64,000 bases of DNA. Origin: Candidatus Magasanikiibacteriota bacterium. GTDB lineage: Bacteria; Patescibacteriota; Patescibacteriia; Magasanikbacterales; GWA2-37-8. The stretch is taken from contig JBAYGI010000001.1 in NCBI GenBank assembly GCA_041666745.1, positions 6,447 to 70,446 of the forward strand, read 5' to 3'. The notes under the pieces were generated by a model that saw nothing but the letters and a program-made list of their open reading frames with translations, did not search any database and had not been told where the DNA came from. The translations under genes were made by a program, and so were the position numbers. Shown piece by piece: positions 1-64,000 of this stretch; the first letter of the stretch is position 1, and every line of letters begins with the position of its first letter.

Positions 1-379
1 TTGGCCAAAATAATAGTTCATCAGCATCAATAAAAAATAGTGCTCCATCCTCAAGCTCCATTCCTTCTTTTTCAGTATTACTTTTGTACTTACACAAAAC
101 ACCAAACTCCTTTGATGTGCCCATGACAACAACTTTTTTGCCTTCTTGAATAAATCCCTTATTTTCTGAACCATGGCCAGTTTTACCTCGCGCTAGGTCC
201 ACCCATGGCAGACTTGTTTCATAGCCAAAATTTGCAGCCCCACCAAGACTAGGAATAGTAAACTCACTTCCTTTTGTTAACTCTTTTTGTTCTCTACTTT
301 TTTTAAATGAGTTAAAGTCAATAATGTTATCTTGGCCTTCAATTGGCTCTTTTGGGCCGCCTACAAATTTTTCTACCAT
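1..379 (-). CDS. hypothetical protein, partial (N-terminus at 379, C-terminus beyond window start)
   Basis: Reverse-strand ATG at 377-379 opens a stop-free frame that runs off the window edge (MVEKFVGGPKEPIEGQDNIIDFNSF...). It is absent from the ORF track because it is truncated. No recognisable domain. Confidence 0.4.
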   Translation of the reverse strand, partial: MVEKFVGGPKEPIEGQDNIIDFNSFKKSREQKELTKGSEFTIPSLGGAANFGYETSLPWVDLARGKTGHGSENKGFIQEGKKVVVMGTSKEFGVLCKYKSNTEKEGMELEDGALFFIDADELLFWP

Positions 380-575
380 ATGTTTGATTTAGTTAAATTT
401 TATTTATCACTTTGTATTATGTGCGATTAAAAAATTAATAATAAAGGAGAATTTTGTAGCTATTTCGCCGAATGCGCGGCGGTTATCCAACGTCGTCCCG
501 TAGCAAACCCGCAGGTTTGCGTAGGGGTGATGTTGGATAACCGCTGTTATGCGATGTCCGGAGCGAAGCGACGGA

Positions 576-603
576 TTTCGCATAATGTATCGGCGTATGC
601 GAA
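576..603. other. dif-like 28-bp site (candidate Xer recombination site)
   Basis: TTTCGCATAAT-GTATCG-GCGTATGCGAA has an 8-bp inverted arm TTCGCATA/TATGCGAA around a central spacer. It shares the 12-mer CGCATAATGTAT with E. coli dif (GGTGCGCATAATGTATATTATGTTAAAT). It lies about 0.9 kb from the only tyrosine recombinase in the window. Confidence 0.3.
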
Positions 604-746
604 GTTGCCGATTTTTCTCCTTAATCGTATCAGATATAGAGAAAATCGGCAATTTGGTCGAGCATTTGGCGTCAGCCAAGCGCGAACCACATACGCCGTG
701 TTATGCGTTGTAGCGAAAAGCAACGACTGCCTGCGAAGGCGGCCGT

Positions 747-780
747 TATATTTCTGGTAATTTATTGTTGCGCGCGTGGT
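747..780. repeat. left inverted repeat bracketing the 781-1263 ORF
   Basis: Reverse complement of 747-780 is gaccacgcgcgcaacaataaattaccagaaatat. The partner 1308-1337 is gaccacgcaataataaattaccagaaatat: an 8-mer plus a 19-mer match with a short indel. Confidence 0.7.
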
Positions 781-1263
781 CTATTTTTGTTCTTGTTTAA
801 GAAGTATGTTTGTAACTTGTTCATGCCAGTCTGGCCCCATCACGGCACTTTCCAGCTGTTCCCTTTCTCTGTTTGCCATACTGAAGCTGAACGAAACCGA
901 CTCTACACTCAACATGACATCTAAAGCAGAAAGTTCAGTATTTCCGAATTCACGCAGAACACTGATGCCTTCCTTCTGAACACGTTGATTTAGAGATGCG
1001 ATTGCGTCTACTCCCCAGTCTGATTTTATGGCATCAGGCCATGTAGCGATTTTTTCTCGATTTTTTGGTTGATTAAATCCTGCTGAAGCCATAATGAGTG
1101 CTTTCTCTAACAGCGGTTTATACTGCCCATTTTTTTCAGCCATGTCAAGCAATTGATCAAGAGTATAGCGAGTGTTTTCTAAAGCTTCATGTCTCTCATT
1201 TTCAGATTTTCTCCTTGCCGTCTCTTCTGGAGAAGGCGGTTGATATCGTGGATAGTCTCCCAT
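781..1263 (-). CDS. hypothetical protein (160 aa) inside an IR-bracketed segment
   Basis: Complete ORF, no recognisable motif. GC is slightly above the genome background. A TATAAAT-like element lies between the ORF start and the right IR on the reverse strand. Confidence 0.5.
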   Translation of the reverse strand: MGDYPRYQPPSPEETARRKSENERHEALENTRYTLDQLLDMAEKNGQYKPLLEKALIMASAGFNQPKNREKIATWPDAIKSDWGVDAIASLNQRVQKEGISVLREFGNTELSALDVMLSVESVSFSFSMANREREQLESAVMGPDWHEQVTNILLKQEQK

Positions 1264-1307
1264 ATTTTTGTTAGTTAAAAATTATTTATAATTATTTTTG
1301 TTACGTC

Positions 1308-1337
1308 GACCACGCAATAATAAATTACCAGAAATAT
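1308..1337. repeat. right inverted repeat bracketing the 781-1263 ORF
   Basis: Partner of 747-780, described there. Confidence 0.7.
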
Positions 1338-1460
1338 CAAAAATTTTCAAGAAATTTTTGGCTTTTCGCTATTACGCATAACTACTGATAAACCAACCTG
1401 TTGTTTTTTTGGCTAAAAAATGATAAAATAATTTGGTAAATTTTAATTCATAAAGGGGGT

Positions 1461-2303
1461 ATGAACCAAAATATTTATTTTCCAAGTCAGGATCCGATTT
1501 TGAAATTAAGGCAAGAAATGAAATTGCGGAATTTTAGCCAAAAAACAGTAAAAAGTTACATCTATTATATCTCTCATTGCCTAAAATGGTCAAGGAAAAG
1601 CCCGCGAGATATTAACACGGCGGATATTCGTCAATATTTGGAACATTTGGCGGATACCGGTGTGTCGGCTTCTACATTGAATTCTGCCTATAGCGCTTTG
1701 AAATTCTATTTTGGCGCTATTTTGCATCGTAATTTTTTCGTAAATATTCCGCGCGCTAAAAAAGACAAACAATTGCCAACGATTTTGTCAAAAGGTGAAG
1801 TAGTCAAAATGATAGAATTGACGAAAAATATTAAACATAATTGTGTATTGAAATTGCTGTATGGAACTGGGTTGCGAGTGGGTGAATTGGTGCGATTAAA
1901 GATGAAAGAGATAGATTTTGCGCGCGGGCTGATAAATGTTCGTAATGGTAAGGGAGCAAAAGACAGGTGTACGGTTTTGCCAAAAAGTTTGGTGGAAATT
2001 TTGGAAAATCAGGCGAGAATTAAAAAAACTGACGCTTTTTTATTTACCAATGGCCGTGGTGGGCGACTGACCGAGGCGACAATGCAAAAAGTCGTGGCTC
2101 AGGCGGCACAACGGGCGGGGATTAGTAAAAATGTTTCACCGCATACATTGCGCCATAGCTTTGCCACCCATCTACTTGAAAATGGGACGGATATAAGGTA
2201 TATTCAAGAGTTGTTGGGGCATGCGAAGTTGGCGACAACGCAGATTTATACGCATGTGGCCAATAGTAATTTACAGGGGATTAAAAGTCCGTTGGACGTA
2301 TGA
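1461..2303 (+). CDS. xerC: tyrosine site-specific recombinase (XerC/XerD-like integrase)
   Basis: 280 aa. Arg box GLRVGELVRL. Box II HTLRHSFATHLLENGTDIRYIQELLGHAKLATTQIYTHV carries the H-x-x-R ... H ... Y catalytic pattern. An extended -10 TGATAAAAT sits at 1421-1429. The TGA stop overlaps the next gene's ATG (ATGA). Confidence 0.85.
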   Translation: MNQNIYFPSQDPILKLRQEMKLRNFSQKTVKSYIYYISHCLKWSRKSPRDINTADIRQYLEHLADTGVSASTLNSAYSALKFYFGAILHRNFFVNIPRAKKDKQLPTILSKGEVVKMIELTKNIKHNCVLKLLYGTGLRVGELVRLKMKEIDFARGLINVRNGKGAKDRCTVLPKSLVEILENQARIKKTDAFLFTNGRGGRLTEATMQKVVAQAAQRAGISKNVSPHTLRHSFATHLLENGTDIRYIQELLGHAKLATTQIYTHVANSNLQGIKSPLDV

Positions 2304-3619
2304 ATACAAAAATTGCTCAACAATTAAAAAATTTGCCTGATGCGCCTGGGGTGTATCTGTTTTTTAATTCCAAAAAGGAGCTGATATATGTCGGCAAGGC
2401 GTCGTCTTTGAAAAACCGCGTGAGAGGATATTTTAAGGAGCTGGATTCCCGCCTGCGCGGGAATGACAAGAGTGGATTGTCACGTCCGATAGAGGAAATG
2501 ATTCACGAAGTGATGAACTTCAAAACGGAAGAAACCGATTCGGCTTTGGAGGCGGCGATTTTGGAAGGGAAGTATATTAAGGAAAATAGGCCGAAATATA
2601 ATATTGATTGGCGGGATGATAAGAGTTGGAATTATATTGTTATTACAAAGGATAAGTTTCCACGAGTTTTGACTATTCGTCAACATGAGTTAAAAAATGG
2701 AGGAGGGATTCCTCCGCTCGCTACGCTCGGTCGGAATGACAAACGACTTCGCGGGAATGACAAATATAAGTATGTGTTTGGGCCGTATCCGGGGTTGAAC
2801 ACCAAAGAAGCCTTGCGTTTATTGCGTAAAATTTTTCTTTTTTCTACTTGTGAACCAAATGCCAAGCGTCCGTGTTTTTCTTATCAGATCGGTCAATGTT
2901 TGGGAGTGTGTACGGGAGAAATTTCACCCAAAGATTATTCGGCAAAAGTAATTCGACCACTTTGTTTATTTTTGGGTGGAAAGAAAAAAATATTAATGAA
3001 GAAAACAGAAAAAGAAATGAACATGGCCGCTAAATTGGAAAATTTTGAAGAGGCGAGCAGATTGAGAAACCAACTTCGTCATTTGCAAAAAATTCAAGAC
3101 GTGGCTTTATTGAATGATAGTTTTTTGAGAGATATTACGAAAAGGAATTCCTTGGCCGGTCGGAATGACATGAGGATCGAGGGTTATGATATCTCCAATC
3201 TAGGTAGTAGCAATAAAGTGGGTAGTATGGTAGTATTTGATGAGGTTGGGCCGGTAAAAAATCAATATCGTAAATTCAAAATCAAGACAGTGGTGGGGCA
3301 GAGTGATGTGGATTGTTTGGCGGAAGTGTTGGAGCGTCGGATAAAACATGCCGAATGGATATTGCCAAATATTTTTTTAATTGACGGTGGTTTGCCTCAA
3401 GTAAATAAAACTAAATCGGTTTTGCGAAGGGCTGGGATAAATACACCGATAGTCGGCATTGCCAAAGGGGCAAAGCGTAAACGCAATGATTTTTTTGTAG
3501 TAACTGAATCTTTGGAGATAAAAAACTGGATAAAAGAAAATAAAGAGCTGTTGATCAGAGTCCGCGACGAAGCGCATCGATTTGCTATCAAGTTTAATCG
3601 AGTACAGAGAAAAATATGA
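2300..3619 (+). CDS. uvrC: excinuclease ABC subunit C-like (UvrC lacking the C-terminal HhH2 domain)
   Basis: GIY-YIG N-terminus (GVYLFFNSKKELIYVGKASSLKNRVRGYF). Cys-rich region CFSYQIGQCLGVCTG. UVR motif EEASRLRNQLRHLQ. RNaseH-like endonuclease domain (RIEGYDISNLG...IAKGAKRKRND...RDEAHRFAI). Ends with TGA. Hosts three in-frame palindromic-repeat insertions. Confidence 0.8.
   Translation: MNTKIAQQLKNLPDAPGVYLFFNSKKELIYVGKASSLKNRVRGYFKELDSRLRGNDKSGLSRPIEEMIHEVMNFKTEETDSALEAAILEGKYIKENRPKYNIDWRDDKSWNYIVITKDKFPRVLTIRQHELKNGGGIPPLATLGRNDKRLRGNDKYKYVFGPYPGLNTKEALRLLRKIFLFSTCEPNAKRPCFSYQIGQCLGVCTGEISPKDYSAKVIRPLCLFLGGKKKILMKKTEKEMNMAAKLENFEEASRLRNQLRHLQKIQDVALLNDSFLRDITKRNSLAGRNDMRIEGYDISNLGSSNKVGSMVVFDEVGPVKNQYRKFKIKTVVGQSDVDCLAEVLERRIKHAEWILPNIFLIDGGLPQVNKTKSVLRRAGINTPIVGIAKGAKRKRNDFFVVTESLEIKNWIKENKELLIRVRDEAHRFAIKFNRVQRKI
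2443..2469. repeat. TGTCATTCC/GGAATC palindromic element, in-frame in uvrC
   Basis: ggattcccgcctgcgcgggaatgacaa encodes DSRLRGNDK. Confidence 0.7.
2705..2763. repeat. palindromic element, 1.5 tandem copies, in-frame in uvrC
   Basis: gggattcctccgctcgctacgctcggtcggaatgaca followed by cgacttcgcgggaatgacaa encodes GIPPLATLGRNDKRLRGNDK. Its reverse complement closely matches the intergenic copy at 7445-7505. Confidence 0.7.
3144..3170. repeat. palindromic element, in-frame in uvrC
   Basis: ggaattccttggccggtcggaatgaca encodes LAGRNDM. Confidence 0.6.
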
Positions 3620-3666
3620 AATTAACCCAAAAGATGGGTAAATAAGCGCTAAATAGGGGGGTAGGC

Positions 3667-4026
3667 TTGACATTTTTTCATTTTTTGTTTATTATATTGC
3701 TGTTTATGTTAGCCAAAAATAATCGAGGCGAATCTTGGTTGGAAGCATTAAAATTCATTGGTCATTGTCCGATTTGCAATCAGCGTTATGAAGAAAATCA
3801 GGCCAAGCTTTTTGCCAAACATGATTCAGCCAATTTGATTCATATTACTTGTGGCAAATGCGCCGGTAATTTTATTGCCATGATAGTGATGATGGGGCAA
3901 GGATTGAGTTCGGTTGGTATGGTGACAGATCTGACGTTTGAGGATGCTAAACAACTTTATAAAACAGCGCCACTGACAGTAGATGAAGTTATCAGTGGTT
4001 ATCAATTTTTTCAAAAAAATTATTAA
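3667..4026 (+). CDS. hypothetical small protein with N-terminal TM segment and CxxC...CxxC zinc-ribbon
   Basis: TTG start at 3667 follows a GGGGGG RBS; the alternative ATG is at 3706. CPICNQ ... CGKCAG motif. Confidence 0.45.
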   Translation: MTFFHFLFIILLFMLAKNNRGESWLEALKFIGHCPICNQRYEENQAKLFAKHDSANLIHITCGKCAGNFIAMIVMMGQGLSSVGMVTDLTFEDAKQLYKTAPLTVDEVISGYQFFQKNY

Positions 4027-4048
4027 TAATAAATTAAATTTGTAAGAT

Positions 4049-4759
4049 ATGACATATTTGTTGCAAGCGGTGACCCGCACTATCAAAGGAGCAGACTCTC
4101 GTGAACAGGGGAAATTACCGGCCGTGACTTACGGAGCGGGAAATGAAACTATTTCCTTGGATTTGAATTATGCTGATTTCCTCAAACTCTACAAACAAGC
4201 TGGTGATTCCAGTTTGATTGATTTGGAAATTGACGGAAAAAATGTTGGAAAAGTATTGGTGCACGAAGTACAATATAATCCGGTAAAAGATACTCCAACT
4301 CATGTGGATTTGCGTCGTATTGATATGAACAAAGTAATGCAAGCTCCAGTGGTGTTGCATTTCATTGGCGAAGCTCCAGCAGTAAAATCTATGGGTGGTA
4401 CTTTGGTACAAAACATCTCTCAGGTTACTGTAGAATGTTTGCCAAAAGATTTGGTATCCGCTCTTGAAATTGATTTATCTATTTTGAAGTCTTTTGAAGA
4501 AGTGGTCAAAGTGAAAGATTTGGTTTTACCAGCCGGTTTGAAAATCGTGGCTCCTCAAGGCGATGTGTTGGTGACCAAAGTTGTCGCCTCAATGACTGAA
4601 GAAGAAATCAAAGCCATGGAAGAAGCTGGCAAAAATATGGATGTCAGTAAGATCGAATCTGCTGCCAAGAAGAAAGAAGAAGAGGCAGTGGAGGGTGAAG
4701 CTCCAGCCGCTGGCGCTGAAAAGAAGGTTGAAGAAAAGAAACCAGCTGAAAAGAAATAA
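4049..4759 (+). CDS. rplY: 50S ribosomal protein L25 (Ctc form) with Lys/Glu-rich C-terminal tail
   Basis: LPAVTYGAGNETISLDLNYADF...VLVHEVQYNPVKDTPTHVDLRRI matches the L25/Ctc beta-barrel. Confidence 0.85.
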   Translation: MTYLLQAVTRTIKGADSREQGKLPAVTYGAGNETISLDLNYADFLKLYKQAGDSSLIDLEIDGKNVGKVLVHEVQYNPVKDTPTHVDLRRIDMNKVMQAPVVLHFIGEAPAVKSMGGTLVQNISQVTVECLPKDLVSALEIDLSILKSFEEVVKVKDLVLPAGLKIVAPQGDVLVTKVVASMTEEEIKAMEEAGKNMDVSKIESAAKKKEEEAVEGEAPAAGAEKKVEEKKPAEKK

Positions 4760-4772
4760 TACAAAATTACGA

Positions 4773-4803
4773 ACACCCTTCTTTTTGGAGGGTGTTTTTT
4801 TTG
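4773..4803 (+). terminator. rho-independent terminator
   Basis: acaccct/agggtgt stem followed by a T8 run. Confidence 0.75.
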
Positions 4804-4855
4804 CTTTTTTATGATTAATTTGTTAATATTTAGAGGTTAGTTTAAAAAAATATTT

Positions 4856-6406
4856 ATGACCGATTTCTTAGATCCAAATTCAGCAGATGCGGCAAAATTT
4901 AGAGCGACAAAAGATGTTGAAACTAAAACGATAGCTAATGAATTGCCGTTTGATCAAGTAAAAGCAGAAGTGGCTGGCTATAAAGGTGATGGTTTTGAAG
5001 CAGTAGAAAAAGTTGAAGATGTTGGTTTGGTGGAATATTTACAACGCCTCAAGGCCGATCGCGGTCGTTATTTAGGTAATATTGTCCACCAAGGAGTGCG
5101 TGATCATTATGGAATGTCAGAGCACAGTGGGGGTTTGGGTCTCTATGAAAAAGAGTTAGAGAGAATAGTGGAAAGTGGTGCGCTGATCAGTACGGTTTTA
5201 AAAGATTTACAAAATGAGGAAAAATTAAAAATGGCAGTGGCTGAAATTCGTCAACATGCGTCCGAAGGATTATCTTTGGAAGCTTCGGTAGAAAAATATT
5301 TACATTCAGAATTTGAAGCTGGTCGTTATGATTATCAAGGAGTTGTGGATCAGGTCGCGATTCACGTCAGCAGTAATTATATTATCAACGCTCATTATGG
5401 AGCGGAGACCGGCAATGAAAGCTGTGTGGTTTTCCCCGAGCAGGTCGCTTTAAAAAACAGAATATTTTATGGTCGGGCGATTGTTTCTTCTGATGTTGAA
5501 ACAAAATATAACGATGTTTATTTGTGGCCAAAACAGGAAAAAGAAAATCGTTTGGATATCAATGGTGCTTTATTGTTTTTATCGAGAGATAACCAAGTGG
5601 GTAAAGAAACAGGTTCTATTTATGAAGTTAAAGGCGGTCAAGCTGTTTTAGATTATGAAAAAATGGATAAATTATCAGTTGATACTAAGGCGATACAACT
5701 TAATAAAAATTTAAATTGGTTTTTATCTCGCTGTGATTATCTAAAAATTAAAGATCAAATATTATCTGAAATAGGCGAACAAGATAGAACTTTTTTAGCC
5801 GATTTATTAAAAAAATTATTAGAAACGGAGCGTGTTAGTGAAATTGGCATGGCATTTATGGCCATTTTGGATCCGGAACAATTCAAGAAAGAATTTTTGT
5901 CGGTTGAAGAAGATCGAATGCGTGGTTTTGGTGTTGATGTTGAGCGTCTAAGAAAAATTTTAGATAATGATAGTACACGTTTGGCTGTAAAAGATTTTTT
6001 TGAGAGGTATAGCGATTTATATACTAGTTTAGCTAATAGCGGTAAAGGTCTGTTTTATAAAACCGCAGAACAGCCAGTATTATCTAAAAATTATTATGAT
6101 AATTTTATCCGTCAGCGATTGGACGGTGTGCAGATGACTACCGTTAAGAGTGATAAACAAGATATTGTGGAATATCGCGGGGTGAATAAAGAAGGACAGA
6201 AGGAAGTTTTGCGGGTAGTGTATTACAGAGCTCACGATCCAAATGAGGCAATTCAAGAATTTTATGATGATTTTGAGGTTGATTTTGATAAAACAATATT
6301 AGGGGAAGGTGGAAAAGGGAGTACCAGTTTTACAGAGGTGGACTTTCGTTATGATTACAATCGTTTAAAACAAAAGTTGGTTGAGATGGCTCAAACTTCA
6401 AAATAA
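4856..6406 (+). CDS. hypothetical protein (516 aa)
   Basis: Long ORF at local codon usage; no recognisable motifs. Confidence 0.6.
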   Translation: MTDFLDPNSADAAKFRATKDVETKTIANELPFDQVKAEVAGYKGDGFEAVEKVEDVGLVEYLQRLKADRGRYLGNIVHQGVRDHYGMSEHSGGLGLYEKELERIVESGALISTVLKDLQNEEKLKMAVAEIRQHASEGLSLEASVEKYLHSEFEAGRYDYQGVVDQVAIHVSSNYIINAHYGAETGNESCVVFPEQVALKNRIFYGRAIVSSDVETKYNDVYLWPKQEKENRLDINGALLFLSRDNQVGKETGSIYEVKGGQAVLDYEKMDKLSVDTKAIQLNKNLNWFLSRCDYLKIKDQILSEIGEQDRTFLADLLKKLLETERVSEIGMAFMAILDPEQFKKEFLSVEEDRMRGFGVDVERLRKILDNDSTRLAVKDFFERYSDLYTSLANSGKGLFYKTAEQPVLSKNYYDNFIRQRLDGVQMTTVKSDKQDIVEYRGVNKEGQKEVLRVVYYRAHDPNEAIQEFYDDFEVDFDKTILGEGGKGSTSFTEVDFRYDYNRLKQKLVEMAQTSK

Positions 6407-6408
6407 AT

Positions 6409-7437
6409 ATGATAAATAAAATAGTTAATAATAAAAAGTTTTTTAATATTTTTTTAGTGGTATTTGTAGTGATTGTTTTATTGGCCGTGTCGTATTTTAT
6501 TTGGCAAAGTTTTGATCATAAAATTTCTTGGAAAAAATTTGTCACACCTCCAGTTGTTTTTTATAGTTCGTTGGATGGTTTGCCGGTTAGTAGTACTCAA
6601 AAGGTCAGTTCGACCGTGGTTGGTATTATGATTGACAATCACCCATACGCTCGTCCACAAAGCGGGTTGTTGTCTGCCAAAATAGTTTATGAGGCGCTGG
6701 TGGAGGGTGGTATCACTCGGTATTTTGCTATTTTTGATAGCGAACAAAATGTAGAAAAAGTTGGTCCGGTACGTAGTGCTCGGTCATATTTTATTGATTG
6801 GTTGCAAGAATATGGTGGGTTATACATGCATTGCGGTGGGTCACCAGAGGCATTGGATAGATTGAGAAAAGAAAGTATTTTTGATCTCAACGAAATGTTT
6901 CGTGGTGCTTATTTTTGGCGTGATGACAATAAATTTGCTCCACACAACCTGTTTACTAATAGTGAAAATTGGAATAAGGCGCTGTTGGCATTTCCTGAAG
7001 ATAAAAATATTTTTAATAACACGTGGCAGTTTGGCGAATTGTCATCCAGTAGTTTGGAAATGGTAAAAAATATTTCCATCGAATATTCATCGGATTATGC
7101 GGTGGGGTGGCAATATGATGAAAATCTGAAAAACTATGGTCGGTATATAAATGGTGCGGTAGAGCAGGAGAACCAAATAAATCTGACAGCTGACAGTGTT
7201 GTGATTCAATATGTGAAATCACGAGTCATTGATGATTATGGTCGGCGAGAAATCACCACCGATGGACAGGGCGATCTGCGGTTGTTGCGAGATGGTGTAA
7301 TGGCGCGAGGTATTTGGAAAAAAGAAAATGGACGAACTAGGTTTTATGATAATGCCGGGCAAGAGTTGAACTTGAAGGCTGGCAAAATTTGGGTACAGGT
7401 GGTGCCGTTGGACACGGAAATAAAAATCACCGCTTAA
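6409..7437 (+). CDS. membrane-anchored DUF3048-like protein (YerB-like)
   Basis: N-terminal TM helix, then IDNHPYARPQSGLLSAKIVYEALVEGGITRYFAIF, which is typical of DUF3048. Confidence 0.55.
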   Translation: MINKIVNNKKFFNIFLVVFVVIVLLAVSYFIWQSFDHKISWKKFVTPPVVFYSSLDGLPVSSTQKVSSTVVGIMIDNHPYARPQSGLLSAKIVYEALVEGGITRYFAIFDSEQNVEKVGPVRSARSYFIDWLQEYGGLYMHCGGSPEALDRLRKESIFDLNEMFRGAYFWRDDNKFAPHNLFTNSENWNKALLAFPEDKNIFNNTWQFGELSSSSLEMVKNISIEYSSDYAVGWQYDENLKNYGRYINGAVEQENQINLTADSVVIQYVKSRVIDDYGRREITTDGQGDLRLLRDGVMARGIWKKENGRTRFYDNAGQELNLKAGKIWVQVVPLDTEIKITA

Positions 7438-7444
7438 ACAAAAT

Positions 7445-7505
7445 TGTCATCCCGACCGAGTTTCGCAACGAGCGGAGGGATCCCTCGGTTTCACTCGGGA
7501 TGACA
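7445..7505. repeat. extended palindromic element (same family) between convergent genes
   Basis: tgtcatcccgaccgag...gagggatccctc...ctcgggatgaca. Matches the reverse complement of 2705-2741. Likely also acts as a bidirectional terminator. Confidence 0.7.
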
Positions 7506-7513
7506 GCGCGGTA

Positions 7514-8371
7514 TTAGGTGGATATTTTTAGTATTCGATCTAGACCGGCGAGGTCTTTTTTTATTTCTGTTGTACTTTGTGGTAAATAATGTTTGGCCAG
7601 TTGTTTTATTTGCTCACTTTGATTTGGGTCGATTTCCAAAAAAATCAAGAGTTTTTTGTTGGAAAACAGGCTGGAGATTTGTTTTAGGAGTTGGCGGTAT
7701 AGGGCTAGTCCATTTTCTTTGGCCACCAATGCAATCCTCGGTTCTTTTTGGATTGAAGGCTCTGTTTTGATCTGTGCAACTGTCAGATAAGGGAGGTTGG
7801 CGGTGATTATTATTTGGTCAAATGATGAATGATCGAGATTAAGTATTTTTGTTAGTAAATTACTTTTTAAAAGTTCCAAATTTTTATTGTCATTCCCGTG
7901 AAAACGGGAATCCAGAATCTTTATAATATTTTTTTTAGCTATTTTTAATGCTTGATTGGAAATATCCAAAGCAATAGTCCGGCTAATATTTTTGCTGTTT
8001 TTTAAAATGGAAATTGGAATACAACCACTGCCGGTGCCGACATCAATCAGCAATATTTTTTTTGACGAATCTTTTATTTCATTTAATACATTTTCTACCA
8101 TCAATTCGGTTTCCGGACGGGGGATCAAAACGTGTTTGTTTACCAAAAATTCTAAACCAAAAAATTCTTTTTGTCCGGTGATTGAGGCTACCGAATATCC
8201 TCGATTGAATAAAAATAAATAATAAATAAAACGCCAATATTGTGCCAAATCCAGTTGGTATTCCGGATGGGAGAGTACAAAAACCCGATCTTTGTGAATG
8301 GCTTGTGCCAACAATAATTCGGCTTCAATCGTCGAGTTTTTGAGAAGATTTTTTATGGTAAAATTAAACAT
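7514..8371 (-). CDS. prmC: release-factor glutamine N5-methyltransferase PrmC/HemK
   Basis: SAM motif [20 protein letters not shown]-like motif NLPY. Overlaps prfA, the classic operon arrangement. Contains an in-frame palindromic repeat encoding [10 protein letters not shown] at 7887-7913. Confidence 0.8.
7887..7913. repeat. palindromic element, in-frame in prmC
   Basis: ttgtcattcccgtgaaaacgggaatcc. Confidence 0.7.
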
Positions 8372-9425
8372 TGGAAGATTCTTTGTAGTCTTCTTCGCGC
8401 AAGGCCAAAATTATCGGCTCCAACTCGCCGTCTAAAATAGTGTTGATGTTATTCCAGTTTTGGTGAATGCGATGATCGGTAATACGATCTTGAGGAAAAT
8501 TGTAAGTACGGATTTTTTCACTACGGTCGCCACTGCCAATTTGTGATTTGCGTTTTTCAGACATTTCTTTCTCGTGTTTTTCTTTTTCTATTTCATAAAG
8601 ACGTGAGCGCAAAACTTTCATCGCTTTATCTTTGTTGGCCATCTGCGAACGCTCATCTTGGCATTGTACGATCAATCCGGTGGGAACGTGGATGATACGC
8701 ACGGCTGAATAGGTGGTGTTTACACTTTGACCACCATGACCACCGGCACAAAAAGTATCGATGCGTAAATCTTTTGGTTCGATTTTAAATTCCACTTCGT
8801 CAATTTCCGGCATGACAGCGACGGTGGTAGTGGAGGTATGGATGCGTCCGGCTTTTTCAGTATCCGGTACGCGTTGAACACGATGTACACCCATTTCGTA
8901 TTTTAAATCTTTATATACATTTTTTCCTTTGATTGAAAAAATAATTTCTTTGTAACCGCCGATTTCAATTCGGTTGGCATCGATGACATCTACTTTCCAA
9001 TTTTTTCTTTCGGCATAGCGTGAATACATGCGAAATAATTCCGCCGCAAATAATGCCGATTCATCACCACCAACGCCGGCACGGATTTCCACAATGACAT
9101 CTTTTTTGTCCATTGGGTCACGGGGGCGGGTGAGTTCGGATAACTCATTTTCCAGAGCGGATATTTTGGTTTTTAATTCCTCGATTTCGGTTTGGGTAAG
9201 TTGTTTCATTTCTTCGTCAGTTTCGGTTTTCAACATTTCTTGTGATTGAATCAAACTATTTTCACATTTTTCCAATTCGAAAATCTGATCTTTGATTGTT
9301 TGTAACTCGTTGTATTCTTGTGACACTTCTTTTAATTTTTTGGAATCATTAAGAACGGCCTGATCTTGCAAATCCGCTTCCAGTTTTAAGTATTTATTTT
9401 TTATATCAATGTATTTTTGAATCAT
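8364..9425 (-). CDS. prfA: peptide chain release factor 1
   Basis: GGQ motif ([14 protein letters not shown]). RF1-type domain [19 protein letters not shown], with PDT at the PxT position. Confidence 0.9.
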
Positions 9426-9442
9426 ATCTTATCTATAGTATA

Positions 9443-9490
9443 TTAAAAAAACAGACCAAAAGCAAAAAGCTCAAAATGGTCTGTTTTAGA
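9443..9490 (-). terminator. terminator downstream of rpmE
   Basis: aacagacca/tggtctgtt stem with T/A runs on both sides. Confidence 0.6.
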
Positions 9491-9494
9491 ATAG

Positions 9495-9791
9495 CTAAGC
9501 CTTGGCTGCTTTTTTGGCAACTTTCTTTGCGGCAGAAACAGCTTTCTTTGCTTTCTTGCCTTTGCGAACGGCGGCAGCAGCAGAAACGCGAGATGCTTTT
9601 TCTTGGAATTTCTCTACACGGCGAGCAGTGTCAACAAACTTTTGTTTGCCGGTATAAAAAGGATGACATTGGTTGCACAATTCTACGCGGATTTCTTTCA
9701 TAGTAGAACCGGTGGTAAAAGTTTTGCCACAAGCGCAGGTTACTACGCAGTCTTCGTTGTATTCTGGGTGAATTTTCTTTTTCATATACAC
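9495..9791 (-). CDS. rpmE: 50S ribosomal protein L31 with Ala/Lys-rich C-terminal tail
   Basis: [49 protein letters not shown]. The true start is probably the second Met at 9785. Confidence 0.9.
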
Positions 9792-9853
9792 TATTTTGGA
9801 TGTTTTTAGTTAATGGCTAAAATTATAGCAGATTATGATAAAAAGTCAATACC

Positions 9854-9882
9854 TTGACATTTTTGGCAAGATTAGATATAAT
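9854..9882 (+). promoter_or_regulatory. consensus sigma70-type promoter for rpsB-tsf
   Basis: TTGACA (9854-9859), 17-nt spacer, TATAAT (9877-9882). Confidence 0.7.
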
Positions 9883-9900
9883 CCGAACATCTTTTTAATC

Positions 9901-9993
9901 ACTCATTCGCTCATTTTTTTTCCTCCCCCGACCACTCGGTGGGTGAGAGCGAAGAGGTAATAATATCCCGATTAATCGGGATGAAAAGGAAAT
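9901..9993 (+). promoter_or_regulatory. structured rpsB 5' leader (possible S2 autoregulatory element)
   Basis: ttcgctca...tgagagcgaa pairing, a ccac-tcg-gtgg hairpin and a perfect palindrome atcccgatt/aatcgggat, all immediately before the rpsB ATG. Confidence 0.4.
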
Positions 9994-10845
9994 ATGACAC
10001 AAATCCCATCAATGATGGACATGCTCAAGTCAGGTATGCACTTTGGGCATCAGAAATCTCGTTGGCACCCGAAAATGAAGCCATATATTTTTGGCGTTCG
10101 TAATGGTGTGCACATTTTGGACCTAGATCGTACCGTAGAACAGTTGCAGAAAGCCTTGGAATATGTCAAAGGTTTGGCGGCAACTGGTAAAGTAGTTTTG
10201 TTTGTTGGAACCAAACGTCAAGCTCAACCTTTGGTAAAGGTGGCCGCTGAAAGTTGTGGTATGCCATTTTTGACCGAACGTTGGATCGGTGGTTTGCTTA
10301 CAAACTTTGACGAAACCAAACGTCGTATCAAGAAATATAAAGATTTAAAACAACAGATTGCCAGTGGTGAAATTGAAAAATATACCAAAAAAGAACAATT
10401 GAATATTGTAAAATCCGTAGCCAAGATGGATAGATATTTGTTTGGTTTAAATAATTTTGAAAAAATGCCAGACGCCATGTTTGTAATAGATATGCGCGTT
10501 TGTAAAACTGCCGTGAACGAAGCTTTGCGCACCAACGTTCCAATTATTGGCGTGTGTGATTCCAATGTCAATCCGGATCAAGCTGAATTTGTTATTCCAG
10601 CCAATGATGATGCTGTGAATTCAATCAAAACTATTTCCAATCTTATCGCCGAAGCTATCAATGAAGGCAAGGCTGATTGGGAAAAGAACAAAGCAGTAAT
10701 GGAAAAAGAAAATAAAAAAGTGGAAGTAAAACACGTTGCTTTTGAAGAAAAGAATTCGGCCGGAAAATCTTCCTTGGTAAAGGCCACCGCCGCTAAGACT
10801 GTTAAAAAAGAACGTCGCGCGATGACCAAAGAATCTAGTATCTAA
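9994..10845 (+). CDS. rpsB: 30S ribosomal protein S2
   Basis: MLKSGMHFGHQKSRWHPKMKPYIFGVRNGVHILDL. Confidence 0.95.
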   Translation: MTQIPSMMDMLKSGMHFGHQKSRWHPKMKPYIFGVRNGVHILDLDRTVEQLQKALEYVKGLAATGKVVLFVGTKRQAQPLVKVAAESCGMPFLTERWIGGLLTNFDETKRRIKKYKDLKQQIASGEIEKYTKKEQLNIVKSVAKMDRYLFGLNNFEKMPDAMFVIDMRVCKTAVNEALRTNVPIIGVCDSNVNPDQAEFVIPANDDAVNSIKTISNLIAEAINEGKADWEKNKAVMEKENKKVEVKHVAFEEKNSAGKSSLVKATAAKTVKKERRAMTKESSI

Positions 10846-10850
10846 ATTAT

Positions 10851-10876
10851 TTGTCATTCCCCTGAAAAGGGGAATC
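10851..10876. repeat. palindromic element (intergenic rpsB-tsf)
   Basis: ttgtcattcccctgaaaaggggaatc. Confidence 0.7.
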
Positions 10877-10890
10877 TAAATTATAATTAT

Positions 10891-11766
10891 ATGGCAATAA
10901 CAGCAGGGGATATCGCCAAATTACGTGCTTCCACTGGGGCGGGGATGATGGATTGTAAAAACGCACTCACTGAAGCGCAAGGTGATATGGAAAAAGCTAC
11001 TGACCTTTTACGCAAAAAAGGTATTTTAAAGGCGGCCAAACGCGCCGACAAAGTTGCTAGTGAAGGCGTGGTCGTTGCTTATTTGAGCGCCGATAGTAAG
11101 ATCGGAGCTTTGGTGGAAGTAAATTGTGAAACAGATTTTGTATCCGGTAGTGAAGGTTTTGTGCAATTTGCCAACAGTATAGTTGAAGCGGTAGCCAAAG
11201 AAAATCCGGCTGATGAAACCGCGTTGCAATCAGTAAAATTATCTTCCGGTGAAACTGTAGAAGCAGTCATCAATGAACTGGGATTGAAATTGGGAGAAAA
11301 AATTTCTATTCGTCGTTTTGTTCGTTATCAAACCGATGGTTTGGTGGCAACTTATTTGCATGGTAAAAAAATCGGTATTATATTGGAATTGATCGGTGGT
11401 AATGCCACCGTTGGTACTGATGTAGCTATGCATATTGCCGCGACCAACCCAAGATGTGTTGATCGAACTTCTATTGACCCTGCTTTGGTGGCCAAAGAAA
11501 GAGAAATATATATTGACCAATTAAAACAACAAGGCAAACCGGAAAACATGATTGAAAATATCCTTAAAGGTAAATTGGATAAATATTATGCCGAGGTTTG
11601 TTTGGTAGAACAACCATTTATCAAAAACGAAGAAATAAAAGTAGAAAAATTGTTGGCTGATAATGGTGCCAAATTGGTGCGTTTCACTCGTTTTGAACTA
11701 GGTGAAGGCATCGAAAAGGTAGTCAAGAATTTTGCTGATGAAGTAGCCGAGCAAATGGGCGCATAA
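10891..11766 (+). CDS. tsf: elongation factor Ts
   Basis: ITAGDIAKLRASTGAGMMDCKNALTEAQGDMEKA. Confidence 0.95.
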   Translation: MAITAGDIAKLRASTGAGMMDCKNALTEAQGDMEKATDLLRKKGILKAAKRADKVASEGVVVAYLSADSKIGALVEVNCETDFVSGSEGFVQFANSIVEAVAKENPADETALQSVKLSSGETVEAVINELGLKLGEKISIRRFVRYQTDGLVATYLHGKKIGIILELIGGNATVGTDVAMHIAATNPRCVDRTSIDPALVAKEREIYIDQLKQQGKPENMIENILKGKLDKYYAEVCLVEQPFIKNEEIKVEKLLADNGAKLVRFTRFELGEGIEKVVKNFADEVAEQMGA

Positions 11767-11877
11767 AAATGAAATATATAGATCAAAAAATACCGACAAT
11801 TATTGTCGGTATTTTTTTTAGTTATTGCGTTATTCATATATTTAATGTAGAATTAAGCGGTTAAATAATCATTTTTT

Positions 11878-13050
11878 ATGAACAAACTTACTGTTTTAAA
11901 CAAGCGAATCGGTCCTGTGCGTGGGCGACATCCGTGGGTATTTTCCGGAGCGTTGGTAAAAATTCCTGATGGGATCAAAAGTGGTACGGCTATCAAGCTT
12001 TATGATGAAGCGGATAATTTTTTGGCACAGGGGTATTTCAATTCCTATTCGCAAATTGCGGTGCGGTTGTGGGGATGGGAGGAAAACGAAGAAGTCGATG
12101 AAGAATTTTTTGTAAAAAGAATTGAAGATGCTTTGTTGGTGCGTGAAAATTTTGTGGAAAATAAAACCACGAATTCTTTTCGCGTGGTTGGTAGTGAAAA
12201 TGATTTACTTCCCGGTTTGGTGGTAGATAAATACAGTGATTATTTGGTAGTCCAGTTTCACAATCAAGGTATTGCCGCTTGGAAAAAAGAAATTGTGTCG
12301 GCATTAAATAAAGTTTTGAAACCAAAAGGAATTTACGAGCGCAGTGATGTTGGTAATCGCGAAAAAGAAGGTGGAGTGAGTGTCGGTATTTTATCTGGCA
12401 AAGTCCCAGAACAAGTAGAAATATTAGAAAACGGCTATAAATTTTTGGTAGATATCGCCAAAGGACAAAAAACTGGTTTCTTTTTGGATCAACGAGACAA
12501 ACGCAACGCTCTGCAAAAATATTGCAAAGGTAAAAAAGTTTTAAATTGTTTTTCTTACACCGGCGGGTTTAGTGTGTACGCGCTCGGAGCTGGAGCGAAA
12601 AAAGTGGTGAGTGTGGATTCTTCGCAGGGTGCATTGGATATGGCAGAAAAAAATGTGAAGTTAAACAAAATGGACGCGAAGAAATGTGAATTTGTTTGTG
12701 AAGATGTAAAACAGTATTTACAATCCGAATCATTGGATTTTGATGTCATTATTTTAGATCCGCCGGCATTTGTGAAAGATCGCCATAGAGTTCACGAAGG
12801 TTTGCAGGGTTACCGCAAGATAAATGAATCGGCGATGCGACTTTTGCCAAAAAATGGCATTTTGGTGTCGGCTTCTTGTTCGCAACATGTGTCCATGGTG
12901 GATTTCCGTCACATGCTTTCCGAGGCCGCTGGCCGAGCTGGGCGTACAGTGCAGATACTTGAGATCTATACCCATGGCATTGACCACCCGGAATTGGTGG
13001 CGTTTACCGAAGGTGAATATCTCAAGTGTGTGTTTGCAATCGTTCGGTAA
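11878..13050 (+). CDS. rlmI: PUA-domain class I SAM-dependent rRNA methyltransferase (RlmI-like)
   Basis: N-terminal PUA-like region, then LNCFSYTGGFSVYA and DPPAF motifs. Confidence 0.75.
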   Translation: MNKLTVLNKRIGPVRGRHPWVFSGALVKIPDGIKSGTAIKLYDEADNFLAQGYFNSYSQIAVRLWGWEENEEVDEEFFVKRIEDALLVRENFVENKTTNSFRVVGSENDLLPGLVVDKYSDYLVVQFHNQGIAAWKKEIVSALNKVLKPKGIYERSDVGNREKEGGVSVGILSGKVPEQVEILENGYKFLVDIAKGQKTGFFLDQRDKRNALQKYCKGKKVLNCFSYTGGFSVYALGAGAKKVVSVDSSQGALDMAEKNVKLNKMDAKKCEFVCEDVKQYLQSESLDFDVIILDPPAFVKDRHRVHEGLQGYRKINESAMRLLPKNGILVSASCSQHVSMVDFRHMLSEAAGRAGRTVQILEIYTHGIDHPELVAFTEGEYLKCVFAIVR

Positions 13051-13064
13051 AAAGTATATAATGA

Positions 13065-13385
13065 ATGTATAGATTTATGAATAAAAAAATACTAGGCCGT
13101 TCATTATTGCACGCCTTTTTGGCAGTTGTGTATGTTTTTTTGATAGGCATGCTGATGAGGAATGGTGAAAAAATATTTGGCAATGATTCAAAGCTTTTGG
13201 GCACGATGTCTTTTTTGCTTTTGTTTGTTATCTCCGCCACGGTGATGGGGTTTTTGGTTTTGGGCAAGCCGATTTTAATGTATTTGGAAAATAAAAAGAA
13301 AGAAGCGTTGTGGATGTTTTTTGGTACGCTGGGGTGGTTGGTGGTATTTTTGATATTAGTGGTGGTGGGAAATATTATTTTTTAA
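13065..13385 (+). CDS. small membrane protein, hypothetical
   Basis: Three predicted hydrophobic helices. Confidence 0.45.
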   Translation: MYRFMNKKILGRSLLHAFLAVVYVFLIGMLMRNGEKIFGNDSKLLGTMSFLLLFVISATVMGFLVLGKPILMYLENKKKEALWMFFGTLGWLVVFLILVVVGNIIF

Positions 13386-13477
13386 TTTTATGAAAGAGAG
13401 AGATATTACATGCACAACCAGAATTTGCTGTTGCCGACAAAGAAAAGGTAGACGAAGCGTATAGAAATTTAAAGAGA

Positions 13478-13759
13478 TTGTTTGATGGTGTTAAATTGGA
13501 AATAACAATGAGAGATGCTGCGTGTTTGCGAGAAAAAATTAAGGATGTTATTTTGGCTAATAAAGCAACAAAAGAACAACAAGGTGAAGAGTACCAAGAA
13601 GTTTTGGGGGAATCTGTAGCTCGTTGGTTATGGGAAATTTATGGGTTAGACAGAGATCATCTATCAATGTTTGATGTAATGATTCCTCATCGCGAACGTG
13701 ATTGGAAGGCGTTGAATGATTATTTAAAAATGTTACGTAGTGAACAAGAGAAAATTTAA
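13478..13759 (+). CDS. hypothetical small protein
   Basis: ORF with TTG start at 13478; the first ATG is at 13508. No motif. Confidence 0.35.
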   Translation: MFDGVKLEITMRDAACLREKIKDVILANKATKEQQGEEYQEVLGESVARWLWEIYGLDRDHLSMFDVMIPHRERDWKALNDYLKMLRSEQEKI

Positions 13760-13795
13760 AAATTATTTTTTAAAATAATTTAAAATTATACGAAT

Positions 13796-14791
13796 ATGAA
13801 CATAGCTATCAACGGCTTCGGCCGTATCGGCCGTCACGCGTTTAAAGCCGCGTTTGAAAAAAAGAATATTAATATTGTCGGTATCAATGATTTGACCGAT
13901 ACCAAGACCCTAGCGCATCTTTTGAAATATGACACCGCTTATCGCGCGTATCATTTGGATGTTGGTTTTGATGAGAAAAATTTAATTGTTAAAGGCAAAA
14001 AAATTCCGGTGTTCGCGGAAAAAGACCCAAGCGCTTTGCCGTGGGGGAAATTAAAAGTGGATGTGGTGTTGGAATGTACCGGCCGTTTCACAGATAAAGC
14101 CGGCGCCGAATTACATGTAAAAGCAGGTGCGAAAAAAGTAATTATTTCCGCTCCAGCCAAAGGCACGGATATTCCAACTTATGTGCGCGCGGTGAATTGT
14201 GGAAAAGTTGGTAAAGAAAAATCTTTGGTGATAAACAATGCTTCTTGTACTACCAATTGTATCGCGCCAGTGATGGCCGTGCTCGAAGAAAAATTTGGTA
14301 TTGCCAAAGCGATGTTAAATACCATCCATGCCTATACCGCCGACCAAAATATTCAAGATGGACCGCACAAAGATTTGCGTCGTGGTAGAGCGGCTGCGGA
14401 AAATATTACTCCGACTTCCACTGGCGCTGCCAAAGCGGTGGGCGAGGTGATGCCAAGTGTGATTGGTAAATTTGATGGCCTCGCGATTCGTGTACCGGTG
14501 GTTACAGTTTCGCTTTCAGATATTACCGTGGTTCTAAAAAAGAAAGTGACCAAAGAAGAAGTAAATAAAGCGTTTGTGTCTGCCAGCCAGACTGCGCGTT
14601 TTGCCGGAGTTTTGGCAGTAACCGATGAGCCATTGGTTTCTACAGATTTTATCGGCAACACCAATTCCGCCACAGTAGATTTATCCTTGACCAATGTGGT
14701 GGATGGAGATTTGGTAAAAGTTATCGCTTGGTATGATAATGAATACGGCTATGCCCATCGTTTGGTGGAGATGGCGGAGTTGTTTGCTTAA
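13796..14791 (+). CDS. gap: glyceraldehyde-3-phosphate dehydrogenase
   Basis: INGFGRIGR and the catalytic SCTTNC motif. Confidence 0.95.
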   Translation: MNIAINGFGRIGRHAFKAAFEKKNINIVGINDLTDTKTLAHLLKYDTAYRAYHLDVGFDEKNLIVKGKKIPVFAEKDPSALPWGKLKVDVVLECTGRFTDKAGAELHVKAGAKKVIISAPAKGTDIPTYVRAVNCGKVGKEKSLVINNASCTTNCIAPVMAVLEEKFGIAKAMLNTIHAYTADQNIQDGPHKDLRRGRAAAENITPTSTGAAKAVGEVMPSVIGKFDGLAIRVPVVTVSLSDITVVLKKKVTKEEVNKAFVSASQTARFAGVLAVTDEPLVSTDFIGNTNSATVDLSLTNVVDGDLVKVIAWYDNEYGYAHRLVEMAELFA

Positions 14792-15200
14792 AATATGTCA
14801 GATAAACCAAAATTTAATCCAGAAGCGGAAAAACAAGAGAGAGAATAACGGGAAAAAAGAAGTAAAACCAGAGTGGAAGGCGGATTATGATTTTGCTCTA
14901 AAGAGAATAAGAAGTTTGACGGGTTTGACTTTGACTAATTTAGAAAAACGCGAATTACAAGAAAAAGTGAAGGTCGCTATGGAAGTACAAAAAAATACAC
15001 AAAATAAGCGGAACCAATTTTCAATTGGAAACGAAGCGGCCGTATGGTTTATAAAGGAAAATTATGGAGTTGACTGTACAGATCAGGAGACAATTAGTAT
15101 GTTATCGGATATTGATTATGAATATGGGGAAAAGGGTGGCAAAGAAATATTAAAAGATGTATGGTTCAAAAGAAAACAAGAAGAAAAACATAAACCGTAA
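14733..15200 (+). CDS. hypothetical protein (5' end uncertain)
   Basis: The ORF-track start overlaps gap in another frame and there is no in-frame ATG before MEVQ (about 14970). The true start is probably downstream or non-ATG. Confidence 0.3.
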   Translation: MIMNTAMPIVWWRWRSCLLKICQINQNLIQKRKNKRENNGKKEVKPEWKADYDFALKRIRSLTGLTLTNLEKRELQEKVKVAMEVQKNTQNKRNQFSIGNEAAVWFIKENYGVDCTDQETISMLSDIDYEYGEKGGKEILKDVWFKRKQEEKHKP

Positions 15201-15203
15201 AAT

Positions 15204-15557
15204 ATGTCAGAAATTAAAATTTTTACAGATAAAATACCTTTTTCTGAAATTAAGCGTTTGGCGGATTTGCGTTTTGGAGATATGGTAAAAGGTGTTGTTG
15301 ATATTGAAAATGGCAAAATTGCGCTTGGAGGAGAATTACATGCTGATGAAGAAGCCGAATTATTAAACGAAGGTTCTGAACAGGAAAATTTGTGGGGAAT
15401 AAATATTTATCCTGATATAAAATTTCCGGATAATATAGAATTTGATTCCATGATTAATATCCGCCCCAGACAAAATAATCGTTCACGCGCAATAGAAAGT
15501 GAAGAAGTTAAAAATAAAATTTTGGAAATTTTGAAAGACAGAATTGTATATGAATAA
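15204..15557 (+). CDS. hypothetical small protein
   Basis: 117 aa. Its stop overlaps the next ORF by 14 nt. Confidence 0.45.
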   Translation: MSEIKIFTDKIPFSEIKRLADLRFGDMVKGVVDIENGKIALGGELHADEEAELLNEGSEQENLWGINIYPDIKFPDNIEFDSMINIRPRQNNRSRAIESEEVKNKILEILKDRIVYE

Positions 15558-15885
15558 TGCAATACATACGGATTTGGCCGCTGGTAAATGGTTTGCGATG
15601 AGTTTTGCAGAACAAATGGGAAATGTGGGTAGTGAAGTGGGACGAGCTGGTAACTGGCAGAAAAAAGGCCAGACAGAAATGAGTGGGAAAGCATTGGATA
15701 GAGCGTTTGACTTATTGGATTTGACCATTGCGGATAATCGTTGGAATACAGCACGCAAAGAATTGTGTCGCGCGCGTGAGGTTCTGGCGGATACTTTTTT
15801 GGGAGATAAAATATATGGCGATACTCCGGAAAAATTAGAAAAATATTTTTTTCAATTTGCCTTAGTGGCGAGAAATAATAAATAA
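15544..15885 (+). CDS. hypothetical small protein
   Basis: 113 aa. Overlaps the previous ORF, suggesting translational coupling. Confidence 0.45.
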   Translation: MYMNNAIHTDLAAGKWFAMSFAEQMGNVGSEVGRAGNWQKKGQTEMSGKALDRAFDLLDLTIADNRWNTARKELCRAREVLADTFLGDKIYGDTPEKLEKYFFQFALVARNNK

Positions 15886-15888
15886 AAT

Positions 15889-17238
15889 ATGCGTACACTA
15901 AACATAGAAACAGCGGAAAAGGTGGGACAAGAGGTGACTTTAAAAGGGTGGGTGAATGCTCGGCGTAATATGGGCAAGATTGTGTTTTTGGACATGCGCG
16001 ATCGCAGTGGAATTTTGCAAGTGGTGGGTGTGCCAAGCGAGTTGGATGAAAAATCTTTGGAATTTTTAAAAGAAGTGCGACCGGAATGGGTGGTGGAAAT
16101 TCGCGGTGTGGTAAACGCGCGCGGAGCAAAACAACAAAATCCAAATATGCCAACCGGTATGGTAGAAGTGTTGGCAAAAGAAATAACTGTGTTGGCCAAG
16201 GCCGAACCGTTGCCACTGGATTTGGAAGATGAAAAAATCGGGTTGGATGTGCATTTGGATTATTTGCCTTTAACTTTGCGTTCCGAAAAATATCGCGCTC
16301 TATTTAAAATCCAAGCGGAAATGGTCAAATCTTTTCGTAGTTATTTGGACGGTCAAGGATTTACCGAGATCCAAGCTCCAAAAATCGTGGCCGCTTCGGC
16401 CGAAGGTGGGGCCGATGTGTTTGATGTAAAATATTTAAAAAACAAAGCGACACTGGCTCAAAGTCCACAGTTTTACAAACAGATTATGGTCGGTATTTTT
16501 GAAAGAGTTTACGCTGTTGGTAATTGTTTTCGCGCTGAACAGCACGCCACTACCCGCCATCTGAATGAGTTTACCGGTTTGGATTTGGAAATGGGCATGA
16601 TCAAAGATCACCATGATGTAATGGATTTGGAAATGGAAATGTTGAGATATATTTTGGATCATTTGGACAAAACAGTTTCAGCGGAATTAAAATTATGGAA
16701 TTATGTCCGTCCGGAAATTCCAGCCAAAGTTCCTTTTTTCAAATTGCGTGAGGTGCAACAATTGATCAAAGAAAAAACCGGTGTTGACCACACCACCGAA
16801 CCGGACTTGGAACCAAGCGAAGAAAAATGGATTGGTGAATATGCCAAAAAAGAATTGAATTCAGATTTTGTTTTTGTTACCCATTACCCGACTTCCAAGC
16901 GTCCGATGTATACATATCCCGACGAAGAGAATCCGGAATTTACCAAAAGTTTTGATCTGCTATTTAGAGGAATTGAAATTACTTCCGGCGGTCAGCGTTT
17001 TAATGATTATGATGCGTTGGTAAAAAGTATGGAAAACAAAGGATTGAATCCGGATGATTTTAAATTTTATTTGGAAGCATTTAAATACGGCATGCCTCCG
17101 GAGGGTGGGCTCGGACTTGGTTTGGAACGCTTGCTCGCCAGATTGCTGGAGATAGAAAATGTTAGATACACAACACTATTTCCACGTGATTTGAACCGTA
17201 TTGATTTACAAATTTCTCCACCGGAGTACAAACAATAA
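15889..17238 (+). CDS. aspS: class IIb aspartyl(/asparaginyl)-tRNA synthetase, compact archaeal-type
   Basis: OB-fold N-terminus. Motif 2 FRAEQHATTRHLNEFTGLDLEM. Motif 3 GGLGLGLERLL. Confidence 0.85.
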   Translation: MRTLNIETAEKVGQEVTLKGWVNARRNMGKIVFLDMRDRSGILQVVGVPSELDEKSLEFLKEVRPEWVVEIRGVVNARGAKQQNPNMPTGMVEVLAKEITVLAKAEPLPLDLEDEKIGLDVHLDYLPLTLRSEKYRALFKIQAEMVKSFRSYLDGQGFTEIQAPKIVAASAEGGADVFDVKYLKNKATLAQSPQFYKQIMVGIFERVYAVGNCFRAEQHATTRHLNEFTGLDLEMGMIKDHHDVMDLEMEMLRYILDHLDKTVSAELKLWNYVRPEIPAKVPFFKLREVQQLIKEKTGVDHTTEPDLEPSEEKWIGEYAKKELNSDFVFVTHYPTSKRPMYTYPDEENPEFTKSFDLLFRGIEITSGGQRFNDYDALVKSMENKGLNPDDFKFYLEAFKYGMPPEGGLGLGLERLLARLLEIENVRYTTLFPRDLNRIDLQISPPEYKQ

Positions 17239-17241
17239 AAA

Positions 17242-17964
17242 ATGACACCAGATATTAAATTGGAAAAGTTTCAGGGTCCGCTTGATTTACTTCTGCAATT
17301 AATCGAGTTGGAAAAACTGAATATTACCGAAGTTTCGTTATCGCAAATTACTGAACAATTTTTGAAGTTTTTGGACAAAATGTCCGCCAAAGGCGGATCC
17401 GCTTATGGCGGAGAGGACAATAATGCGGAGGAGTTGGCGGATTTTTTGGTGATTGCGACTAAACTGGTATATTTGAAATCTCGCACTTTGTTGCCATATT
17501 TATATCCGGAAGAAGATGAGGGGCCAAGTTTGGCTGACCAGCTCAAGATGTATCAACAATATATTTTGGCCAGTAAAAAAATTAATATTTTGTGGAGTCA
17601 AAATCGGATTGCCTATGGTCGGGTAGAACCACCGGTTAAAAATACTGAATTCGTTTTGCCACTCAATGCTCACAGCGAAGATTTGTTGAAATCAATGCAA
17701 AAGTTGGTATCGCGACTTCGATCTATAAACCCCTTGCCAAAAATTACGATTGATCGAGCGGTTTCGATAAAACAAAAAGTAGAATCAATTTGGAATGCTT
17801 TGAAACAGCATAAAAAAATAAATTTTAGAGATTTATTGGCTAGCGCGGAAAATAAAACTGAAATCATTGTTAGTTTTTTGGCTCTGCTTGAATTGATGCG
17901 TGATCAAAAAGCGTTTATCAACCAAGACAGCGCGTTTGGTAATATGGAGGTAAATTTAATTTAG
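17242..17964 (+). CDS. scpA: segregation and condensation protein A
   Basis: FQGPLDLLLQLIELEKLNITEVSLSQITEQFL. Confidence 0.85.
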   Translation: MTPDIKLEKFQGPLDLLLQLIELEKLNITEVSLSQITEQFLKFLDKMSAKGGSAYGGEDNNAEELADFLVIATKLVYLKSRTLLPYLYPEEDEGPSLADQLKMYQQYILASKKINILWSQNRIAYGRVEPPVKNTEFVLPLNAHSEDLLKSMQKLVSRLRSINPLPKITIDRAVSIKQKVESIWNALKQHKKINFRDLLASAENKTEIIVSFLALLELMRDQKAFINQDSAFGNMEVNLI

Positions 17965-17969
17965 TATAT

Positions 17970-18521
17970 ATGAATATAAATTCACAATTAGAAACAATTT
18001 TATTCGTGGCAAGCAAACCGTTGTCCTTAAAAAAAATTGTAAAAGTTTTACAAGCCGAAGAACCAATTGTGAAAGAAGCTTTAGCCAGTCTTTGTTTGAA
18101 ATATAATAATCAAGAATCAGGAATCACGATTATTCAAAATAATGATGAATGGCAAATGGCGGCCAATCCCGACAATCATGAATCCGCTGAAAATTTTTTG
18201 AAAGCGGAAGTGAGCGGTGAATTAACCAGACCGCAATTGGAGACTCTCACGGTAGTATCATATTGTGGACCGATTACCAAGCCGGAGTTGGAACAGATTC
18301 GCGGGGTCAATTGTGCTTTGATTTTGCGCAATTTGATGATGCGTGGGTTGGTAAAAGAAGCCGATGACCCATCCGGTTTGTTGCCAAAATATGAAGTGAC
18401 CATGGAATATCTGCGTCATTTGGGAGTGAATAATTTGAACGAATTGCCTGATTATGATAATCTTCATAATCACGAACACATCAGTAGTACTTTGGCGCAA
18501 GCCAGTGAGATTGCATCCTAA
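17970..18521 (+). CDS. scpB: segregation and condensation protein B
   Basis: LETILFVASKPLSLKKIVKVL winged-helix repeats. Confidence 0.85.
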   Translation: MNINSQLETILFVASKPLSLKKIVKVLQAEEPIVKEALASLCLKYNNQESGITIIQNNDEWQMAANPDNHESAENFLKAEVSGELTRPQLETLTVVSYCGPITKPELEQIRGVNCALILRNLMMRGLVKEADDPSGLLPKYEVTMEYLRHLGVNNLNELPDYDNLHNHEHISSTLAQASEIAS

Positions 18522-18532
18522 AGATTTTATTT

Positions 18533-19543
18533 ATGTCTAAAAAACTTTTTGATTTTATTTCCTCTTTTGGCATGATGCTTGTCGGGGTTATTTTGCTTTT
18601 TGTTGGTTCAGTTTCTTATCCGCAAGTTTCTCAGAAAGTTTCTTTTTTGCCAAAGTCAAACCCACGAATCATGATGGTTGGTGGTGATGAGCAACCGACA
18701 GTCTTGCCGATTAGTCACCCAAATGTACCGTTAAAAAAAGATCAAGCGGTTTGTGATATTAAATTAACTGCCGCCGCTTCTATTTTGATGGATGATAAAA
18801 CGGATACTGTTTTGTTTGAACAAAATGCGGATGTTGTTCGACCGCTCGCCAGCATTTCCAAATTGATGTCCGCTTTGGTTTTGCTTGATTTGAATCCTGA
18901 TTGGAACAAAGTCGTAGAAATTACATCGGATATTTATGATAACAATAGCCATTTTGTAAATGTTGGTGAAAAATTTGTCATGAGTGATTTGTGGGATATA
19001 GCTTTGGTGGGTTCTTCCAACAGCGCTATCAATGCTTTGGTGAATGGTAGTGGAATAAAAACAGAAGATTTTGTTATGAAAATGAACGAAAAAGCACAAG
19101 ATTTACGTTTGCGAAGTTTGCATTTTGTTGAGCCGACCGGTATTGATGAACGCAATGTTGGGAGTGCGCGAGACATCGCTCGATTGTTAAAATATGCTTT
19201 GGCTAGTGATAAAATTTTTAATACTTTACAAACACCGGAATATTACGCCAAGCCACTCGGTCAAAAACCACGTCGCATTTGGACTACTGATTGGTTGTTG
19301 TCGAAATGGGTGCCAAATAATTTTGGCGATTTGACGATTGCCGGCAAGACCGGATACATCGATGATTCAAAATATAATTTTGCTGTGCGCATAGAAAATG
19401 GCGGTAAACGGGCTATTCGTACGGTAGTGTTGGGTGCCGACACGATGGAGGCGAGATTTAGTGAAGCGCGGGATTTGGCGATGTGGGCTTTCACTCATTA
19501 TTCTTGGCCTGGGGATAGTGGTTATGAAAAATTAGTTCAGTAA
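18533..19543 (+). CDS. dacA: D-alanyl-D-alanine carboxypeptidase (PBP5-like, peptidase S11)
   Basis: SxxK (ASISK), SxN (SSNSA) and KTG (KTGYI) motifs; N-terminal TM segment. Confidence 0.85.
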   Translation: MSKKLFDFISSFGMMLVGVILLFVGSVSYPQVSQKVSFLPKSNPRIMMVGGDEQPTVLPISHPNVPLKKDQAVCDIKLTAAASILMDDKTDTVLFEQNADVVRPLASISKLMSALVLLDLNPDWNKVVEITSDIYDNNSHFVNVGEKFVMSDLWDIALVGSSNSAINALVNGSGIKTEDFVMKMNEKAQDLRLRSLHFVEPTGIDERNVGSARDIARLLKYALASDKIFNTLQTPEYYAKPLGQKPRRIWTTDWLLSKWVPNNFGDLTIAGKTGYIDDSKYNFAVRIENGGKRAIRTVVLGADTMEARFSEARDLAMWAFTHYSWPGDSGYEKLVQ

Positions 19544-19554
19544 ATAAAAAAAAT

Positions 19555-19582
19555 AATCCCAACTACCTTTGGGATTTTTTTA
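19555..19582 (+). terminator. rho-independent terminator
   Basis: atccca/tgggat stem with a T-run. Confidence 0.6.
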
Positions 19583-19583
19583 T

Positions 19584-19600
19584 TTTTGTGGTATAATATA
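19584..19600 (+). promoter_or_regulatory. extended -10 promoter (TTTTTGTGGTATAATATA) for pgk
   Basis: TGnTATAAT at 19589-19597. The ATG is at 19604, so the leader is at most about 7 nt. Confidence 0.55.
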
Positions 19601-19603
19601 TTT

Positions 19604-20758
19604 ATGAAATTAAAAAGTATCAAAGAGGCAAAACATTTGCTTGGTCAGCGTATTTTGGTACGTGTAGATTTTAATGTTCCGGTAAAAAATGGAAAAGTGG
19701 CGGACAATTGGAAAATTCAAGCCAGTTTACCGACAATAAAATTTTTACTACACAATGGCGCGCGAGTAATTTTGGTCAGTCATTTGGGGCGTCCTACCAA
19801 AAAAGAAAAAAGATTTTCGCTTTTACCGGTAGCCAAAGAACTCGAAAAATTAATTGGCATTAAAGTATTTTTTGGCAGTTTGGAAAATCGTGATGATTGG
19901 GAAGGAGAAAAATTGGTGTTGTTGGAAAATATTCGATTTTATAAAGGTGAAGACACCAACGACTTGAAATTTGTGAAACAACTTTCGCAATTAGCTGATG
20001 TTTTTGTTTTGGATGGTTTTGCGGTGGCGCATCGTGATTGTGCTTCAGTTAGCGGGGTAACAAAATATTTGCCTGCTTATGCCGGCTTGTTGCTGGTTTC
20101 AGAAGTGGAAGGTTTGTCCAAGACAATTTCCAGTCCAAAACAGCCGATGGTTGTGATGTTAGGTGGTTTAAAAATCGAAACCAAATTATTGGTTTTGAAA
20201 AATTTACTACCAAAGGCCGGTAAAATTTTATTGGCCGGGGAGATATTCAATACTTATTTGTGGGCAAAAGGGCATGATGTAGGTATTTCAGTAGTTGATA
20301 AAAAATTAAAAAGCATTGTTTTGAGTTGTTTGAAAAATAAAAAAATAATATTGCCGATTGATGTGGTGGTTGGTACAGAAAAAGGCAAAAACGCCCGCAT
20401 GGTTGCATTGGACAAAAAATTAGTATTAAAAAAAGACGAAGGTATTTTTGATATCGGACCAAAAACCGTTTTATTATTTTCAAAGCATTTAAAAACTGCC
20501 AAAACTTTGATTTGGAATGGGGCGATGGGTAAATTCGAACAACCTCCATACCATCACAGCACCTACGCGTTAGCGCGTTTATTTGCCAGTCGATCCAAGG
20601 GTAAGGCCTTTGGTGTTTGTGGGGGAGGTGAGACTTTGGAGATATTGCGCCATCTCGATTTGTTAAATGATATAGATTTGGTTTCTACCGGCGGTGGAGC
20701 AATGTTGGAATTTTTAAGTGGCAAAAAATTACCGGGTTTAAAAAATTTATTAAAATAA
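19604..20758 (+). CDS. pgk: phosphoglycerate kinase
   Basis: RILVRVDFNVP and the rest of the PGK fold. The ORF-track start at 19586 is a TTG inside the promoter; the ATG at 19604 is preferred. Confidence 0.95.
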   Translation: MKLKSIKEAKHLLGQRILVRVDFNVPVKNGKVADNWKIQASLPTIKFLLHNGARVILVSHLGRPTKKEKRFSLLPVAKELEKLIGIKVFFGSLENRDDWEGEKLVLLENIRFYKGEDTNDLKFVKQLSQLADVFVLDGFAVAHRDCASVSGVTKYLPAYAGLLLVSEVEGLSKTISSPKQPMVVMLGGLKIETKLLVLKNLLPKAGKILLAGEIFNTYLWAKGHDVGISVVDKKLKSIVLSCLKNKKIILPIDVVVGTEKGKNARMVALDKKLVLKKDEGIFDIGPKTVLLFSKHLKTAKTLIWNGAMGKFEQPPYHHSTYALARLFASRSKGKAFGVCGGGETLEILRHLDLLNDIDLVSTGGGAMLEFLSGKKLPGLKNLLK

Positions 20759-20767
20759 TTTAAATAT

Positions 20768-21589
20768 ATGCCTGTCTCAACAAAAACGCCAACTCCCGTT
20801 TCTGCACAAAAAAAAGAGTGCTGTAGTGGACATAGTTGCTTTGGTAAAAAACTTATCAAAACATTAGTAGGTATTTTATTGGTGTATGTTATCGTGTTCA
20901 TGGGAACTGCGATTCGCAATAATGGTAAAAAATATTTTTATATCGGCAAAGCCGATCAGATGGAACGCACTATCGTGGTTTCCGGATATGGCAAAGTAAA
21001 CGGAAACAACGATATTGCTGTGACTACCATTGGATATTCCAATACGGACAAAGATGTAGCCAAAGCTCAATTGGATAATAAAAAGGTAATGGATCAGATC
21101 ATGACAGACTTGAAAGCCTTGAGTGTCGCGGAAAAAGATTTACAAAGTAATTACACGATTTATCCCGACTACAACTACACCCAACAAAAAGGTCAGGAAT
21201 TAATCGGATACAAAGTTACCAATCAGCTCACTATCAAAATTCGAGATCTGAGTAAAATCCCTCAAATTTTGGGACTGGCCGGAAAATACGGAGCGACTGA
21301 GGTCAGTGGTTTGAATTTTACCATTGATGATCCGGAAAATTTAAAAATGGACGCTCGCGCCAAAGCGTTGGCCGATGCCAAATTGAAAGCTCAATACTTA
21401 TCGGAAAAATTGGGTGTACGTTTGGGTTCAGTAGTTTCTTTCAATGAATACGAGGGCACAAATGATGTATATCCGATGAAATCCGCGATTTTTAGCACAG
21501 CCGAAGGTGGTGGCGGTCCGGAATCAGTGTCCAGTGGTAGCAAAGACGTGGTAATGAACGTTAGCGTTACTTACGAAATCATGCCCTAA
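20768..21589 (+). CDS. SIMPL/DUF541-family periplasmic protein
   Basis: N-terminal TM segment. YTIYPDYNY...GYKVTNQLTIKIRDLSKIPQIL pattern. Confidence 0.6.
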   Translation: MPVSTKTPTPVSAQKKECCSGHSCFGKKLIKTLVGILLVYVIVFMGTAIRNNGKKYFYIGKADQMERTIVVSGYGKVNGNNDIAVTTIGYSNTDKDVAKAQLDNKKVMDQIMTDLKALSVAEKDLQSNYTIYPDYNYTQQKGQELIGYKVTNQLTIKIRDLSKIPQILGLAGKYGATEVSGLNFTIDDPENLKMDARAKALADAKLKAQYLSEKLGVRLGSVVSFNEYEGTNDVYPMKSAIFSTAEGGGGPESVSSGSKDVVMNVSVTYEIMP

Positions 21590-21600
21590 ATACGGATTAA

Positions 21601-21629
21601 AAAAAGAGGTGTAAAAAACCTCTTTTTTA
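21601..21629 (+). terminator. rho-independent terminator
   Basis: aagaggt/acctctt stem followed by T6. Confidence 0.7.
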
Positions 21630-21676
21630 ATTTACCTCAGTATGCTATAATTGATAATAAATATTTATTCAATTAT

Positions 21677-22924
21677 ATGAAGATAAAGCAAATTCTCGGG
21701 AGGGAAATTCTTGACTCACGTGGCAATCCAACCGTAGAAGCTAAAGTTGTTTTAGAAAATGGTATTATTGGCGTTGCCAAAGTTCCGTCCGGAGCGTCTA
21801 CCGGTTCGCATGAGGCGCTGGAATTGCGCGATGGTGGAAAACGCTATGGTGGCAAAGGGGTGCTCAAGGCGGTAAAAAACGTCAACACGACTATTGCCAA
21901 AAATTTGACCGGCTTGGAAGTGGAAGATCTAAAAGGTTTGGATAAAAAAATGTTGGATTTGGATGGGACAAAAAATAAAACCAATTTGGGAGCCAATGCG
22001 ATTTTGGCGGTATCGATGGCGGCGGCACGAGCTGGGGCAGATTCAAAAAAATTACCTCTATACAAATACTTGCGCCAAGTTTATGAGATCAAAGAAAAAG
22101 AATATCGCTTACCAGTGCCGATGATGAATATTTTAAATGGCGGTCGTCATGCTGACAACGGTTTGTCTATTCAGGAGTTTATGATTATTCCACGCCACAA
22201 ATTGATGAGCGAACGAGTGCGTATGGGGTCACAGATTTTTCACGCATTGGCGAATATTTTAAGTCAAAAAGGATATGTGACTTCAGTAGGTGATGAAGGT
22301 GGTTTTGCTCCGGAGTTATTAAACAACGAACGCGCGTTGCAGGTTATTATTGAGGCGATTAAATATACCGGTTGGATTCCGGGCAAGCATGTATTTTTGG
22401 GTTTGGACATTGCCGCCTCAGAATTTTTTCATGGTAAAAAATATTATTTTGTTAATAAAAAACAAGGTTGGAGCGCGGACAAAATGATGGACGTTTACAA
22501 ACAGTGGGTTAAAAAATATCCTATTATTTCCATTGAAGATGGATTGTCCGAAGATGATTGGGAAAATTGGCAGAAGTTGACCAAAGAAATTGGCGGTAAA
22601 ACTACGTTGGTTGGTGATGACCTGTTTGTGACCAACACCGAGCGTTTGCAAATGGGAATAAACCAAAAAGTGGGCAACGCCATTTTGATAAAATTAAATC
22701 AAATTGGAACAGTGAGTGAAACAATGTCCGCTATCAAACTCGCTCAACAAAATAACTACAAAGTGGCTGTGTCGCATCGCAGTGGTGAAACCAGTGATAC
22801 TTTTATCGCCGATTTGGCGGTGGCGGTCAATTCGGAATTTATCAAGACCGGATCACTTTCTCGTTCAGAGCGGGTTGAAAAATACAATCGTCTAATGGAA
22901 ATTGAAATAGAATTAGCCGGTTAA
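21677..22924 (+). CDS. eno: enolase
   Basis: REILDSRGNPTVEA and SHRSGETSDTFIADLAV. Confidence 0.95.
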   Translation: MKIKQILGREILDSRGNPTVEAKVVLENGIIGVAKVPSGASTGSHEALELRDGGKRYGGKGVLKAVKNVNTTIAKNLTGLEVEDLKGLDKKMLDLDGTKNKTNLGANAILAVSMAAARAGADSKKLPLYKYLRQVYEIKEKEYRLPVPMMNILNGGRHADNGLSIQEFMIIPRHKLMSERVRMGSQIFHALANILSQKGYVTSVGDEGGFAPELLNNERALQVIIEAIKYTGWIPGKHVFLGLDIAASEFFHGKKYYFVNKKQGWSADKMMDVYKQWVKKYPIISIEDGLSEDDWENWQKLTKEIGGKTTLVGDDLFVTNTERLQMGINQKVGNAILIKLNQIGTVSETMSAIKLAQQNNYKVAVSHRSGETSDTFIADLAVAVNSEFIKTGSLSRSERVEKYNRLMEIEIELAG

Positions 22925-22925
22925 T

Positions 22926-24470
22926 ATGACTGAACACAAAACTACATTATTGGTTATTTTAGATGGTTGGGGCATAGAACAAAAAGAAAATACTCTCAAT
23001 CCAATTGTGCCTGAACACGCCCCAAATTATTTTGATTTTCTAAAAAAATATCCCAATACTCAACTACAAGCCAGTGGTGAAGCGGTCGGCTTGTTTAAAG
23101 GACAAGAAGGAAACAGTGAAGCCGGACATATCAATTTGGGGGCTGGTAGAGTAGTAAAGCAAGATGCTTTGTATATTAGCGACGCGATTGCCAATGGAAC
23201 ATTTTTTAAAAACAACGCTTTTCATCAGGCGTTGCATCATGTCAAAAAATACAATACCGCCGTTCATTTGATGGGATTATTGTCCAACCACAATAGTGCT
23301 CATTCCTGTCCGGAACACTTGTATGCTTTGATAGATTTGTTGCATCGAGAAAAAATTAAAAAAGTTTATTTACATTTATTTACCGATGGGCGTGACTCCG
23401 CTCAACATGATGCGGTGCGTCACTTGGAAAATCTGAGGGAACATCTCAAAGGCAATGAAAAAATAGCCACTGTGATAGGGCGTTTGTTTGCTATGGACAG
23501 GAATAAAAATTGGAAAAGAGTGAAGTATGCTTATGAAGCGCTGATACTTGGCAAAGGTATGACCGCCAACGGGGCAGAAGATGCGCTTCTAAAAGCCTAC
23601 AATCGTGGAGAAACAGATGAGTTTGTGGACCCAACTATAATATTGGAAAAGAAAAAACCGGTGGCTACTATCAAAAATAATGATGCGGTAATATTTTTCA
23701 ATTTGCGCAGTGATCGAGCCCGTGAGTTGACCAAAGCATTGGTTCAACCGGATTTTGAAAAAGTAAACCCGGGCGCTTTCAAACGATCACACATGCCAAA
23801 AAATATTCGGTTTGTCGCGTTGACAGATTTTGGCCCGGATCTTCCCGGTGTTTTGACCGCATATCCAAGTTGTGATGTAAAAAATAGTTTGGTGCAAGTT
23901 TTGTGTCCTAAAAAACAATTGTACGTCGCGGAATCAGAAAAATTTGCCCATGTCACTTATTTTTTTAATGGTGGTTATGCGCAACATTTTTGTGATGAAG
24001 ATTGGGTAAGAACACCAACTCCAACCGCTGAAAATTATGAAAATAAACCGGAAATGAATGCCAAAGGAGTGGGAGATAAAGTGGTAGAGGCTATTAAATC
24101 CGGCAAATACGATTTTATTGTTTGTAATTTTGCCAATGCCGACATGGTGGGGCATACTGGCAATTTCAAAGCCGGTCAAGAAGCAATAAAAGTAGTAGAC
24201 GAACAACTCGGTAGAATAGCCCAAGCTTTGACATCGGCCAAGGGCCAGGGTATAATCACAGCCGATCATGGCAATATCGAAGAAATGATGAATATACGAA
24301 CCGGTGGAGTGGATACGGAGCATTCTTTGAATCCGGTGCCGTGTATTATAATCGGATCAGGAGCCAAACAAATTCACAAATCCGGCAAGCTGGCCGACGT
24401 GGCTCCAACATTATTAAAAATGATGGGAGTGGAAAAACCAAAAGAGATGACCGGTAAATCATTAATATAA
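22926..24470 (+). CDS. gpmI: 2,3-bisphosphoglycerate-independent phosphoglycerate mutase (copy 1)
   Basis: LLVILDGWG, the catalytic-Ser region GNSEAGHINLGAGRV, and ADHGN. Confidence 0.9.
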   Translation: MTEHKTTLLVILDGWGIEQKENTLNPIVPEHAPNYFDFLKKYPNTQLQASGEAVGLFKGQEGNSEAGHINLGAGRVVKQDALYISDAIANGTFFKNNAFHQALHHVKKYNTAVHLMGLLSNHNSAHSCPEHLYALIDLLHREKIKKVYLHLFTDGRDSAQHDAVRHLENLREHLKGNEKIATVIGRLFAMDRNKNWKRVKYAYEALILGKGMTANGAEDALLKAYNRGETDEFVDPTIILEKKKPVATIKNNDAVIFFNLRSDRARELTKALVQPDFEKVNPGAFKRSHMPKNIRFVALTDFGPDLPGVLTAYPSCDVKNSLVQVLCPKKQLYVAESEKFAHVTYFFNGGYAQHFCDEDWVRTPTPTAENYENKPEMNAKGVGDKVVEAIKSGKYDFIVCNFANADMVGHTGNFKAGQEAIKVVDEQLGRIAQALTSAKGQGIITADHGNIEEMMNIRTGGVDTEHSLNPVPCIIIGSGAKQIHKSGKLADVAPTLLKMMGVEKPKEMTGKSLI

Positions 24471-24471
24471 T

Positions 24472-26049
24472 ATGGCTTATAAATTAGTAACGTTAGCAAT
24501 TTTTGATGGTTTGGGTGTGGCACCTGATTCGGATGGCAACGCGGTCACTCGCGCTAAAATGCCAAATTTCAAAAATTATATAAAAAATTATCCGGTCATG
24601 ACGGTGTTTGCTTCCGGAAATGAAGTTGGTTTGTCATTTGGTGAAATGGGTAATTCGGAAGTAGGCCATCTCAACATTGGTGCTGGTCGTGTATATTATC
24701 AGTCTTGTCCGCGTATTAATAACGAAATTGGTAACGGTGAATTTTTTAAGAACACGGCTTTTTTGGGCGCGTTGGAACATATCAAAAAAAATAAATCCAA
24801 TTTGCATTTGATCGGACTGCTGGGTATTGGCAATGTTCATGCCAGCGATAGTCATCTGTATGCCTTGTTGGATTTTTGCGCTCAAAACAAATTAGAAAAA
24901 AATGTATTTGTGCATGGGGTGTTGGATGGACGTGATGCCTTGTACAACTCCGGTAAAAATTTCGTGACTGATTTGTTGGCAAAAATGAAAGTGACGAAAG
25001 TTGGACAGATTGCTTCTTTGTCCGGACGTTTTTATGCTTTGGATCGAGACAACCGCTGGGATCGTTGTGAAAAAGCTTATCAGGCAATGGCGCTGGGAAA
25101 AGCAGATAGAAACAGTGATGATCCGTTGAAAATTATAGATGAATCTTATGAACAAAAAAATTACGATGAAGAATTTGTACCGACAGTGATCACCAAGGGT
25201 GGAAAACCGGTAGCCACTATCAAAGAAAATGACGCGGTAATTTTTTTCAATTTTCGTCCGGATCGAGCGCGTGAGTTGACCAAAGCTTTTGTTTTGCCCG
25301 GGTTTAATAAATTCGAAAGAGAATATATAAAAAATTTATTTTTTGTAACCATGACGGAATTTGAAAAAGATTTGCCAGCCGTAGTGGCTTATCCGCCGAT
25401 TGTGGTGCACAATTCGTTGGCTGAAACGGTGAGCAAAGCCGGTAAAAAACAATTTCATGTGGCCGAAACAGAAAAATACGCGCATATCACTTTCTTTTTA
25501 AACGGGACGGTTGAGGAACCATTTGCGGGAGAAGATAGAATGATTGTTCCTTCACCAAAGGTGTCTTCTTATTCTGAAGCGCCGGAAATGTCGGCAGCTT
25601 TGGTATCCAAAGAAGCAGTGAAAGCAATCGATAGTGGAAAATATGATTTGGTCGCTTTGAATTTTGCCAATGCGGATATGGTTGGTCATACTGGTGATTT
25701 GGCAGCTACCATCAAAGGGTGCGAAGCGGCCGATAAAGCTCTAGGTGAAGTGGTTGAGCACACTTTGGCCAAAGGTGGCGTGGTAGTGATAACCGCTGAC
25801 CATGGCAATGCGGAAGAAGTGATAAATTTACAAACTGGCGCAATGGACAAAGAACATTCCACCAATCCGGTGCCATTGTTGGTTGTTGGCAAAGATTTTG
25901 AAGGACAAGCCGGTCCGGCTGGTGAGCCACCCGAGGGGGATTTGAGTTTGATGCATCCAGTCGGGGTGTTGGCCGATGTAGCGCCGACAGTTTTGAGTCT
26001 GATGGGTGTACCACAACCACCGGAAATGACTGGCGCGGCTTTGATTTAA
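24472..26049 (+). CDS. gpmI: 2,3-bisphosphoglycerate-independent phosphoglycerate mutase (copy 2, tandem paralog)
   Basis: LAIFDGLGV, GNSEVGHLNIGAGRV, TADHGN. Motifs are intact in both copies. Confidence 0.9.
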   Translation: MAYKLVTLAIFDGLGVAPDSDGNAVTRAKMPNFKNYIKNYPVMTVFASGNEVGLSFGEMGNSEVGHLNIGAGRVYYQSCPRINNEIGNGEFFKNTAFLGALEHIKKNKSNLHLIGLLGIGNVHASDSHLYALLDFCAQNKLEKNVFVHGVLDGRDALYNSGKNFVTDLLAKMKVTKVGQIASLSGRFYALDRDNRWDRCEKAYQAMALGKADRNSDDPLKIIDESYEQKNYDEEFVPTVITKGGKPVATIKENDAVIFFNFRPDRARELTKAFVLPGFNKFEREYIKNLFFVTMTEFEKDLPAVVAYPPIVVHNSLAETVSKAGKKQFHVAETEKYAHITFFLNGTVEEPFAGEDRMIVPSPKVSSYSEAPEMSAALVSKEAVKAIDSGKYDLVALNFANADMVGHTGDLAATIKGCEAADKALGEVVEHTLAKGGVVVITADHGNAEEVINLQTGAMDKEHSTNPVPLLVVGKDFEGQAGPAGEPPEGDLSLMHPVGVLADVAPTVLSLMGVPQPPEMTGAALI

Positions 26050-26069
26050 AATTTCAGTTTATTAAAAAT

Positions 26070-26108
26070 AAAAAAAATCCCTGATTAATTTAGTTCAGGG
26101 ATTTTTTT
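26070..26108. terminator. bidirectional terminator between convergent genes
   Basis: atccctga/tcagggat stem flanked by A- and T-runs. It overlaps the last codons of the minus-strand gene. Confidence 0.7.
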
Positions 26109-27238
26109 ATTTCTTCAGTAATTATTTTTTCGGCATCCATCAACGTGGTGTTTTCTATAGAAATTTTTGATTGCTCGATGGTACCGCTAGGATTGTGTGG
26201 TTTGAATAATAGGCGAGTGTCATGTCCTTTTTTGGAATGTAAAATACCATTGACAATTTTTTGTCCGGAAGAATTTTCTGTTTCGTAAAGTATTAATATT
26301 AAATCGATTTCCGGTGAATTTCCGATTAATTCAGAAATAATATCTCGCAAACTTTCTTCGGTAGTACCACAGTTGATAAAATCATCTTTGGTAATAGTTG
26401 TCCAGGCGAAATGTTTTTCCGGATCAATTTTTAATTTAGACAAAGCTGTTCCCCAAAGTTTTAGTGTGGACAAACTGCGGGTGCGATATAAATTTTGAAT
26501 AATTTTTTCTCGATTGGCGCCGTGATTGATCAACTCGCTCGCGGCTTGTAAAGTGAACGGAGTAACGTTGGTGGTTTTAAAACTATGAGTGGCCGAAATC
26601 ATGCCGGTCAAAATTGCGGTAGCGCTGTTTTCTTCCGAATATCTTTCCCAAAGTTGTTTGCTTAGTTTGTAAATTATTTCACCAATGGAAGTAGCGTTGA
26701 GATCCACATAATTTATTTGTCCATAGCGTTCATTGGTGGCGTGAAAATCAATATTAATAATATTAGTGCGATAAAATAAATCGGTGTTGTTCAAAAATAT
26801 TGATCCCAAACTTTCCAAGTCAGATGTTCCGAGAGTGATGATCAGATCATACTTGTAAGCGGATTGAGCGGTGCGTAATTCGTCCTTGGTGAGCAAACCA
26901 TTTTTGGGAGTTAAATAAATAGAGAGCCAATTGTCTTTGACATCATAGCTTAGACTTTCTATTTTGGCGTGAGATACGTCAACTTTGATTATTAATTTTT
27001 GTAAATGTTCCAGTTCAGATTTGATGTTTTTTAGCCCAGTCAAAAAGCTAAGGTTTTTTGCCGGTAAAAAATTTGGACAAGCAATATCTACAGATTTGTG
27101 ACTTTTTTCCAAAAAAGAAAACAAAGCCAAAGCAGAGGCAGTGGCATCAGTGTTTTCGTGGTTGTTGAAAACGATCAGTACATGTCGACTATTTTCAATT
27201 TCCTGTTTGATTTGTTGGATTTCGTTTAACATAGGCAA
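26090..27238 (-). CDS. DHH/DHHA1-family phosphoesterase (NrnA-like) with degenerate catalytic motifs
   Basis: Aligns to NrnA architecture. The DHH motif reads DFH (NIDFHATNERYG) and GGGH reads KKGH. Start is TTG at 27238 or ATG at 27232. Confidence 0.65.
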   Translation of the reverse strand: MPMLNEIQQIKQEIENSRHVLIVFNNHENTDATASALALFSFLEKSHKSVDIACPNFLPAKNLSFLTGLKNIKSELEHLQKLIIKVDVSHAKIESLSYDVKDNWLSIYLTPKNGLLTKDELRTAQSAYKYDLIITLGTSDLESLGSIFLNNTDLFYRTNIINIDFHATNERYGQINYVDLNATSIGEIIYKLSKQLWERYSEENSATAILTGMISATHSFKTTNVTPFTLQAASELINHGANREKIIQNLYRTRSLSTLKLWGTALSKLKIDPEKHFAWTTITKDDFINCGTTEESLRDIISELIGNSPEIDLILILYETENSSGQKIVNGILHSKKGHDTRLLFKPHNPSGTIEQSKISIENTTLMDAEKIITEEIKKSLN

Positions 27239-27399
27239 TGGGTGATTTTACCAGTAAAATGGAGGGCTGTCAAGGGAGTTGGGCAGATTTTTGTTAATAA
27301 AATTTGACATAAATAACGTGGTAGTTTAGCTATTGAGAGGGGCCCCTCTGTCGACTAGGTTAACAACAAGTTTGTTAGTCGTGCTCACAGGAGGATTCC

Positions 27400-27981
27400 A
27401 TGAATTCAATGAAAGTACGTACGTGGGGAACGCGAGGTTCGGTGTCTGTCTCTGGTCCGGACAAGGTCCGGTATGGTGGCAACACCACTTGTATTGAGGT
27501 CATCTCGGACTGCATCCAGAAGGGTAACGGTTTGGTGGTGGACGGTGGAACGGGCTTTGTTCCGTGCACCGATTCGCTGTTGGGCCGTGGAATCATGAAG
27601 GTCAACGTCCTGATGACACACGAGCACCATGATCACACCATGGGTATCCCATTGTCCGGCCATCCGTTCATCGACGGCGCTCACACCAGTGTGTGGGGGC
27701 CACACGAGCACGGGGTCGGGCCGTTGGAGATGCTCGAGTACCTGTTCCGTCCTCCAATGTTCCCGGTCGATTTCCGGACACTGAAGCATCGGTTTTCAAC
27801 CCACAATCTGGCGGTGATCGGCACGCAGGTGTTGCTCATTCACCCGATCGGTGGGTTCCAGCTTCATCAGGCGAGCGTGTTCAAACAGGCTGAAGCCACA
27901 GGGCGTCAGCTCACATTCGCGGGTGGCAAGAAGTTCATTTTTTGGGAGTTTTTTTGTTCTTGCAATTTTATCTATATTTAG
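27400..27981 (+). pseudogene. high-GC MBL-fold (RNase Z/ElaC-like) hydrolase gene fragment, 3'-truncated
   Basis: HxHxDH (THEHHDH). LVVDGGTG. AGGAGG RBS 7 nt before the ATG. GC drops back to background near 27940, and the remaining ORF tail (KKFIFWEFFCSCNFIYI) is AT-rich read-through. Confidence 0.6.
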
Positions 27982-28050
27982 GTAAAATATTAAGGCGAAT
28001 GGAAAATATAATTTTTAAACAAAAATGCTATTTTAAGCTAAATTTTAGAT

Positions 28051-30681
28051 ATGAAAGAATTACCAAAAGCCTACGAACCGCAAAAATACGAGGATTCTAT
28101 CTATAAACGCTGGGAAGAAAGTGGATATTTTAATCCGGATAATTTGTCTGGTGAACCGTTTTCTGTTTTGTTTCCACCCCCAAATGTTACCGGTGTTTTA
28201 CATCTTGGGCATGCGTTGGAAAATTCTTTGATGGATGCCATGATTCGCTATCAGCGTATGAAAGGTAAAAAAACTTTGTTGTTACCTGGTACTGATCATG
28301 CGGCAGTGGCCACGCAAGCAAAAGTAGAAAAAGATTTGATTAAACAGGGGCACATTCATCCACGCGAAGAATACGGTCGTGAAAAGTTGTTGGAAATTAT
28401 TCGCGACTATGCGGAAAAATCCAAAAGCACTATTTTAAATCAAATTAAAAAAATGGGAACCAGTTGTGATTGGTCTCGTTTGGCTTATACTTTTGATGAC
28501 CAGCGCAGTGTGGCGGTAAATACGGTTTTTAAAAAAATGTATGATGATGGTTTGATTTATCGTGGCTATCGTGTGGTCAATTGGTCGGTAAAGGGGCAAT
28601 CTACTTGTTCTGATGATGAGCTGGTGCATATTGAGCGTGATGCCAAAATGTATACTTTTAAATATTCAAAAGATTTTCCATTAACAATTTCTTCGACTCG
28701 TCCGGAAACAAAACTGGGTGATACAGCAGTGGCGGTCAATCCAAATGATGAACGTTATAAAAAATATATTGGTCAAACTTTTGTGGTAGATGTAGGTGCA
28801 GAAAAACTACTGAACATAAAAATCATTGCTGATGATGGTGTGGATATGGAGTTTGGTACAGGCGCTTTGGGAGTAACGCCGGCACACAGCGCGGTTGATT
28901 ATGAAATGTATATTAAACAAAAAACTCAAGGTAGTCCGATAGATTTAATTCCAGTAATTGGGATGGATGGAAAAATGTTGCCTACAGCCGGTAAAAAATA
29001 CGTCGGTTTGAAAACTGTGGAAGCTCGTGAAAAATTTGTAGAGTGGTTAAAAGAAAATGATTTGCTGATCAAGGAAGAAGATATAAAACAAAATGTTGGT
29101 ACGTCTGATCGTTTTGGTGATGTGGTTGAGGCTCTGCCAATGACTCAGTGGTTTGTCGATGTTAATAAAATTATTTCCGGTAAAAATAAAAGTCTGAAAG
29201 ATTTAATGAAAGAGGCGGTGACCATCGGTCATAGTGGTGATAAAGATAAAAAAATAAAAATTACGCCGGAACGTTTTGAAAAAGTTTATTTAAATTGGAT
29301 AGAAAATTTGCGTGACTGGTGTATTTCTCGCCAAATTTGGTGGGGTCATCGTATTCCGGTATGGTATAAAGGCGAAGAAGTTTTTTGTGGTTTAACCGCG
29401 CCGACTGATGGTGATTGGAAACAAGATGAAGATACTTTGGACACCTGGTTTAGCTCTGGTTTGTGGACATTTTCTACTTTGGGTTGGCCTAATGAGAAAA
29501 AAGATTTAGGTGTTTTTCATCCCTCCAGCTGGATGCAGATGGGTAATGAGATTATTTTCTTTTGGATGGCTAGAATGATTTTGATGACGACTTATGTCAT
29601 GGATACAATTCCGTTTAAAGAAGTTTATATTCATGGCATGTTGCGCGATGAACATGGCAAGAAATTTTCCAAATCAGCGGACAATGGTATTGACCCTCTG
29701 GATGCGGTCAAAGATTATGGTTGTGATGCTTTGCGTTTGAGTTTGTTGTCGGGTATTTCACCAGGGAATGACTCGTCTTTTTATAAAGAAAAAATAGAAG
29801 GATCACGCAATTTTGTAAATAAACTTTGGAATATTTCACGGTACGTTTTCTTGCAGATTGAAAAAGCAGATAAAAATATTTTGAAACCTCAAGCCAAAAC
29901 TTTGGCCGATCGTTGGATTCTTAGTCGCTTGGAAACAGTAAAATTAGATGTTGAAAAATTGTTGGATCGTTCGGATTTTTCATTGGCAGTTGAAAATTTA
30001 CGTACTTTTACTTGGACCGAATTTGCCGATTGGTATGTAGAGATTGCTAAAATTGAGAACGATAAGCAAGAAATTTTGAATTATCTGCTCAATACAATTT
30101 TGAAACTTTGGCATCCGTTCATACCGTTTGTGACTGAACAAATTTGGAGTGAAATTTACGATGAAAAAGAAATGTTGATGGTAGAAAAATGGCCAACGGC
30201 TGTCATTCCGAGCGAGACCGAGGAATCCCTTGACACATTTGAAATCATCAAAAATATTATTACCGGTATTCGCGCTTTGCGTGCCGAAAATAAGATTGAA
30301 CCGGCCAAAAAATTGGACGCGACGATCGGTGCTGACGAAAAAATTAATTTGATTAAAGAAAATTCGGATATTATCAAAATCTTGGCTCGTTTGGAAAATT
30401 TGGAAATTTTAGAAAAAGCTAAAAAATCCAAAACCGCCGTTGGGTTTGTAGAGGGAATAGTCGAAGTGTTTGTTGAATTAGCCGGAGTGATAGATTTGGA
30501 CAAAGAAAAAGAACGTTTGCAAAAAGAATTTGAAACGTTGACTAAATTTATCAATGGTCTGGAAAATAAATTGGCTAATGAGGAATTTGTCCAAAACGCA
30601 CCAGCGGTAGTGGTGGCCAAAGAAAAACAAAAATTGCAAGAGGCGCAAGAAAAATTGGATAAAATTGAAGCTCAACTTTAA
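28051..30681 (+). CDS. valS: valyl-tRNA synthetase
   Basis: HIGH (PNVTGVLHLGHAL), KMSKS (KFSKSADNG), and a C-terminal coiled coil. Contains an in-frame palindromic repeat at 30201-30229. Confidence 0.95.
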   Translation: MKELPKAYEPQKYEDSIYKRWEESGYFNPDNLSGEPFSVLFPPPNVTGVLHLGHALENSLMDAMIRYQRMKGKKTLLLPGTDHAAVATQAKVEKDLIKQGHIHPREEYGREKLLEIIRDYAEKSKSTILNQIKKMGTSCDWSRLAYTFDDQRSVAVNTVFKKMYDDGLIYRGYRVVNWSVKGQSTCSDDELVHIERDAKMYTFKYSKDFPLTISSTRPETKLGDTAVAVNPNDERYKKYIGQTFVVDVGAEKLLNIKIIADDGVDMEFGTGALGVTPAHSAVDYEMYIKQKTQGSPIDLIPVIGMDGKMLPTAGKKYVGLKTVEAREKFVEWLKENDLLIKEEDIKQNVGTSDRFGDVVEALPMTQWFVDVNKIISGKNKSLKDLMKEAVTIGHSGDKDKKIKITPERFEKVYLNWIENLRDWCISRQIWWGHRIPVWYKGEEVFCGLTAPTDGDWKQDEDTLDTWFSSGLWTFSTLGWPNEKKDLGVFHPSSWMQMGNEIIFFWMARMILMTTYVMDTIPFKEVYIHGMLRDEHGKKFSKSADNGIDPLDAVKDYGCDALRLSLLSGISPGNDSSFYKEKIEGSRNFVNKLWNISRYVFLQIEKADKNILKPQAKTLADRWILSRLETVKLDVEKLLDRSDFSLAVENLRTFTWTEFADWYVEIAKIENDKQEILNYLLNTILKLWHPFIPFVTEQIWSEIYDEKEMLMVEKWPTAVIPSETEESLDTFEIIKNIITGIRALRAENKIEPAKKLDATIGADEKINLIKENSDIIKILARLENLEILEKAKKSKTAVGFVEGIVEVFVELAGVIDLDKEKERLQKEFETLTKFINGLENKLANEEFVQNAPAVVVAKEKQKLQEAQEKLDKIEAQL
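30201..30229. repeat. palindromic element, in-frame in valS
   Basis: tgtcattccgagcgagaccgaggaatccc encodes VIPSETEES. About 93% identical to the intergenic copy at 60401-60429. Confidence 0.75.
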
Positions 30682-30714
30682 ATTGTTTATAATCTATTAC
30701 TAAAAAATAATTTT

Positions 30715-31914
30715 ATGAAGATAGATACTGATGCGCAAAAAATAAAAGAACTTTTGGAACGGGGAGTGGAAAATATTTATCCAAAAAAAGATTTTTTGGA
30801 GGCGCGACTTAAAGAAGGTAAACAACTTACTTTGTACACCGGTTATGATCCAACGGCACCGACTTTACACATTGGTCATGCTATCACGATGATGAAATTG
30901 CGTCAGTTTCAGGATTTGGGGCACAAAGTTATTATGTTGATTGGGGATTTTACCGGTATGATCGGTGATCCTAGCGACAAAGCCGCGGCGCGACAAAAAT
31001 TGACCCACGAACAAGTTTTGGAAAATTGTAAAAATTACCAAGAGCAGGCCGGAATGATTTTGAATTTCAAAGGAGATAACGCGGTGGAATTGAAATACAA
31101 CGGCGAGTGGTTGGGGAAATTAAATTTGGCCGACTTGTTGGATTTGACTTCACATTTTACAGTGGATAGATTGATGGAACGTGACATGTTTGAAAAAAGA
31201 AAAGAAGATGGCAAGGCGATTTATCTCCATGAATTTTTGTATCCGGTCATGCAGGCTTACGATAGTGTGGCGATGAATGTGGATGGTGAAGTGGGTGGTA
31301 ATGATCAGACATACAATATGTTGGCCGGTCGTGATTTGATAAAAGATTTAAAAAATAAAGAAAAATTTGTTTTGACTACCAAACTTTTGGTGGATAGCAC
31401 CGGTAAAAAAATGGGCAAGAGCGAGGGGAATATGATCGCGCTTTCCGACGCTCCGGAAGATATGTTTGGCAAGGTGATGAGCTGGACAGATGAGATGATA
31501 GTAAAAGGTTTTGAATTGTGTACCCACGTGTCGGTGGAAGAAATAAAACAAATTGAAAAGGAAATTGCCGGAGGCGTCAATCCACGCGATTTAAAATTGC
31601 GTTTGGCGAGTGAAATTGTAGAAACATTTTTGGGAGAAAAATCCGCAACCAAAGCGCAGGAATATTTTATATCAACTTTTAGTAAAAAGGAAAAACCGGA
31701 TGAGATGCTGGAAATAAAACCAAGCACGTATGATATCGCCACCGCATTGGTAGAAGCCGGAATTTGTAAAAGCAAAGGTGAAGTGCGCCGAGCGATCGAT
31801 CAAGGGGGAGTGAAAATTAATGATGAAAAAGTATTGGTTGAGGATTATTTACACACAATAAAACCAAATGATGTTATTCAAAAAGGTAGTCGTTGGTTTG
31901 TAAAAGTGAAATAA
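30715..31914 (+). CDS. tyrS: tyrosyl-tRNA synthetase
   Basis: HIGH (PTLHIGHAI), KMSKS (KMGKSEGN), and a C-terminal S4-like domain. Confidence 0.95.
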   Translation: MKIDTDAQKIKELLERGVENIYPKKDFLEARLKEGKQLTLYTGYDPTAPTLHIGHAITMMKLRQFQDLGHKVIMLIGDFTGMIGDPSDKAAARQKLTHEQVLENCKNYQEQAGMILNFKGDNAVELKYNGEWLGKLNLADLLDLTSHFTVDRLMERDMFEKRKEDGKAIYLHEFLYPVMQAYDSVAMNVDGEVGGNDQTYNMLAGRDLIKDLKNKEKFVLTTKLLVDSTGKKMGKSEGNMIALSDAPEDMFGKVMSWTDEMIVKGFELCTHVSVEEIKQIEKEIAGGVNPRDLKLRLASEIVETFLGEKSATKAQEYFISTFSKKEKPDEMLEIKPSTYDIATALVEAGICKSKGEVRRAIDQGGVKINDEKVLVEDYLHTIKPNDVIQKGSRWFVKVK

Positions 31915-31919
31915 TTATT

Positions 31920-33635
31920 ATGATATCGTCCGAATCAATTTTAAAATTACTGCAAGAGGCTGGAATAAAAGAAGAGGCCAAACTAACCGCCCCGCCCAAA
32001 CCGGAGATGGGGGATTTGGCGTTTTCGTGTTTTGAATTTGCGAAATCACAAGGTAAAAATCCGGTAGAAAGCGCGAAAGATTTGGCTGATAAATTAAATA
32101 GAATTTTGGTTGATGATAAACACAGTAACAAAATAATAGAAAAGGCCATAGCGTTCGGACCCTATGTCAATTTCTTTTTAAATTCCGGCGCGATTGCCAA
32201 AAATATCATTGGTGATATTCAAAAACAAGGTAAAAAATACGGACAAAATCAATTGGGTAAAGATAAAAAAGTGATCATTGAATACCCGAGCAACAATACC
32301 CACAAAGAATTACATATCGGTCATTTACGCAATATTTGTTTGGGTAATGCTCTGACCAACATTTTTAAAACAAGTGGATTTAATATCGAACCGATAAATT
32401 ATATTAATGATTTTGGCGCGCATGTAGCCAAGTGTTTGTGGGGTTTACAAAAATTTCACAAAGATGAAAAACCACCAAAAGGTGAAGAACAAAAATGGTT
32501 GGGAGAAATCTATGCGGAGGCGTCCAAATATCTCACCGAACACCCGGAAGAAAAAGAACAATCTTTTGAAATACAAAAAAAACTGGAAGCGCGTGATAAA
32601 AGCATCTGGTCATTATTTAAAAAAACTCGACAATGGAGTCTCGATGGATTCAATAAAGTTTTCAAAGAATTGGGAGTAAAACACCAGCGCACTTTTTTTG
32701 AGCAGGATGTCAAAGACATTGGTCAAAAAATAGTCGATGAATTGCTGGATAAAAAAATTGCTGAAGTTGGTGAGGGTGGAGCGATTATTGTGGATTTGCA
32801 TAAATACAATTTGGACATTGGTTTGTTGCGCAAAAGCAATGGATCGGGTTTGTATTTAACCAGCGATCTCGGATTGGCAGTAACAAAAAACAAAATATAT
32901 AAAAATATTTCAGAGAGCATTCATCTTACCGGCAGTGAACAAGATTTTTATTTCAAACAATTATTTAAAATCTTGAAACTAGATGGTTTTCATCACAAAA
33001 TGACTCACATTGGTTATGGTTTGGTAATGTTGCCGGAAGGGAAAATGTCCTCTCGTACCGGTAGAGTGGTTTTGTATGATGAGGTGCGTGATTTGGTGCT
33101 TAATAAAGTTTTGGATGAAACCATCAAACGCCACAGTGATTGGAATAAAAAGAAAATTGCCAATGTGTCTTTAAAAATTGCTTTAGCGGCGATTAAATTT
33201 GAGTTCTTGAAACATGAGGCCAATCGGACTATTATTTTTGACGCGACTATGGCTACCAAGTTCGAAGGTTTTACCGGACCGTATATTTTGTATATGATAG
33301 CGCGTATCAATAGCATGTTACGCAAAGCTAAAATGAAAAAAACCACTTCCGATTTTAGCGCGTTAAAAGAGCTTGAAGAAAAACAACTTATTTTGTTGTT
33401 GGGCGAATATGGCGAAGTGATAAAAAAATCATTCGATAATTATAACCCATCGGTTTTGACCAAATACTGTTTTGATGTCGCTCAATCTTTTAGTAATTTT
33501 TATTCTAAACATAGTGTTTTAAATAGTGCTGATAAAAAATTAATTAGCGCTCGGTTGGCATTGTGTCAGGCAACCAAACAGGTACTGGAAAATTGTTTGT
33601 CCACTTTGTCTATTGATACAATAGAAATAATGTAA
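31920..33635 (+). CDS. argS: arginyl-tRNA synthetase
   Basis: PSNNTHKELHIGHLRN. The ORF-track start at 31893 overlaps tyrS; the ATG at 31920 (MISSES) is preferred. Confidence 0.9.
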   Translation: MISSESILKLLQEAGIKEEAKLTAPPKPEMGDLAFSCFEFAKSQGKNPVESAKDLADKLNRILVDDKHSNKIIEKAIAFGPYVNFFLNSGAIAKNIIGDIQKQGKKYGQNQLGKDKKVIIEYPSNNTHKELHIGHLRNICLGNALTNIFKTSGFNIEPINYINDFGAHVAKCLWGLQKFHKDEKPPKGEEQKWLGEIYAEASKYLTEHPEEKEQSFEIQKKLEARDKSIWSLFKKTRQWSLDGFNKVFKELGVKHQRTFFEQDVKDIGQKIVDELLDKKIAEVGEGGAIIVDLHKYNLDIGLLRKSNGSGLYLTSDLGLAVTKNKIYKNISESIHLTGSEQDFYFKQLFKILKLDGFHHKMTHIGYGLVMLPEGKMSSRTGRVVLYDEVRDLVLNKVLDETIKRHSDWNKKKIANVSLKIALAAIKFEFLKHEANRTIIFDATMATKFEGFTGPYILYMIARINSMLRKAKMKKTTSDFSALKELEEKQLILLLGEYGEVIKKSFDNYNPSVLTKYCFDVAQSFSNFYSKHSVLNSADKKLISARLALCQATKQVLENCLSTLSIDTIEIM

Positions 33636-33638
33636 AAT

Positions 33639-34730
33639 ATGTTTTATCAAAAAATATTACGTCCAATTTTATTTAAAACTGATCCGGAATGGATACACGA
33701 TTTTACGTCCGCCAGCTTGGGTTTTATCAGTAGACAAAAATTATTTTTTAATCCTATTAAAAATTTTTTGTTTGTTGATGATGAAATTTTGCATACGACC
33801 GTTGGAAAAATTAATTTTTTAAATCCGATCGGACTGGCGGCCGGTTTTGATAAAAATATTGGCTCGCCTTTGGCCTACCCGATGCTTGGTTTTGGATTTG
33901 CCGAGTTGGGTTCGATAACTTATCGCGCGCAGGCCGGTAATCCCAAACCTAGATTGTGGCGTTTGCCGGACGATAATAGCTTGATAGTGTACTATGGTTT
34001 GGCAAATTGTGGCGCCAAAATCACGAAAGAAAAAATGGAGAAAATGCCTCACCATTTTATACCTTATGGTATTAGTATCGCGCCGACAACCGGTTTGTCG
34101 GTGGAAGAAATGGCCGAAGATTATTGTAAAAGTTTTTCTTTGTTGCATCCGTATGGAGATTATATTACTCTCAATGTCAGTTGCCCAAATGTGACCAGTT
34201 GTGAAACTTTTGTACAGATTTCTTTTATCAAAGAACTGGCGCAGAGAATAAAAGAGATTCGTCAAACTGAAAAAATAGACAAAGATATTTATTTAAAAAT
34301 CGGTTCAAATTTGTCACCAACCGGATTAGACAAAATAATTGAAATTTGTTTAGAAAATAATATTACCGGTGTAGTTGCTACCAATCTGCTAAAAGATCGT
34401 GCCGGTATGGTTGCACGCAGTTCGGCGCAAAGATTGGATCATCCGGGTGGAATTTCCGGAAAATTGTTGGTAAAAAACAGTAATGAAATTATTAAATATA
34501 TTCGCCAATCGACCAAAGGAAAATTAAAAATCATCGGTTTGGGTGGGGTATTCACCGCGCAAGACGCTTATGAAAAAATAAAATTGGGCGCGGATTTGAT
34601 TCAAATGATCACAGGGTTTATTTACAACGGTCCGCTAGCCGTAAAACATATAAATTTGGGTTTAATAAAATTGCTTCAGAAAGACGGTTTTAAAAATATC
34701 AGTGAGGCAGTCGGAAAGAATGTGTCTTAA
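33639..34730 (+). CDS. pyrD: dihydroorotate dehydrogenase
   Basis: NPIGLAAGFDKN and the active-site NVSCPNV. Confidence 0.85.
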   Translation: MFYQKILRPILFKTDPEWIHDFTSASLGFISRQKLFFNPIKNFLFVDDEILHTTVGKINFLNPIGLAAGFDKNIGSPLAYPMLGFGFAELGSITYRAQAGNPKPRLWRLPDDNSLIVYYGLANCGAKITKEKMEKMPHHFIPYGISIAPTTGLSVEEMAEDYCKSFSLLHPYGDYITLNVSCPNVTSCETFVQISFIKELAQRIKEIRQTEKIDKDIYLKIGSNLSPTGLDKIIEICLENNITGVVATNLLKDRAGMVARSSAQRLDHPGGISGKLLVKNSNEIIKYIRQSTKGKLKIIGLGGVFTAQDAYEKIKLGADLIQMITGFIYNGPLAVKHINLGLIKLLQKDGFKNISEAVGKNVS

Positions 34731-34814
34731 CACATCTTTACAGCATCTACATACAGGTATAGTATAATTTCTAGGCTTGTTTTGCCGTCTCTAAGGACGG
34801 AAAAGAGAGGGATC

Positions 34815-36032
34815 ATGCGAATTGAGCGACCTATCCGACCAAATTGGCCGGAGCGCAAATGGCCGCGTGTGGCCTTTATTGCACACGCGCTTTTGGACGG
34901 GTATCGCTCAACCGACTTGATCAGTCGACGGTTGGACGAACTCGGGCAAAAGTGGCCCCAGGATGGCGAGGATCCCGGGTTTATCAACTGGTTCTCCTTT
35001 CCTGTCACTCCGGTGGATGGTCAGGGACAGTCGGTGTGGGTTGATTTCTATATCATCCCGGTTCTGGCTGGACAATTTCTGGCTGCCTGCAAGAGCGGGC
35101 AGGCATACGACTGGGCGGAAGCTGTCGCACTCGCCGCGATCGCTGAAGCCAAGGCCGACGGTGTTCACATTACCGTTGGTTGGGGTGCGTTGACGAAAGT
35201 CGCGACTACTCACGGCGCTCGTTTTTTGGAGCGTAATGCGTGGGTGAAGTCCGACGATATGGTTTCGACTACCCATGGTGATGCCGGCACGGCCGCCTTG
35301 GTTCTCGAGACTATCCGTCGAGCTGGTTTCAAGCGAGGTTTTCGCGTTGCGGTGATTGGTGCCAACGGCGCCATCGGTGACGCGATTTCACGTTTGCTTC
35401 CTTCGCTTTCTCCTGAGAGCATCTTGCTCGTGGGGAAGGGCGGAGAGGTGAATGCCTCCCGCTTGAACGAATTGCGCGCGCGGGTGTTTGGTGGTGGTGA
35501 TCGAGTCGCCATTCACCAAGACAAATCGAGCGCGTGTCATGATCACCGGAGCGATTTGGTGATCATCGCGACTACCGGTATGGATATCGCTCCGAGCGAA
35601 ATCCCGTTGGGCGCACTCGTGCTCGACATGACAACTCCGTCTGCGTGCCACGCCAATAGCGAATGGCAGAATAACCGGTTGGTTCTAGCTTCCGGGTGTG
35701 GTCGGTTCGCCGATCGTGCCGTGAAGGAATCTTTCGGTCAATTCGGCGGCGAGTTGCTCGCGGACGTTGGAGCTGGCGGTCACCATGTGTTGTGGGGGTG
35801 CGCCGGCGAGACCATTACGCGAGCGGTCGCTGAATGGCACGGACACGTGGCTGGCACCAATATCCCTCTCGGGGATATCCAGTGGTGCGACAGTCATTTT
35901 CCGGAGCTGGGTTTCGCCCCCCAGTTGCCAGTCTCATTCGGGAGGAGTCTCGACTGGTCGGACGTGCACGCTTTCGTCGAGCGTTCACAAAAAAGAATTT
36001 CGGTGCAGGCGTCGCAACACCTTCACCAGTAA
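34815..36032 (+). CDS. high-GC Rossmann-fold NAD(P)-binding oxidoreductase-like protein (foreign composition)
   Basis: GC is far above the flanks. VAVIGANGAIGDAISRLL is a GxGxxG-type dinucleotide-binding motif. A TATAAT-like element is at about 34768 and a GAGAGGG RBS precedes ATG 34815; the ORF-track start at 34782 is also possible. Family is unassigned. Confidence 0.6.
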   Translation: MRIERPIRPNWPERKWPRVAFIAHALLDGYRSTDLISRRLDELGQKWPQDGEDPGFINWFSFPVTPVDGQGQSVWVDFYIIPVLAGQFLAACKSGQAYDWAEAVALAAIAEAKADGVHITVGWGALTKVATTHGARFLERNAWVKSDDMVSTTHGDAGTAALVLETIRRAGFKRGFRVAVIGANGAIGDAISRLLPSLSPESILLVGKGGEVNASRLNELRARVFGGGDRVAIHQDKSSACHDHRSDLVIIATTGMDIAPSEIPLGALVLDMTTPSACHANSEWQNNRLVLASGCGRFADRAVKESFGQFGGELLADVGAGGHHVLWGCAGETITRAVAEWHGHVAGTNIPLGDIQWCDSHFPELGFAPQLPVSFGRSLDWSDVHAFVERSQKRISVQASQHLHQ

Positions 36033-36078
36033 CACCAAGCTGTCTTTTGACGGCGGGAGGTTCAAAATGCCAATAGGC

Positions 36079-36117
36079 ACACCCCGGGTTCGCAAGATCC
36101 GGGGTGTCTGCTTTTTA
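36079..36117 (+). terminator. GC-rich rho-independent terminator of the high-GC island
   Basis: acaccccgg/ccggggtgt stem followed by ctgcttttt. Confidence 0.75.
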
Positions 36118-36125
36118 TATGAAGT

Positions 36126-36143
36126 TTTTTGTGGTATAATATA
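36126..36143 (+). promoter_or_regulatory. extended -10 promoter (same TTTTTGTGGTATAATATA motif as pgk)
   Basis: TGGTATAAT ending at 36140. The ATG is at 36162. Confidence 0.5.
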
Positions 36144-36161
36144 CAAAGAATTAAAAATTTT

Positions 36162-37778
36162 ATGTTTGATTTTTATACCACCCTACCATTAACCTGTAGT
36201 TTGTTCGGTTTATTTTTTGGATTATTTGTTTTATTTCAAAATTATAAATCGCGCATGAACCAATTGTTGTTTGCTTTTAATGTAAGTATGTTGTTTTGGA
36301 TGTTTGGCACATTTATGATGTTTTGGTCACGTGGTAATATGTCGGCGGCACTTTTTTGGGATAGATTTGTATACATTGGGGTGGTATTTATGCCACCTTT
36401 GATGCATCATTTTAGTTTGGTTTTCACCCAACAAACCAACAAACAAAAAGGACTGTTGATAGTCAACTATCTTTTGGCCTTTTCTTTTTTATTTTTGAGT
36501 CAAACTCCTTATTTTGTTGATGGTCTTTATTATTATTCTTGGGGTGTGCATAGTCAGGCGCGGATTTTGCATACCATATTTTTAGGGTATTTTTTCTTGG
36601 GCACAGGATTATTTTTTGCCAATGTTTTTAGATATTTCTTAAAAATTAAAGAAAAAATTATTCGTTTGCAAACCATTTATGTTTTTATTGCTTTTGCGAT
36701 CGTAATTTTTATTGGTGGTTCGGCTTATTTGTTTGCTTATCACATTGATACTAAGTTTCCTTTTGCTTATGTTTCCGGATTAATTTTTCCAGTCATGTTG
36801 TTTTATGCCGTTAGTCGTTATCATTTGTTTGGTAAAAAAATAGTAGCGACCGAGGTGTTGGTGGGATTGGCGGAATTTTTTGTGGTGATGGATATTTTCT
36901 TTTCACAAAGTTTAAAAGATGTTTTGCTGAGGGTTGTTTTCGCGATGATTGTGGCTGTAATTGGGGTATTTTTGATTCGATCAGTTCGCAAAGAAATACA
37001 ACGTCGTGAAGAAATTACCAAGTTGGCCGATTCTCTGGAACAAGCCAATCTTCGTTTGCAAGAATTGGACAAACAAAAAACCGAATTCCTTTCCATTGCC
37101 TCTCACCAATTGCGCACACCACTTTCGATTTTAAAAGGTTATATCGAATTGATCAAAGACGGTGGTTATGGCAAAATTACCAAAGACACCAAACAGATTT
37201 TGAATAATATGGATGAGAGCAATGAGCACCTGATCAAATTGGTGGATGATTTTTTGAACATATCGCGCATCGAACAAGGTCGTACCAAATATGATTTTAA
37301 AAATTTTAATTTATCTCACACGGTAGATGGAATATTATTTGAGTTGTGTAAACGCGCGCAGGACAAAGGTTTGAAATGCGAGTGGCACAACGGCACCGTT
37401 TTTGAAATTGTTGGTGATGAAGAAAAAATCCGGCACGTATTATTCAATTTTGTGGATAATGCTATCAAATATTCTGAAAATGGTAAGATTAAAATTAATC
37501 TAAAAGCGGATAATGATGGTGTGAATGTGACTGTGAGTGATCGAGGATTTGGTTTCGGAAAAGTGGATGAAGCGAATTTTTTCCAAAAATTTTATCGTGG
37601 TGAAAATGTTAAAAATACCAATGTTACCGGTACCGGTTTGGGATTGTATGTTTGTCGTAAATTTATTGAGGCGCATGGTGGAAAAGTTTGGGCGCATAGC
37701 TCGGGGCTCGGTAAAGGTAGTGAATTTGGCTTTTGGTTGCCATTAAAACCACCAGACACAGTTTCCGGAAAAGTTTAA
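36162..37778 (+). CDS. sensor histidine kinase with polytopic N-terminal membrane domain
   Basis: Six to seven TM helices. H-box ASHQLRTPLSILKGY. HATPase G-boxes (GTGLGLYVCRKFIEAHGG). The ORF-track TTG at 36129 lies in the promoter. No cognate response regulator is adjacent. Confidence 0.85.
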   Translation: MFDFYTTLPLTCSLFGLFFGLFVLFQNYKSRMNQLLFAFNVSMLFWMFGTFMMFWSRGNMSAALFWDRFVYIGVVFMPPLMHHFSLVFTQQTNKQKGLLIVNYLLAFSFLFLSQTPYFVDGLYYYSWGVHSQARILHTIFLGYFFLGTGLFFANVFRYFLKIKEKIIRLQTIYVFIAFAIVIFIGGSAYLFAYHIDTKFPFAYVSGLIFPVMLFYAVSRYHLFGKKIVATEVLVGLAEFFVVMDIFFSQSLKDVLLRVVFAMIVAVIGVFLIRSVRKEIQRREEITKLADSLEQANLRLQELDKQKTEFLSIASHQLRTPLSILKGYIELIKDGGYGKITKDTKQILNNMDESNEHLIKLVDDFLNISRIEQGRTKYDFKNFNLSHTVDGILFELCKRAQDKGLKCEWHNGTVFEIVGDEEKIRHVLFNFVDNAIKYSENGKIKINLKADNDGVNVTVSDRGFGFGKVDEANFFQKFYRGENVKNTNVTGTGLGLYVCRKFIEAHGGKVWAHSSGLGKGSEFGFWLPLKPPDTVSGKV

Positions 37779-37847
37779 AATTACCCAGTTGTGTTTTTTC
37801 AATAAATATTGTAAAATAAAAGTAATAATTATTTAATCGTATTTTTT

Positions 37848-38324
37848 ATGATTTTTCAAAAATCCACCCCCAAAATTGTGGTAGAAGAAGAAATAGTTCA
37901 ATTTGAAGAACCGGTAGCGACTGAGCGAGTGGATGAAGTGGAGACTATTGTTGGTCCTTCGGTAAATGTGGAGGGGGATTTTGCTTCGGAAGGTAATATT
38001 ATTGTCAAAGGCACAGTGTCTGGCAGTGTGCATACCAGTCGATTTTTGTCGGTGGAAATAGGGGCCAAAATCATGGCCAATGTGCGAGCGGGCAATGCCA
38101 AAATTTCCGGTGAGGTCAAAGGCAATCTGAAAATACGAGAAACTATCGAACTTACTTCAACCGCCAAGATTTTGGGTGATATAGAAGCCAGAGTTTTGTC
38201 GGTAGAGCCGGGGGCACTGTTGTTTGGAAAGGTGTCGATGCCTGGTATCGAAGGCGCTGAAACAAAAGGTTCGAAATCACGTACAACTCGTCGAGGTGAA
38301 GAAATGGTTGAAATTGGAGAATAG
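37848..38324 (+). CDS. bactofilin-family cytoskeletal protein
   Basis: Repetitive beta-helix pattern (VEGDFASEGNIIVKGTVSGSVHTSRFLSVEIGAKIMANVRAGNAKISGEVKGNLKI). Confidence 0.7.
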   Translation: MIFQKSTPKIVVEEEIVQFEEPVATERVDEVETIVGPSVNVEGDFASEGNIIVKGTVSGSVHTSRFLSVEIGAKIMANVRAGNAKISGEVKGNLKIRETIELTSTAKILGDIEARVLSVEPGALLFGKVSMPGIEGAETKGSKSRTTRRGEEMVEIGE

Positions 38325-38363
38325 ATAAAATTGCTTAGGCAATTTGTAATACAGTAATAGCGT

Positions 38364-39128
38364 ATGTACGTTTATCTTTATGACAATTTTTTGCGACAAA
38401 AAAAGTATGATTCGATAATCAAAGCGGTGGAGGTGCGTTTGACAGATTATGGAATTGCCGGAAAAATTTTGCGTTTAAATAATTTTATTGATCCAAAACA
38501 GATTATTGATGATGAAATAAAGCGTGGAGCCAAAACGGTAGTAATAGTTGGCAATGACGCAACCTTTGGATATGTGCTGTCTAGAGCGGCTACCTGCGAC
38601 TGCACTTTTGGGTTTTTGCCGATGGGAGTGAACAATACCATTTCTGAGGTACTTGGTATTCCGGTTGGTGTTGAAGCCTGTGACATATTATCCAAAAGAC
38701 GTAAAGAAAGTTTGGATGTCGGCTGGATGAACAACCGGTATTTTGTTTCTCAGTTGCACATATTACCGGCCAAATTAAAAGTTGTTTACGACGAAAGATT
38801 TGCCGTAACCACCAACGAAAAGATGGAAGTAATAGTCTGCAACTTGCAACCTTATTATTGGAAAAAAGATAAAAAAGACAAGTCAGAAAATGTAGTGCAC
38901 CCGCAAGATGGAAAGTTGGAAGCATTTTTACGCCCATTGACAAAGAAGGGGTGGTGGGGTTATAAATATGAGGATCCAAGTGTGTTTCCTTTTGAAGAAA
39001 TGGAGATTATGTCCAACTCGCCATTCACCGTCGAAGCGGATGGAAAAGTTTCCAAAGAAATAAAAGTAAAAATTAAATTGGCTCATGGAAAAATCGACAT
39101 GGTAGTTGGCAGAAATAGGAAGTTTTAA
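38364..39128 (+). CDS. diacylglycerol-kinase catalytic-domain (DAGK_cat/NAD-kinase-like) protein with degenerate GGDGT motif
   Basis: VVIVGNDATFGYVL stands in place of GGDGT; FGFLPMGVNNTISEVLGIP. Confidence 0.5.
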   Translation: MYVYLYDNFLRQKKYDSIIKAVEVRLTDYGIAGKILRLNNFIDPKQIIDDEIKRGAKTVVIVGNDATFGYVLSRAATCDCTFGFLPMGVNNTISEVLGIPVGVEACDILSKRRKESLDVGWMNNRYFVSQLHILPAKLKVVYDERFAVTTNEKMEVIVCNLQPYYWKKDKKDKSENVVHPQDGKLEAFLRPLTKKGWWGYKYEDPSVFPFEEMEIMSNSPFTVEADGKVSKEIKVKIKLAHGKIDMVVGRNRKF

Positions 39129-39134
39129 TTGTAA

Positions 39135-39217
39135 GCCCAGGTGGCGAAATGGTAGACGCACTACCTTGAGGTGGTAGCGGCCGCAAGGCCATGGAAGTTC
39201 AACTCTTCTCCTGGGCA
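39135..39217 (+). tRNA. tRNA-Leu (anticodon GAG)
   Basis: Acceptor stem GCCCAGG/CCTGGGC with discriminator A. Anticodon arm CTACC-TTGAGGT-GGTAG. Long variable arm (GGCCGCAAGGCC). T-arm GGAAGTTCAACTCTTCC. 83 nt, and CCA is not encoded. Confidence 0.85.
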
Positions 39218-39231
39218 CTTAAAAATAATAT

Positions 39232-39477
39232 ATGCGTTATTTTATCGGAATCATTTGTGTTTTAGTAGGGGTATTATTGATTCTAAAAACCGAATGGTTT
39301 TTGGCAAATTTTGGTACGGTTGGTTGGGCGGAAGCAAATTTGGGAACTAGCGGTGGTAGTCGTCTGTTTTATAAACTGCTTGGTTTGATAGGCATTTTTA
39401 TCGGATTTTTATTGGTTACCAATATGTTTCAAGGATTTTTAATGGGAACAATTGGTAAAGTATTTGTAAGAGGTTAA
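39232..39477 (+). CDS. small membrane protein, hypothetical
   Basis: Two hydrophobic helices. Confidence 0.4.
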   Translation: MRYFIGIICVLVGVLLILKTEWFLANFGTVGWAEANLGTSGGSRLFYKLLGLIGIFIGFLLVTNMFQGFLMGTIGKVFVRG

Positions 39478-39480
39478 AAT

Positions 39481-40029
39481 ATGTCACATGCCGGACGCGC
39501 ATTAATCGATCCATTTAGTATTTTTACTAAAATAGGATTGACCAAAGGAATGAAGGTGGCCGATATGGGCTGCGGTCGTACCGGGCATTTTGTTTTTCCG
39601 GCCGCCAGAATAGTTGGTGAGACTGGCATAGTATATGCGGTAGATATTTTGAAAGATGTTTTAGAAAGTATCAGCAGTTGGGTTCGAACTCAAGCTTTGA
39701 GTAATGTTCAAGTGATTTGGTCGGATATTGAAATGGTAAACAAAACACCAATTCCGCCAAAAAGTTTGGACATGTGTTTTTTTATGAACGTATTGTGCGG
39801 ATTAAAAAATAAACCAGGGGCACTATTGGAAGCATCTCGCTTGTTAAAAGATGATGGTCAAATAGTCATAGTGGATTGGTCAAAAAGATTGGGCACATTG
39901 GGTCCGTCAGATGATGCGATAGTTGACCCCAAAAAATTGACTGAGACGGCGGATGAGTGTGGTTTGAAATTAGTAAAAGAAATTTTAGTCAGTGATTATC
40001 ATTATTGTTTGATATTTAAGAAAATTTGA
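39481..40029 (+). CDS. class I SAM-dependent methyltransferase
   Basis: VADMGCGRTGHFVFPAARIVGETGIVYAVDI is SAM motif I. Confidence 0.7.
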   Translation: MSHAGRALIDPFSIFTKIGLTKGMKVADMGCGRTGHFVFPAARIVGETGIVYAVDILKDVLESISSWVRTQALSNVQVIWSDIEMVNKTPIPPKSLDMCFFMNVLCGLKNKPGALLEASRLLKDDGQIVIVDWSKRLGTLGPSDDAIVDPKKLTETADECGLKLVKEILVSDYHYCLIFKKI

Positions 40030-40442
40030 TTATGCAAATTCAAAATGTGTGGGAAACATCGTATTGGTTTTATCAGCCGTTTATCGCCGTTGGAGGAGTA
40101 AAATGGTTTTGGATTATTAGTTTTTTGGTACTAGTGTTAGCCGGATTAGTCGCCAAAATTGTTCGGATTTATAACAAAAAAATCAGCCAGAGTACTCAAG
40201 AAGTTTTGCGTCGTGCCGGTAATATGCTGATCGTCACCGGATTACTCGGTTTGTTGTGGATATGTTTTCGTCAACAGCAGGTAACATTTTTGGCTTGGAG
40301 ATTTTGGTTGGTTTTGTGGATAATTTTATTTGTTTGGTGGGGTTGGAAAGTTATTTTTTATGCCACCAAAAGATTGCCTTTGATCAATGAAGAACAAGCC
40401 AAGAAGCAATTGATGGGAAAATATTTGCCAAAAAGTAAATAA
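40026..40442 (+). CDS. membrane protein, hypothetical
   Basis: Three TM helices. Its ATG overlaps the upstream stop. Confidence 0.45.
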   Translation: MIMQIQNVWETSYWFYQPFIAVGGVKWFWIISFLVLVLAGLVAKIVRIYNKKISQSTQEVLRRAGNMLIVTGLLGLLWICFRQQQVTFLAWRFWLVLWIILFVWWGWKVIFYATKRLPLINEEQAKKQLMGKYLPKSK

Positions 40443-40446
40443 TATT

Positions 40447-40806
40447 ATGGATGTGGGGAGGGGAAAAATAATTGGAAAATGGGGAGAAGATCAAGCCTGT
40501 GCCTTTTTAATTCGGCACGGGTTTTTTGTTAAGGAAAGGAATTTTTTTTCTACCGTTGGGGAGTTGGATATTATCGCAGAAAAAGGCGGTGATTATTATT
40601 TTGTTGAAGTGAAAACGCGCGCGGAAGGTGATTTGGCTAGCGACTTGGCGATCACTCAAGCAAAAAAACACAAATTGGAAAAAACCGTGCGTAAATATTG
40701 TTATCAGCGCAATATCGAAGAAACCGGTATAATGTTGGCCGGTTTGCTGGTGGTGTATAATCGTTTTTTGCAAAAGACATCTTTTCGTTTTGTAGTATTT
40801 AGCTAA
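40447..40806 (+). CDS. yraN: YraN-family (UPF0102) endonuclease
   Basis: GKWGEDQACAFLIRHGF...GELDIIAEKGGDYYFVEVKTR. Confidence 0.75.
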   Translation: MDVGRGKIIGKWGEDQACAFLIRHGFFVKERNFFSTVGELDIIAEKGGDYYFVEVKTRAEGDLASDLAITQAKKHKLEKTVRKYCYQRNIEETGIMLAGLLVVYNRFLQKTSFRFVVFS

Positions 40807-40869
40807 ATATTGACAAAATCTTGAAAATTCATTAAAATTAAGCCAAATTTATTATTAATTGTAAACACT

Positions 40870-41472
40870 ATGAATTTACCACAAAAAGAGCGATCGTTTG
40901 TCGCTATCAAGCCGGACGGAGTCCAAAGATCATTGATCGGTGAAATTATTCAACGACTGGAAAAAACCGGTTTAAAATTGGTGGCTTTAAAAATGGTGGT
41001 GGCTACTGAAGATATGCTTTTGACTCACTACAACAAAGATGATAAATGGTATGAAGAAAAAGGTAGTGTTGTGGTGAAAAATCGTCAGGCGGCCGGGTTG
41101 GCGGTAGAAAAGCCGGCGCTGGAATATGGAAAAGATATTATTCGGGCTTTGGTGAAATTTATGAGTTGCAGTCCGGTGGTTGCGATGGTTTGGGAAGGAA
41201 ACCAAGCGGTGGGAATAGTGAAAAAAATAGTTGGCGGTACCGAACCTTTGACTTCTGACGTTGGCACTATTCGCGGTGATCTCACTTTGGATTCTTATGA
41301 ATTGTCCAATCTCGATGGTCGGGCGGTTCGCAATTTGATTCACTGTTCAGATAAACCGGAAGAGGCTTTGCGTGAAATGCAGATTTGGTTTAAGGAAAAT
41401 GAATTGGTAAATTATCGGTTGGTGCAGGAACAGGTGTTGTATGATGTGAATATTGATGGGTTGTTGGAATAA
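40870..41472 (+). CDS. ndk: nucleoside diphosphate kinase (long form with two insertions)
   Basis: ERSFVAIKPDGVQR and the active-site NLIHCSD. About 50 aa longer than canonical NDK. Confidence 0.85.
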   Translation: MNLPQKERSFVAIKPDGVQRSLIGEIIQRLEKTGLKLVALKMVVATEDMLLTHYNKDDKWYEEKGSVVVKNRQAAGLAVEKPALEYGKDIIRALVKFMSCSPVVAMVWEGNQAVGIVKKIVGGTEPLTSDVGTIRGDLTLDSYELSNLDGRAVRNLIHCSDKPEEALREMQIWFKENELVNYRLVQEQVLYDVNIDGLLE

Positions 41473-41520
41473 AAAATAAAAATACAGGGTACAATCGTAC
41501 CCTGTATTTTTATTTGTTTT
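41470..41520. terminator. bidirectional terminator between convergent genes
   Basis: Perfect 11-bp stem atacagggtac/gtaccctgtat flanked by A- and T-runs. Confidence 0.8.
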
Positions 41521-41521
41521 T

Positions 41522-41881
41522 TTAAATTTTTGTTTTGAAGAAGTTTATGATTTCTTCTTGGCCTTTGTAACAATTTATTCCATCCCAGTAGAGCGGTACG
41601 GTCATGCCGTCTTGGTTGTTTAATCCGCATTGATTCCAGATTTTGGTCATTAGGATTAGGTTGTCTTGGTTGTGCCAAACTTCTTTTTTGCTGAAGGTGA
41701 GTTTTTTATCAACATTGTTGGCGACGATAAAATCATCGACTATTTTGCAATGTGGACAGCCATCGCCAAAAAATAGGATTGATTCTTTTGGTATGCCCGC
41801 AACTTTGCTTGGCGAAAAAATCAACCAAATCGCAAAGGCGACAATGACAATGGTTATGATGTATGGGATAGCTTTTTTCAT
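41522..41881 (-). CDS. membrane-anchored thioredoxin-fold thiol-disulfide oxidoreductase
   Basis: CPHC active site (FFGDGCPHCKIVDDF) and an N-terminal TM helix. Confidence 0.65.
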   Translation of the reverse strand: MKKAIPYIITIVIVAFAIWLIFSPSKVAGIPKESILFFGDGCPHCKIVDDFIVANNVDKKLTFSKKEVWHNQDNLILMTKIWNQCGLNNQDGMTVPLYWDGINCYKGQEEIINFFKTKI

Positions 41882-41890
41882 TGGGATCGT

Positions 41891-42064
41891 TTAGGCTTTT
41901 TTGGAAGCGGTACGTCGGCAAGATGAACAAGCTTTTACTTTTTCTTTTCCAACCAAAAGTAATTGGAGATTTGGGTGTTGACGGCGTGGTACGCGGCGTT
42001 TACTGTGACTAACGTGATTGGCGCGAGCGCTGGTTTTGCCGCAAACTGTACAAGATTTACTCAT
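41891..42064 (-). CDS. rpmB: 50S ribosomal protein L28
   Basis: A 57-aa ORF missing from the track: MSKSCTVCGKTSARANHVSHSKRRVPRRQHPNLQLLLVGKEKVKACSSCRRTASKKA. Matches the L28 pattern (C.V.GK...N.VSHS...RR..PNLQ). Confidence 0.8.
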   Translation of the reverse strand: MSKSCTVCGKTSARANHVSHSKRRVPRRQHPNLQLLLVGKEKVKACSSCRRTASKKA

Positions 42065-42160
42065 AAAATTGATTATTTAAAGGGATTAGGATATAATTGA
42101 TGATGAAATTATATTAAATAATCAGCCTTTTGTCAATAGAAAGCTTAATTTAAAGCCAAT

Positions 42161-42763
42161 ATGGATTTTGTTTCTTTGTTATTTTACTTCATAGTTATCA
42201 TTCCGTCGGCTATCATTCACGAATACGCCCATGGTTGGATGGCTTATCAGCTCGGTGATCCTACCGCCAAATACGCCGGCAGGCTCACTATCGACCCACG
42301 TGCTCACATAGATAAGTGGGGAACGATCATTTTGCCGATTGGCCTGTTTCTGCTTACACGTGGGAGTTTTTTGTTTGCTTATGCCAAACCGGTGCCATAT
42401 AATCCCTACAATCTAAAAGATCAAAAATGGGGACCGGCATTGGTGGGTATTGCCGGACCGGTAGCGAATCTTTTGTTGGCTACTTGTTTTGCGATTTTGT
42501 TTCGACTATCTCCAAGTAGTCTGTTCGCTCCATTTTTTGAAATCATTGTTTATGCCAATGTTGTTTTGATGGTTTTCAATTTGTTGCCAATTCCGCCGTT
42601 GGATGGTTCGAAAATTTTGTATGCGGTATTGCCATCCTCGGCTTACAATATCCGCGCTTTTTTGGATCGCTATGGTTTTATTATCTTGATGTTTTTTGTT
42701 TTCTTTTTATTCGATGCTGTCCGTCCGATTATTGATATAATAATTCGATTGTTGATTGGTTGA
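42161..42763 (+). CDS. M50-like intramembrane zinc metalloprotease (site-2 protease family)
   Basis: HExxH (IIHEYAHGWMA), multiple TM helices and a LDGSK motif. Confidence 0.7.
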   Translation: MDFVSLLFYFIVIIPSAIIHEYAHGWMAYQLGDPTAKYAGRLTIDPRAHIDKWGTIILPIGLFLLTRGSFLFAYAKPVPYNPYNLKDQKWGPALVGIAGPVANLLLATCFAILFRLSPSSLFAPFFEIIVYANVVLMVFNLLPIPPLDGSKILYAVLPSSAYNIRAFLDRYGFIILMFFVFFLFDAVRPIIDIIIRLLIG

Positions 42764-43965
42764 TTATGTTGCCAATATTATCCGTTTCAGAATTTATCGA
42801 GCAAGTAAACGGAATTATTGCCGGGGAGTTTATTATTGAAGGTGAAGTTTCACAATATAAAATATCTCAAGGTAAATGGATTTTTTTTGATCTCAAAGAT
42901 GATAGAGCGGTAGTAAATTGTTTTGCTACTGTTTTTAGTTTAACGCAACCTTTGGAAGATGGCATGAAAATACGGGTGTTGGGCTATCCAAAAGTTCATG
43001 ACAAAAGCGGACGGTTTAGTGTGACAGTGCAAAAAGTGGAATTGGTAGGTGAGGGGAGTTTGAAAAAAGCTTATTTACTTTTGAAAAAGAAGTTGGAGGA
43101 TGAAGGTTTGTTTGCGAAAGAAAGAAAACGTGTTTTGCCGTATTTGCCAAAAAAAATCGGAGTGATTGCGTCGCGTGACAGCGCGGCGTTTGGGGATTTT
43201 GTTCGGATTTTGAATAATCGTTGGAGTGGAATAGAGATAAATATTTATCATGTGGCGGTGCAGGGGGAGCAAGCGGTGAGTGAAATTGCACAAGCGTTTA
43301 ATTTTTTTAATACGACGGATACCGATTGTGATGTGCTGGTTTTGATTCGTGGTGGCGGTTCGCTGGAAGATTTGGCGGCTTTTAATAATGAAATGGTGGT
43401 GAAAGCGGTGTATGGTAGTAAAATTCCGGTGATCTGCGGAGTGGGGCACGAACGTGATGAATCACTTTGTGATTTTGTAGCTGATGTGCGCGCTTCGACT
43501 CCCTCCAATGCCGCCGAAATAGTTGTGCCGGATAAACATGATTTTATTTCTGAATTGGATTTTTCTCTGGAACATATTTTTGGCTCTATGCAAAATAAGA
43601 TTTTGCGCCATCGTCGTTTGGTGGAACAAAGTTTTTATACAATCTCGTCGGTGTTGGAAGCGCCGTTGCAAAAGTGTCGTAGTTTGATGGAAAATTTTAA
43701 AAGAGCGCCTTTGGTTTTGCAAAATAATCTATCTGCTTATCAGGCTTTTGTTTTGTCCGCTCAGAGGTTGTTTAAAAATGTTGATCCTAAGCGGGTGTTG
43801 AAGCGTGGGTATAGTATTGCGCGGGATATGCGGGGGGTGATTGTGCGGAGCGCTAGGCAGTTGGACGTGGGGAGTGAATTTGTGGTAGAATTTGGGGAAG
43901 GGGTGGTGATGGCGGAGAATTTGGGGTTAGACAAAAAAGCTAGGAAACAGGCTAAATTATTATAA
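42760..43965 (+). CDS. xseA: exodeoxyribonuclease VII large subunit
   Basis: OB-fold N-terminus (ILSVSEFIEQVNGIIAGEFIIEGEVSQ) and the RGGGSLEDL catalytic core. Confidence 0.9.
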   Translation: MIMLPILSVSEFIEQVNGIIAGEFIIEGEVSQYKISQGKWIFFDLKDDRAVVNCFATVFSLTQPLEDGMKIRVLGYPKVHDKSGRFSVTVQKVELVGEGSLKKAYLLLKKKLEDEGLFAKERKRVLPYLPKKIGVIASRDSAAFGDFVRILNNRWSGIEINIYHVAVQGEQAVSEIAQAFNFFNTTDTDCDVLVLIRGGGSLEDLAAFNNEMVVKAVYGSKIPVICGVGHERDESLCDFVADVRASTPSNAAEIVVPDKHDFISELDFSLEHIFGSMQNKILRHRRLVEQSFYTISSVLEAPLQKCRSLMENFKRAPLVLQNNLSAYQAFVLSAQRLFKNVDPKRVLKRGYSIARDMRGVIVRSARQLDVGSEFVVEFGEGVVMAENLGLDKKARKQAKLL

Positions 43966-43971
43966 ATATTT

Positions 43972-44115
43972 TTTATTCGTTCACAGTGAAAATACTCGGT
44001 ATAATTTGTGACTCGTGTAGCTCTGGCTCTGAACTCGCCTGAGGGCTCAAACAGCAGAGCCAGACACGCTACACTTGTCTACAAATTATTCCTCGTATTT
44101 TCAATGTTCACTCAT
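43972..44115. repeat. about 140-bp imperfect palindrome (MITE-like or structured RNA) separating xseA from xseB
   Basis: Nested arms: ttcacagtgaaaatac/gtattttcaatgttcac; aatactcggtataatttgt/acaaattattcctcgtatt; gtgtagc/gctacac; tctggctctg/cagagccaga. Contains GGTATAAT. Confidence 0.6.
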
Positions 44116-44155
44116 TAAAAAATATTTATAATAATTTACACTATTTATTTTTTTT

Positions 44156-44347
44156 ATGAATGCTGATAGGAAATTTAATTTTGCGAAGTCTTACCAAGAA
44201 TTGCAAAAGATTGTGGAGTGGTTTGAGAAGGAAGATGTGGATTTGGAGGAGGGTATCGCCAAATTTGAGGATGGGGCGAAGATTGTGAAGGAGTTGAAAG
44301 AATATTTGGAAAAAATGGAAAATAGGATTAAGGAATTAAAAAAATAA
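44156..44347 (+). CDS. xseB: exodeoxyribonuclease VII small subunit
   Basis: FAKSYQELQKIVEWFEKEDVDLEEGIAKFEDG. Confidence 0.85.
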   Translation: MNADRKFNFAKSYQELQKIVEWFEKEDVDLEEGIAKFEDGAKIVKELKEYLEKMENRIKELKK

Positions 44348-44351
44348 TTTT

Positions 44352-44690
44352 ATGTCTTTACTTTTACGTTGGTTGTTGGGCGCTTTGTCGCTCGTGTTGG
44401 TTACTTATTTGGTGCCGGGGATTAATGTGGCTAGTTTTTATACAGCTTTAATCGCCGCGTTGGTTTTGGGGTTAATAAATTGTTTAGTTAAACCGATTTT
44501 GGTCTTACTCACCCTGCCGGTAAATATTTTAACATTGGGATTGTTTACTTTGGTTATTAATGCCTTGTTGTTTTGGTTGGCCGCGACCATTGTGAAAGGT
44601 TTTGGAGTGGCAGGATTTTGGCCGGCTTTTTGGGGAGCATTGGTAATGTCAGTGGTGAGTTGGATTTTAAATGCAATTTTTAATAAATAA
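44352..44690 (+). CDS. phage-holin-4_2/YvlD-family four-TM membrane protein
   Basis: LLGALSLVLVTYLVPGINVASFYTALIAALVLGLIN resembles YvlD-type proteins. Confidence 0.7.
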   Translation: MSLLLRWLLGALSLVLVTYLVPGINVASFYTALIAALVLGLINCLVKPILVLLTLPVNILTLGLFTLVINALLFWLAATIVKGFGVAGFWPAFWGALVMSVVSWILNAIFNK

Positions 44691-44839
44691 TTGTGTGAAA
44701 AATTACTCCAGCAATCGCGCGCAAAAGGGAAAGACGGCTTATCGGACGCCGAGTATGTTTAAGGCTAATAAGGCGATTAATTACGCGGATATGAAAGCGC
44801 GCACGGATAATCTAAAAAATAAAGTAGTTAAAAATTATT

Positions 44840-45532
44840 ATGAAAGATAAAAATAAAATTGTAGTGCTGTCATTGGGCGGTTCGCTGATTGTTCCCAAAA
44901 CTGGTTTTGATTTGGATTTTATTAAAAATTTTAAGTCATTTATTTTAAAACAGATTAAAAATGGTTTCAAGTTTGTGATTGTTTGTGGTGGAGGCAATAC
45001 AGCGCGAGTGTATCAGGCGGCGGCCAGAGAAGTGGGGAATTTGCTTAGCGATGATATCGATTGGATAGGTATTCACGCCACCCGTCTTAATGCTCATTTT
45101 ATTCGCACGATTTTTCGCGAGTGGGCACATCCGATTGTAGTAAAAAATCCCACAGTTAAATTGCAATGGAAAAAACCACTGTTAATAGCCGCCGGTTGGA
45201 AGCCGGGTTGGTCAACCGATTATGACGCGGTAAAATTAGCGACGATGTATGGTGCTTCCACAGTAGTGAATTTGTCCAATATCGAATATGTTTATGACAA
45301 AGATCCGAACAAATTTAAAGACGCGAAAAAAATAGAAAAAATAAGTTGGAAAGATTTTAGAAAAATTGTCGGGAACAAATGGGTGCCGGGGGCGAATCTG
45401 CCGTTTGATCCGATTGCTAGTCGTGAGGCACAGAAACACAAGATAAAAGTGGCGGTAATAAAAGGGGATAGTTTTGAGGAGATGGAAAATGTGTTGACTG
45501 GTAAACAATTTAAAGGAACTTTTATTTATTAA
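44840..45532 (+). CDS. pyrH: amino-acid-kinase-fold uridylate kinase-like protein
   Basis: KIVVLSLGGSL, VIVCGGGNTAR, DWIGIHATRLNA. Confidence 0.7.
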   Translation: MKDKNKIVVLSLGGSLIVPKTGFDLDFIKNFKSFILKQIKNGFKFVIVCGGGNTARVYQAAAREVGNLLSDDIDWIGIHATRLNAHFIRTIFREWAHPIVVKNPTVKLQWKKPLLIAAGWKPGWSTDYDAVKLATMYGASTVVNLSNIEYVYDKDPNKFKDAKKIEKISWKDFRKIVGNKWVPGANLPFDPIASREAQKHKIKVAVIKGDSFEEMENVLTGKQFKGTFIY

Positions 45533-45542
45533 TTTAACCAAT

Positions 45543-45755
45543 ATGCTCAAAAAGTTCACGGATTTAAAAAAGCATCACCAGTTGTTTTTCTCACTAATCA
45601 TCATGTCCGGTATGATCTGTATGTGGCGAGGGGTCTGGGGTTTGTTGGATATGTTTTTGTTTACAGGTTCTCCATTGTATAGTTATTCCCTTTCGTTTAT
45701 AATAGGCGTAGGTGTCATTTGTTTGATGCATTATACGATTGACAAGATTGTTTGA
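45543..45755 (+). CDS. small membrane protein, hypothetical
   Basis: Two TM helices. Confidence 0.4.
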   Translation: MLKKFTDLKKHHQLFFSLIIMSGMICMWRGVWGLLDMFLFTGSPLYSYSLSFIIGVGVICLMHYTIDKIV

Positions 45756-45785
45756 ATGGAAATTCACGTTGTGTTATACTTACAG

Positions 45786-46659
45786 TATGATTTTGAATGA
45801 TTTAACGAAATTGGCACAGAAGGGTTCACAAGAGCCGGTGTTTTTGTGGTTGGAGGAATATAAGGAAATCGCGATTAAGTTGGTTCCTGACCTAAATAAA
45901 ATAGCCGATGATTTAGATGCAAAGACCGAGGCGTATAAAAACATCAAAATACTTGTTAAAAATTTGGAAAAGGATACGCCCAACGATCATGATTTGGCGC
46001 AGGCATTGTCGCATGTGGCCGACATGTTTCGTGAAAATCCGGACGCGGAAAATCAGGAAGCGATAAACGAATATATCCGTTTGGTAATGAAATTTGACAG
46101 TTTGGCTTTGGTGGCTGAATTTGCCGATCAATCCAGGCAAAAATTGCTTGACAGATTATCCGCGGAAGAACAAAACAAATATGACAAACGGCTTTTGGAA
46201 CACGAGGGGATGATTTATTGTTTGGAATATTATTTGGCGATGTATAAAGCCATAGAAACCGCCAAAACAGAACAAGAAAAAAAGACATTTATAGAAAGTA
46301 TGGAAGTGAATTTGGGTTTTGGCAATGTGCCCGGACTGTGGATCGATTTTAGCAAAGATGAAGTGCTTGGCAAGTTTATATACTTGATTTTAAACGACAA
46401 AACACGCAATGATTTAATAAAAGTGTATTTTAAATTTAGAAATATTATTTTGAAAATTAAAATGGATTGCGACAAAAAGCGTGTCTGCGCGGCGGACTAC
46501 AAAATGGTTGGTCTAAATGAAGTTGTGACGGAATTTAGAGAATATGTTTTGGGTTTGTTGCGGATTTATCACGAAGCGGGTGTAAAGCGATTGGCAAGTT
46601 TCTTTTTTAAACCGTATGGCGACAAACCGTTAATTGAAGAAGTAATAAAAAAAGTATGA
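45786..46659 (+). CDS. hypothetical protein
   Basis: The ATG at 45786 (MILNDLTKL) is preferred over the track's TTG at 45739. Confidence 0.5.
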
Positions 46660-46737
46660 CAGGTTTAGTTTTTTTGGAATATCCGCAGTGATTTTTTATA
46701 ATTGTTTTATTTTTTTAAAAATATTTAATTATTTTAT

Positions 46738-49700
46738 ATGGTGAAAAAAACAAAAGAAAAACAACAACCAAAAATAGAAGGAGCAGAGAGTGTTGTTGGT
46801 GCAGGCGACGCGTCGTCAGTTAAAGGGCCGAACGAAAAAGGGGCTCTTAGGAAAGCGGTAGACAGGTTGTTGGGAAAAAATCCTGAACAAACATTGGAAC
46901 AATCTGTAAAATTTACACCGGGTAGGATGTTTGAATATGAGAAGGGCGAGTTACCAGGGGTCGGGATGAGTTGGGAAGAAATTGGGGAGTTAATATACGC
47001 ATCTTTCGACGTTGATATTTTATATAGAGGTGGTCTAAGTCCTTGGGTTAAAAGAATTTTTAGTGATTTTCCAAACAGCGAAAAAGAGTTTGATAATTTA
47101 GATTATACAGAAAAGGCAAAATACGAAAAACTAATCGAAAAAAAACTTGAAGAGATTAAAGGTGAATTTGCTAAATCTAAAAATACTGAATTGTTGAATA
47201 AATTTTACGCAATGTATTCGCTTGAGTGTTACGAAGATGTTAGTAGTTTGTATGAGGTACGCGAGTCGTTGGAGGATGAAAGAATTGGGTCAGATGATGT
47301 TGATGAAGATGCTATAGAAAAAATCAAAGAGGGTGTTGAGATGGATATCAAAAAAGGCATAGAGTCGAGCGTAAAATTATTTCAACCAGTTAGAGAAAAA
47401 TTGACTAAATTGGGGTTTGAATTGGAAACTGTTTCTTCATGGAATGTTCAAGCAAGCAAGCAGGTTGGTATCCACCGTTTTAGTTTTGTAATAGATCAAT
47501 TTACAGGCAGTATGACATCACCAGATGATATGGTAAAGTTTTGGGAAGGCAAAAAATTAGGCAAAACCGTTGATTTGGCGAAAATAATTAAAGATGATAA
47601 GATTTTTTCTGTACATATTACAGAAAATTTAAGAAAGCAGGTTAAAGAGCAATACAGAGATGAATATAATCTAGAAGATATAACAGAAGAAGTATTGCGT
47701 ATTGAAGACATTACTTTTTCAGATTTATTAAAAAAGATGGATACGTTGGTTGATGAAATATTGGCCGCAAAGGAAGCTGGTGGCAGCAAGCTTGAAACGA
47801 CAGAGAAGGGTGAATTACCAGGCATAGGGCTGAGTTGGCAAGAAATAACAGCGATATCAGTCAACAATGATGATGTGGCGGCTGAAAAATTCTTTGGACA
47901 GATAACAAAAGATGAGCGTGTGGAGTTGGATGAATATTTTGGCAAGAATTCTAAATCTTCGCCAAGTAGTCATGCTACGGCGGTAATTGAAAAGCGATTT
48001 ATAAAATCAGGAAATATTAATCTACGTAATAAGTTTGTTGCAATGTGTCAGATTGACGATCTACGAAGGAATTATTACGAAGACAAAGATGTTCAAGCGG
48101 GTTTAGAACGACTCAATCAGATTGAGCAAAAATTTGCAAAAAAAGGATTTAGGACAACAAGAATTAATCACTTGAACATGCAATACAACATGGAAAAGGT
48201 TGTAGATGGAAATGTTTTTGATTTGATGTTTACGCAGAAAAGCAGACATGGTGATTTTCGAATATCAACAATGTTAATAAAAACAAAAACAGGTGAGGTC
48301 CCAAATTCGCAATTAGTGGAGGATGGTGAATATGAGTCTTTTGAACGAGTGTTGGATTATGTGGATGGTGGCGATGATAGCATTGATAATGATATAGCAC
48401 GGTTGCTGACTAAAAGTAAAGAAGGAAAATATACAACAAGTGATGTAAATAAAGTGTTAAGTGTCGGACACCAGCGTTCGTATGAGCGTATCAAAGACCA
48501 GATAAAGAAAACACCACCGGAGCGCTATCATGCCGAAGTTTGGGAAGGTAGTTATTCAGAAAGGATGTCAAAAGCAGAAAGATTGTTAAAAGATCCATCT
48601 TTGTCTGACGGTGAAAGAAAAGTTATAAAGATTGAATGGAATCGCCTTAATGATCGTGAACAAATAGAAAAACAAAGAGAATTGGCATTTCGTAAAAGTA
48701 CAACAGATTTATCAGCAAAAGAAATAAGGGAGGTTAGTAAAAAGTTTGATAATGAGATAAGTCAAGTAGATCAAACAGCGAGAAAAGCTTTGGAAAATTT
48801 AAGCAAAGAATCAGGTAGCGATCAGTTTTTGCGAAAGATGATAAAGGACGGGATGTTGCATATTCAATATGATAGTGAGGGTGCCGCTAAGCATATTCGT
48901 CCAGATGAATATAGAGACAGTACAAAAAAGACAGAGTTGAAAAACGCTGCAACAGAAGCGTCTGTTGAACGACAAAATAAAGAGTTGTTTGGGTTGTCTG
49001 AAGAGGAGAAAAAATTAACAGGAGACGAGAGAAAGAAAGTGATTGAAAAAAAGCGTAAGGAAATTTTGGAAAAAATTAAAGAAAAGGTAAGAGGGGTGGC
49101 CAGTGACTTAGAAAAGAATAAACCAAACGCCGGTTTTCATGAATTATTTCGTAGTATTTTTAAAGGTGTAAACGAATTAGGTGGTAAAGCAGGAGATAAA
49201 GTAGAAAATCGTGAATTTTTGAAAGATTTATTTGCAGATACTGAATTATTAAAAGAGTTATTAACAAAATTTAATTTTGTTGATGATAGTCGTCAAGATT
49301 TTAATGTATATACAAATGCCCCCGGTACGGAAACCGTTCGCAGTTTAGTGGGTATATTGAGAGAATTTTTTCCAGATGAAGCAGATTTAATTGCCGGAGA
49401 TGCGATTAATACAATATTTTTGGAGAGCCGACACAAAGACATGGAACGTTCATCTCGTCGAACAACATCGGAAAGTCCAAAATATGTAAAAGGAGTTACT
49501 GATTTTGGTGATGTCGATTTTGGTGCTGATTATACAAGTTATTGGCGTTTATTTGAAGTGGTATTTAAGGGGTTGGGAGTTTCGGTTAAACCTGATCAAC
49601 TGAAAGCGTTTAATGAAAAAATTTTGACTAATGTAAATTCCGCTTTACTTCTTGCAGAAAGTAAATTGATTGTAGGGCAAGGTCATGGGGATTTTAATGT

Positions 49701-50535
49701 GGGAAATTTATATTTGGAAACATATAAAAAGTTTTATGGTGAAAGTGGCGCTCGTACTCTGGCAACAGAAGCGTTATTTCCATCATTAGTTGACGATAAG
49801 GAAAAACAACGTAAGATTGGGGCGGGCAGAGAGTTTAATATTATGGGTTTGGGTGGTCATAGTAGAAATGCAGGAGCTATTTTGCAAATTTTTAAGGAGC
49901 ATGGATTAATTGATTTAAAATCTGCCAACCAAATGGTGCGTGTGGCAGAATTTATTGATCAATTAGATGGTGGTAGGAGTGCTGGTGGTATAAGCACTAA
50001 TCGAGAAATTATAGATACCAAAGAGGCAATCAGTACTGTATTTTCAAAAGAACAGGCGGCAAATAATGCTTTGGCGGAAGAAATTGATGAATTGGATTTG
50101 GATTCTATGGAACCTGCTGAGGCCTTGGCATATTTAAAAAAGAAAAAAGAAGCGCGTGGGAGTAAGAAAGAAAGTATAGCTCCGGAAACAGAAAAAGAGA
50201 AAGAAGCACGATCTCGTTATGATCAGAGGATAGTGGCGTGCGAGAGCGAGAACGTTGCCAATTATGGGTTTCAATACGGTGACTGGGGTAGAGATAGAAT
50301 CATCATAGACATAGAAGAAGCAAAAGTTTTGCCTACCGATGTACAGTGTAAGAAAATAATTGATATTTATAAAGAGGCTATTATTAATGAAAGTAATTAC
50401 GAAAATATTTCAATAACGGCTAGGCTTTTGAAGAATTTTGTTCGTTTAACTAGTTTTGTCCCAGATAGCTCAACTATGGAAAAAATTAGCAAGAAAGTTA
50501 AAGATGCAAAAGAGTTGTTGAGAAAGAACAGATAA
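46738..50535 (+). CDS. giant acidic hypothetical protein (1265 aa) with internal repeats
   Basis: Repeated YEKGELPGVGMSWEEIGELI / TEKGELPGIGLSWQEITAIS modules; coiled-coil-rich. Confidence 0.6.
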   Translation: MVKKTKEKQQPKIEGAESVVGAGDASSVKGPNEKGALRKAVDRLLGKNPEQTLEQSVKFTPGRMFEYEKGELPGVGMSWEEIGELIYASFDVDILYRGGLSPWVKRIFSDFPNSEKEFDNLDYTEKAKYEKLIEKKLEEIKGEFAKSKNTELLNKFYAMYSLECYEDVSSLYEVRESLEDERIGSDDVDEDAIEKIKEGVEMDIKKGIESSVKLFQPVREKLTKLGFELETVSSWNVQASKQVGIHRFSFVIDQFTGSMTSPDDMVKFWEGKKLGKTVDLAKIIKDDKIFSVHITENLRKQVKEQYRDEYNLEDITEEVLRIEDITFSDLLKKMDTLVDEILAAKEAGGSKLETTEKGELPGIGLSWQEITAISVNNDDVAAEKFFGQITKDERVELDEYFGKNSKSSPSSHATAVIEKRFIKSGNINLRNKFVAMCQIDDLRRNYYEDKDVQAGLERLNQIEQKFAKKGFRTTRINHLNMQYNMEKVVDGNVFDLMFTQKSRHGDFRISTMLIKTKTGEVPNSQLVEDGEYESFERVLDYVDGGDDSIDNDIARLLTKSKEGKYTTSDVNKVLSVGHQRSYERIKDQIKKTPPERYHAEVWEGSYSERMSKAERLLKDPSLSDGERKVIKIEWNRLNDREQIEKQRELAFRKSTTDLSAKEIREVSKKFDNEISQVDQTARKALENLSKESGSDQFLRKMIKDGMLHIQYDSEGAAKHIRPDEYRDSTKKTELKNAATEASVERQNKELFGLSEEEKKLTGDERKKVIEKKRKEILEKIKEKVRGVASDLEKNKPNAGFHELFRSIFKGVNELGGKAGDKVENREFLKDLFADTELLKELLTKFNFVDDSRQDFNVYTNAPGTETVRSLVGILREFFPDEADLIAGDAINTIFLESRHKDMERSSRRTTSESPKYVKGVTDFGDVDFGADYTSYWRLFEVVFKGLGVSVKPDQLKAFNEKILTNVNSALLLAESKLIVGQGHGDFNVGNLYLETYKKFYGESGARTLATEALFPSLVDDKEKQRKIGAGREFNIMGLGGHSRNAGAILQIFKEHGLIDLKSANQMVRVAEFIDQLDGGRSAGGISTNREIIDTKEAISTVFSKEQAANNALAEEIDELDLDSMEPAEALAYLKKKKEARGSKKESIAPETEKEKEARSRYDQRIVACESENVANYGFQYGDWGRDRIIIDIEEAKVLPTDVQCKKIIDIYKEAIINESNYENISITARLLKNFVRLTSFVPDSSTMEKISKKVKDAKELLRKNR

Positions 50536-50559
50536 AATTCAGTGTAGTACTATTTTTTC

Positions 50560-50755
50560 ACCCCCCTTGACAACCCAAGGGGGTTTTGGTATAGTGATTG
50601 CACCATAGACAGCAGGTGGCGAAAGCCTTAATTACCTGCCGAGGTACAAAAACTAATACTGGATTCCCACTTTCGTGGGAATGACAGTGTAGGAAGTCGA
50701 TTTGTACTGTATTATACGTCTGTGGAAACACAGATTTTTTTGTTAAAAAATCGTT
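50560..50755 (+). promoter_or_regulatory. ribosomal protein L10 leader (rplJL autoregulatory 5' UTR)
   Basis: Structured region directly upstream of rplJ (ccccccttgacaacccaagggggtt hairpin and others). It contains one palindromic-repeat copy. Confidence 0.5.
50660..50685. repeat. palindromic element within the L10 leader
   Basis: ggattcccactttcgtgggaatgaca. Confidence 0.65.
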
Positions 50756-51304
50756 ATGCCAAAAACAAGACAACAAAAAGTTCAAGTGATCGAGTCTTTG
50801 ACCGGTGGCTTGAAGGGAAGTAAAGGTGCTGTTTTTGCCAATTTTCAGGGTTTGAAAGTATCAGACTTCGAAGCTTTACGCAAACAAGCTAGAGCGGAAC
50901 AAGTTTTGGTACAAGTAGCCAAGAAAACTTTGGTAAAAAGAGTGTTTGAGGATTTAGGCGTTGAAGTCGATCCAAAAGCATTTCAAGGCGGTATCGTTAC
51001 TTTGTCTGGTCCAGATGAAATCGCAGCTGCCAAAATCGTTAGTAATTTTGCCAAAGCCCACGAATCCGTAACTATTTACGGTGGTGTGCTCGAAGGTAAA
51101 TTTATCGATGCTTTCAGCGTGAGTAATCTCGCCAGCTTACCTAGTAAACATCAATTGCTTGGTCAATTGGTCGGTACGCTCAATGCGCCAATATCCGGTT
51201 TCGTCAATGTACTTGCTGGAAATTTGCGTAATTTAGTGAACGTTTTAAATAATATTTCCGCCAAAGGCGGATCCGCCCCTGGCGGAAAAGTTCTTTCTGT
51301 TTAA
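50756..51304 (+). CDS. rplJ: 50S ribosomal protein L10
   Basis: MPKTRQQKVQVIESLTGGLKGSKGAVFANFQGLKVSDFEALR. Confidence 0.9.
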   Translation: MPKTRQQKVQVIESLTGGLKGSKGAVFANFQGLKVSDFEALRKQARAEQVLVQVAKKTLVKRVFEDLGVEVDPKAFQGGIVTLSGPDEIAAAKIVSNFAKAHESVTIYGGVLEGKFIDAFSVSNLASLPSKHQLLGQLVGTLNAPISGFVNVLAGNLRNLVNVLNNISAKGGSAPGGKVLSV

Positions 51305-51320
51305 TTAACCTATAAACTTT

Positions 51321-51722
51321 ATGTCAGAAGAAAAAAATGTAGTTGTTCCTGAGAAGTTTAAAGCTATCGTGGAACAAGTAGAAAAAATGTCAGTATTGGA
51401 TTTGGCCGAATTGGTCAAAATCTTGGAAGAAAAATTCGGTGTTTCCGCTTCCGCTCCAGCTATGATGATGGCTGCCGCTCCAGCTGCTACTGGCGCTCCA
51501 GTAGAAGAAAAAACTGAATTCAATGTTGAGTTAACCGATTTTGGTGCCAACAAGATCAACGTGATCAAGGCAGTAAAAGAAGTAACCGGTTTGGGATTGG
51601 CTGATGCCAAAGCTTTGGTAGACGGCGCTCCAAAAATGATCAAAGAAGGTTTGAAGAAGGATGAAGCGGAGGCTATGAAGAAGAAGATCGAAGAAGCGGG
51701 TGGAAAAGTTACTTTAAAATAA
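51321..51722 (+). CDS. rplL: 50S ribosomal protein L7/L12
   Basis: Ala-rich hinge and C-terminal [44 protein letters not shown]. Confidence 0.95.
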
Positions 51723-51745
51723 TACTTTTTCATTAAATTCATCAA

Positions 51746-51862
51746 ACAAAAAACACGACCAGATAAATACCTTTTCGCTTTTTTTGCCCGCGAGGGCAAA
51801 AGGATGAGCCTCGGCTCATAACCCGCTCAAAGGTAATTATCTGGTCGTGTTTTTGTTTTCTA
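51746..51862. terminator. complex multi-hairpin bidirectional terminator
   Basis: Outer stem acaaaaaacacgaccagataa/ttatctggtcgtgtttttgt enclosing hairpins tttgccc/gggcaaa and atgagcc/ggctcat. T-runs on both strands. Confidence 0.6.
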
Positions 51863-54127
51863 TATATTTATTTGATACAACTTGTTGCTGTCTAATATGT
51901 AGGCGGTTTTGTTTTGTTCATCTATTATCATGCCGATTGGGTTTTTCCATTCTTTGGCGGTGATTTGGTTTTTTAGGTGGCCGTCTTTTTGTAATACTAT
52001 TAGGCGTTTGTTGGTGCCATCCAATAAGTAGATGTATTGTTTGTCGGTGTAAGTCCAAATTTGGCCACCGGTTTTTAGGGCTGGATCTAGGCCCAAAATT
52101 TCAAACGGTTGTTTGTTGCCGGCGGTTAATTTTTCGATTGTTCCATCTGTTTTGCTGACAAACATGTCACCGTCGGTGGTAAGGGATAGACCATTTTTGA
52201 TATTGACTGAAATATCTTTTACCCATTCCTTGCCTGTACCAAAACCGGTTTTGGTATTTTCATGTTTATAAATTTGATTGTTGGTCGTGTCTAGACTATA
52301 AAGACGGCGGTTGTAGATTATCAGGTCATTGATCTTGGTATCGGTGTTTGGGTAAGCCACGTCGGCGGTTTTGAGTGAGGAGTTTTGCGGGTCATAAAGG
52401 GTGATAGTTTTGTTGTCAGACAAAATTGCCGCGTAGTCGTTTTCTTTTGGTATGGCAATGTCGTTGAAATTGGTCAGACTGGTGTCGAGATATTTGGATT
52501 GTTTGGTTAACAAATCATAAATAACAATCGTGGATGAATTGGAGGGTAAAACCAAGATCTGGTTGTTTATTTTGGCTAAGCGAAATAAACCCATCGCTTG
52601 TTTGCTCCAATCAAAAAGTAAATCCGGTACAACCACTACTTCTTTTCGAATTTGTGAAAGTGTGTCATCTATTTGTCGATTGAATTCGTCACATTCTTTT
52701 TTGTATTTTTTACAATCCAATTGAGCGATCAAGTTTTTCACCGCCTGTGTCTCGTTGAGGGTAGTGGTGTCATCTTTGTATATGGCCGCGCTTTCGGCGG
52801 CGTCTTTGTGGGCGATAATTTCTCGAATAATTTCTTGGGATTGTTTTTCTTGCGCCAATCGTACTTGGTTGGCACGGATAAAGAAGATACTGAAAACAAA
52901 AACAATCAATATCAAGGCGCTAAGTGTAAAAAATATTTTGGTGGTTCTTGGTAAGTTTTTTATTCCGGATTTAAAACCACGCCATTGTTGCGACCAATTT
53001 TCCAAAATATTGCGACGACGGTTTTGGTAGTTGGTAACAACAAAAAATAACAATGATAAAAAGTGACCGAGATTTATCAGCAATCTGGCGATAACTAATA
53101 TAACTATCCAAATAAAATGCACGCTATATTTTAGCCATATCAGAGCCGTTTTTAGACTGGTGGTCAAAATTTGTTTGTAAACGTCGGTTTTTTGTGGAAG
53201 CGGTGGTTTGGCGTGATATTGTCGAAGATGGGCGGAATTGATTTCCGCCGGCATTGACGGTGGCCAATTTTTGGTTTGCTCCAACGATTCTTCACTCGGT
53301 TCTTCTTGAAACGCATTTTTTATTTTGTCGTTGATGTTTGGGAACATTGAAGGCGACATGGTGCTGGCGGTATTTTTTTCAGTCGCAAATAGATTGTGTA
53401 GTGATTTTATTGACCCACCCTTTGGCAGAGGCTGTCTTTTGTTGCCGGCCATTACTGACGGCCTGTCTTCGTTGAGATGAATTACCATGCCACCAAACGA
53501 AAATTCATTTCGGATATCGGACAAGACGCGTTCGATATGTTGGGCGCTTTGTTTGGATGGGCGAGTGGTGATGATTTTTTGCAAACGATCATCACTAAAG
53601 AATTCACCGAGCTGTGATGTGCCGATAAACAAAAAGTCGTTTGGGGTGACTTTACCTTCGACTATTTGAGAAAATAGTTGGTCGTTGGTCTCATCTTGGT
53701 TGGCCGAGATCAAATCCATTTTTTTGTACAGGTCGTCCTTGGTTTTATAAAAAAGCAACATTTTTGGATTGCCACAAAAAGAGAAAACTATTTCTTGGTC
53801 TTTTATTACACCAACAACACAGTGTTTTTGAACTTGGTCATCTAGGGTTGGTTTGTTTTCTCGGTTGATGTTTTTTAAGACTGTTTCCAGTGAGTTTTCG
53901 TTGATGTTTTGAGGTGCCTCATAATAACGAGATTCTATTTCATCCACAATATTTTGTAACTTCACAATATCTTTGGTGCCGGTATTGTTCAGTTCACAGA
54001 CAGCAAAAAAATAGCCCTTTTGTCTCTCTTTTTCGTTTGAGGGTTCTGTGATATGTAGCAATACATGGGATTTTTCCCGGTTGCCACCTTCGATAAAAAA
54101 GTCGTGTAATTGTAACTTGTATTCCAT
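51860..54127 (-). CDS. large membrane protein with cytoplasmic N-domain, TM region and C-terminal repeat (beta-propeller-like) domain, hypothetical
   Basis: 755 aa. Hydrophobic block about residues 320-400. C-terminal repeated LYDxxN...IY motifs. Confidence 0.55.
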   Translation of the reverse strand: MEYKLQLHDFFIEGGNREKSHVLLHITEPSNEKERQKGYFFAVCELNNTGTKDIVKLQNIVDEIESRYYEAPQNINENSLETVLKNINRENKPTLDDQVQKHCVVGVIKDQEIVFSFCGNPKMLLFYKTKDDLYKKMDLISANQDETNDQLFSQIVEGKVTPNDFLFIGTSQLGEFFSDDRLQKIITTRPSKQSAQHIERVLSDIRNEFSFGGMVIHLNEDRPSVMAGNKRQPLPKGGSIKSLHNLFATEKNTASTMSPSMFPNINDKIKNAFQEEPSEESLEQTKNWPPSMPAEINSAHLRQYHAKPPLPQKTDVYKQILTTSLKTALIWLKYSVHFIWIVILVIARLLINLGHFLSLLFFVVTNYQNRRRNILENWSQQWRGFKSGIKNLPRTTKIFFTLSALILIVFVFSIFFIRANQVRLAQEKQSQEIIREIIAHKDAAESAAIYKDDTTTLNETQAVKNLIAQLDCKKYKKECDEFNRQIDDTLSQIRKEVVVVPDLLFDWSKQAMGLFRLAKINNQILVLPSNSSTIVIYDLLTKQSKYLDTSLTNFNDIAIPKENDYAAILSDNKTITLYDPQNSSLKTADVAYPNTDTKINDLIIYNRRLYSLDTTNNQIYKHENTKTGFGTGKEWVKDISVNIKNGLSLTTDGDMFVSKTDGTIEKLTAGNKQPFEILGLDPALKTGGQIWTYTDKQYIYLLDGTNKRLIVLQKDGHLKNQITAKEWKNPIGMIIDEQNKTAYILDSNKLYQINI

Positions 54128-54221
54128 AAACGCTTGTAGTATACTATATTTATTGCCGTAAGTCCAATAAATACAAGGGGTAAAAGTGGGCGATTTTCGG
54201 CTCGTTTAAAATTAAAAAAAA

Positions 54222-54827
54222 ATGGTGATTATGCTTGAACACTTATTTGGTTCAGTAACACGAATTAAACTTTTGCGTTTGTTTTATACTAATCAAGAGC
54301 GAGCCTATTTTGTACGCGAGCTTTCTCGAGCTATCGAAATTCAGCTCAACGCTGTTCGTCGAGAGTTGGCCAATTTGGAAGAAATCGGCATTATAAAACA
54401 AACAGAATTCGGACAATCCAAAGAAGAAGAAATCGGCACTGAAAGATCAAAATATTATAAAATAAATACCGATTTTTTTCTCCATGAAGAGTTGGGCGCG
54501 TTGCTGGAAAAAACTCAAATAATGGAAGAAAATCATTTTGTTGAATTACTAAAGAAGCGGGCGGGAGATATCAAAGTTATGATTTTGACCGGTTTTTTTA
54601 CTGACGCTGTCGATGTTGGCACGGATATTTTGTTTGTCGGTTCGGCCAAAGCGGTCGTGGTTGCCAAAATAATGCGTGATTTTGAAAAGTTTTTGAATCA
54701 TCCGGTTCGCTATACTATTTTGGATGAAAAAGAATTTTCTGAACGACGTGAAATCGGTGATCGTTTTCTGTATTCTATTTTTGAGGCCAAACATATTTTT
54801 GCGGTAGATGAATTAAAGTTAGGTTAA
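54222..54827 (+). CDS. winged-helix DNA-binding protein, putative transcriptional regulator
   Basis: N-terminal HTH-like segment RIKLLRLFYTNQERAYFVRELSRAIEIQLNAVRRELANLEEIGIIKQ. Confidence 0.45.
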   Translation: MVIMLEHLFGSVTRIKLLRLFYTNQERAYFVRELSRAIEIQLNAVRRELANLEEIGIIKQTEFGQSKEEEIGTERSKYYKINTDFFLHEELGALLEKTQIMEENHFVELLKKRAGDIKVMILTGFFTDAVDVGTDILFVGSAKAVVVAKIMRDFEKFLNHPVRYTILDEKEFSERREIGDRFLYSIFEAKHIFAVDELKLG

Positions 54828-54833
54828 AGTTTT

Positions 54834-55214
54834 ATGTACTTGATGATTGATAATTCATTGGACGATAAAACTGTTTTTCATTATTGCTTGGATACAGATT
54901 GGGTTCAGCGCGAGTTTGATCGGGACGGTCAGGATTTGTTGGCTATTATTGATCGGCTGTTGTCGGATGAAAACAAACAACTTTCAGATTTACGCGGTTT
55001 GGCCGTAGTGGTTGGAAAAGGTAAATTCACCGCCACTCGTATTGCCGTCACCGTAGCCAACACTTTGTCGTATGCTCTGAAAATTCCGGTTTTGGCAGTG
55101 GATGGTTGGTATGAAAATTTAACAAAAGATATTCAATCATCACCGGTAGGGCAATATGTTAGTGCGCAATATAGCGCCCCCGCTCACATTGGTGGTAGTA
55201 AACAAGGAGTATGA
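54834..55214 (+). CDS. tsaB: TsaB (YeaZ)-like N-terminal-half protein, short form
   Basis: LMIDNS...LSDLRGLAVVVGKGKFTATRIAVTVANTLSYALKIPVLAV matches the TsaB N-domain. It is only 126 aa. Confidence 0.55.
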   Translation: MYLMIDNSLDDKTVFHYCLDTDWVQREFDRDGQDLLAIIDRLLSDENKQLSDLRGLAVVVGKGKFTATRIAVTVANTLSYALKIPVLAVDGWYENLTKDIQSSPVGQYVSAQYSAPAHIGGSKQGV

Positions 55215-56698
55215 TTTCAGATTACAAACGTTATCGTTTTTACGAAATTTTACCAGGCTTGTCCATCTGGCTGACTTTGATAGTTGGTGTTTTGTTGTCT
55301 TTTTTCTTTCCATTGGTGATGATTTATTTTATTATTATTTTTGATGTTTATTGGGTGTTTCGTGTTATTTATTTTTCTTTTTATCTTATCTTGTCTTGGA
55401 ACAGATTCCGCAAAGCGGTCAAAACCGATTGGCTCGCCAAACTCAAAGCTGAATTTCCAAATTGGGAGGATAAAAAGAATGTGGTATTTTTGCCTTTGGC
55501 CAACGAAAGCTATGATGTAGTAAAAGGTACATTGCAAGCTCTTTTGAATTCCAGTTATCCGGCGCACAAATTGTATGTGGTGATTTCAGGAGAAGCGCGC
55601 CGTCAAGCCAATTGGGATAAAGTACAGGCACAAGTTAAAGAAAATTTTAGTGGTAAATTCGCCGATATTTTGTACTATACTCATCCGGATAATTTGTTGG
55701 ATGAGATTCCCGGAAAAGGATCGAATATTCATAATGCAGAATTGGAATTTAAAAAATACGCCGATGCTCGCAAATGGAATTACAGTGAAGTGATAATTTC
55801 GGTGTTTGATGTGGATACAGTGGTTCATCCGCAATATTTTGCTCACCTCAATTATATGTATTGCCTGCATCCACATCCGGAGCGTAGTTCTTTCCAGCCG
55901 ATTACTTTATACAACAACAACATGTGGGAATCACCATCGGTGTTGCGCGTGATGGCTTTTGGTACCAGTTTTTGGATGTTATTTTCTCTGGCGCGATTGG
56001 ATGGTTTGGTCACTTTTTCTTCACATAGTATGAGTTTTAAAGCGGCTCTGGAATGTGGCGGACATGCCAAAGATATTGTGAGCGAGGATTCTCGAATATT
56101 TTTTCAATGTTGGTTGCATTATAGCGGTGATTACACGGTTACACCTCTGTATATTCCCGTTTCAATGGATACTGTGCGCGATGAAAGTTTGTTTAAAAGT
56201 TTGAAAAATTTATATTTACAACAACGTCGTTGGGCTTGGGGCACAGAAAATATTCCTTATTTATTATGGCAATTCAAAAAACATCCGGAGATAAATTGGT
56301 GGAAAAAAGTGGTAATTTTATTTCACGAATGGGAAGGCAAATGGAGTTGGGCGGTAGTAGCGATACTTTTGACGATACTTGGACGCTTACCACTGTGGGT
56401 AGCGAGCAACGAAGTTCGTCAGAGCGCTTTATTTTTTAACACTCCCCACGTGTTGGAAAATTTGATGATCTTGGCTACCTTCGGTTTGTTTTTTTCAGCG
56501 GTGATCAGTATGTTGATTTTGCCACCGCGTCCGGAGAGTCATCCAAAATATAAATATTTATTTATGTTGTTGCAGTGGATATTGGTGCCGGTTTCTTTAA
56601 TTTTATTTTCCTCTGCACCTTGTATCGATGCCGTAACTCATTTGATGTTTGGAAAATATCTTGGCTTTAATGTTTCAGCTAAAAAAAGAGCAGTATGA
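55211..56698 (+). CDS. family-2 membrane glycosyltransferase (processive, QxxRW)
   Basis: N- and C-terminal TM helices. DVD motif. QQRRWAWG (QxxRW). Confidence 0.7.
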   Translation: MISDYKRYRFYEILPGLSIWLTLIVGVLLSFFFPLVMIYFIIIFDVYWVFRVIYFSFYLILSWNRFRKAVKTDWLAKLKAEFPNWEDKKNVVFLPLANESYDVVKGTLQALLNSSYPAHKLYVVISGEARRQANWDKVQAQVKENFSGKFADILYYTHPDNLLDEIPGKGSNIHNAELEFKKYADARKWNYSEVIISVFDVDTVVHPQYFAHLNYMYCLHPHPERSSFQPITLYNNNMWESPSVLRVMAFGTSFWMLFSLARLDGLVTFSSHSMSFKAALECGGHAKDIVSEDSRIFFQCWLHYSGDYTVTPLYIPVSMDTVRDESLFKSLKNLYLQQRRWAWGTENIPYLLWQFKKHPEINWWKKVVILFHEWEGKWSWAVVAILLTILGRLPLWVASNEVRQSALFFNTPHVLENLMILATFGLFFSAVISMLILPPRPESHPKYKYLFMLLQWILVPVSLILFSSAPCIDAVTHLMFGKYLGFNVSAKKRAV

Positions 56699-58083
56699 AA
56701 ATTTTAAAAATAATTTTAATTGTAATTTTGCTTCTGATAATCGGTGTAGCCGGTTTTGGTTATTGGTCAATTCGTTCCGGTAACTTACAAAAAGCAGTAG
56801 TAAATAAAGTGGCTACTCAATTGGCACAAAATCCTGCTGAGCAAAATTTTTTGCAAACAGTTATGGGTTTTGGGAAACCACGCACTTATTTGATTTTATT
56901 TTTAAATAACACCGAGTTGCGCCCGGGCGGTGGGTTTATTGGCGCTTACGGATTGTTGCGAATGGACAAAGGTACGCCCAGTTTGTTAAAAGTAGAAGGC
57001 ACGGAAATTTTGGATAATACCGGTAAAAAAGATTTTGAATCAGTGGCACCCGCTCCAATTACCAAATATTTAAAAGTGTCCAGATGGTATTTTCGAGATA
57101 GCAATTGGTCGCCGGATTTTGCAAACTCATCACAAAAATCGGCTGAATTATTTTTGAAACAAGGTGGGTTGGGGGAAGTGGAAAATATTGACGCGGTTAT
57201 CGGATTTACTCCATCGGTAATTGAGGAAATATTAAAAATTCACGGTCCGATAAAAATTAACGGTGAAGAATTTAACGCGACGAATTTTACTGAAAAATTG
57301 GAGTATGAAGTTGAATACGGATACAAAGCAAAAGGCATCGAATTTGATCAGCGCAAAAATATGTTGCGTGATTTGGCCTACGCCATGCTGGACAATTTAC
57401 GTTTTGATGTGTTTAAAAATTGGCAGAAGTATTATGATTTGACTCAGCGTTTATTAAAAGAAAAGCAGGTGGTATTTTATGCTCAAAATAATGATGAGCA
57501 AAATATTTTAGCTAGTAAAGATTGGGCGGGAAAAATGAAAACCAGTTCCGGTGATTATTTATTATGGGCGGATGCCAATTTGGGTTCGCTAAAAACCGAC
57601 GCGGCGATCACGCGTGAATTGAGTTATGTGATTGCTCCTACTGGTACAGATAAATTTGTCGCTACTGCCAAAATGAAATTTATTCACAAAGGTAAATTTG
57701 ATTGGCGCACTTCACGTTATCGAGATTACGCGCGCGTGTTTGTGCCGGTTGGTAGTAAACTGATAAAAGCAGTCGGTACTATGGAATCGGAAAAATCTAC
57801 CAAGCCGGGGGTGGTTGATCAGGGTATAGAAAATGGTCGTCAGTGGTTTGGTGGTTTTATTGCGGTTGAGCCGGGTCATACCTCCGAATTGAGTTTCCAA
57901 TATTATTTGCCGGAAAATATTGTTTCAGCTATTAAAAATGGACAATACAATTTATTAACTCAAAAACAAATTGGCACCAATAATATTAAATTGACTTTGG
58001 ATTTAAATTTTGGTAAAAATCACTATAATCAGTTGACGAATTTGCAAGAGGATAGGGAATTTAAAGTAATAATGGCGAAATAG
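56695..58083 (+). CDS. DUF4012-domain membrane-anchored protein
   Basis: N-terminal TM helix and FLNNTELRPGGGFIGAYG. Confidence 0.65.
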   Translation: MKILKIILIVILLLIIGVAGFGYWSIRSGNLQKAVVNKVATQLAQNPAEQNFLQTVMGFGKPRTYLILFLNNTELRPGGGFIGAYGLLRMDKGTPSLLKVEGTEILDNTGKKDFESVAPAPITKYLKVSRWYFRDSNWSPDFANSSQKSAELFLKQGGLGEVENIDAVIGFTPSVIEEILKIHGPIKINGEEFNATNFTEKLEYEVEYGYKAKGIEFDQRKNMLRDLAYAMLDNLRFDVFKNWQKYYDLTQRLLKEKQVVFYAQNNDEQNILASKDWAGKMKTSSGDYLLWADANLGSLKTDAAITRELSYVIAPTGTDKFVATAKMKFIHKGKFDWRTSRYRDYARVFVPVGSKLIKAVGTMESEKSTKPGVVDQGIENGRQWFGGFIAVEPGHTSELSFQYYLPENIVSAIKNGQYNLLTQKQIGTNNIKLTLDLNFGKNHYNQLTNLQEDREFKVIMAK

Positions 58084-58084
58084 T

Positions 58085-59092
58085 ATGTTTATCAAGAAAA
58101 TCGGCATTGATTTGGGGACGACGAATGTTTTGGTGTATGTACCCAAAAAAGGGATTGTTTTGAACGAACCAAGTGTCGTGGCAATATCCAAAGCCGATGG
58201 TAAAGTGTTGGCGGTTGGCTTGGAAGCCAAAGATATGTTGGGGCGAACACCGGATACGATTGTCGCCGAACGTCCGCTCAAAGATGGAGTGATTGCCAAC
58301 TACCAAATAACCGAGGCGATGTTGCGTTATTTTATAAACAAAGCTTTGGGTGGGGCGCGTTTGTTTAGACCGGAGGTAATGGTGGCGGTGCCGGCGGGAA
58401 TTACTTCGACCGAAAGACGCGCGGTGATTGATGCGACTATCGCGGCCGGCGCGCGGGCGGCTTATATTATCAAAGAACCGATTGTCGCGGCGATTGGCGC
58501 GGATATTCCGATTGGCGCGGCCTCTGGACATATGATTATCGATATTGGCGGGGGCACGGCTGAAATCGCGGTGATTTCTTTGGGCGGAATTGTTTCGAGT
58601 GGATCAGCTCGGGTTGGTGGTACAAAATTTGATCGAGCGATTGTGGAACATATTCGTCAAAAATATAATTTGGCGGTTGGTGAACGCACTTCTGAAGATA
58701 TTAAAATTACCGTTGGGTCGGCGATGTTTATGGACAAGCCTTTGACTATGGAAGTAAAAGGACGTGATATGATCAATGGACTGCCTCGTATTATTACTGT
58801 TTCTTCTGATGATACTACCGAAGCTTTGCAACACGAGCTAGGTCTTTTGATTGACGCTATCAAACAAGTGCTTTTTGATACTCCGCCGGAATTGTCGGCC
58901 GATGTGATGGATAAAGGAATAATAATGTCGGGCGGATCTTCGTTGCTGCGCAATTTGGATGAGTTGGTGGCTCAAGCGACTGGGGTGCCGACTTATTTGG
59001 CTGAGGAGCCTTTGTTGTGTGTGGTGAAGGGGACGGGGATTGCGTTGGATAATTTGGATAGTTATAAGCGTAGTATTTTGGCTACTAAATAA
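58085..59092 (+). CDS. mreB: rod-shape-determining protein MreB
   Basis: IGIDLGTTNVLVYV, DIGGGTAEIAV and the rest of the actin fold. Confidence 0.95.
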   Translation: MFIKKIGIDLGTTNVLVYVPKKGIVLNEPSVVAISKADGKVLAVGLEAKDMLGRTPDTIVAERPLKDGVIANYQITEAMLRYFINKALGGARLFRPEVMVAVPAGITSTERRAVIDATIAAGARAAYIIKEPIVAAIGADIPIGAASGHMIIDIGGGTAEIAVISLGGIVSSGSARVGGTKFDRAIVEHIRQKYNLAVGERTSEDIKITVGSAMFMDKPLTMEVKGRDMINGLPRIITVSSDDTTEALQHELGLLIDAIKQVLFDTPPELSADVMDKGIIMSGGSSLLRNLDELVAQATGVPTYLAEEPLLCVVKGTGIALDNLDSYKRSILATK

Positions 59093-59116
59093 TTTTCTTC
59101 ATTTTTTTTATTTTTC

Positions 59117-59248
59117 GGACAAGCCTTGATAATATGTATTTTGAAACACGTGTCGGTTTTGTTTCGACAAAACCGCACTCTCACTCACTTCGGCTGTGAG
59201 ACCGAAGTTCCGTGGCGGTTTCAAAACACATATTACCAAGGCTTGTCC
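59117..59248. repeat. 31-bp near-perfect inverted repeat pair flanking a 70-bp hairpin-rich core (MITE, inverton or sRNA-like)
   Basis: Left ggacaagccttgataatatgtattttgaaac (59117-59147) against right gtttcaaaacacatattaccaaggcttgtcc (59218-59248): 29 of 31 complementary. Both mismatches would be G-U pairs in a minus-strand transcript. The core has cggtttt/aaaaccg and cttcgg/ccgaag hairpins. Confidence 0.7.
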
Positions 59249-59267
59249 TCTGAATATCTTCTTTTTT

Positions 59268-60389
59268 ATGTTTATTGGTATCGATGCTTCACATGCAAAT
59301 AAGTTACAACGGACTGGTGTGGAAGAATATTGTTGGCAGGTGATTCAGGAATTAAAAAAAATTGTGCCGAGTGACTGTCGGGTGGTTTTGTATTCCAATG
59401 GTAATTTGTTGCCGGAGTTGGATCAGTTGCCGGCAAACTGGGAATTAAAAATTTTAAAATGGCCATTGAAAAAAATGTGGAGCCAGTTTCCTTTGGCTTA
59501 TGAGCTTTGGAAAAATCCGCCGGATGTTTATTTTTCTCCGGGACAATTGTTGCCATTTTTTGCTCCCAAAAATTCGGTGGTGATGGTGCACGATAGCGCG
59601 TTTGAAGCTTATCCGAATGTTTATAGATTTTTTGGTCGGCAATATTTGAAATGGATGAATCGGTTGATTGTCAAAAAATCTAAGTTGATTTTAACTTCGA
59701 CGGAATTTAATAAACAGGAAATGTTAAAATTTTATGATTCCCCCCACTGTCATTCCGACCGACTGAAAGGAGTGGAGGAATCTCTTTCCAATAAAATAAA
59801 AGTTATCCCCCTGGCCTGTGATTCTAAAAAATTTAATTTAGAAAAATCCGCCGGTCAAAATATTTATGGTAAATATATTTTGTCTATTGGTCGGCTGGAA
59901 GAAAAAAAGAATACCGCTAGAATTGTGGAAGCTTTTGGTTTGGTAAAAAAACAATTTTCAGATTTAAAATTGGTTTTAATTGGAAAACACGGAGCGTGTT
60001 TTGAAAAAATTCAGAGAGCGATTGATAGTAGTGAATACAAAAAAGACATTATTTTACTTGGGTTTGTGGAGGCGGATGAATTGTTAACTATATTAAAAAA
60101 CGCGCAGGTATTCGTGTTTCCTTCACTGTATGAGGGGTTTGGTATTCCAGTATTGGAGGCGATGACGGTGGGAGTACCGGTGGTGGTGAGTAAAGGCGGT
60201 GCTTTGGAAGAAGTAGGAAAAGAAGCGGTGGAGTGTGTGGATCCACTGGATACAAAAGATATTAGCGAGAAAATTTTAAACCTTTTGCAGGATGAAGAAT
60301 ATAAAAAACAAAAAATCGCCTTAGGTTTGGAAAGAGTAAAACAATTTTCTTGGGAAAAAACCGCGCGAGAGACATACCTATCATTATGA
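59268..60389 (+). CDS. GT4-family glycosyltransferase
   Basis: E-x7-E motif (EGFGIPVLEAMTVGVPVVVSKGGALEEV). ATG at 59268 preferred. Contains an in-frame palindromic repeat at 59748-59784 encoding CHSDRLKGVEES. Confidence 0.85.
   Translation: MFIGIDASHANKLQRTGVEEYCWQVIQELKKIVPSDCRVVLYSNGNLLPELDQLPANWELKILKWPLKKMWSQFPLAYELWKNPPDVYFSPGQLLPFFAPKNSVVMVHDSAFEAYPNVYRFFGRQYLKWMNRLIVKKSKLILTSTEFNKQEMLKFYDSPHCHSDRLKGVEESLSNKIKVIPLACDSKKFNLEKSAGQNIYGKYILSIGRLEEKKNTARIVEAFGLVKKQFSDLKLVLIGKHGACFEKIQRAIDSSEYKKDIILLGFVEADELLTILKNAQVFVFPSLYEGFGIPVLEAMTVGVPVVVSKGGALEEVGKEAVECVDPLDTKDISEKILNLLQDEEYKKQKIALGLERVKQFSWEKTARETYLSL
59748..59784. repeat. palindromic element, in-frame in the GT4 gene
   Basis: tgtcattccgaccgactgaaaggagtggaggaatctc. 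Confidence 0.7.
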
Positions 60390-60400
60390 TGAATATTGCC

Positions 60401-60429
60401 TGTCATTCCGAGCGAAGCCGAGGAATCCC
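60401..60429. repeat. palindromic element (intergenic)
   Basis: tgtcattccgagcgaagccgaggaatccc, a near-identical copy of the one in valS. Confidence 0.75.
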
Positions 60430-60440
60430 TTTCAAATAAA

Positions 60441-60470
60441 AAATCCGACTAAACTATGGTCGGATTTTTT
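60441..60470 (+). terminator. rho-independent terminator
   Basis: atccgac/gtcggat stem followed by T6. Confidence 0.7.
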
Positions 60471-60546
60471 AACCTTTTAAATTCATTTCTCTCTTGAATT
60501 TAATAGGAGGGGGAGGTGCACGGAGCGCCTAGTAGCCCTCCACTTT

Positions 60547-61089
60547 TCATTCGCACCTCCGAAAGAACTTTTTGCCGAGTTTCTGCGCCAGATCCGCCAT
60601 GCGGTTGGTGCGTTCGACATCGGCTGTTGTTTGAGAGCGGGCGACGCGCAACTGTGCGATTCGCTCGCGGATTTCTGCGGTGGTCGCGGATGTGTCGGTT
60701 AGGGTAATGTAGCCCAACATGTGGGCTGCATGAATCCCTACCTCGCCACCGTGGCCGTGTATATCCGACCAGATTTTCAACGCCATTTTCTGGGCGCTGA
60801 TATCTCCGGTTATCCGCCACCATATGAACAGTAGGTTGGCCAACATGTTTTTGGCCTCACCATCCTTGAGCGTTGCTGTCACGCTCATTTCCTCCAGAAA
60901 TTTTAAGCCTCCGTACCGCTCCATGACCGTCATGGCGGCTTTTTCGCGTCCGTCGCTGATGAGGTTCGTCACCATGTTTTGGACGAACTCCAGCTTCGCA
61001 AGGTCTGCGATCATATTGCCCTCCGCAAGCTGTAAATGCACAGCACTGGCAAAACAGTTGATATTATCAGGTCTGTTAAGTTTTGTCAA
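60547..61089 (-). CDS. GC-elevated hypothetical protein (180 aa; foreign composition)
   Basis: GC is clearly above the flanks. TTG start at 61089 or ATG at 61014. No recognisable motif (HGHGGEVGIHAAHMLGY). Confidence 0.45.
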   Translation of the reverse strand: MTKLNRPDNINCFASAVHLQLAEGNMIADLAKLEFVQNMVTNLISDGREKAAMTVMERYGGLKFLEEMSVTATLKDGEAKNMLANLLFIWWRITGDISAQKMALKIWSDIHGHGGEVGIHAAHMLGYITLTDTSATTAEIRERIAQLRVARSQTTADVERTNRMADLAQKLGKKFFRRCE

Positions 61090-61121
61090 TGTCGGGTATG
61101 TTCGGGTGGCTGTGCAAAACT

Positions 61122-61150
61122 TTGACGATTTGCCAAAAAAGTGTTATATT
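61122..61150 (+). promoter_or_regulatory. sigma70-type promoter
   Basis: TTGACG, 17-nt spacer, TATATT. Confidence 0.5.
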
Positions 61151-61195
61151 AGAATTAATTAAAATTATTTTATTTTAAAATAAACTTTGAACAAT

Positions 61196-63649
61196 ATGAC
61201 AAAAAGAAATAAGGAATCTTTTGGGGCTCCACAAGAAGCTCGAGAACCTAAGGTTGGTGGGGTTGAAAAAAATAAAAAGGTAGAGGTGTGGACAGACGAA
61301 AGAGCCAATGAAGATTCAGAAGCGAAGGCCAATCGTTTGTTTGATCAGATGAAGAAAGATCTGAGAGAAAAAAGAGCGGAAGCAAAAAAGGAAGGCAAAA
61401 GTGAAACGGAAATTAAAGCTATTAAATTTGACAAAAGTTCGGATGCCTACAGAGCGTGGATTGATGCCTGCAGTGATAACACCTATGAAGATTTGGATAA
61501 AAGAGAAAGTGAATTGCACGCTAGATTAGAAAAAGCTCAAGAGGCCGGTGAAGATGTTGAAAAAAGCGGTTTATATGACCAGTGGGAAAGAGCCAACAGA
61601 AAGCTTGGTACGGTTTCCGCAGCTAGGAGAATTAGAAAGGAATTAGATATAAAACTAACTAGCATAGAAGATAGAATAGGAGATTTAACAGAAAAATCAG
61701 GAAGTTTGGGTGGAGACAATTTATCTATCGGTGCTGAGGTCATTACTTTGGGTGGAGAAATTGACGTTGTAACTGCCCAAAGAAGTGTAGTAGATACACT
61801 CGCGGTTAACCCAGATGATGTGATTGAAATGCCACCACCATTCACAATAGAAAACATATTGGAAAGTGAAAATGATGCAAGTGCACTTGAAGCAATCATG
61901 GAAGAAGTTGACCCGAGATTAGCTACGGTTGAAGGTGGTTTTTTTGGTGTTGAAGCTTCTTCCGGAGGTAGAGGCGCAGAAAAAATCATATCAGTTTTTT
62001 CAAAAGAATTAGCCAAAGATGAAAAGGCCAAAATTGGTTTTAGGGAAGCAGTCTTTACTCAAAAGTTAAATCAATACGTGGGTGATGATGAGGTTTTTGC
62101 TGGCTTGTTATTAAAAAATAAAGAATTTATAGGGGCAGTCAATGATTTTTTTAATGCCAAGGTTGGACCGTTTGGTAATAAGGCAATGGAAATGGCGGCG
62201 ACATTTACTTATATTTTGGAGATTGCCCGCTCTATTTATGATACACAAAAGACTGAAATGTCACGAGCCAAAAACCAAGATTCTGAAGTGGAGCCACGAA
62301 AAGAAGGTGTAAGTTTTGTGGAGAATGAAACAGTGCCGTCAAATTTGATGGAGCACACAGCAATAAAAAGATTTTTTGGGAGTTTAGATAAAAAGTCCGG
62401 AATAAAGGATCCAGGAAAATTAAAAGCTGAGGTTAGCAGTTTGAAGTCGGATATGAATGTCAAAAAAGCTGATTTGGAAATTCAGCAAGACACTTTGAAA
62501 CAATGCAAGTGGTATGAATTCAACAAAAAGAGTCAATTAAAAGATAAAATAAAATCTACCACCAAGGATATTGCCGGGTTGTTTGAGGCGCTCGTGCATT
62601 TGGGAGATCAGATTACTGGCAAAGAAGTGGATGGTCATTTGTTAGCAGGTTCAGATTTAGCCAATTTAAATTTAGTTTTGGCTGATCAAATAAATCAACT
62701 AAAATCCGGTAAAGAAAAAATTGGTTCTACGGATTTCTTCGATAGGTTTGCTGAAGTGTCAGCCGTGCTGGCTGCATTGGCAGTTATGTTTTCTGTGGCC
62801 ATGGCGGCTAGAAGCGAAGGAAAGGCCAGACCACAACAAGCAGAAGAAACTGAGATGGTCAGTGTAGTAAATGAAGCAACAACTGAAACAGAAGAAACAG
62901 AGGCGCCGGTTAGTGGTAGTCGTGAAGAAGTTCAACCAAAGGATTTTGATCTGGGTATTACAGCACTTCCTGGTTTTATAGAAAATGAAACACCGTCGGT
63001 AGTTAAGAAAACTACCAGAGGAGCAAGACATATAGAATCAAAACCTGGTTCTTCTGCGGACACAAAATTAACGTACGAAGAACAAATGAAAAAGTTTGAT
63101 GATCAAATCGAATCTCAACGCAGGTATGTCCGTGGTTTAGAAGAACACAAAGGAAAAAGTACAACACCGACATTGGATATTGAAAATCTAGGAAAGGAAG
63201 ACAAAACATCACCTGTCTGGCATGAAAATACTATCGCCAAGGCTGAAGCAAAGATATTGGAATTAGAAGCAGCCAAACGAGCTTATTCTTTGAAAAAACA
63301 CCAAGATGATATTTCAAGAGAGACCAAAGTTCCAGGATCTGTTCCAAAAGTTCAAGTAGAGGTAGAACGACAAGTTGATTACAAGAGTCTTGATTTTAGC
63401 CGACCATATATTGGTCAGTTAGGTACTGCCTTTGATTTGGTGAGAGAAATACACGAACTTGCTTCAGTGGCAAAACCACGTGATTTAAAAGGATTGGTAA
63501 CCAAGTTAGGGACAGCAATTAGCTCAAGTGAACAGTTTAGGGGGCAAGGTAATCATAGTGCCGGTGATATTACAGCGGCAAAAAATTTAGAAAAAGTTGC
63601 CAAAGAAATGCGCAATAAAATAAATAACAACCAATTGAGCGGGTTATAA
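61196..63649 (+). CDS. large acidic hypothetical protein with central TM/hydrophobic segment
   Basis: ATG at 61196 (the track's TTG is at 61187). Hydrophobic AVLAALAVMFSVAMAA; coiled-coil-rich. Confidence 0.55.
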   Translation: MTKRNKESFGAPQEAREPKVGGVEKNKKVEVWTDERANEDSEAKANRLFDQMKKDLREKRAEAKKEGKSETEIKAIKFDKSSDAYRAWIDACSDNTYEDLDKRESELHARLEKAQEAGEDVEKSGLYDQWERANRKLGTVSAARRIRKELDIKLTSIEDRIGDLTEKSGSLGGDNLSIGAEVITLGGEIDVVTAQRSVVDTLAVNPDDVIEMPPPFTIENILESENDASALEAIMEEVDPRLATVEGGFFGVEASSGGRGAEKIISVFSKELAKDEKAKIGFREAVFTQKLNQYVGDDEVFAGLLLKNKEFIGAVNDFFNAKVGPFGNKAMEMAATFTYILEIARSIYDTQKTEMSRAKNQDSEVEPRKEGVSFVENETVPSNLMEHTAIKRFFGSLDKKSGIKDPGKLKAEVSSLKSDMNVKKADLEIQQDTLKQCKWYEFNKKSQLKDKIKSTTKDIAGLFEALVHLGDQITGKEVDGHLLAGSDLANLNLVLADQINQLKSGKEKIGSTDFFDRFAEVSAVLAALAVMFSVAMAARSEGKARPQQAEETEMVSVVNEATTETEETEAPVSGSREEVQPKDFDLGITALPGFIENETPSVVKKTTRGARHIESKPGSSADTKLTYEEQMKKFDDQIESQRRYVRGLEEHKGKSTTPTLDIENLGKEDKTSPVWHENTIAKAEAKILELEAAKRAYSLKKHQDDISRETKVPGSVPKVQVEVERQVDYKSLDFSRPYIGQLGTAFDLVREIHELASVAKPRDLKGLVTKLGTAISSSEQFRGQGNHSAGDITAAKNLEKVAKEMRNKINNNQLSGL

Positions 63650-63671
63650 TCAGAACCACAAAACCAAAAAT

Positions 63672-63700
63672 TTAAAAAACCGGTTATCCGCCGGTTTTTT
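63672..63700 (+). terminator. rho-independent terminator
   Basis: aaaaaaccgg/ccggtttttt. Confidence 0.7.
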
Positions 63701-63754
63701 AAATTTTAAATAGTTGCAAAATTTGGTGTTTTTTGTTATGATAAATATGTATTT

Positions 63755-64000
63755 ATGCAGTTTATAGGCCAACCGCACATAACGTCATTTTTTGATTTAG
63801 CCTTCAAACATTCCAGTTTAGGGCAGTCTTATTGTTTTGTCGGCGCGTCACAAATTGGAAAACGCACTTTGGCCAATAATTTGGCTGCTCAGATTTTGGA
63901 TGTTGAATTGGAAAAATTAAAATTCAATCCGGATTATTATTATTTGGAGCGTCAAGAAGAGGAAAAAACCGGAAAAAAGAAAAAGGAAATTTCCGTGAAT
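63755..64000 (+). CDS. holB: DNA polymerase III delta-prime subunit, partial (continues past window end)
   Basis: FIGQPHITSFFDLAFKHSSLGQSYCFVGASQIGKRTLANNLAAQIL is a Walker-A-like P-loop in the clamp-loader N-domain. Confidence 0.6.
   Translation, partial: MQFIGQPHITSFFDLAFKHSSLGQSYCFVGASQIGKRTLANNLAAQILDVELEKLKFNPDYYYLERQEEEKTGKKKKEISVN

Follow-up and report, generated by a model that had tools for sequence, protein, structure and literature searches.

The window analysed here, a stretch of 64,000 nucleotides from a Candidatus Magasanikiibacteriota contig, carries between a DHH-family gene and valS an ORF of 193 aa (27400..27981, + strand) that corresponds to the truncated N-terminal part of an MBL-fold gene. 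Around this ORF, the remains of a whole transcription unit could be recognised. The elements of the locus are the following:

27245..27273, − strand: promoter-like site of the divergent DHH gene (TTGACA, 17-nt spacer, TAAAAT, with TG before it; 11 of 12 matches)
27277..27959, + strand: remnant of the MBL cassette, i.e. the whole transcription unit, with bounds given by the sequences that are adjacent to each other in the empty-site contig L085
27304..27327, + strand: promoter-like stretch of the cassette (TTGACA at 27304..27309, TG-n-TAGTTT at 27319..27327), from alignment
27334..27386, + strand: orphaned 5' arm of a 5'–3' UTR complementarity, which pairs with the 3' UTR in the related contigs L003 and L004
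27389..27394, + strand: Shine-Dalgarno sequence AGGAGG, 5 nt before the ATG at 27400, conserved in orthologues
27400..27936, + strand: N-terminal 179 codons of the MBL-fold gene, from homology to a family of ~320 aa whose invariant residues are kept
27936..27940, no strand assigned: deletion junction, AAGTTC followed by ATTTTTTGGGAG, from alignment to intact orthologues and a second assembly
27937..27981, + strand: AT-rich, non-homologous read-through tail IFWEFFCSCNFIYI (the last 14 codons), then the stop
27943..27955, + strand: surviving right arm (TGGGAG) and T-run of an intrinsic terminator, from comparison with L004
27960..27988, + strand: valS promoter-like site (TTGCAA, 17-nt spacer, TAAAAT), the right flank of the cassette, from consensus scan and alignment

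A preliminary description of this DNA had reported a high-GC island of about 700 bp between the DHH gene and valS. The jump in GC is real: maximum-likelihood two-state segmentation delimits an island at 27418..27927 with 58.6% GC, against 36.4% in the 1.7 kb that surround it and 39.1% in the whole window. Its extent had been overestimated, since 27240..27400 is a leader with ~40% GC and lies outside the island. A comparison of codon composition with the rest of the window pointed in the same direction, as the GC3 of the truncated ORF is 0.67–0.70 and the mean of 58 window ORFs is 0.38 (sd 0.08).

The start codon of the orthologues aligns with the second ATG of the window ORF, at 27409. The ORF presents the motifs GTRGS, GGNTTC and HEHHDH (HxHxDH) as well as H145, and it retains all 21 residues that are invariant in the N-terminal part of the family. 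Homology to the ~320-aa MBL proteins ends exactly at ...GGKKF (residue 179, nt 27936), which bears out the earlier suggestion of an MBL-fold N-terminal half with a 3' truncation and a read-through stop; the tail crosses the terminator remnant and enters the valS promoter. The motifs DHE, GHG and THHDP are not present in the window ORF. The residues D214/H215, H255 and H277-H278-D279 (numbering of the intact orthologue P0002) lie beyond residue 179 and were deleted, so that three metal-ligand motifs are gone and the ligand set is incomplete. The product would hold the first β-sheet only, that is, the first ~55% of the MBL fold without the second sheet of the sandwich, and no Pfam family was matched by the window ORF. 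The predicted product is catalytically dead. In the surviving half, dN/dS is ~0.19 with a dN not above that among intact orthologues, and 1 of 39 columns with at least 90% conservation deviates, equal to intact orthologues; neither of these measures gave signs of decay. Because the remaining half shows no decay, the deletion in the window genome looks recent. A deletion pseudogene is in itself ordinary.

Relative to the related contigs L001 and L004, ~510 bp are missing in the window. The lost segment comprises codons 177–322 (P0002 numbering), the stop codon and a 3' UTR hairpin, together with a 3' arm that holds a second copy of GGGGCCCC and the left arm of the terminator. As a possible cause of the deletion, both microhomology and repeats were considered: at the junction at most 1–2 nt match, and a TCCC repeat does not fit it. 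The status of the deletion was read from two assemblies, the window contig and a Logan contig assembled independently from run SRR6484324; the latter is 100% identical over 25900..28497, with both boundaries of the island included, which speaks against the chimeric join that had been suspected. Likewise, the point where the GC signal stops abruptly does not mark the border of an inserted piece: it is the end point of the deletion, which accounts base for base for this right-hand boundary when the window is compared with the orthologues.

In four contigs from related Ca. Magasanikbacteria (L001–L004), one of which is a Kiruna MAG syntenic with the window over 10 kb, a full gene of 322 aa is found between DHH and valS. 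These orthologues present 70–76% amino acid identity, have the same leader and are equally GC-rich as the window copy; the intact Magasanikbacteria gene has 57–61% GC. The closest intact relatives are known from short contigs only. A full MBL gene conserved at this locus in related CPR genomes is what the preliminary description had named as contrary to its own reading, and the view that the region is something other than native CPR sequence does not hold in that form. In addition, the nearest homologues of the window ORF belong to Patescibacteria. The intact cassette measures 1195 bp in L004 (3435..4629). In two other contigs, L084 and L085, DHH adjoins valS and the cassette is replaced by 10 bp (TCTTGTCAAC). 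The reading of L085 as a loss, and not as a gene never gained, is based on parsimony and on a possible remnant of 8 nt, and the three flanking genes give conflicting relationships for this comparison. One further contig, L014, keeps residues 74–322 only. By comparison of these loci, the MBL gene is apparently dispensable.

The left flank of the cassette is the conserved sequence CTGTCAAGGG, which ends at 27276 and is kept in L002–L004 and in the empty-site contig L085; the valS promoter-like flank on the right is conserved in L001, L003, L004 and L085. The promoter-like stretch that had been described around TTGACA does exist as sequence at 27304..27309, while the consensus scan gave no + strand promoter at 27304..27327; from its alignment, we infer that this stretch functions as promoter. 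Its spacer is 12 nt in the window and 16 nt in L002–L004, and given this 4-nt deletion the promoter of the window may be weakened. The AGGAGG ribosome binding site was found as reported. In L004 the intact terminator is located at 4600..4619, and the 3' UTR folds with z of −3.8 and −2.7. Since its left arm CTCCCA was deleted, the terminator hairpin can no longer form in the window, and the terminator search at this locus found none. It is now probable that transcripts started at the cassette promoter can continue into valS.

Regarding the nature of the intact protein, P0002 scored 31.0 bits against PF12706 (Lactamase_B_2; cut-off 27), which makes the family a member of the MBL-fold superfamily even though the window fragment alone fails. 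The AF2 model of a full-length orthologue is an αβ/βα MBL sandwich (pLDDT 93.7, pTM 0.92), and Foldseek matched it with probability 1.00 to many MBL structures, the top ones being 1zkp, 1y44, 3zwf, 6kns, 6b9v and 7u2s at 12–17% identity. The likeness to RNase Z and PhnP that had been proposed stands at the level of the fold; the equivalog profiles scored far under their cut-offs, with 40.9 bits against 292.95 and 40.8 against 252 for RNase Z (TIGR02651 and NF000801), 19 bits against 272 for PhnP (TIGR03307, protein P0031) and 18.6 against 200.8 for GloB/hydroxyacylglutathione hydrolase (TIGR03413). An RNase Z PDB profile matched with E=2e-8 over partial stretches, and a weak profile match to a cyclic-nucleotide phosphodiesterase family was also observed. 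Like RNase Z/ELAC1, YhfI/BA1088, PhnP and Apyc1 (Lactamase_B_2), the family combines HxHxDH and a His further on with Asp-His and His-His-Asp motifs; it differs from them by an identity of only 12–17%, a length of ~320 aa and an N-terminal GTRGS...GGNTTC signature of its own. From these comparisons and the model, the intact 322-aa gene probably encodes a nuclease or a phosphodiesterase, and its product comes closest in fold to RNase Z/ELAC, YhfI, PhnP and Apyc1.

Upstream of the ORF lies the 14-bp perfect palindrome AGAGGGGCCCCTCT, at 27336..27349, one base away from where it had been placed. The comparison with intact copies shows that it is no isolated feature: it belongs to the 5' arm of a conserved complementarity between the two UTRs, of which the window has lost the 3' partner. 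This 5' arm holds the palindrome, CUGUC and GTTAGTCGTGCT, the form that the conserved leader motif GUAAGnCG takes in this clade. The window and L002–L004 share the arm without any change, and the palindrome is invariant in five sequences although its surroundings vary. It should be noted that GGGGCCCC alone is not improbable in 64 kb, with at least one copy in 31 of 100 shuffles, and the significance of the palindrome comes from its conservation in orthologues. No other occurrence of GGGGCCCC was found in the window or in L004. The motif GGGGCCCC/AGGGGCCCCTCT, searched at the second GC island and in the rest of the window, has a single site, so it is not a general island-boundary motif.

The 3' partner arm is located in L004 at ~4540..4592, where it pairs with the 5' arm, as it does in L003; in these two contigs the ORF-excised fold reaches −68 to −71 kcal/mol, with a duplex z of −7.3 and a Smith-Waterman (SW) z of 3.9–5.8. 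The complementarity, first noticed by eye in ~20 loci, joins ~40–55 nt of the 5' leader to the 3' UTR in most Patescibacteria copies. With RNAduplex, 18 of 23 CPR loci reached z values between −2.3 and −7.3, most non-CPR loci stayed at ~0, and cognate pairs of arms scored better than non-cognate ones. Reverse-complement alignment exceeded z=3 in 15/24 CPR loci and 0/25 non-CPR loci (p=1.4e-6), with flat orientation controls; between 6 and 9 CPR loci were without significant complementarity by this alignment. The same test on 227 neighbouring ORFs gave a median z of 0 and a maximum of 3.4. The window locus itself reaches only z=0.7, because its 3' arm was deleted. The arm sequences are unrelated between lineages, and MAFFT recovered no common arm sequence. 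Since the arms are not alignable by sequence, RNAalifold, run on the concatenated UTRs of 21 loci, yielded neither a consensus nor a single pair; the complementarity was therefore assessed by alignment-free tests and sister pairs. Three sister pairs showed 30–39 base pairs each, with 11 compensatory double changes and 0 broken pairs, these counts being taken on structures derived from the same sequences; in the slide control, 100% of positions were paired against 34–45%.

Counting consensus positions only, the 5' arm begins 0–8 nt past the best −10 hexamer in 12/19 loci, and in 6/11 there are 1–7 nt between the end of the 3' arm and the terminator stem. From an arm that starts close to the predicted transcription start and a partner that reaches down to the base of the terminator, we infer that the ends of the mRNA pair with each other. 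Other tests did not mark the sense RNA: G·U was not enriched over A·C at mismatches (31 vs 59 and 12 vs 12), and both strands folded equally well, which is, if anything, slightly against the sense strand. The leader folded alone, considered as a riboswitch or thermosensor candidate, was no stabler than shuffles (z ~0). Sequestration of the Shine-Dalgarno by the 3' UTR appeared in 11 of 25 folds, no better than with shuffled 3' UTRs (p=0.35). Rfam 15 gave nothing at the gathering score in the window locus, and a permissive search of the L004 and L037 cassettes only chance-level matches (E at least 0.005, well under gathering). Within the literature searched, the conserved end-to-end pairing around the MBL gene appears to be undescribed, as well as absent from Rfam.

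The compositional anomaly is also not restricted to this locus. Relatives of the MBL gene occur in at least 478 stretches when the GTDB species-representative genomes of CPR and non-CPR bacteria are counted together. In Patescibacteria loci the gene exceeds its flanks by 0.5–25.5 GC points (mostly 5–20), and in most non-CPR loci gene and flanks are within 5 points in either direction; GC3 follows the same pattern, with z up to 12.9. In L004, L012, L031 and L053 the best-fitting island consists of the gene plus ~60 bp upstream and ~86 bp downstream, and in L005, L025, L055 and L056 it comes near to this extent. An NJ tree without support values presented CPR and non-CPR sequences interleaved and Magasanikbacteria as polyphyletic. 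On terminal branches, 88 GC>AT changes were counted against 49 AT>GC, polarised by parsimony, which tends to over-count common-to-rare changes. Horizontal transfer among Patescibacteria is documented (PMC12455944). Foreign composition, scrambled phylogeny, presence/absence and AT drift are best explained by a gene in horizontal circulation, for the most part inside the CPR, that the clade's ancestor acquired. Thus, of the earlier alternative of a horizontally acquired or chimeric fragment, the transfer-prone and compositionally foreign character of the family remains, and a recent insertion or an artefact in the window genome does not. A phage-borne origin was rejected, as a search of 2.9 million IMG/VR viral contigs gave one match only.

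Taken together, we think it likely that the region is the deletion remnant of a horizontally moving GC-rich MBL unit, and that the palindrome is the orphaned arm of a pairing between leader and 3' UTR. According to this explanation, the clade's ancestor would have acquired between the DHH-family gene and valS an accessory unit of a single gene, ordered as its own promoter, a leader of ~65 nt, the GC-rich gene for the 322-aa MBL protein, a structured 3' UTR and an intrinsic terminator. In intact copies, the two ends of the mRNA would come together as a panhandle, by which the transcript is protected or regulated. A recent deletion of ~510 bp with almost no microhomology would then have removed codons 177–322, the 3' UTR and the left half of the terminator, leaving a catalytically dead ORF of 193 aa ended by read-through and transcription into valS. 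The more general proposal, a phylum-wide "panhandle mRNA" in which a GC-rich MBL unit has its transcript clamped end-to-end by a covarying duplex of 40–55 bp and carries the GUAAGnCG leader motif, has in our judgement about an even chance of being right. Such a panhandle could keep the transcript stable or insulated whatever its genomic surroundings, or shield it from an RNase that the gene may itself encode.

The sharpness of both GC boundaries, the incomplete ORF and the fact that the closest intact relatives come from short contigs would all suit an assembly chimera or a foreign fragment unique to the window genome. We give this almost no credence: the single-run Logan assembly (SRR6484324) does not differ from the window at either boundary, four other samples present this GC-rich gene in the same setting of AT-rich flanks, leader and valS promoter, and the right boundary matches the deletion base for base. 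It is also quite improbable, if somewhat less so, that the 193-aa product is a functional short protein under selection, such as a regulatory or binding half-domain, in spite of its intact Shine-Dalgarno and start codon, its complete set of invariant N-terminal residues and the dN/dS of ~0.19. Pairwise dN/dS over a long divergence is blind to recent relaxation; moreover, the ligand motifs D214/H215, H255 and H277-H278-D279 and the second β-sheet are absent, the 14-codon tail is unrelated intergenic sequence, the promoter spacer is shortened and the terminator destroyed, and the whole gene was lost in a relative (L085). No other members of 170–200 aa with the same end point were seen, a few short matches having been left aside.

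Two further explanations concern the intact unit, and we regard each of them as unlikely. The inverted repeats could act in DNA, either as terminal inverted repeats of a trans-mobilised passenger cassette (MIC- or MITE-like) or as GGGGCCCC-centred recombination or operator sites at both ends of the gene. The cassette is indeed compositionally foreign, patchy and present or absent between relatives, its ORF is tightly bracketed by the repeats, neither wobble signature nor strand asymmetry marks a sense RNA, and a palindrome invariant in five sequences with variable surroundings is as expected of a protein site. However, the arms are unrelated between lineages and yet complementary, with compensatory changes, which suggests that what is conserved is the pairing itself, and not a sequence recognised by a protein. 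Relative to the empty-site indel, the arms are set inwards by 62 bp and 37 bp, with promoter and terminator outside them, and their short distance to −10 boxes and terminators is fixed; inspection by eye gave no target-site duplications at the arm ends, there is no transposase or integrase nearby, the viral contigs gave a single match, and GGGGCCCC occurs nowhere else in the window or L004. The unit does not match an IS, MITE or mobile insertion cassette, given that the repeats are not at its ends, no consistent duplications were seen next to the arms by eye and no arm sequence is shared. The remaining explanation, to which we attach a similarly small probability, is that the high GC reflects selection at the mRNA level (stability or protection from RNase, possibly from the gene's own product) and is native wherever the gene occurs. 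An excess that is positive in every Patescibacteria locus, GC-richer genomes included, that falls largely at third codon positions and co-occurs with the end-pairing, and a GC3 held at 0.68–0.77 in five orthologues despite a dS of ~0.9, would fit selection. Against it, terminal branches have ~1.8x more GC>AT than AT>GC changes, so that the GC of the gene is not at equilibrium, Gracilibacteria and non-CPR homologues lack the excess (most non-CPR differ by <5 points), the tree is incongruent with taxonomy, and the unrelated GC-rich ORFs in the window and other CPR loci fit a general influx.

The deletion remnant of a moving unit, as preferred here, resembles a pseudogenised islet of horizontal transfer in its single-gene compositional anomaly, presence/absence, incongruent tree, GC>AT drift and partial deletions. 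It differs from the usual islet in that the cassette has no mobility genes, tRNA/att site or boundary direct repeats, and in that the anomaly of the MBL gene recurs across the whole superphylum.

With respect to the pairing, the hok-type fold-back offers a comparison. These type I toxin mRNAs are ~400 nt long, encode small toxins and have an antisense RNA as partner, and their extreme 5' end pairs with the 3' end to give a compact, stable, closed transcript. The MBL transcript is likewise predicted to pair its extreme 5' end with its 3' end; unlike the hok type, its ORF is ~1 kb, encodes an enzyme and has no evident antisense partner. To our knowledge, a conserved long-range 5'–3' pairing around an ORF of ~1 kb is very rare in bacteria. 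A 3' UTR segment complementary to its own 5' UTR is present in the icaR mRNA of Staphylococcus aureus (PMC3868564), and 5'–3' UTR pairing was described for hbs of Bacillus subtilis (Braun et al. 2017, as reviewed in PMC7821165); as outlined in these sources, the pairing governs translation or the access of RNases (PMC3868564, PMC7821165). The 3' UTR of the MBL family is similarly complementary to the 5' UTR of the same predicted monocistronic transcript. Known pairings comprise 7–14 nt and are restricted to single species, with no conservation among orthologues (PMC7821165), whereas the MBL arms reach 40–55 nt, extend from approximately the predicted first nucleotide of the transcript to the foot of the terminator, and are kept by covariation across many Patescibacteria classes. 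In contrast to icaR, pairing of the Shine-Dalgarno with the 3' UTR was not supported for the MBL family, as we mentioned before.

For the window, these results remove a suspected misassembly and relabel a "hypothetical protein" as a recent deletion pseudogene, which matters for MAG curation and metabolic calls. At the level of the family, nearly all Patescibacteria copies examined are compositionally foreign, and about two-thirds are bracketed by lineage-specific complementary UTR arms, a feature that non-CPR homologues and the 227 neighbours do not have. Should the pairing act in RNA, it would offer a model for the control of mRNA life-time in ultra-small, RNase-poor symbionts, and an expression module that is portable; should it act in DNA, it would indicate a route, so far unrecognised, by which single genes travel between CPR genomes.

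As for the rest of the window, the 416-aa GC-rich gene at 34782..36032 did not co-occur with the MBL gene in 80 loci. Together with the ORF at 60547..61089, it is one of the other, unrelated GC-rich ORFs of the window, and unrelated GC-rich ORFs are present in other CPR loci too.

Between the DHH gene and valS, a two-state likelihood segmentation of 26800..28500 delimited a GC block of 58.6% against 36.4% outside it, in a window with a mean GC of 39.1% and a standard deviation of 6.4 points (150-nt windows). The block is contained in an ORF of 193 aa whose GC at third codon positions (GC3) is 0.67–0.70, compared with a mean of 0.38 (sd 0.08) for the 58 ORFs of ≥100 aa in the window. This ORF is listed in NCBI as "hypothetical protein WCT11_00190" on a 222-kb contig of a Ca. 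Magasanikbacteria MAG, and its similarity to a large family of MBL-fold proteins (~320 aa) is confined to residues 1–179; the homology stops at ...GGKKF (nt 27936), and the final 14 codons are unrelated AT-rich sequence. The preliminary description, a GC-rich island with a truncated MBL gene and a palindrome, was right to within 1–2 bases. The features are as follows:

27336..27349, 14-bp perfect palindrome AGAGGGGCCCCTCT
27374..27381, GTTAGTCG, window version of the conserved leader motif GUAAGnCG
27389..27394, AGGAGG upstream of the 193-aa ORF
27400..27981, 193-aa ORF
27418..27927, GC block

The same description suspected a chimeric join and a sequence not native to the CPR (Patescibacteria), and neither suspicion was borne out. 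The NCBI MAG and the ENA assembly both contain the exact 193-aa product with its flanks, and so does a Logan assembly made independently from a single run (SRR6484324), whose contig is 100% identical to window positions 25900..28497 and covers both GC boundaries. Furthermore, full GC-rich orthologues of 322 aa (70–76% aa identity) occupy the same locus in L001–L003, which are short Logan contigs of other samples, and in L004, a contig of a Kiruna Ca. Magasanikbacteria MAG, with gene GC of 57–61% and flank GC of 35–38%. The gene order gpmI, DHH (−), MBL, valS is identical in L004 and the window, and the flanking proteins of L004 are 84–89% identical to their window counterparts. The leader upstream, palindrome included, and the valS promoter downstream are common to the window and these relatives. 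The preliminary description had named a full gene at this locus in related genomes as grounds for rejecting its reading; by these orthologues between DHH and valS a fragment private to this genome is ruled out, and the chimera question is resolved.

In the alignment against L001 and L004, ~510 bp are absent from the window. The junction, AAGTTC/ATTTTTTGGGAG, has a microhomology of at most 1–2 nt and fuses codon 176 (numbering of P0002, an intact 322-aa orthologue) to the intrinsic terminator at its loop and right arm; in the relatives this terminator is CTCCCA-loop-TGGGAG-T7. The segment lost comprises 146 codons and the stop codon, a CUGUCAG...CUGACAG hairpin, the second copy of AGGGGCCCCTCT and the left arm of the terminator, and no terminator is left at the window locus. 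In addition, the window promoter, TTGACA-12-TAGTTT, has a spacer 4 nt shorter than the 16-nt spacer of L002–L004. Decay was looked for in the remaining half and none was seen: measured against the orthologues, dN is 0.17–0.19 (ω ~0.19), not above dN among intact genes, and of 39 positions conserved at ≥90% this half deviates at a single one, the same as intact orthologues. Since the remaining half shows no decay, the deletion is recent; the window feature is a recently truncated accessory gene, ordinary in itself.

When a metagenome collection was scanned with the conserved valS promoter, it returned two JGI contigs of the same organism (L084 and L085), whose gpmI, DHH and valS are 84–90% identical to those of the window. 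In both, DHH adjoins valS and 10 bp (TCTTGTCAAC) stand where the whole cassette, that is, the MBL transcription unit, would be. This empty site therefore sets the cassette limits at 27277..27959 in the window and at 3435..4629 (1195 bp) in L004; promoter and terminator fall within them. For the absence of the cassette in L085, loss would be the more parsimonious explanation. There is also an apparent independent 5' truncation in a Magasanikbacteria-type MAG (L014, JAUSEN010000009.1, 6001..6744), where only residues 74–322 are present, at 66% GC, and the sequence upstream of residue 74 is unrelated and GC-rich. The MBL gene is dispensable; it comes and goes. At the protein level, valS of L004 and L085 are 94% identical and each is 84–85% identical to that of the window, whereas gpmI of the window is 89–90% identical to those of L004 and L085, which share 86.5%. 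As the two signals are opposite, the region can be read as a mosaic, which suggests recombination among these Magasanikbacteria. Gene content near the locus is fluid: L085 carries an extra 345-aa gene (2743..3780, ~26% GC) between gpmI and DHH, absent in the window and L004, and a second, diverged gpmI paralogue lies upstream in L004 (9..638) and L085 (2..1147).

Of the 80 loci compared, taken from GTDB representative genomes, all those of Patescibacteria had a gene richer in GC than its flanks; the excess was 0.5–25.5 points (mostly 5–20; ~zero in Gracilibacteria) and lay mainly at third codon positions. Outside the CPR (Myxococcota, Armatimonadota, Bacillota, Cloacimonadota and others) the difference was below 5 points in either direction at most loci, and gene GC followed genome GC, ranging from 33% to 72%. 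The best-fitting GC island was the gene plus ~60 bp upstream and ~86 bp downstream in L004, L012, L031 and L053, and nearly the gene with short margins in L005, L025, L055 and L056. In a neighbour-joining tree without support values, CPR and non-CPR sequences were interleaved, Magasanikbacteria were split into separate clades, and the window clade stood beside Kaiserbacteria and Paceibacterota genes. Within this clade dS is ~0.9, near saturation, and GC3 is still 0.68–0.77; terminal-branch changes number 88 GC>AT against 49 AT>GC. That selection holds the GC of the gene high is an explanation we consider improbable. Gene exchange among Patescibacteria has been documented (PMC12455944), and we conclude that the MBL family moves horizontally within the CPR, was acquired before the lineages of the window and L004 diverged, and is ameliorating only slowly. 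Six TPA_asm records labelled "uncultured Gammaproteobacteria" (L005, L006, L010, L012, L031, L037) cluster with Patescibacteria in the same tree. All except L010 (flank 64% GC, excess +3.6, IR z −0.1) have AT-rich flanks and CPR-type features (GC excess and, where tested, 5'/3' arms), and these taxonomic labels look unreliable.

The AF2 model of P0002 is confident (pLDDT 93.7). Its eight listed Foldseek neighbours, at 12–17% identity, are the ELAC homologue BA1088 (1zkp), RNase Z (1y44), human ELAC1 (3zwf), YhfI (6kns), a PhnP-family diphosphatase (6b9v), PqqB, PDE1 and Apyc1 (7u2s). Profile searches agreed with this placement, but far under all equivalog cut-offs (RNase Z, 41 bits against 293; PhnP, 19 against 272). 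Within the MBL superfamily, the family is an uncharacterised branch on the phosphodiesterase/nuclease side. The window fragment keeps 21/21 family-invariant residues, HxHxDH and H145 among them, and has lost DHE, GHG and THHDP, the motifs that provide the other metal ligands. With half of the fold and three ligand motifs gone, its product cannot be an active enzyme.

In each of ~20 Patescibacteria copies whose flanks were inspected, the leader is complementary to the 3' UTR in two to four colinear segments (5' and 3' arms), and the arm sequences are unrelated between lineages. Examples are:

L036, L037: 5' segment GGGGAUCGAUCAUUUAA, 3' segment UAAAUUAAUGAUUGAUCCCC
L053, L056: 5' segment GGUGCGACUCG, 3' segment CGAGUAGCGCACC
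L005, L016: 5' segment (G)UGAGAGGGG, 3' segment the loop CCCCUCUCA of a conserved 3' hairpin

Within the clade of the window, the pairing is of 5' UGAGAGGGGCCCCU-CUGUC with 3' GACAG-CA-AGGGGCCCCUCUCA, followed by further inner helices, and the ORF-excised fold reaches −68 to −71 kcal/mol. The perfect palindrome is the outer helix of this clade, which happens to be self-complementary. In the window itself the complementarity z is 0.7; its 3' arm was deleted, which leaves the 5' arm an orphan. Against dinucleotide shuffles, RNAduplex z was −2.3 to −7.3 in 18/23 CPR loci and ~0 in most non-CPR loci, and non-cognate pairs were weaker than cognate ones. Plain local alignment of 85 nt upstream with the reverse complement of 85 nt downstream gave z>3 in 15/24 CPR loci (12/20 firmly labelled) and 0/25 non-CPR loci (Mann-Whitney p=1.4e-6). 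Direct, reversed and complemented orientations of the same loci stayed at shuffle level, and 227 other ORFs of the same CPR loci had a median z of 0 and a maximum of 3.4. Three sister pairs, with 30–39 predicted pairs each, nearly all long-range, showed 2, 6 and 3 compensatory double changes and 0 broken pairs; with slid partners, pairing fell from 100% to 34–45%. At the family level the pattern is a GC-rich single-gene unit, specific to the CPR, with covarying complementary UTR arms on either side; it is apparently undescribed and merits follow-up. Most Patescibacteria copies (L003–L063) share a motif conserved in sequence, (Y)RUAAGnCG, at 10–15 nt before the SD, and UAACCCA is frequent at their stop codon. 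An Rfam search of the locus and cassettes gave no family match.

We favour a pairing of the arms within the mRNA, as a panhandle that would close the transcript, because the arms are located at the predicted transcript ends, because promoter and terminator lie outside the arms yet inside the indel, and because complementarity is kept while arm sequence is not. The 5' arm starts 0–8 nt past the best −10 hexamer in 12/19 loci, and the 3' arm ends 1–7 nt ahead of the terminator stem in 6/11. In principle this is alike to the 5'–3' UTR interactions of icaR and hbs (PMC3868564; PMC7821165), but the pairing is far longer and conserved across classes. The arms could instead act in DNA, serving either as ends for recombination or mobilisation or as a pair of operator sites. 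We regard this as unlikely, but it is a live rival, since the G·U, strand and SD-sequestration tests brought no RNA-level support: G·U was not favoured over A·C at arm mismatches, sense and antisense strands folded equally well, and an icaR-like sequestration of the SD by the 3' UTR was not supported on predicted folds. For the window itself the choice between RNA and DNA has no functional bearing, its 3' arm being gone.

Besides the MBL remnant, the window holds two GC-rich ORFs unrelated to it, among other features:

781..1263 (−), 160-aa ORF; inverted-repeat arms at ~1308..1337 and 748..781
34784..36111, second, larger GC island, 57.9% GC against 34% in its flanks
34782..36032 (+), complete ORF of 416 aa inside this island, GC3 0.62
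~36078..36115, terminator-like hairpin of the 416-aa ORF
39135..39218, tRNA-Leu(GAG)
50585..50749, ribosomal protein L10 leader (Rfam RF00557, 68.6 bits)
58085..59092, GC bump corresponding to mreB (58248..59049)
60547..61089 (−), third GC-rich ORF, 180 aa, 53% GC, GC3 0.65

The 416-aa product is weakly similar to the N-terminal part of PigE and to acyl-ACP reductase; its island lacks the GGGGCCCC motif and is not flanked by an inverted repeat, and other genomes show no linkage between this gene and the MBL gene. Neither the 180-aa nor the 160-aa ORF has a Pfam match. The latter, which is not GC-rich, is bracketed by a near-perfect inverted repeat of ~30 nt (ATATTTCTGGTAATTTATTATTGCGTGGTC / GACCACGCGCGCAACAATAAATTACCAGAAATAT) with the strongest IR z in the window (9.3), which may be a second example of end pairing or a DNA-level repeat. 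The L10 leader and the tRNA-Leu(GAG) are the only Rfam/ARAGORN matches in the window.

Follow-up and report, generated by a model that had tools for sequence, protein, structure and literature searches.

The window analyzed here, a 64,000-nt stretch of a Candidatus Magasanikbacteria (CPR/Patescibacteria) genome whose coordinates are used throughout, holds a single gene that stands some 20 GC points above its surroundings, in a compositional step confined to 1.3 kb. On balance, we consider it probable that this gene is a native, vertically inherited member of the AAR/TAD/PigE-N superfamily with its own transcription unit and an ancient origin, and that its high GC content is most likely maintained by selection.

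Gene, composition, and expression signals

As an earlier note on this DNA had described, a segment of raised GC content directly follows pyrD (which ends at 34730) among low-GC neighbors, with a value of 0.58 over 35001-36000 vs 0.33-0.37 in the adjoining 500-nt bins. The reductase-like gene itself (Table 1) has 58.1% GC and GC1/2/3 values of 0.63/0.49/0.62, compared with 0.42/0.30/0.34 for argS, pyrD, and the kinase; the flanking pyrD and histidine kinase genes have 35-37% GC and a GC3 of about 0.34. Across 55 ordinary window ORFs of at least 100 aa, GC3 ranges from 0.19 to 0.49, and the gene lies at +5.2 residual SD. Its codon usage differs significantly from that of the host (AAG 0.64 vs 0.15; TTC 0.53 vs 0.13), and the protein has a GC-type composition, being enriched in Ala, Gly, Arg, Trp, and His and depleted in Lys, Asn, Tyr, and Ile. 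The ORF as listed (34782-36032) extends upstream of the chosen ATG, which is taken as the true start because the MRIERP... N-terminus lines up with the orthologs in the alignment, as do the invariant residues.

The promoter-like element and the GAGAGGG ribosome-binding site that had been noticed upstream are both present, as is the GC-rich terminator. The promoter-like element, a consensus match only, sits within the 85-nt spacer between pyrD and the gene, and a perfect TATAAT at 34763-34768, read from the sequence, overlaps its TAGTAT hexamer (TATAGTATAAT at 34758-34768). The terminator stem (36079-36107) comprises 12 bp, of which seven are GC pairs, around a 5-nt loop, and is followed by a T tail, with the start of the kinase gene at about 36129-36159. 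Neither promoter-like nor terminator-like sites are more numerous in the region than in shuffles; what makes the terminator convincing is its strength and its location, 46 nt past the stop codon, rather than statistics. This arrangement of predicted signals supports transcription of the gene as its own small unit.

Table 1. Features of the GC-rich segment and its downstream neighbor (window coordinates).
Feature	Coordinates	Strand	Description
Promoter-like element	34737..34768	+	TTTACA 34737-34742, 17-nt spacer, TAGTAT 34760-34765; consensus scan, 9/12 matches
5' leader hairpin	34785-34800	+	CCGTC-TCTAAG-GACGG; small, read from sequence
Shine-Dalgarno-like GAGAGGG	34805-34811	+	3 nt 5' of ATG; leader 34785..34811
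CDS	34815..36032	+	405 aa plus TAA stop; predicted AAR/TAD/PigE-N-like two-domain NAD(P)H-dependent thioester-reductase-like protein
Intrinsic terminator	36079..36117	+	ACACCCCGGGTT-CGCAA-GATCCGGGGTGT, then CTGCTTTTT
HisKA_7TM / HisKA / HATPase_c histidine kinase	36129..37778	+	Pfam; normal low GC; downstream neighbor, outside the island

Enzyme family and predicted structure

The description of the product as a Rossmann-type oxidoreductase of about 400 aa with a mid-protein dinucleotide-binding motif holds up well. The motif (VAVIGANGAIGDAISRLL, residues 178-195) contains the glycines of G182-x-x-G185-x-x-G188 (GxGxxG), which are invariant in a 39-sequence alignment, and the protein has full-length Foldseek matches to AAR and TAD (TM 0.63-0.74). 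Invariant across the same 39 sequences are Cys329 (in WGC), which opens helix 328-338 in the AF2 model, and T153-H154-G155-D156, which is mostly preceded by T and placed ahead of the Rossmann domain; the protein also carries G122-W-G124-A125-x-T-K128 and an invariant C278. The AF2 model (pLDDT 92.6, pTM 0.91) predicts an N-terminal alpha/beta (macrodomain-like) domain and a dehydrogenase-like Rossmann C-terminal domain.

The family, which the earlier note had been unable to assign, can now be named, as NCBIfam, profile search, and Foldseek converge in supporting membership in the AAR/TAD/PigE-N superfamily, at the superfamily level only. The top Foldseek matches of the model are the AAR structures 6jzu/6jzq/6jzy (E 6e-16, TMt 0.74), accompanied by TAD 9e4x/9e4s (E 1e-15, TMq 0.66 over about 400 columns), and approximately eight orders of magnitude separate AAR/TAD from generic Rossmann dehydrogenases (E above 1e-7). 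At the sequence level, NCBIfam places residues 21-397 in the PigE N-domain (E 5.7e-12), while a family profile searched against the PDB retrieves PigE (E 1e-4), with WGC329 aligned to its NGC, and AAR (E 1.5e-3); a profile of the Rossmann region matches malate dehydrogenases (E 5e-6). With the protein as query, Pfam returned nothing significant (ApbA, E 0.019) and a single-sequence PDB search gave no match; PADLOC matched the gene to none of its defense systems, and a literature search for AAR-like enzymes in Patescibacteria or GC-rich genes in Magasanikbacteria/CPR found nothing relevant. The protein is not an AAR or PigE equivalog, because it scores far below the cut-offs of both TIGR04058, the long-chain AAR equivalog (16.6 vs 449.7 bits; partial, residues 101-276), and the PigE model NF053554 (44.8 vs 850 bits; N-domain only); it belongs instead to a small uncharacterized subfamily.

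Comparison with known relatives and predicted mechanism

Members of the superfamily fold into two domains and place the invariant catalytic Cys where a helix begins in the inter-domain cleft, in contact with a conserved Thr-Thr-Gly-type motif at the domain junction; AAR follows a ping-pong mechanism, the catalytic residue being Cys294 in AAR and Cys2238 in TAD, and TAD, for which no reductase activity has been demonstrated, may not be a reductase (bioRxiv 10.1101/2024.10.28.620694). For PigE, of the prodigiosin MAP pathway, reduction of a thioester to an aldehyde has been reported (PMC8341465). Judging from the PigE alignment and its position at a helix start, Cys329 is probably the equivalent of AAR Cys294. 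By analogy with AAR and PigE, an acyl group would move from a phosphopantetheine thioester (acyl-ACP or acyl-CoA) onto Cys329, and NAD(P)H held in the Rossmann domain would reduce the acyl-enzyme in ping-pong fashion, with release of the aldehyde.

AAR (6JZU/6JZQ/6JZY; TIGR04058) is the best structural match, sharing a stand-alone architecture of N-terminal alpha/beta and Rossmann domains, the GxGxxG motif, and an invariant Cys at a helix start after the Rossmann core, at the site of Cys294. Nevertheless, identity to AAR is just 16-18%, the CPR protein is about 65 residues longer (405 vs 341 aa), and an aldehyde-deformylating oxygenase (ADO) partner is absent from every CPR locus. CPR bacteria are generally regarded as lacking fatty-acid synthesis. 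No di-iron oxidase (HDO) partner was found near the CPR genes; in one GC-rich relative, the protein forms a fusion with a heme-oxygenase-like di-iron oxidase, an echo of the AAR-ADO pair.

The TAD of CarI from the carmabin pathway (9E4S/9E4X) is an equally good structural match and is similar in size (about 400 aa), with an invariant Cys beside the nicotinamide site and a conserved Thr-rich junction motif; the invariant T-H-G-D of the CPR family lies where such a motif would be expected. Unlike this domain, which is the last of an NRPS/PKS module and receives its substrate from a fused PCP, the CPR protein is free-standing, and neither a carrier protein nor an NRPS lies near the gene in the CPR loci. 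In addition, TAD binds NAD via an Asp, whereas the Lys/Arg that closes strand beta-2 in the CPR family (LVGK/R) suggests a preference for NADPH. The PigE N-domain (NF053554; 4PPM) is the best match at the sequence level, including the aligned Cys; PigE is, however, an 837-861-aa fusion to a PLP aminotransferase, and the CPR protein has no transaminase domain, fused or adjacent.

Orthologs, synteny, and origin

Independent assemblies of related Magasanikbacteria place orthologs at the same syntenic position in more than 20 loci. The gene order ValRS-TyrRS-ArgRS-[pyrD]-[antitoxin/PemK]-GENE-HisKA_7TM kinase-bactofilin-DAGK recurs in all CPR loci, including the deep-branching P0059, and wherever a CPR locus has flanks, the kinase is the gene that immediately follows the ortholog. 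With this neighboring kinase as the comparator for vertical inheritance, gene divergence follows kinase divergence (Mantel r 0.74, a value reached by 3 of 5000 permutations), and the composition-corrected tetranucleotide signature of the gene is host-like (0.43 vs 0.48 for background against background). The gene is native and inherited vertically at one chromosomal position; it is not a recent import.

The subfamily, of 35 clusters, is almost restricted to CPR, its NJ tree is star-like at depth, and the closest non-CPR relatives are 49% identical. Its GC-rich members include sequences from GCA_051747385.1 and JGI 3300078363. In its GC-rich relatives (L051, 72.6% GC and 49% identity; L052, 72.6% GC), gene GC equals genome GC, with GC3 at 0.84-0.93. 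The gene was probably acquired by the lineage in the distant past from very GC-rich bacteria, or has a common origin with theirs.

Persistence of high GC across lineages

Gene GC exceeds that of the flanks by 10-27 points in 16/16 GTDB loci, and in each of the 19 loci that were scored its GC3 is higher than the mean of the flanks, with z reaching 15 at most and the excess being weak (z just 0.9-1.6) in L008, L012, L016, L019, and L023. Among lineages, gene GC3 spans 0.30-0.76 and flank GC3 0.18-0.54, and gene GC follows the host with an offset (42% vs 30% in L039). Because all orthologs show the same anomaly, atypical composition alone is not diagnostic of acquisition. In 16 orthologous loci the GC plateau coincides with the transcription unit, reaching from 40 nt before the CDS to 80 nt after it: the upswing begins in the bin 40 nt 5' of the start, and GC stays raised for approximately 80 nt past the stop before dropping to 0.23.

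Fourfold sites are near saturation (identity 0.30-0.32 vs 0.27 expected), similar to those of flanking genes, and no extra site-specific conservation was seen at the synonymous sites of the gene. The shift toward GC is graded by codon class, amounting on the logit scale to +0.54 in GC-prefixed fourfold codons vs +1.3 to +1.5 in A/T-prefixed twofold codons (17 loci; paired p about 1e-8, an optimistic value because the loci are phylogenetically non-independent).

Two further GC islands lie in the window. The first (27400-27981) looks like an acquired, truncated, lineage-specific MBL-fold gene, and the third (60547-61089) is an ORFan gene, unrelated to the reductase, that is syntenic and persistently GC-rich. 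A common donor for the three, a possibility that the earlier note had raised for testing, was rejected, as their composition-corrected tetranucleotide correlations with one another (0.32-0.51) do not exceed those with the background (0.31-0.43), and their histories differ.

Possible explanations for the persistent GC excess

Active maintenance is the most likely explanation because the excess does not extend beyond the transcription unit, peaks in A/T-prefixed codons, and persists despite large synonymous turnover. Selection on the mRNA or coding DNA would disfavor A/T-rich codons and so hold GC up; candidate targets are mRNA stability against AU-directed RNases or translation throttled by rare codons. 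Several simpler sources of the bias were tried and rejected. GC3 is not a by-product of amino-acid composition (GC1+2 vs GC3, r -0.05 over 55 genes), and ordinary translational selection does not fit the S2, EF-Ts, L10, enolase, and GAPDH genes of the window, whose GC3 is only 0.32-0.42. Avoidance of MazF-type motifs, an idea drawn from the PemK module found upstream in relatives, was likewise discarded, in that depletion beyond synonymous shuffles was seen for no k-mer of the ACA or UAC type and the k-mers that are depleted are generic (CCC, CCT, GGG, TTA, TAA, and TAG).

More tentatively, and with something short of an even chance of being right, Magasanikbacteria may keep a small set of unrelated core genes, at least the reductase and the ORFan of the third island, compositionally "insulated", with selection on the transcription unit keeping their synonymous sites 25-40 GC3 points above the genome across order-level divergence, chiefly through avoidance of A/T-rich codons. 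Such insulation could yield mRNAs resistant to AU-directed RNases or toxins, or could throttle translation; a PemK/MazF module lies directly upstream of the gene in most relatives. Such selection on composition would be gene-specific, and its strength (logit shifts of about 1-2) is one normally associated only with the codon bias of highly expressed genes.

The foremost alternative, which we regard as unlikely, is that the Magasanikbacteria ancestor received the gene in one ancient transfer from a donor of very high GC content, and that only slow, still incomplete amelioration has acted since, with no maintaining force. Amelioration of compositionally atypical islands is a model reportedly due to Lawrence and Ochman, and the gene resembles islands gained by horizontal transfer in its sharp GC step, its atypical codon usage, and its form as a single self-contained gene. 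The genome-like composition of the 49%-identical relatives in GC-rich organisms suits such a donor, as do the GC-type amino-acid composition retained by the protein and a gene GC3 that differs between lineages and is lower where host GC is lowest (L039). Unlike acquired islands, however, the gene is found at the same site in all relatives with a divergence that tracks its neighbors, carries no mobility signatures, has not relaxed in composition even though its synonymous sites have turned over, and is GC-rich within an AT-rich genome. Atypical genes tend to be AT-rich.

Quantitatively, if decay were the only process, even shallow nodes would have needed an ancestral twofold GC3 between about 0.9 and more than 1, and point estimates at the shallow W/L004/L008 node already require about 1 or more; deeper syntenic splits (L015, L037, and L054) would need still higher values because these splits must post-date the acquisition. 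Residual synonymous identity carries wide confidence intervals (n = 30-90 sites per pair), and single-pair lower bounds on the needed ancestral GC3 are 0.7-1.0, not all of them impossible, such that a donor with a GC3 of 0.93 could just suffice. Flank GC3 has itself moved across a range of 0.18-0.54 in these lineages, which indicates rapid compositional relaxation over the same timescale, and the oligonucleotide signature is host-like already. A shift graded by codon context rather than uniform, and the equal persistence of the unrelated ORFan, also speak against passive decay.

A locus-specific neutral process, be it a recombination hotspot subject to GC-biased gene conversion or a mutation regime associated with transcription, appears improbable. 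It would accommodate an excess at synonymous sites that show no added conservation and a fourfold identity like that of flanking genes, and a transcription-linked process predicts a plateau matching the transcription unit. A uniform W-to-S bias, on the other hand, predicts equal logit shifts in all codon classes, unlike the graded shift observed, conversion tracts would hardly be expected to stop at the edges of the CDS in at least 16 lineages, and the highly expressed genes of the window named above have ordinary GC3. The effect on GC3 (+0.25 to +0.43) is also far larger than the effects generally attributed to biased gene conversion in bacteria.

An origin by recent horizontal acquisition, from contaminant DNA, or through chimeric assembly, as had been suspected for a foreign island, is very improbable. 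The sharp GC step, together with the gene's own promoter-like element and terminator, invites this reading, but more than 20 loci, each assembled independently, show the same GC excess at the matching position, an observation that the earlier note had itself named as one that would refute a foreign origin. Also against it is the identity of protein and contig across the JGI, Logan, NCBI, and ENA assemblies. Flanking the gene are only chance AT-rich direct repeats and neither an integrase nor a tRNA gene (the nearest tRNA, 3 kb off, is unrelated), the segment has no plasmid or phage similarity, and a 49% identity to the nearest non-CPR relatives is low for a recent import. Finally, we give almost no credence to an overlapping second function of the high GC, whether in the form of a gene on the antisense strand or in an alternative frame, or of a structured RNA in the CDS: several 80-140-aa ORFs do overlap the CDS on both strands, but in 18 orthologs the stop-free runs of all five alternative frames match synonymous-codon shuffles, with none consistently open, so these ORFs are spurious by-products of high GC, as had been supposed, and synonymous sites are not specially conserved, nor does any Rfam family match within the segment.

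Implications

For the use of GC content and codon usage as signs of recent horizontal gene transfer or MAG contamination, this locus provides a clean counter-example, in which a 20-point island is a core syntenic gene. Should active maintenance of the GC excess hold true, this locus and the third island would constitute a tractable natural system for studying composition selection on single genes in AT-rich reduced genomes. The analysis also defines an uncharacterized, almost CPR-restricted subfamily of the AAR/TAD/PigE-N thioester-reductase superfamily, and the di-iron oxidase fusion of a GC-rich relative hints at lipid or metabolite chemistry based on aldehydes in organisms that are considered nearly devoid of lipid biosynthesis.

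Composition and boundaries of the reductase gene

Mean GC in the window is 39%, and at 34.8-36.1 kb it climbs to 0.58, a rise that coincides with a single ORF. Because the N-terminus MRIERPxRP.W lines up with all orthologs in the alignment, the true start of the gene is the ATG at 34815, which yields a protein of 405 aa. GC at the three codon positions is 0.63/0.49/0.62, versus ~0.42/0.30/0.34 in argS, pyrD, and the downstream kinase; GC3 is ≥0.62 in 3 of the 58 window ORFs of at least 100 aa, namely this gene and the two other high-GC stretches (islands 1 and 3), while the remaining ORFs lie at 0.19-0.49. The high-GC segment described in the earlier note, with its ORF, upstream elements, and downstream hairpin, is present in the window as claimed, and the gene is monocistronic. 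Elsewhere, the window carries tandem phosphoglycerate mutase paralogs, a duplication also seen in a compared locus (L006), and an L10 leader.

Features of the window and of compared loci (L numbers)
Feature	Coordinates	Details
ORF as listed	34782-36032	coincides with GC rise
Promoter-like TATAGTATAAT	34758-34768	upstream of gene; read in sequence
GAGAGGG	34805-34811	upstream of gene; read in sequence
Sigma-70-like TTTACA-17-TAGTAT		upstream of gene; consensus scan
Hairpin	36079-36107	12 bp with 7 GC, then T tail; 46 nt 3' of stop codon
Spacer	34731-34814	window counterpart of toxin-pair regions
Toxin-pair regions	L001 9323-9899; L004 9393-9974; L054 5338-5985	
tRNA-Leu(GAG)	39135-39218	3 kb downstream of gene; best-read codon CTC, 27% of Leu codons in the gene vs 4% in background
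Cofactor-independent phosphoglycerate mutase paralogs	22926-24470; 24472-26049	iPGM-like N-termini MTEHKTTLLVILDGWG and MAYKLVTLAIFDGLG
L10 leader	50585-50749	RF00557, 68.6 bits; upstream of rplJ
Island 1	27400-27981	truncated MBL-fold protein
Island 3	60547-61089 (minus)	ORFan
Island 3 orthologs	L049 853-1317; L050 63-524	73% and 57% identity
P0048 gene	L051 402-2687	homolog, 49% identity
Further GC3 outlier ORFs	L016 2037-2405 (minus); L019 2185-2685 (plus)	GC3 0.75; 0.73 (locus mean 0.45)
Invariant residues (protein)	G122-W-G124-A125-x-T-K128; T153-H154-G155-D156; C278; W327-G328-C329	39-homolog alignment
Invariant Rossmann motif (protein)	G182-x-x-G185-x-x-G188	39-homolog alignment

Native inheritance

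A word-indexed search returned 42 homologs (38-74% identity), and those with a named source are labelled Magasanikbacteria or Patescibacteria. The locus contexts, obtained by exact protein look-up and by scans of GTDB genomes and metagenomes, share the order ValRS-TyrRS-ArgRS-[pyrD]-[antitoxin + PemK]-gene-HisKA_7TM kinase-bactofilin-DAGK. Only in the closest genome cluster is pyrD upstream; in most relatives an antitoxin and PemK/MazF toxin pair adjoins the gene 5', and the 64 kb of the window hold no PemK homolog, only an 85-nt spacer lying upstream of the gene. Ortholog GC is 50-65% versus 36-46% in the flanks (+10 to +27 points) in 16/16 GTDB CPR loci, and each of the 19 loci scored has a gene GC3 above the mean of its flanks (z up to 15); in distant non-CPR homologs (~27% identity), the gene has the composition of its own genome. 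Protein distances for the gene and the adjacent kinase are correlated (Mantel r 0.74; 3/5000 permutations), assemblies from JGI, Logan, NCBI, and ENA contain the identical protein and the ~222-kb contig, and neither flanking repeats, a nearby integrase, or a tRNA target around the gene nor plasmid, phage, or defence-library similarity of the segment was found. This rules out recent HGT, contamination, and chimerism: the gene is native and no island in the HGT sense. The foreign, contaminant, or chimeric origin raised in the earlier note is thus not borne out, as orthologs with the same position and the same GC excess, the mark of a native gene, occur in related genomes. The title "uncultured Gammaproteobacteria bacterium" is carried by several representative MAGs in GTDB (L011, L013-L019) that show full Magasanikbacteria synteny around the gene at 36-44% GC; it is probably a placeholder mislabel.

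Probable maintenance of the GC excess by selection

The GC excess is ancient, and selection acting on the transcript or coding DNA most likely sustains it. In the mean profile of 16 loci, the plateau of high GC starts ~40 nt 5' of the start codon, stays flat at 0.55-0.58 through the CDS, and ends ~80 nt 3' of the stop, dropping to 0.23; it therefore follows the transcription unit. Synonymous usage departs most from background in A/T-prefixed codons (AAG 0.64 vs 0.15, GAG 0.58 vs 0.21, TTC 0.53 vs 0.13, ATC 0.65 vs 0.22, CTC 0.27 vs 0.04, TTA 0 vs 0.24), and hardly at all in the Ala, Gly, Pro, and Thr families. A locus-specific neutral bias keeping the gene GC-rich is a weaker rival: under a uniform W-to-S force, such as gBGC or an altered mutation bias, the logit shifts should be equal, but the GC3 shifts over 17 loci are unequal, at +0.54 for GC-prefixed fourfold, +1.08 for mixed fourfold, +1.30 for Y-ending twofold, and +1.47 for R-ending twofold codons (p = 1.6e-6 for Y and 2.8e-8 for R in paired t-tests with the GC-prefixed class as reference, the loci being related). 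Synonymous sites show no special conservation, fourfold identity between distant orthologs being 0.30-0.32 versus 0.27 expected at saturation, with flanking genes similar.

One ancient import with nothing but slow amelioration since then is strongly disfavoured. With f the excess identity of an ortholog pair at twofold synonymous sites, and its square root the share of the compositional deviation that each lineage keeps, the ancestral GC3 at twofold sites would under pure decay have to be 1.04-1.19 for the window's locus against L004 (f = 0.20), 1.77 against L008 (f = 0.06), and >1 or infinite for deep pairs. The upper 95% bound of f lowers the minimum to 0.7-1.0. The deeper syntenic splits must also post-date acquisition. 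Because each pair offers few sites (30-90), import followed by decay is kept as a second weaker rival. The tetranucleotide signature, composition factored out, is host-like (0.43 +/- 0.09 vs 0.48 +/- 0.09 for background against background), and gene GC tracks the host with an offset (42% in L039, with flanks at 30%).

Other causes fail: amino-acid composition, since GC3 and GC1+2 are uncorrelated among 55 ordinary window genes (r -0.05; the reductase gene lies +5.2 SD off the trend); high expression, since highly expressed genes reach only GC3 0.32-0.42; and an overlapping-frame gene, since alternative-frame ORFs in 18 orthologs are no longer than synonymous shuffles yield, so that the extra ORFs are spurious, as first read. 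A test for avoidance of specific (MazF-type) motifs in the gene was negative, and an Rfam scan of the segment matched no family.

Protein family and predicted chemistry

The protein has no Pfam match above threshold. In NCBIfam, the PigE N-terminal half (NF053554) matches residues 21-397 (E 5.7e-12) and acyl-ACP reductase (AAR, TIGR04058) matches weakly; neither score comes near its equivalog cut-off, and identity as an AAR or PigE equivalog was rejected. An alignment of 39 homologs defined the invariant residues and supplied the profile and a confident AF2 model (pLDDT 92.6, pTM 0.91), for which the leading Foldseek matches in the PDB are cyanobacterial AAR (6jzu/6jzq/6jzy/6jzz) and the terminal amidation domain (TAD) of carmabin (9e4s/9e4x/9e4u/9e50/9e56), at E 6e-16 to 1e-14 and TM 0.61-0.75; MtdA and shikimate dehydrogenases follow from E 3e-7. 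The profile finds PigE (4ppm) over residues 108-395 (E 1e-4) and AAR (E 1.5e-3) in the PDB, pairing Cys329 with a PigE cysteine (vlWGCtletia vs qLNGCMAETIV), and in the model Cys329 begins helix 328-338. The AAR/TAD fold joins a macrodomain-like NTD to a dehydrogenase-like CTD, and its invariant cysteine (AAR Cys294, TAD Cys2238) opens a helix beside the nicotinamide (10.1101/2024.10.28.620694). Taken with that definition, these sequence matches and the predicted structure place the protein in the AAR/TAD/PigE-N superfamily. AAR works by a ping-pong mechanism, in which acyl transfer from acyl-ACP to Cys precedes NADPH reduction to the aldehyde (10.1101/2024.10.28.620694), and PigE is reported to reduce a thioester (PMC8341465); by analogy, the protein is predicted to perform Cys329-mediated thioester reduction. 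Among 1.84 billion cluster representatives, 35 clusters match at E ≤1e-30, followed after a gap by the broad superfamily (757 at E ≤1e-3); the protein belongs to an uncharacterised, almost CPR-restricted subfamily.

GC-rich relatives and other GC outliers

The subfamily extends beyond CPR. The homologous protein P0048 is 49% identical along the full length of the match to the reductase, and lies on a contig of 72.6% GC (gene GC3 0.93), and bears a C-terminal Haem_oxygenas_2 domain (heme-oxygenase-like di-iron oxidase, HDO). Like the AAR-ADO pair, this fusion joins a reductase to an oxygenase-type partner, a Rosetta-stone hint of analogous coupled chemistry; none of the CPR loci examined carries an HDO homolog. 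A second homolog, P0067, lies on a 255-kb contig of 72.6% GC (GCA_051747385.1) with matching gene composition. The NJ tree of the subfamily is star-like at depth and gives no direction or date for any transfer.

Island 3 encodes an ORFan (~155-180 aa) whose family counts only 4 members in a set of 5.8 billion proteins, and its two orthologs keep the same flanking genes and a GC3 of 0.70 and 0.64 versus 0.33-0.41 in the flanks. GC persistence therefore recurs in an unrelated gene, island 3 being the second vertically inherited gene with lasting GC richness. Island 1 encodes a 193-aa MBL-fold protein with a THEHHDH motif (PF12706 relatives are ~300 aa and belong to other phyla), whose closest relatives (≤52% identity) are in some cases labelled Omnitrophica, Binatia, or Spirochaetes; its GC-rich portion halts abruptly near 27940, the frame continuing into AT-rich sequence, and relatives' loci lack the gene at the junction of DHH and ValRS. 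It is probably a lineage-specific acquisition, now decaying. Further single-ORF GC3 outliers occur in two relatives (L016 and L019), with no homology to islands 1 or 3. This distribution suggests that GC-rich singletons are common in the Magasanikbacteria lineage. For the reductase gene, it is the compositional persistence that deserves follow-up.

What the first reader, a model, noticed from the sequence alone, without database searches (positions are those of the whole stretch)
59117..59248. 31-bp near-perfect inverted repeats flanking a 70-bp core directly upstream of a surface glycosyltransferase gene
Left arm 59117-59147 and right arm 59218-59248 are complementary at 29 of 31 positions. 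The two mismatches are A/C on the plus strand, so they would be G-U wobbles if the element is transcribed from the minus strand. The 70-bp core holds two further hairpins. The element sits between mreB and a GT4 glycosyltransferase, 20 bp before its ATG. IRs flanking a short segment upstream of polysaccharide genes is the inverton (invertible promoter) arrangement. Alternatives are a MITE or a stable antisense sRNA.
Basis: seen in the sequence. Interest (0 to 1): 0.6.

Follow-up and report, generated by a model that had tools for sequence, protein, structure and literature searches.

The report
Conserved three-way-junction hairpin between mreB and glycosyltransferase
The inverted repeat is real, but it is not an invertible promoter: it is the long closing stem of a previously undescribed, evolutionarily conserved folded element (probably an RNA) that was inserted between two formerly abutting genes in one small group of uncultured Magasanikbacteria, and its function is still unknown.

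Summary
Observation confirmed: arms 59117-59147/59218-59248 pair at 29/31, both mismatches are A/C on the plus strand, and the 70-nt core holds two hairpins. The inverton reading is not supported. Ten distinct homologues were recovered from Candidatus Magasanikbacteria (CPR) assemblies. Nine sit in the same mreB-GT4 spacer, always in the same orientation. One diverged second copy lies in an unrelated operon of one MAG. The fold is a three-way junction closed by a 30-32-bp helix. 24 of 57 pairs show compensatory double changes (97% paired; 0/500 shuffles). The junction core is nearly invariant, while the mid-stem has diverged to about 53% identity and flanking third codon positions to 64%. More distant relatives, and two lineages nested inside the carrier clade, have mreB and GT only 1-4 nt apart. 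So the element arose by insertion, is dispensable, and has been cleanly lost. Copy number is 1-2 per genome, with no convincing target duplication, no promoter, no terminator, no nearby recombinase and no Rfam, phage or plasmid match. Best reading: a new structured RNA module of mobile origin embedded in the operon transcript. It is Correia/ERIC-like in architecture but not in copy number. The functional strand is unresolved.

The parts
58085..59092 (+). mreB (upstream cistron; context)
   Evidence: 335-aa ORF, PF06723 MreB_Mbl. In relatives that lack the element its stop codon lies 1-4 nt from the GT start.
59093..59110 (.). variable T-rich spacer between the mreB stop and the element
   Evidence: Length varies from 3 to 29 nt among homologues and the sequence is not conserved.
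59111..59116 (.). conserved 5' flank TTTTTC
   Evidence: 5 of 7 columns invariant, 96% mean identity. It is shared by the independent L012 copy, so it belongs to the unit.
59117..59147 (.). P1, 5' arm of the 31-bp closing helix
   Evidence: 18 of 32 P1 pairs show compensatory double changes. The outer 8 bp and inner 10 bp are conserved (73% and 88-89%), the middle only 51-55%.
59148..59149 (.). junction strand J1/2 (AC)
   Evidence: consensus structure
59150..59178 (.). P2 hairpin (GUG-U-CGGUUUUGU / UUCG loop / ACAAAACCG-CAC)
   Evidence: 12 pairs, 100% paired, 3 with double changes among 9 sequences. L029 adds a G-C to U-A swap (checked against the L029 sequence).
59179..59180 (.). junction strand J2/3 (TC), inside the invariant block GCACTCTCACTCACT (59175-59189)
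   Evidence: invariant in all 10 copies
59181..59215 (.). P3: 4-bp basal helix, 2x3 internal loop, 9-bp hairpin with a GUGA loop
   Evidence: 3 pairs of the apical helix have double changes and 98.8% of its cells are paired. The loop on plus is GUGA in 7 copies of alignment A8 plus L029, GCGA in one and AUGA in one.
59216..59217 (.). junction strand J3/1 (CG), inside the invariant block AGTTCCGTGGCGGTTT (59206-59221)
   Evidence: invariant in all 10 copies
59218..59248 (.). P1, 3' arm
59249..59257 (.). conserved 3' flank TCTGAATAT
   Evidence: TCT is invariant in all copies. TCTGAATAY is present in 5 of 10 copies, including the independent L012 copy.
59268..60389 (+). GT4-family glycosyltransferase (downstream cistron; context)
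   Evidence: 373 aa, PF00534/PF13692/PF20706. The gene call begins at 59268.

Best explanation
The 132-bp inverted-repeat structure is the visible part of a roughly 147-bp conserved structured element. It consists of a 30-32-bp helix (P1) closing a three-way junction with two hairpins (P2, P3), plus short conserved flanks (TTTTTC ... TCTGAATAY).

Shown: it was inserted into a formerly abutting mreB|GT4 gene junction in one sub-clade of Candidatus Magasanikbacteria. It has since been inherited at that site. It has been cleanly lost in at least two nested lineages. It has one diverged paralogue at another co-directional gene junction.

Shown: its helices are maintained by compensatory substitutions, while about 31 junction and internal-loop nucleotides are invariant.

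Inferred: it acts as RNA. It carries no promoter or terminator of its own and lies between co-directional, closely spaced genes at both loci. It is therefore most likely read as part of the operon transcript (plus sense). There the very long helix loops the insert out. This keeps the mreB stop and the GT start close in space, and it offers an RNase III-type processing or 3'-end-stabilising site that uncouples the two cistrons. The invariant junction core would be a sequence-specific docking site for an unidentified trans factor (a protein, or less likely a small ligand).

The functional strand is not settled.
For: The structure is real and under selection. 55 alifold pairs, 20 with double changes, in 7 sequences. 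On 9 sequences, 97.2% of 509 cells are paired, 24 of 57 pairs have changes on both sides, 0 of 500 shuffles reach this, and slid controls give 35-45% paired. A 10th copy adds more covariation (checked).

The core sequence is under selection. 47 of 70 core columns are invariant, and P1 inner is 88-89% identical against 51-55% for P1 middle. Adjacent coding DNA is 82% identical and its third positions 64%.

Insertion origin and dispensability. Empty junctions read TAA-N1-4-ATG in L008, L010, L024, L021 and L030. L021 is 87-88% identical in GT protein to the carriers L016 and L029, and L030 is 83% identical to the carrier L003.

The second locus lies between a methyltransferase gene and a ComEC-C/MBL gene in the same MAG as L014.

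No own promoter or terminator, although canonical promoters exist in this genome. The orientation matches the flanking genes at both loci.

Plus-sense features: GNRA-type P3 loop in 9 of 10 copies (GUGA x8, GCGA x1), an invariant U.G at the base of P3, and U.G/U-A/C-G alternation at the apical closing pair.
Against: Strand statistics are split. In P1, non-Watson-Crick transition pairs are A.C on plus (= G.U on minus) in 10 cells, against 2 G.U on plus (plus L029 read). Element-only MFE is lower on minus in 7 of 9 copies. Unpaired core positions are pyrimidine-rich and A-poor on plus (A 11%), hence purine-rich on minus, which is more typical of functional RNAs (my own knowledge).

No expression data, RNase III site, binding partner or ligand is known. 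Two clean losses show the element is not essential. Perfect long palindromes can also be maintained at the DNA level by template switching, so covariation in P1 alone does not prove an RNA role. Only 10 sequences from one narrow clade were available.
Confidence: 0.4

Rival explanations
1. It is an independent small RNA gene on the minus strand (antisense orientation relative to the operon). The 31-bp helix is the closing stem of a stable roughly 135-nt ncRNA, and the purine-rich junction and internal loop (GGA/GA, GA, GU, CG) bind a protein.
For: P1 mismatch census: 10 G.U-on-minus cells against 2 A.C-on-minus cells (plus L029). The minus strand folds better in 7 of 9 copies and in the window (-77.8 vs -67.1 kcal/mol). 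Unpaired core positions on minus are 36% A and 33% G.
Against: The conserved unit extends only 9 nt beyond the stem on the side where a minus-strand promoter would have to lie. No sigma-70-like promoter on the minus strand was found downstream of the element in the scanned region 58800-59500, and the corresponding sequence at the second locus L012 is unrelated. After the stem the minus strand reads GAAAAA..., with no U-tract terminator. On minus, the invariant U.G pairs of P3 become C.A, the GNRA-type loop becomes UCAC, and P2 gets C.A mismatches in L002 and L028. Pooling all helices, transition-type mismatch events are roughly 8 against 5-6, which is not significant.
Confidence: 0.25
2. It is a non-autonomous mobile DNA palindrome (MITE-like, or a hairpin-forming insertion element). 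Its structure matters only at the DNA or ssDNA level for mobility, and it is otherwise a passenger at this site.
For: It is clearly an insertion into a compact gene junction. Presence and absence are polymorphic inside the carrier clade. A second copy exists at an unrelated junction. It has long terminal IRs with conserved outermost 8 bp, is 132-147 bp long, and is flanked by TC and T-runs on both sides. A Logan contig breaks inside it. The host genome demonstrably carries another dispersed palindromic repeat family.
Against: There are 1-2 copies per genome: one in 64 kb here, and 1, 1 and 2 in the three GTDB MAGs that match the pattern. There is no unambiguous TSD, no transposase among the 44 window ORFs scanned, and no hit in viral contigs, phages or plasmids. 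A vertically inherited passenger copy should decay at the neutral rate. Instead the core is invariant while the arms have diverged past third-codon-position levels. That is the opposite of MITEs, in which the transposase-binding TIRs are the conserved part.
Confidence: 0.2
3. It is a cis-regulatory aptamer (riboswitch-like, or a protein-binding leader) controlling the downstream glycosyltransferase.
For: A three-way junction with invariant junction nucleotides and covarying stems is aptamer-like. It lies 17-28 nt upstream of the GT start in 8 of the 9 mreB-GT copies.
Against: A 30-32-bp closing helix leaves no switchable expression platform, and there is no terminator or SD-sequestering alternative. 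The paralogue precedes a ComEC-C/MBL gene and lies 75 nt from its start. In L014 the spacer to the GT start is about 100 nt. GT orthologues function without it in closely related lineages. No Rfam match.
Confidence: 0.07
4. It is an inverton: the 31-bp IRs are recombination sites and the 70-bp core is an invertible promoter for the GT gene.
For: IRs flank a short segment immediately upstream of a surface-glycan-type gene. IR arms of invertons can also co-evolve.
Against: The orientation is identical in all 10 distinct homologues and all redundant assemblies. The core hairpins covary. There is no promoter match in the core. No invertase lies within 57 kb among the ORFs scanned. The core is only 70 bp. 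The paralogue is not at a polysaccharide gene.
Confidence: 0.03

Closest known systems
Correia repeat-enclosed elements (CREE/NEMIS) of Neisseria
   Same: A small (104-157 bp) element made of about 26-bp terminal inverted repeats around a conserved, directional core. It is inserted in intergenic regions next to genes and is co-transcribed with them. The IR hairpin in the mRNA is bound or cleaved by RNase III, which changes the expression of neighbouring genes (PMC2649163; PMC10969869). Size, IR-plus-directional-core architecture, operon-embedded position and insertion/absence polymorphism all match.
   Different: CREE has more than 100-250 copies per genome, a target duplication, IHF sites and outward promoters (PMC2649163). 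Here there are 1-2 copies per genome, no clear TSD and no promoter. The core folds into two covarying hairpins forming a three-way junction, and the core, not the IR, is the most conserved part. There is no sequence similarity.
ERIC / REP-BIME type intercistronic palindromes of enterobacteria
   Same: These are imperfect palindromes inside operons that are transcribed and alter the stability of, or differential expression from, flanking cistrons. ERIC acting through RNase E in Yersinia is summarised in PMC10969869. REP stabilising upstream mRNA is from my own knowledge.
   Different: Those are multi-copy families (30-700 copies) of simple hairpins without an invariant multi-helix core. No homology was detected.
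Invertons (invertible promoters, e.g. fimS, Bacteroides capsular loci)
   Same: IRs flank a short segment directly upstream of a surface-glycan-related gene (PMC11602134 and PMC11892184 for the class).
   Different: No orientation heterogeneity among homologues, no promoter in the core, no nearby invertase, internal hairpins that covary, and a 70-bp core.
Orphan structured RNA motifs found by comparative genomics (Rfam-type three-way-junction ncRNAs and aptamers)
   Same: Covarying helices around invariant junction nucleotides, intergenic position, narrow phylogenetic range.
   Different: No match to any of the 4227 Rfam 15 models, even at E <= 10. The unusually long, near-perfect closing helix and the insertion/loss behaviour are atypical for housekeeping ncRNAs or riboswitches.
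Rickettsia palindromic elements (RPE)-like short repeats present in the same genome
   Same: The host genome carries a dispersed palindromic family (GGATTCC...GGAATGACAG), some copies of which are inserted in-frame in genes. This shows that hairpin elements do move in these genomes.
   Different: That family is shorter (about 30-50 bp), multi-copy (at least 11 copies in 64 kb) and unrelated in sequence. The focal element is single-copy in the window.

Membership tests
Inverton (invertible promoter) | Both orientations of the segment between the IRs occur in populations or assemblies | tested here: not met
   10 distinct homologues plus redundant contigs all have the same core orientation relative to mreB->GT. 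Raw reads could not be examined.
Inverton (invertible promoter) | A promoter lies inside the invertible segment | tested here: not met
   There is no sigma-70-like site oriented towards GT in 59148-59217. The region gave 2 hits against 1.0 expected, and neither is a plus-strand site in the core. The organism uses canonical promoters.
Inverton (invertible promoter) | A site-specific recombinase (invertase) is encoded nearby or dedicated | tested here: not met
   Pfam scan of 44 ORFs of the window (ORF 46738-50535 and a few small ORFs were not scanned). The only recombinase found is a Xer-like tyrosine recombinase at 1461-2303, 57 kb away.
MITE | Terminal inverted repeats, small size (<300 bp), no coding capacity | tested here: met
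   31-bp IRs in a 132-147-bp unit. The open frames are not conserved because of indels.
MITE | Multiple dispersed copies per genome | tested here: not met
   1 copy in the 64-kb window. 4 hits in 3 MAGs over 185,579 species genomes. 6 hits in JGI metagenomes, all but one of the distinct ones in the same mreB-GT site.
MITE | Target-site duplication flanking the TIRs | tested here: inconclusive
   TC precedes and follows the IRs in all copies, and T-runs lie on both sides. Both could equally be part of the unit. The empty-versus-filled comparison does not define a duplication.
MITE | Related autonomous element or transposase with matching TIRs | tested here: inconclusive
   No transposase was found among the 44 window ORFs scanned with Pfam (not every ORF was scanned). 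Whole genomes could not be searched.
Correia/ERIC-like transcribed palindromic element | Co-transcription with flanking genes and RNase III/E processing of the IR hairpin | not testable with these tools
   No transcriptome data. Supported only indirectly by the lack of an own promoter or terminator and by the co-directional flanking genes.
Any described RNA family (Rfam 15) | Score at or above the gathering threshold of a covariance model | tested here: not met
   No family reaches its threshold. The best chance hits are 13-26 bits with E > 0.3. ARAGORN finds no tRNA or tmRNA here.
Structured functional RNA (generic) | Helices supported by compensatory substitutions beyond phylogenetic and shuffle controls | tested here: met
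   24 of 57 pairs have double changes. Covariation score is 0.394 against 0.135 for shuffles (0/500) and 0.03-0.08 for slid controls.
Riboswitch | Aptamer coupled to an expression platform; consistent association with one gene function | tested here: not met
   No terminator or anti-terminator, and no SD-sequestering alternative. The paralogue is upstream of an unrelated gene.
Intrinsic terminator | GC-rich stem followed immediately by a U-tract | tested here: not met
   On plus, TCTGAATAT follows the stem. On minus, GAAAAA follows it. No terminator-like site is reported at the element.

The most novel reading that the evidence does not exclude
The element is a new class of sequence-specific structured RNA confined to CPR Magasanikbacteria. 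It would be a three-way-junction RNA with an invariant catalytic or binding core carried on a roughly three-turn helix. It would propagate as a low-copy, site-preferring mobile unit, gained at compact gene junctions and cleanly lost again, i.e. an RNA-level or homing-like selfish/regulatory module with no known counterpart (for example a new self-processing ribozyme, or a protein-recruiting RNA of a mobile system).
Probability: 0.2. Interest if true: 0.8.

Novelty: new variant of a known kind. Interest (0 to 1): 0.5.

Why it matters
CPR/Patescibacteria have tiny, densely packed genomes and almost no described non-coding RNA biology. A roughly 150-bp non-coding insert that splits a formerly abutting mreB|glycosyltransferase junction is therefore notable. 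It retains an invariant multi-helix core across species whose synonymous sites are near saturation. It is a concrete, testable candidate for a new functional RNA, or a new kind of low-copy mobile structured element, in this lineage. It also offers natural with/without comparisons (closely related genomes lacking it) for testing how a large hairpin affects expression of two cell-envelope genes. It further serves as a caution: long IRs upstream of glycan genes should not be called invertons without evidence on orientation and on the core.

Tried and rejected
Rfam with permissive thresholds on the window region and on two homologous loci gave only chance hits. Whole-window Rfam and ARAGORN found only an L10 leader and tRNA-Leu.

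Known classes considered and rejected from the sequence:
- SRP RNA (no GNAR/AGCAGCC domain IV motif).
- 6S RNA (no central bubble).
- Hammerhead, twister, pistol and hatchet ribozymes (core motifs absent, no CM hit).
- Retron msr-msd (no RT).
- IS200/605, IS110 and TnpB guide RNAs (no partner ORF).
- Integron attC (no R''/R' boxes at the outer ends; invariant core is atypical).
- CRISPR (arms end in GAAAC/GTTTC but are inverted, variable between species and single).
- K-turn in the GGA/GA loop (spacing does not fit).

Searches that led nowhere:
- Pattern scan of viral contigs, and blastn against phages and plasmids: nothing.
- Trans-target search for complements of the invariant blocks in the window: nothing above chance.
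- Protein-space trick, i.e. searching translated element frames for mis-called ORFs that overlap other copies.
- Literature searches for CPR/Magasanikbacteria ncRNAs or MITEs: nothing relevant.

Strand assignment was attempted by mismatch census, MFE, alifold energies (-115.8 vs -117.0), loop types and loop composition. It remained inconclusive.

Full report
OBSERVATION. The window sequence and the repeat finder confirm the finding to the base. Arms 59117-59147 and 59218-59248 are 31 nt long, 29/31 complementary and 70 nt apart. The arm is unique in the 64-kb window, and no shuffle produces such a pair. Both mismatches are A on the left arm opposite C on the right arm of the plus strand. Either strand folds into a 31-bp helix closing two hairpins: -67.1 kcal/mol (z = -10.9) on plus and -77.8 (z = -12.3) on minus. 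The result is similar with DNA parameters. The flanking genes are mreB (58085-59092) and a GT4-type glycosyltransferase whose ATG is at 59268, 19 nt after the stem.

ORGANISM AND CONTEXT. The exact MreB and GT proteins map to a 222-kb ENA contig, and the source name for the GT is Candidatus Magasanikbacteria (CPR/Patescibacteria). The window is 38% G+C with strongly positive GC skew. Nearly all of it is housekeeping genes on the plus strand.

HOMOLOGUES. Loci encoding close GT orthologues all show DUF4012-mreB-[150-190 nt]-GT, and the spacer contains the same element. An exact-anchor pattern built from the two invariant blocks was scanned over three collections:
- 185,579 species genomes: 4 hits in 3 MAGs.
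- JGI metagenomes: 6 hits.
- IMG/VR viral contigs: 0 hits.
Together with two further GT-guided look-ups this gives 10 distinct copies. Nine lie in the mreB-GT spacer: window, L002, L003, L005, L014, L015, L016, L028 and L029. One, L012, comes from the same MAG as L014 but lies between a methyltransferase gene and a ComEC-C/MBL-fold gene. In every case the asymmetric core has the same orientation as the flanking genes. A covariance model built from seven copies finds no further copy in the window or in about 240 kb of related loci.

STRUCTURE AND SELECTION. RNAalifold on seven sequences predicts 55 pairs, 20 of them with compensatory double changes. I then tested a fixed structure on nine sequences: P1 32 bp, P2 3+9 bp, and P3 4 bp + 2x3 internal loop + 9 bp.
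- 97.2% of 509 cells are paired.
- 24 of 57 pairs changed on both sides.
- The covariation score is 0.394, against 0.135 in shuffles (0/500) and 0.03-0.08 when partners are slid by 1-3 columns.
Conservation is strongly patterned:
- P1 middle is 51-55% identical.
- P1 outer 8 bp is 73% identical.
- P1 inner 10 bp is 88-89% identical.
- In the core, 47 of 70 columns are invariant, including GCACTCTCACTCACT and AGTTCCGTGGCGGTTT in all ten copies.
For comparison, the adjacent mreB and GT coding DNA is 82% identical and GT third codon positions are 64% identical. So the core is under purifying selection on its sequence, and the helices are under selection on pairing. P1 length is held at 30-32 bp. 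Short flanks are shared even by the independent L012 copy and therefore belong to the unit: TTTTTC upstream and TCT(GAATAY) downstream.

ORIGIN BY INSERTION, AND LOSS. In more distant relatives mreB and GT are 1-4 nt apart, reading TAA-N-ATG (L008, L010, L024). In L006 a 56-nt unrelated spacer separates them. The element is therefore an insertion of about 150-175 bp into a compact operon junction. Two empty junctions are nested inside the carrier clade. L021 is 87-88% identical in GT protein to the carriers L016 and L029. L030 is 83% identical to the carrier L003. The elements of L016/L029 and of L002/L003 resemble each other as their hosts do, which indicates vertical inheritance with at least two clean losses. 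T-runs and a TC dinucleotide flank the unit on both sides, but no unambiguous target duplication can be defined.

WHAT IT IS NOT.
- Inverton. The orientation is constant, the core hairpins covary, and the core holds no promoter, although the organism has canonical promoters. The only recombinase found among the 44 window ORFs scanned with Pfam is Xer-like and 57 kb away (ORF 46738-50535 and a few small ORFs were not scanned). The paralogue does not precede a glycan gene.
- Classical MITE. There are 1-2 copies per genome, no clear TSD, no transposase in view, and a conservation pattern opposite to what a transposase-bound TIR predicts.
- Terminator or riboswitch. There is no U-tract on either strand, no expression platform, and the downstream genes are unrelated.
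- Known RNA family. Nothing was found in Rfam 15 even at E <= 10, and there is no tRNA or tmRNA.
- Phage or plasmid sequence. No matches.

WHICH STRAND? The evidence is split.
For minus:
- In P1, transition-type mismatches are A.C on plus (G.U on minus) in 10 cells, against 2 G.U on plus. Several cluster 10-12 bp below the junction (L029 read).
- The minus strand folds better in 7 of 9 copies.
- Unpaired core positions on minus are 36% A and 33% G, against 11% A on plus.
For plus:
- The P3 loop is GNRA-type in 9 of 10 copies (GUGA x8, GCGA x1; the tenth is AUGA).
- The closing pair of that loop alternates U.G/U-A/C-G.
- The base of P3 has an invariant U.G.
- P2 has G.U in two copies. All of these would be C.A on minus.
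- The conserved unit is too short to carry a promoter for either strand, no terminator follows it, and at both loci it lies between closely spaced co-directional genes. Plus-sense transcription therefore comes for free.
Alifold energies are equal: -115.8 on plus against -117.0 on minus. I treat the strand as unresolved and lean slightly to plus on expression logic.

MECHANISM (inferred). The element most resembles the transcribed palindromic insertion elements, above all the Correia repeat-enclosed elements. Those have about 26-bp IRs around a directional conserved core, are 104-157 bp long, and form an RNase III substrate in mRNA (PMC2649163, PMC10969869). My best reading is an operon-embedded structured RNA module of mobile origin. 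The three-turn helix loops the insert out and keeps the mreB stop (9-35 nt before the stem) and the GT start (17-28 nt after it in 8 of 9 copies) close together. It also provides a processing or 3'-end-stabilising site that uncouples the two cistrons. The invariant three-way junction would recruit a specific, unknown factor. The steps that are shown are structure, selection, insertion, loss, low copy number, and the absence of promoter, terminator and recombinase. The steps that are inferred are RNA as the active form, the strand, RNase III involvement, and a trans factor.
Rivals:
- a minus-strand sRNA (0.25);
- a purely DNA-level mobile palindrome (0.2);
- a GT-specific aptamer (0.07);
- an inverton (0.03).

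NOVELTY AND SCORE. No described family matches, and the literature library holds nothing on such an element in CPR. In architecture and probable mode of action it is a variant of known transcribed palindromic elements. It differs from them in three ways: very low copy number, a covarying multi-helix core that is more conserved than the IRs, and persistence at one syntenic site. I rate it a new variant of a known kind, with interest 0.5. There is a 0.2 chance that it is a truly new class of functional or mobile RNA, which would deserve about 0.8.

Noticed in passing
window 2460, 2733, 2754, 3162, 7497, 7887, 10851, 30200, 50678, 59747, 60400 (each +/- about 45 nt): A dispersed family of short palindromic repeats (GGATTCC[C/T]...N...GGGAATGACA[G/A]). 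There are 15 matches to GGAATGACAG with at most 1 mismatch, against 2.9 expected. Several copies lie inside ORFs (uvrC-like 2300-3619, ValRS 28051-30681, the GT gene), one lies inside the L10 leader hit, and one lies just after the GT stop. Related copies sit next to the focal element in L012 and L014.
   Followed up: partly
window 59739-59786 (inside the GT gene): An in-frame 16-codon insert (SPHCHSDRLKGVEESL) formed by one of these palindromes. Orthologous GTs (P0006, P0014, P0015) carry different in-frame inserts at the same position, while others have none. This is RPE-like in-frame insertion of palindromic elements.
   Followed up: partly
window 50568-50596: A textbook sigma-70 promoter (TTGACA, 17 nt, TATAGT, preceded by TGG) directly upstream of the Rfam L10_leader hit (50585-50749). 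It shows that this CPR organism uses canonical promoters.
   Followed up: no
window 34782-36032: A 416-aa ORF in a segment with 49% G+C against about 38% for the rest of the window. It has no Pfam match. Possibly horizontally acquired.
   Followed up: no
window 22926-24470 and 24472-26049: Two tandem paralogues of cofactor-independent phosphoglycerate mutase (iPGM) within a glycolysis gene cluster (GAPDH, PGK, enolase).
   Followed up: no
L012 2443-2487 (minus strand of the locus): The paralogous copy has a 22-nt (TA)n expansion in the left arm of P1 only. The expansion forms its own small hairpin and leaves the 32-bp P1 register intact.
   Followed up: partly
L004 1-39: A Logan contig begins inside the element (model positions 111-149), i.e. 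an assembly break at the long hairpin. Such elements may be under-represented or truncated in short-read assemblies.
   Followed up: no
window 60547-61089 (-) and 61187-63649 (+): A minus-strand ORF of 155-180 aa and a plus-strand ORF of 770-880 aa, both without Pfam matches, follow the GT gene. This arrangement is seen only in the clade that carries, or recently lost, the element. Outgroups (L006, L024) have a single protein of about 950-1070 aa instead.
   Followed up: no
window 59126-59302 (+) and the minus-strand frame across 59111-59257: Because the element is palindromic and stop-free in two frames, gene callers extend or invent ORFs across it. Examples are P0005 with an N-terminal extension, P0122, and the GTG start at 59196 in the window. 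These are annotation artefacts.
   Followed up: yes
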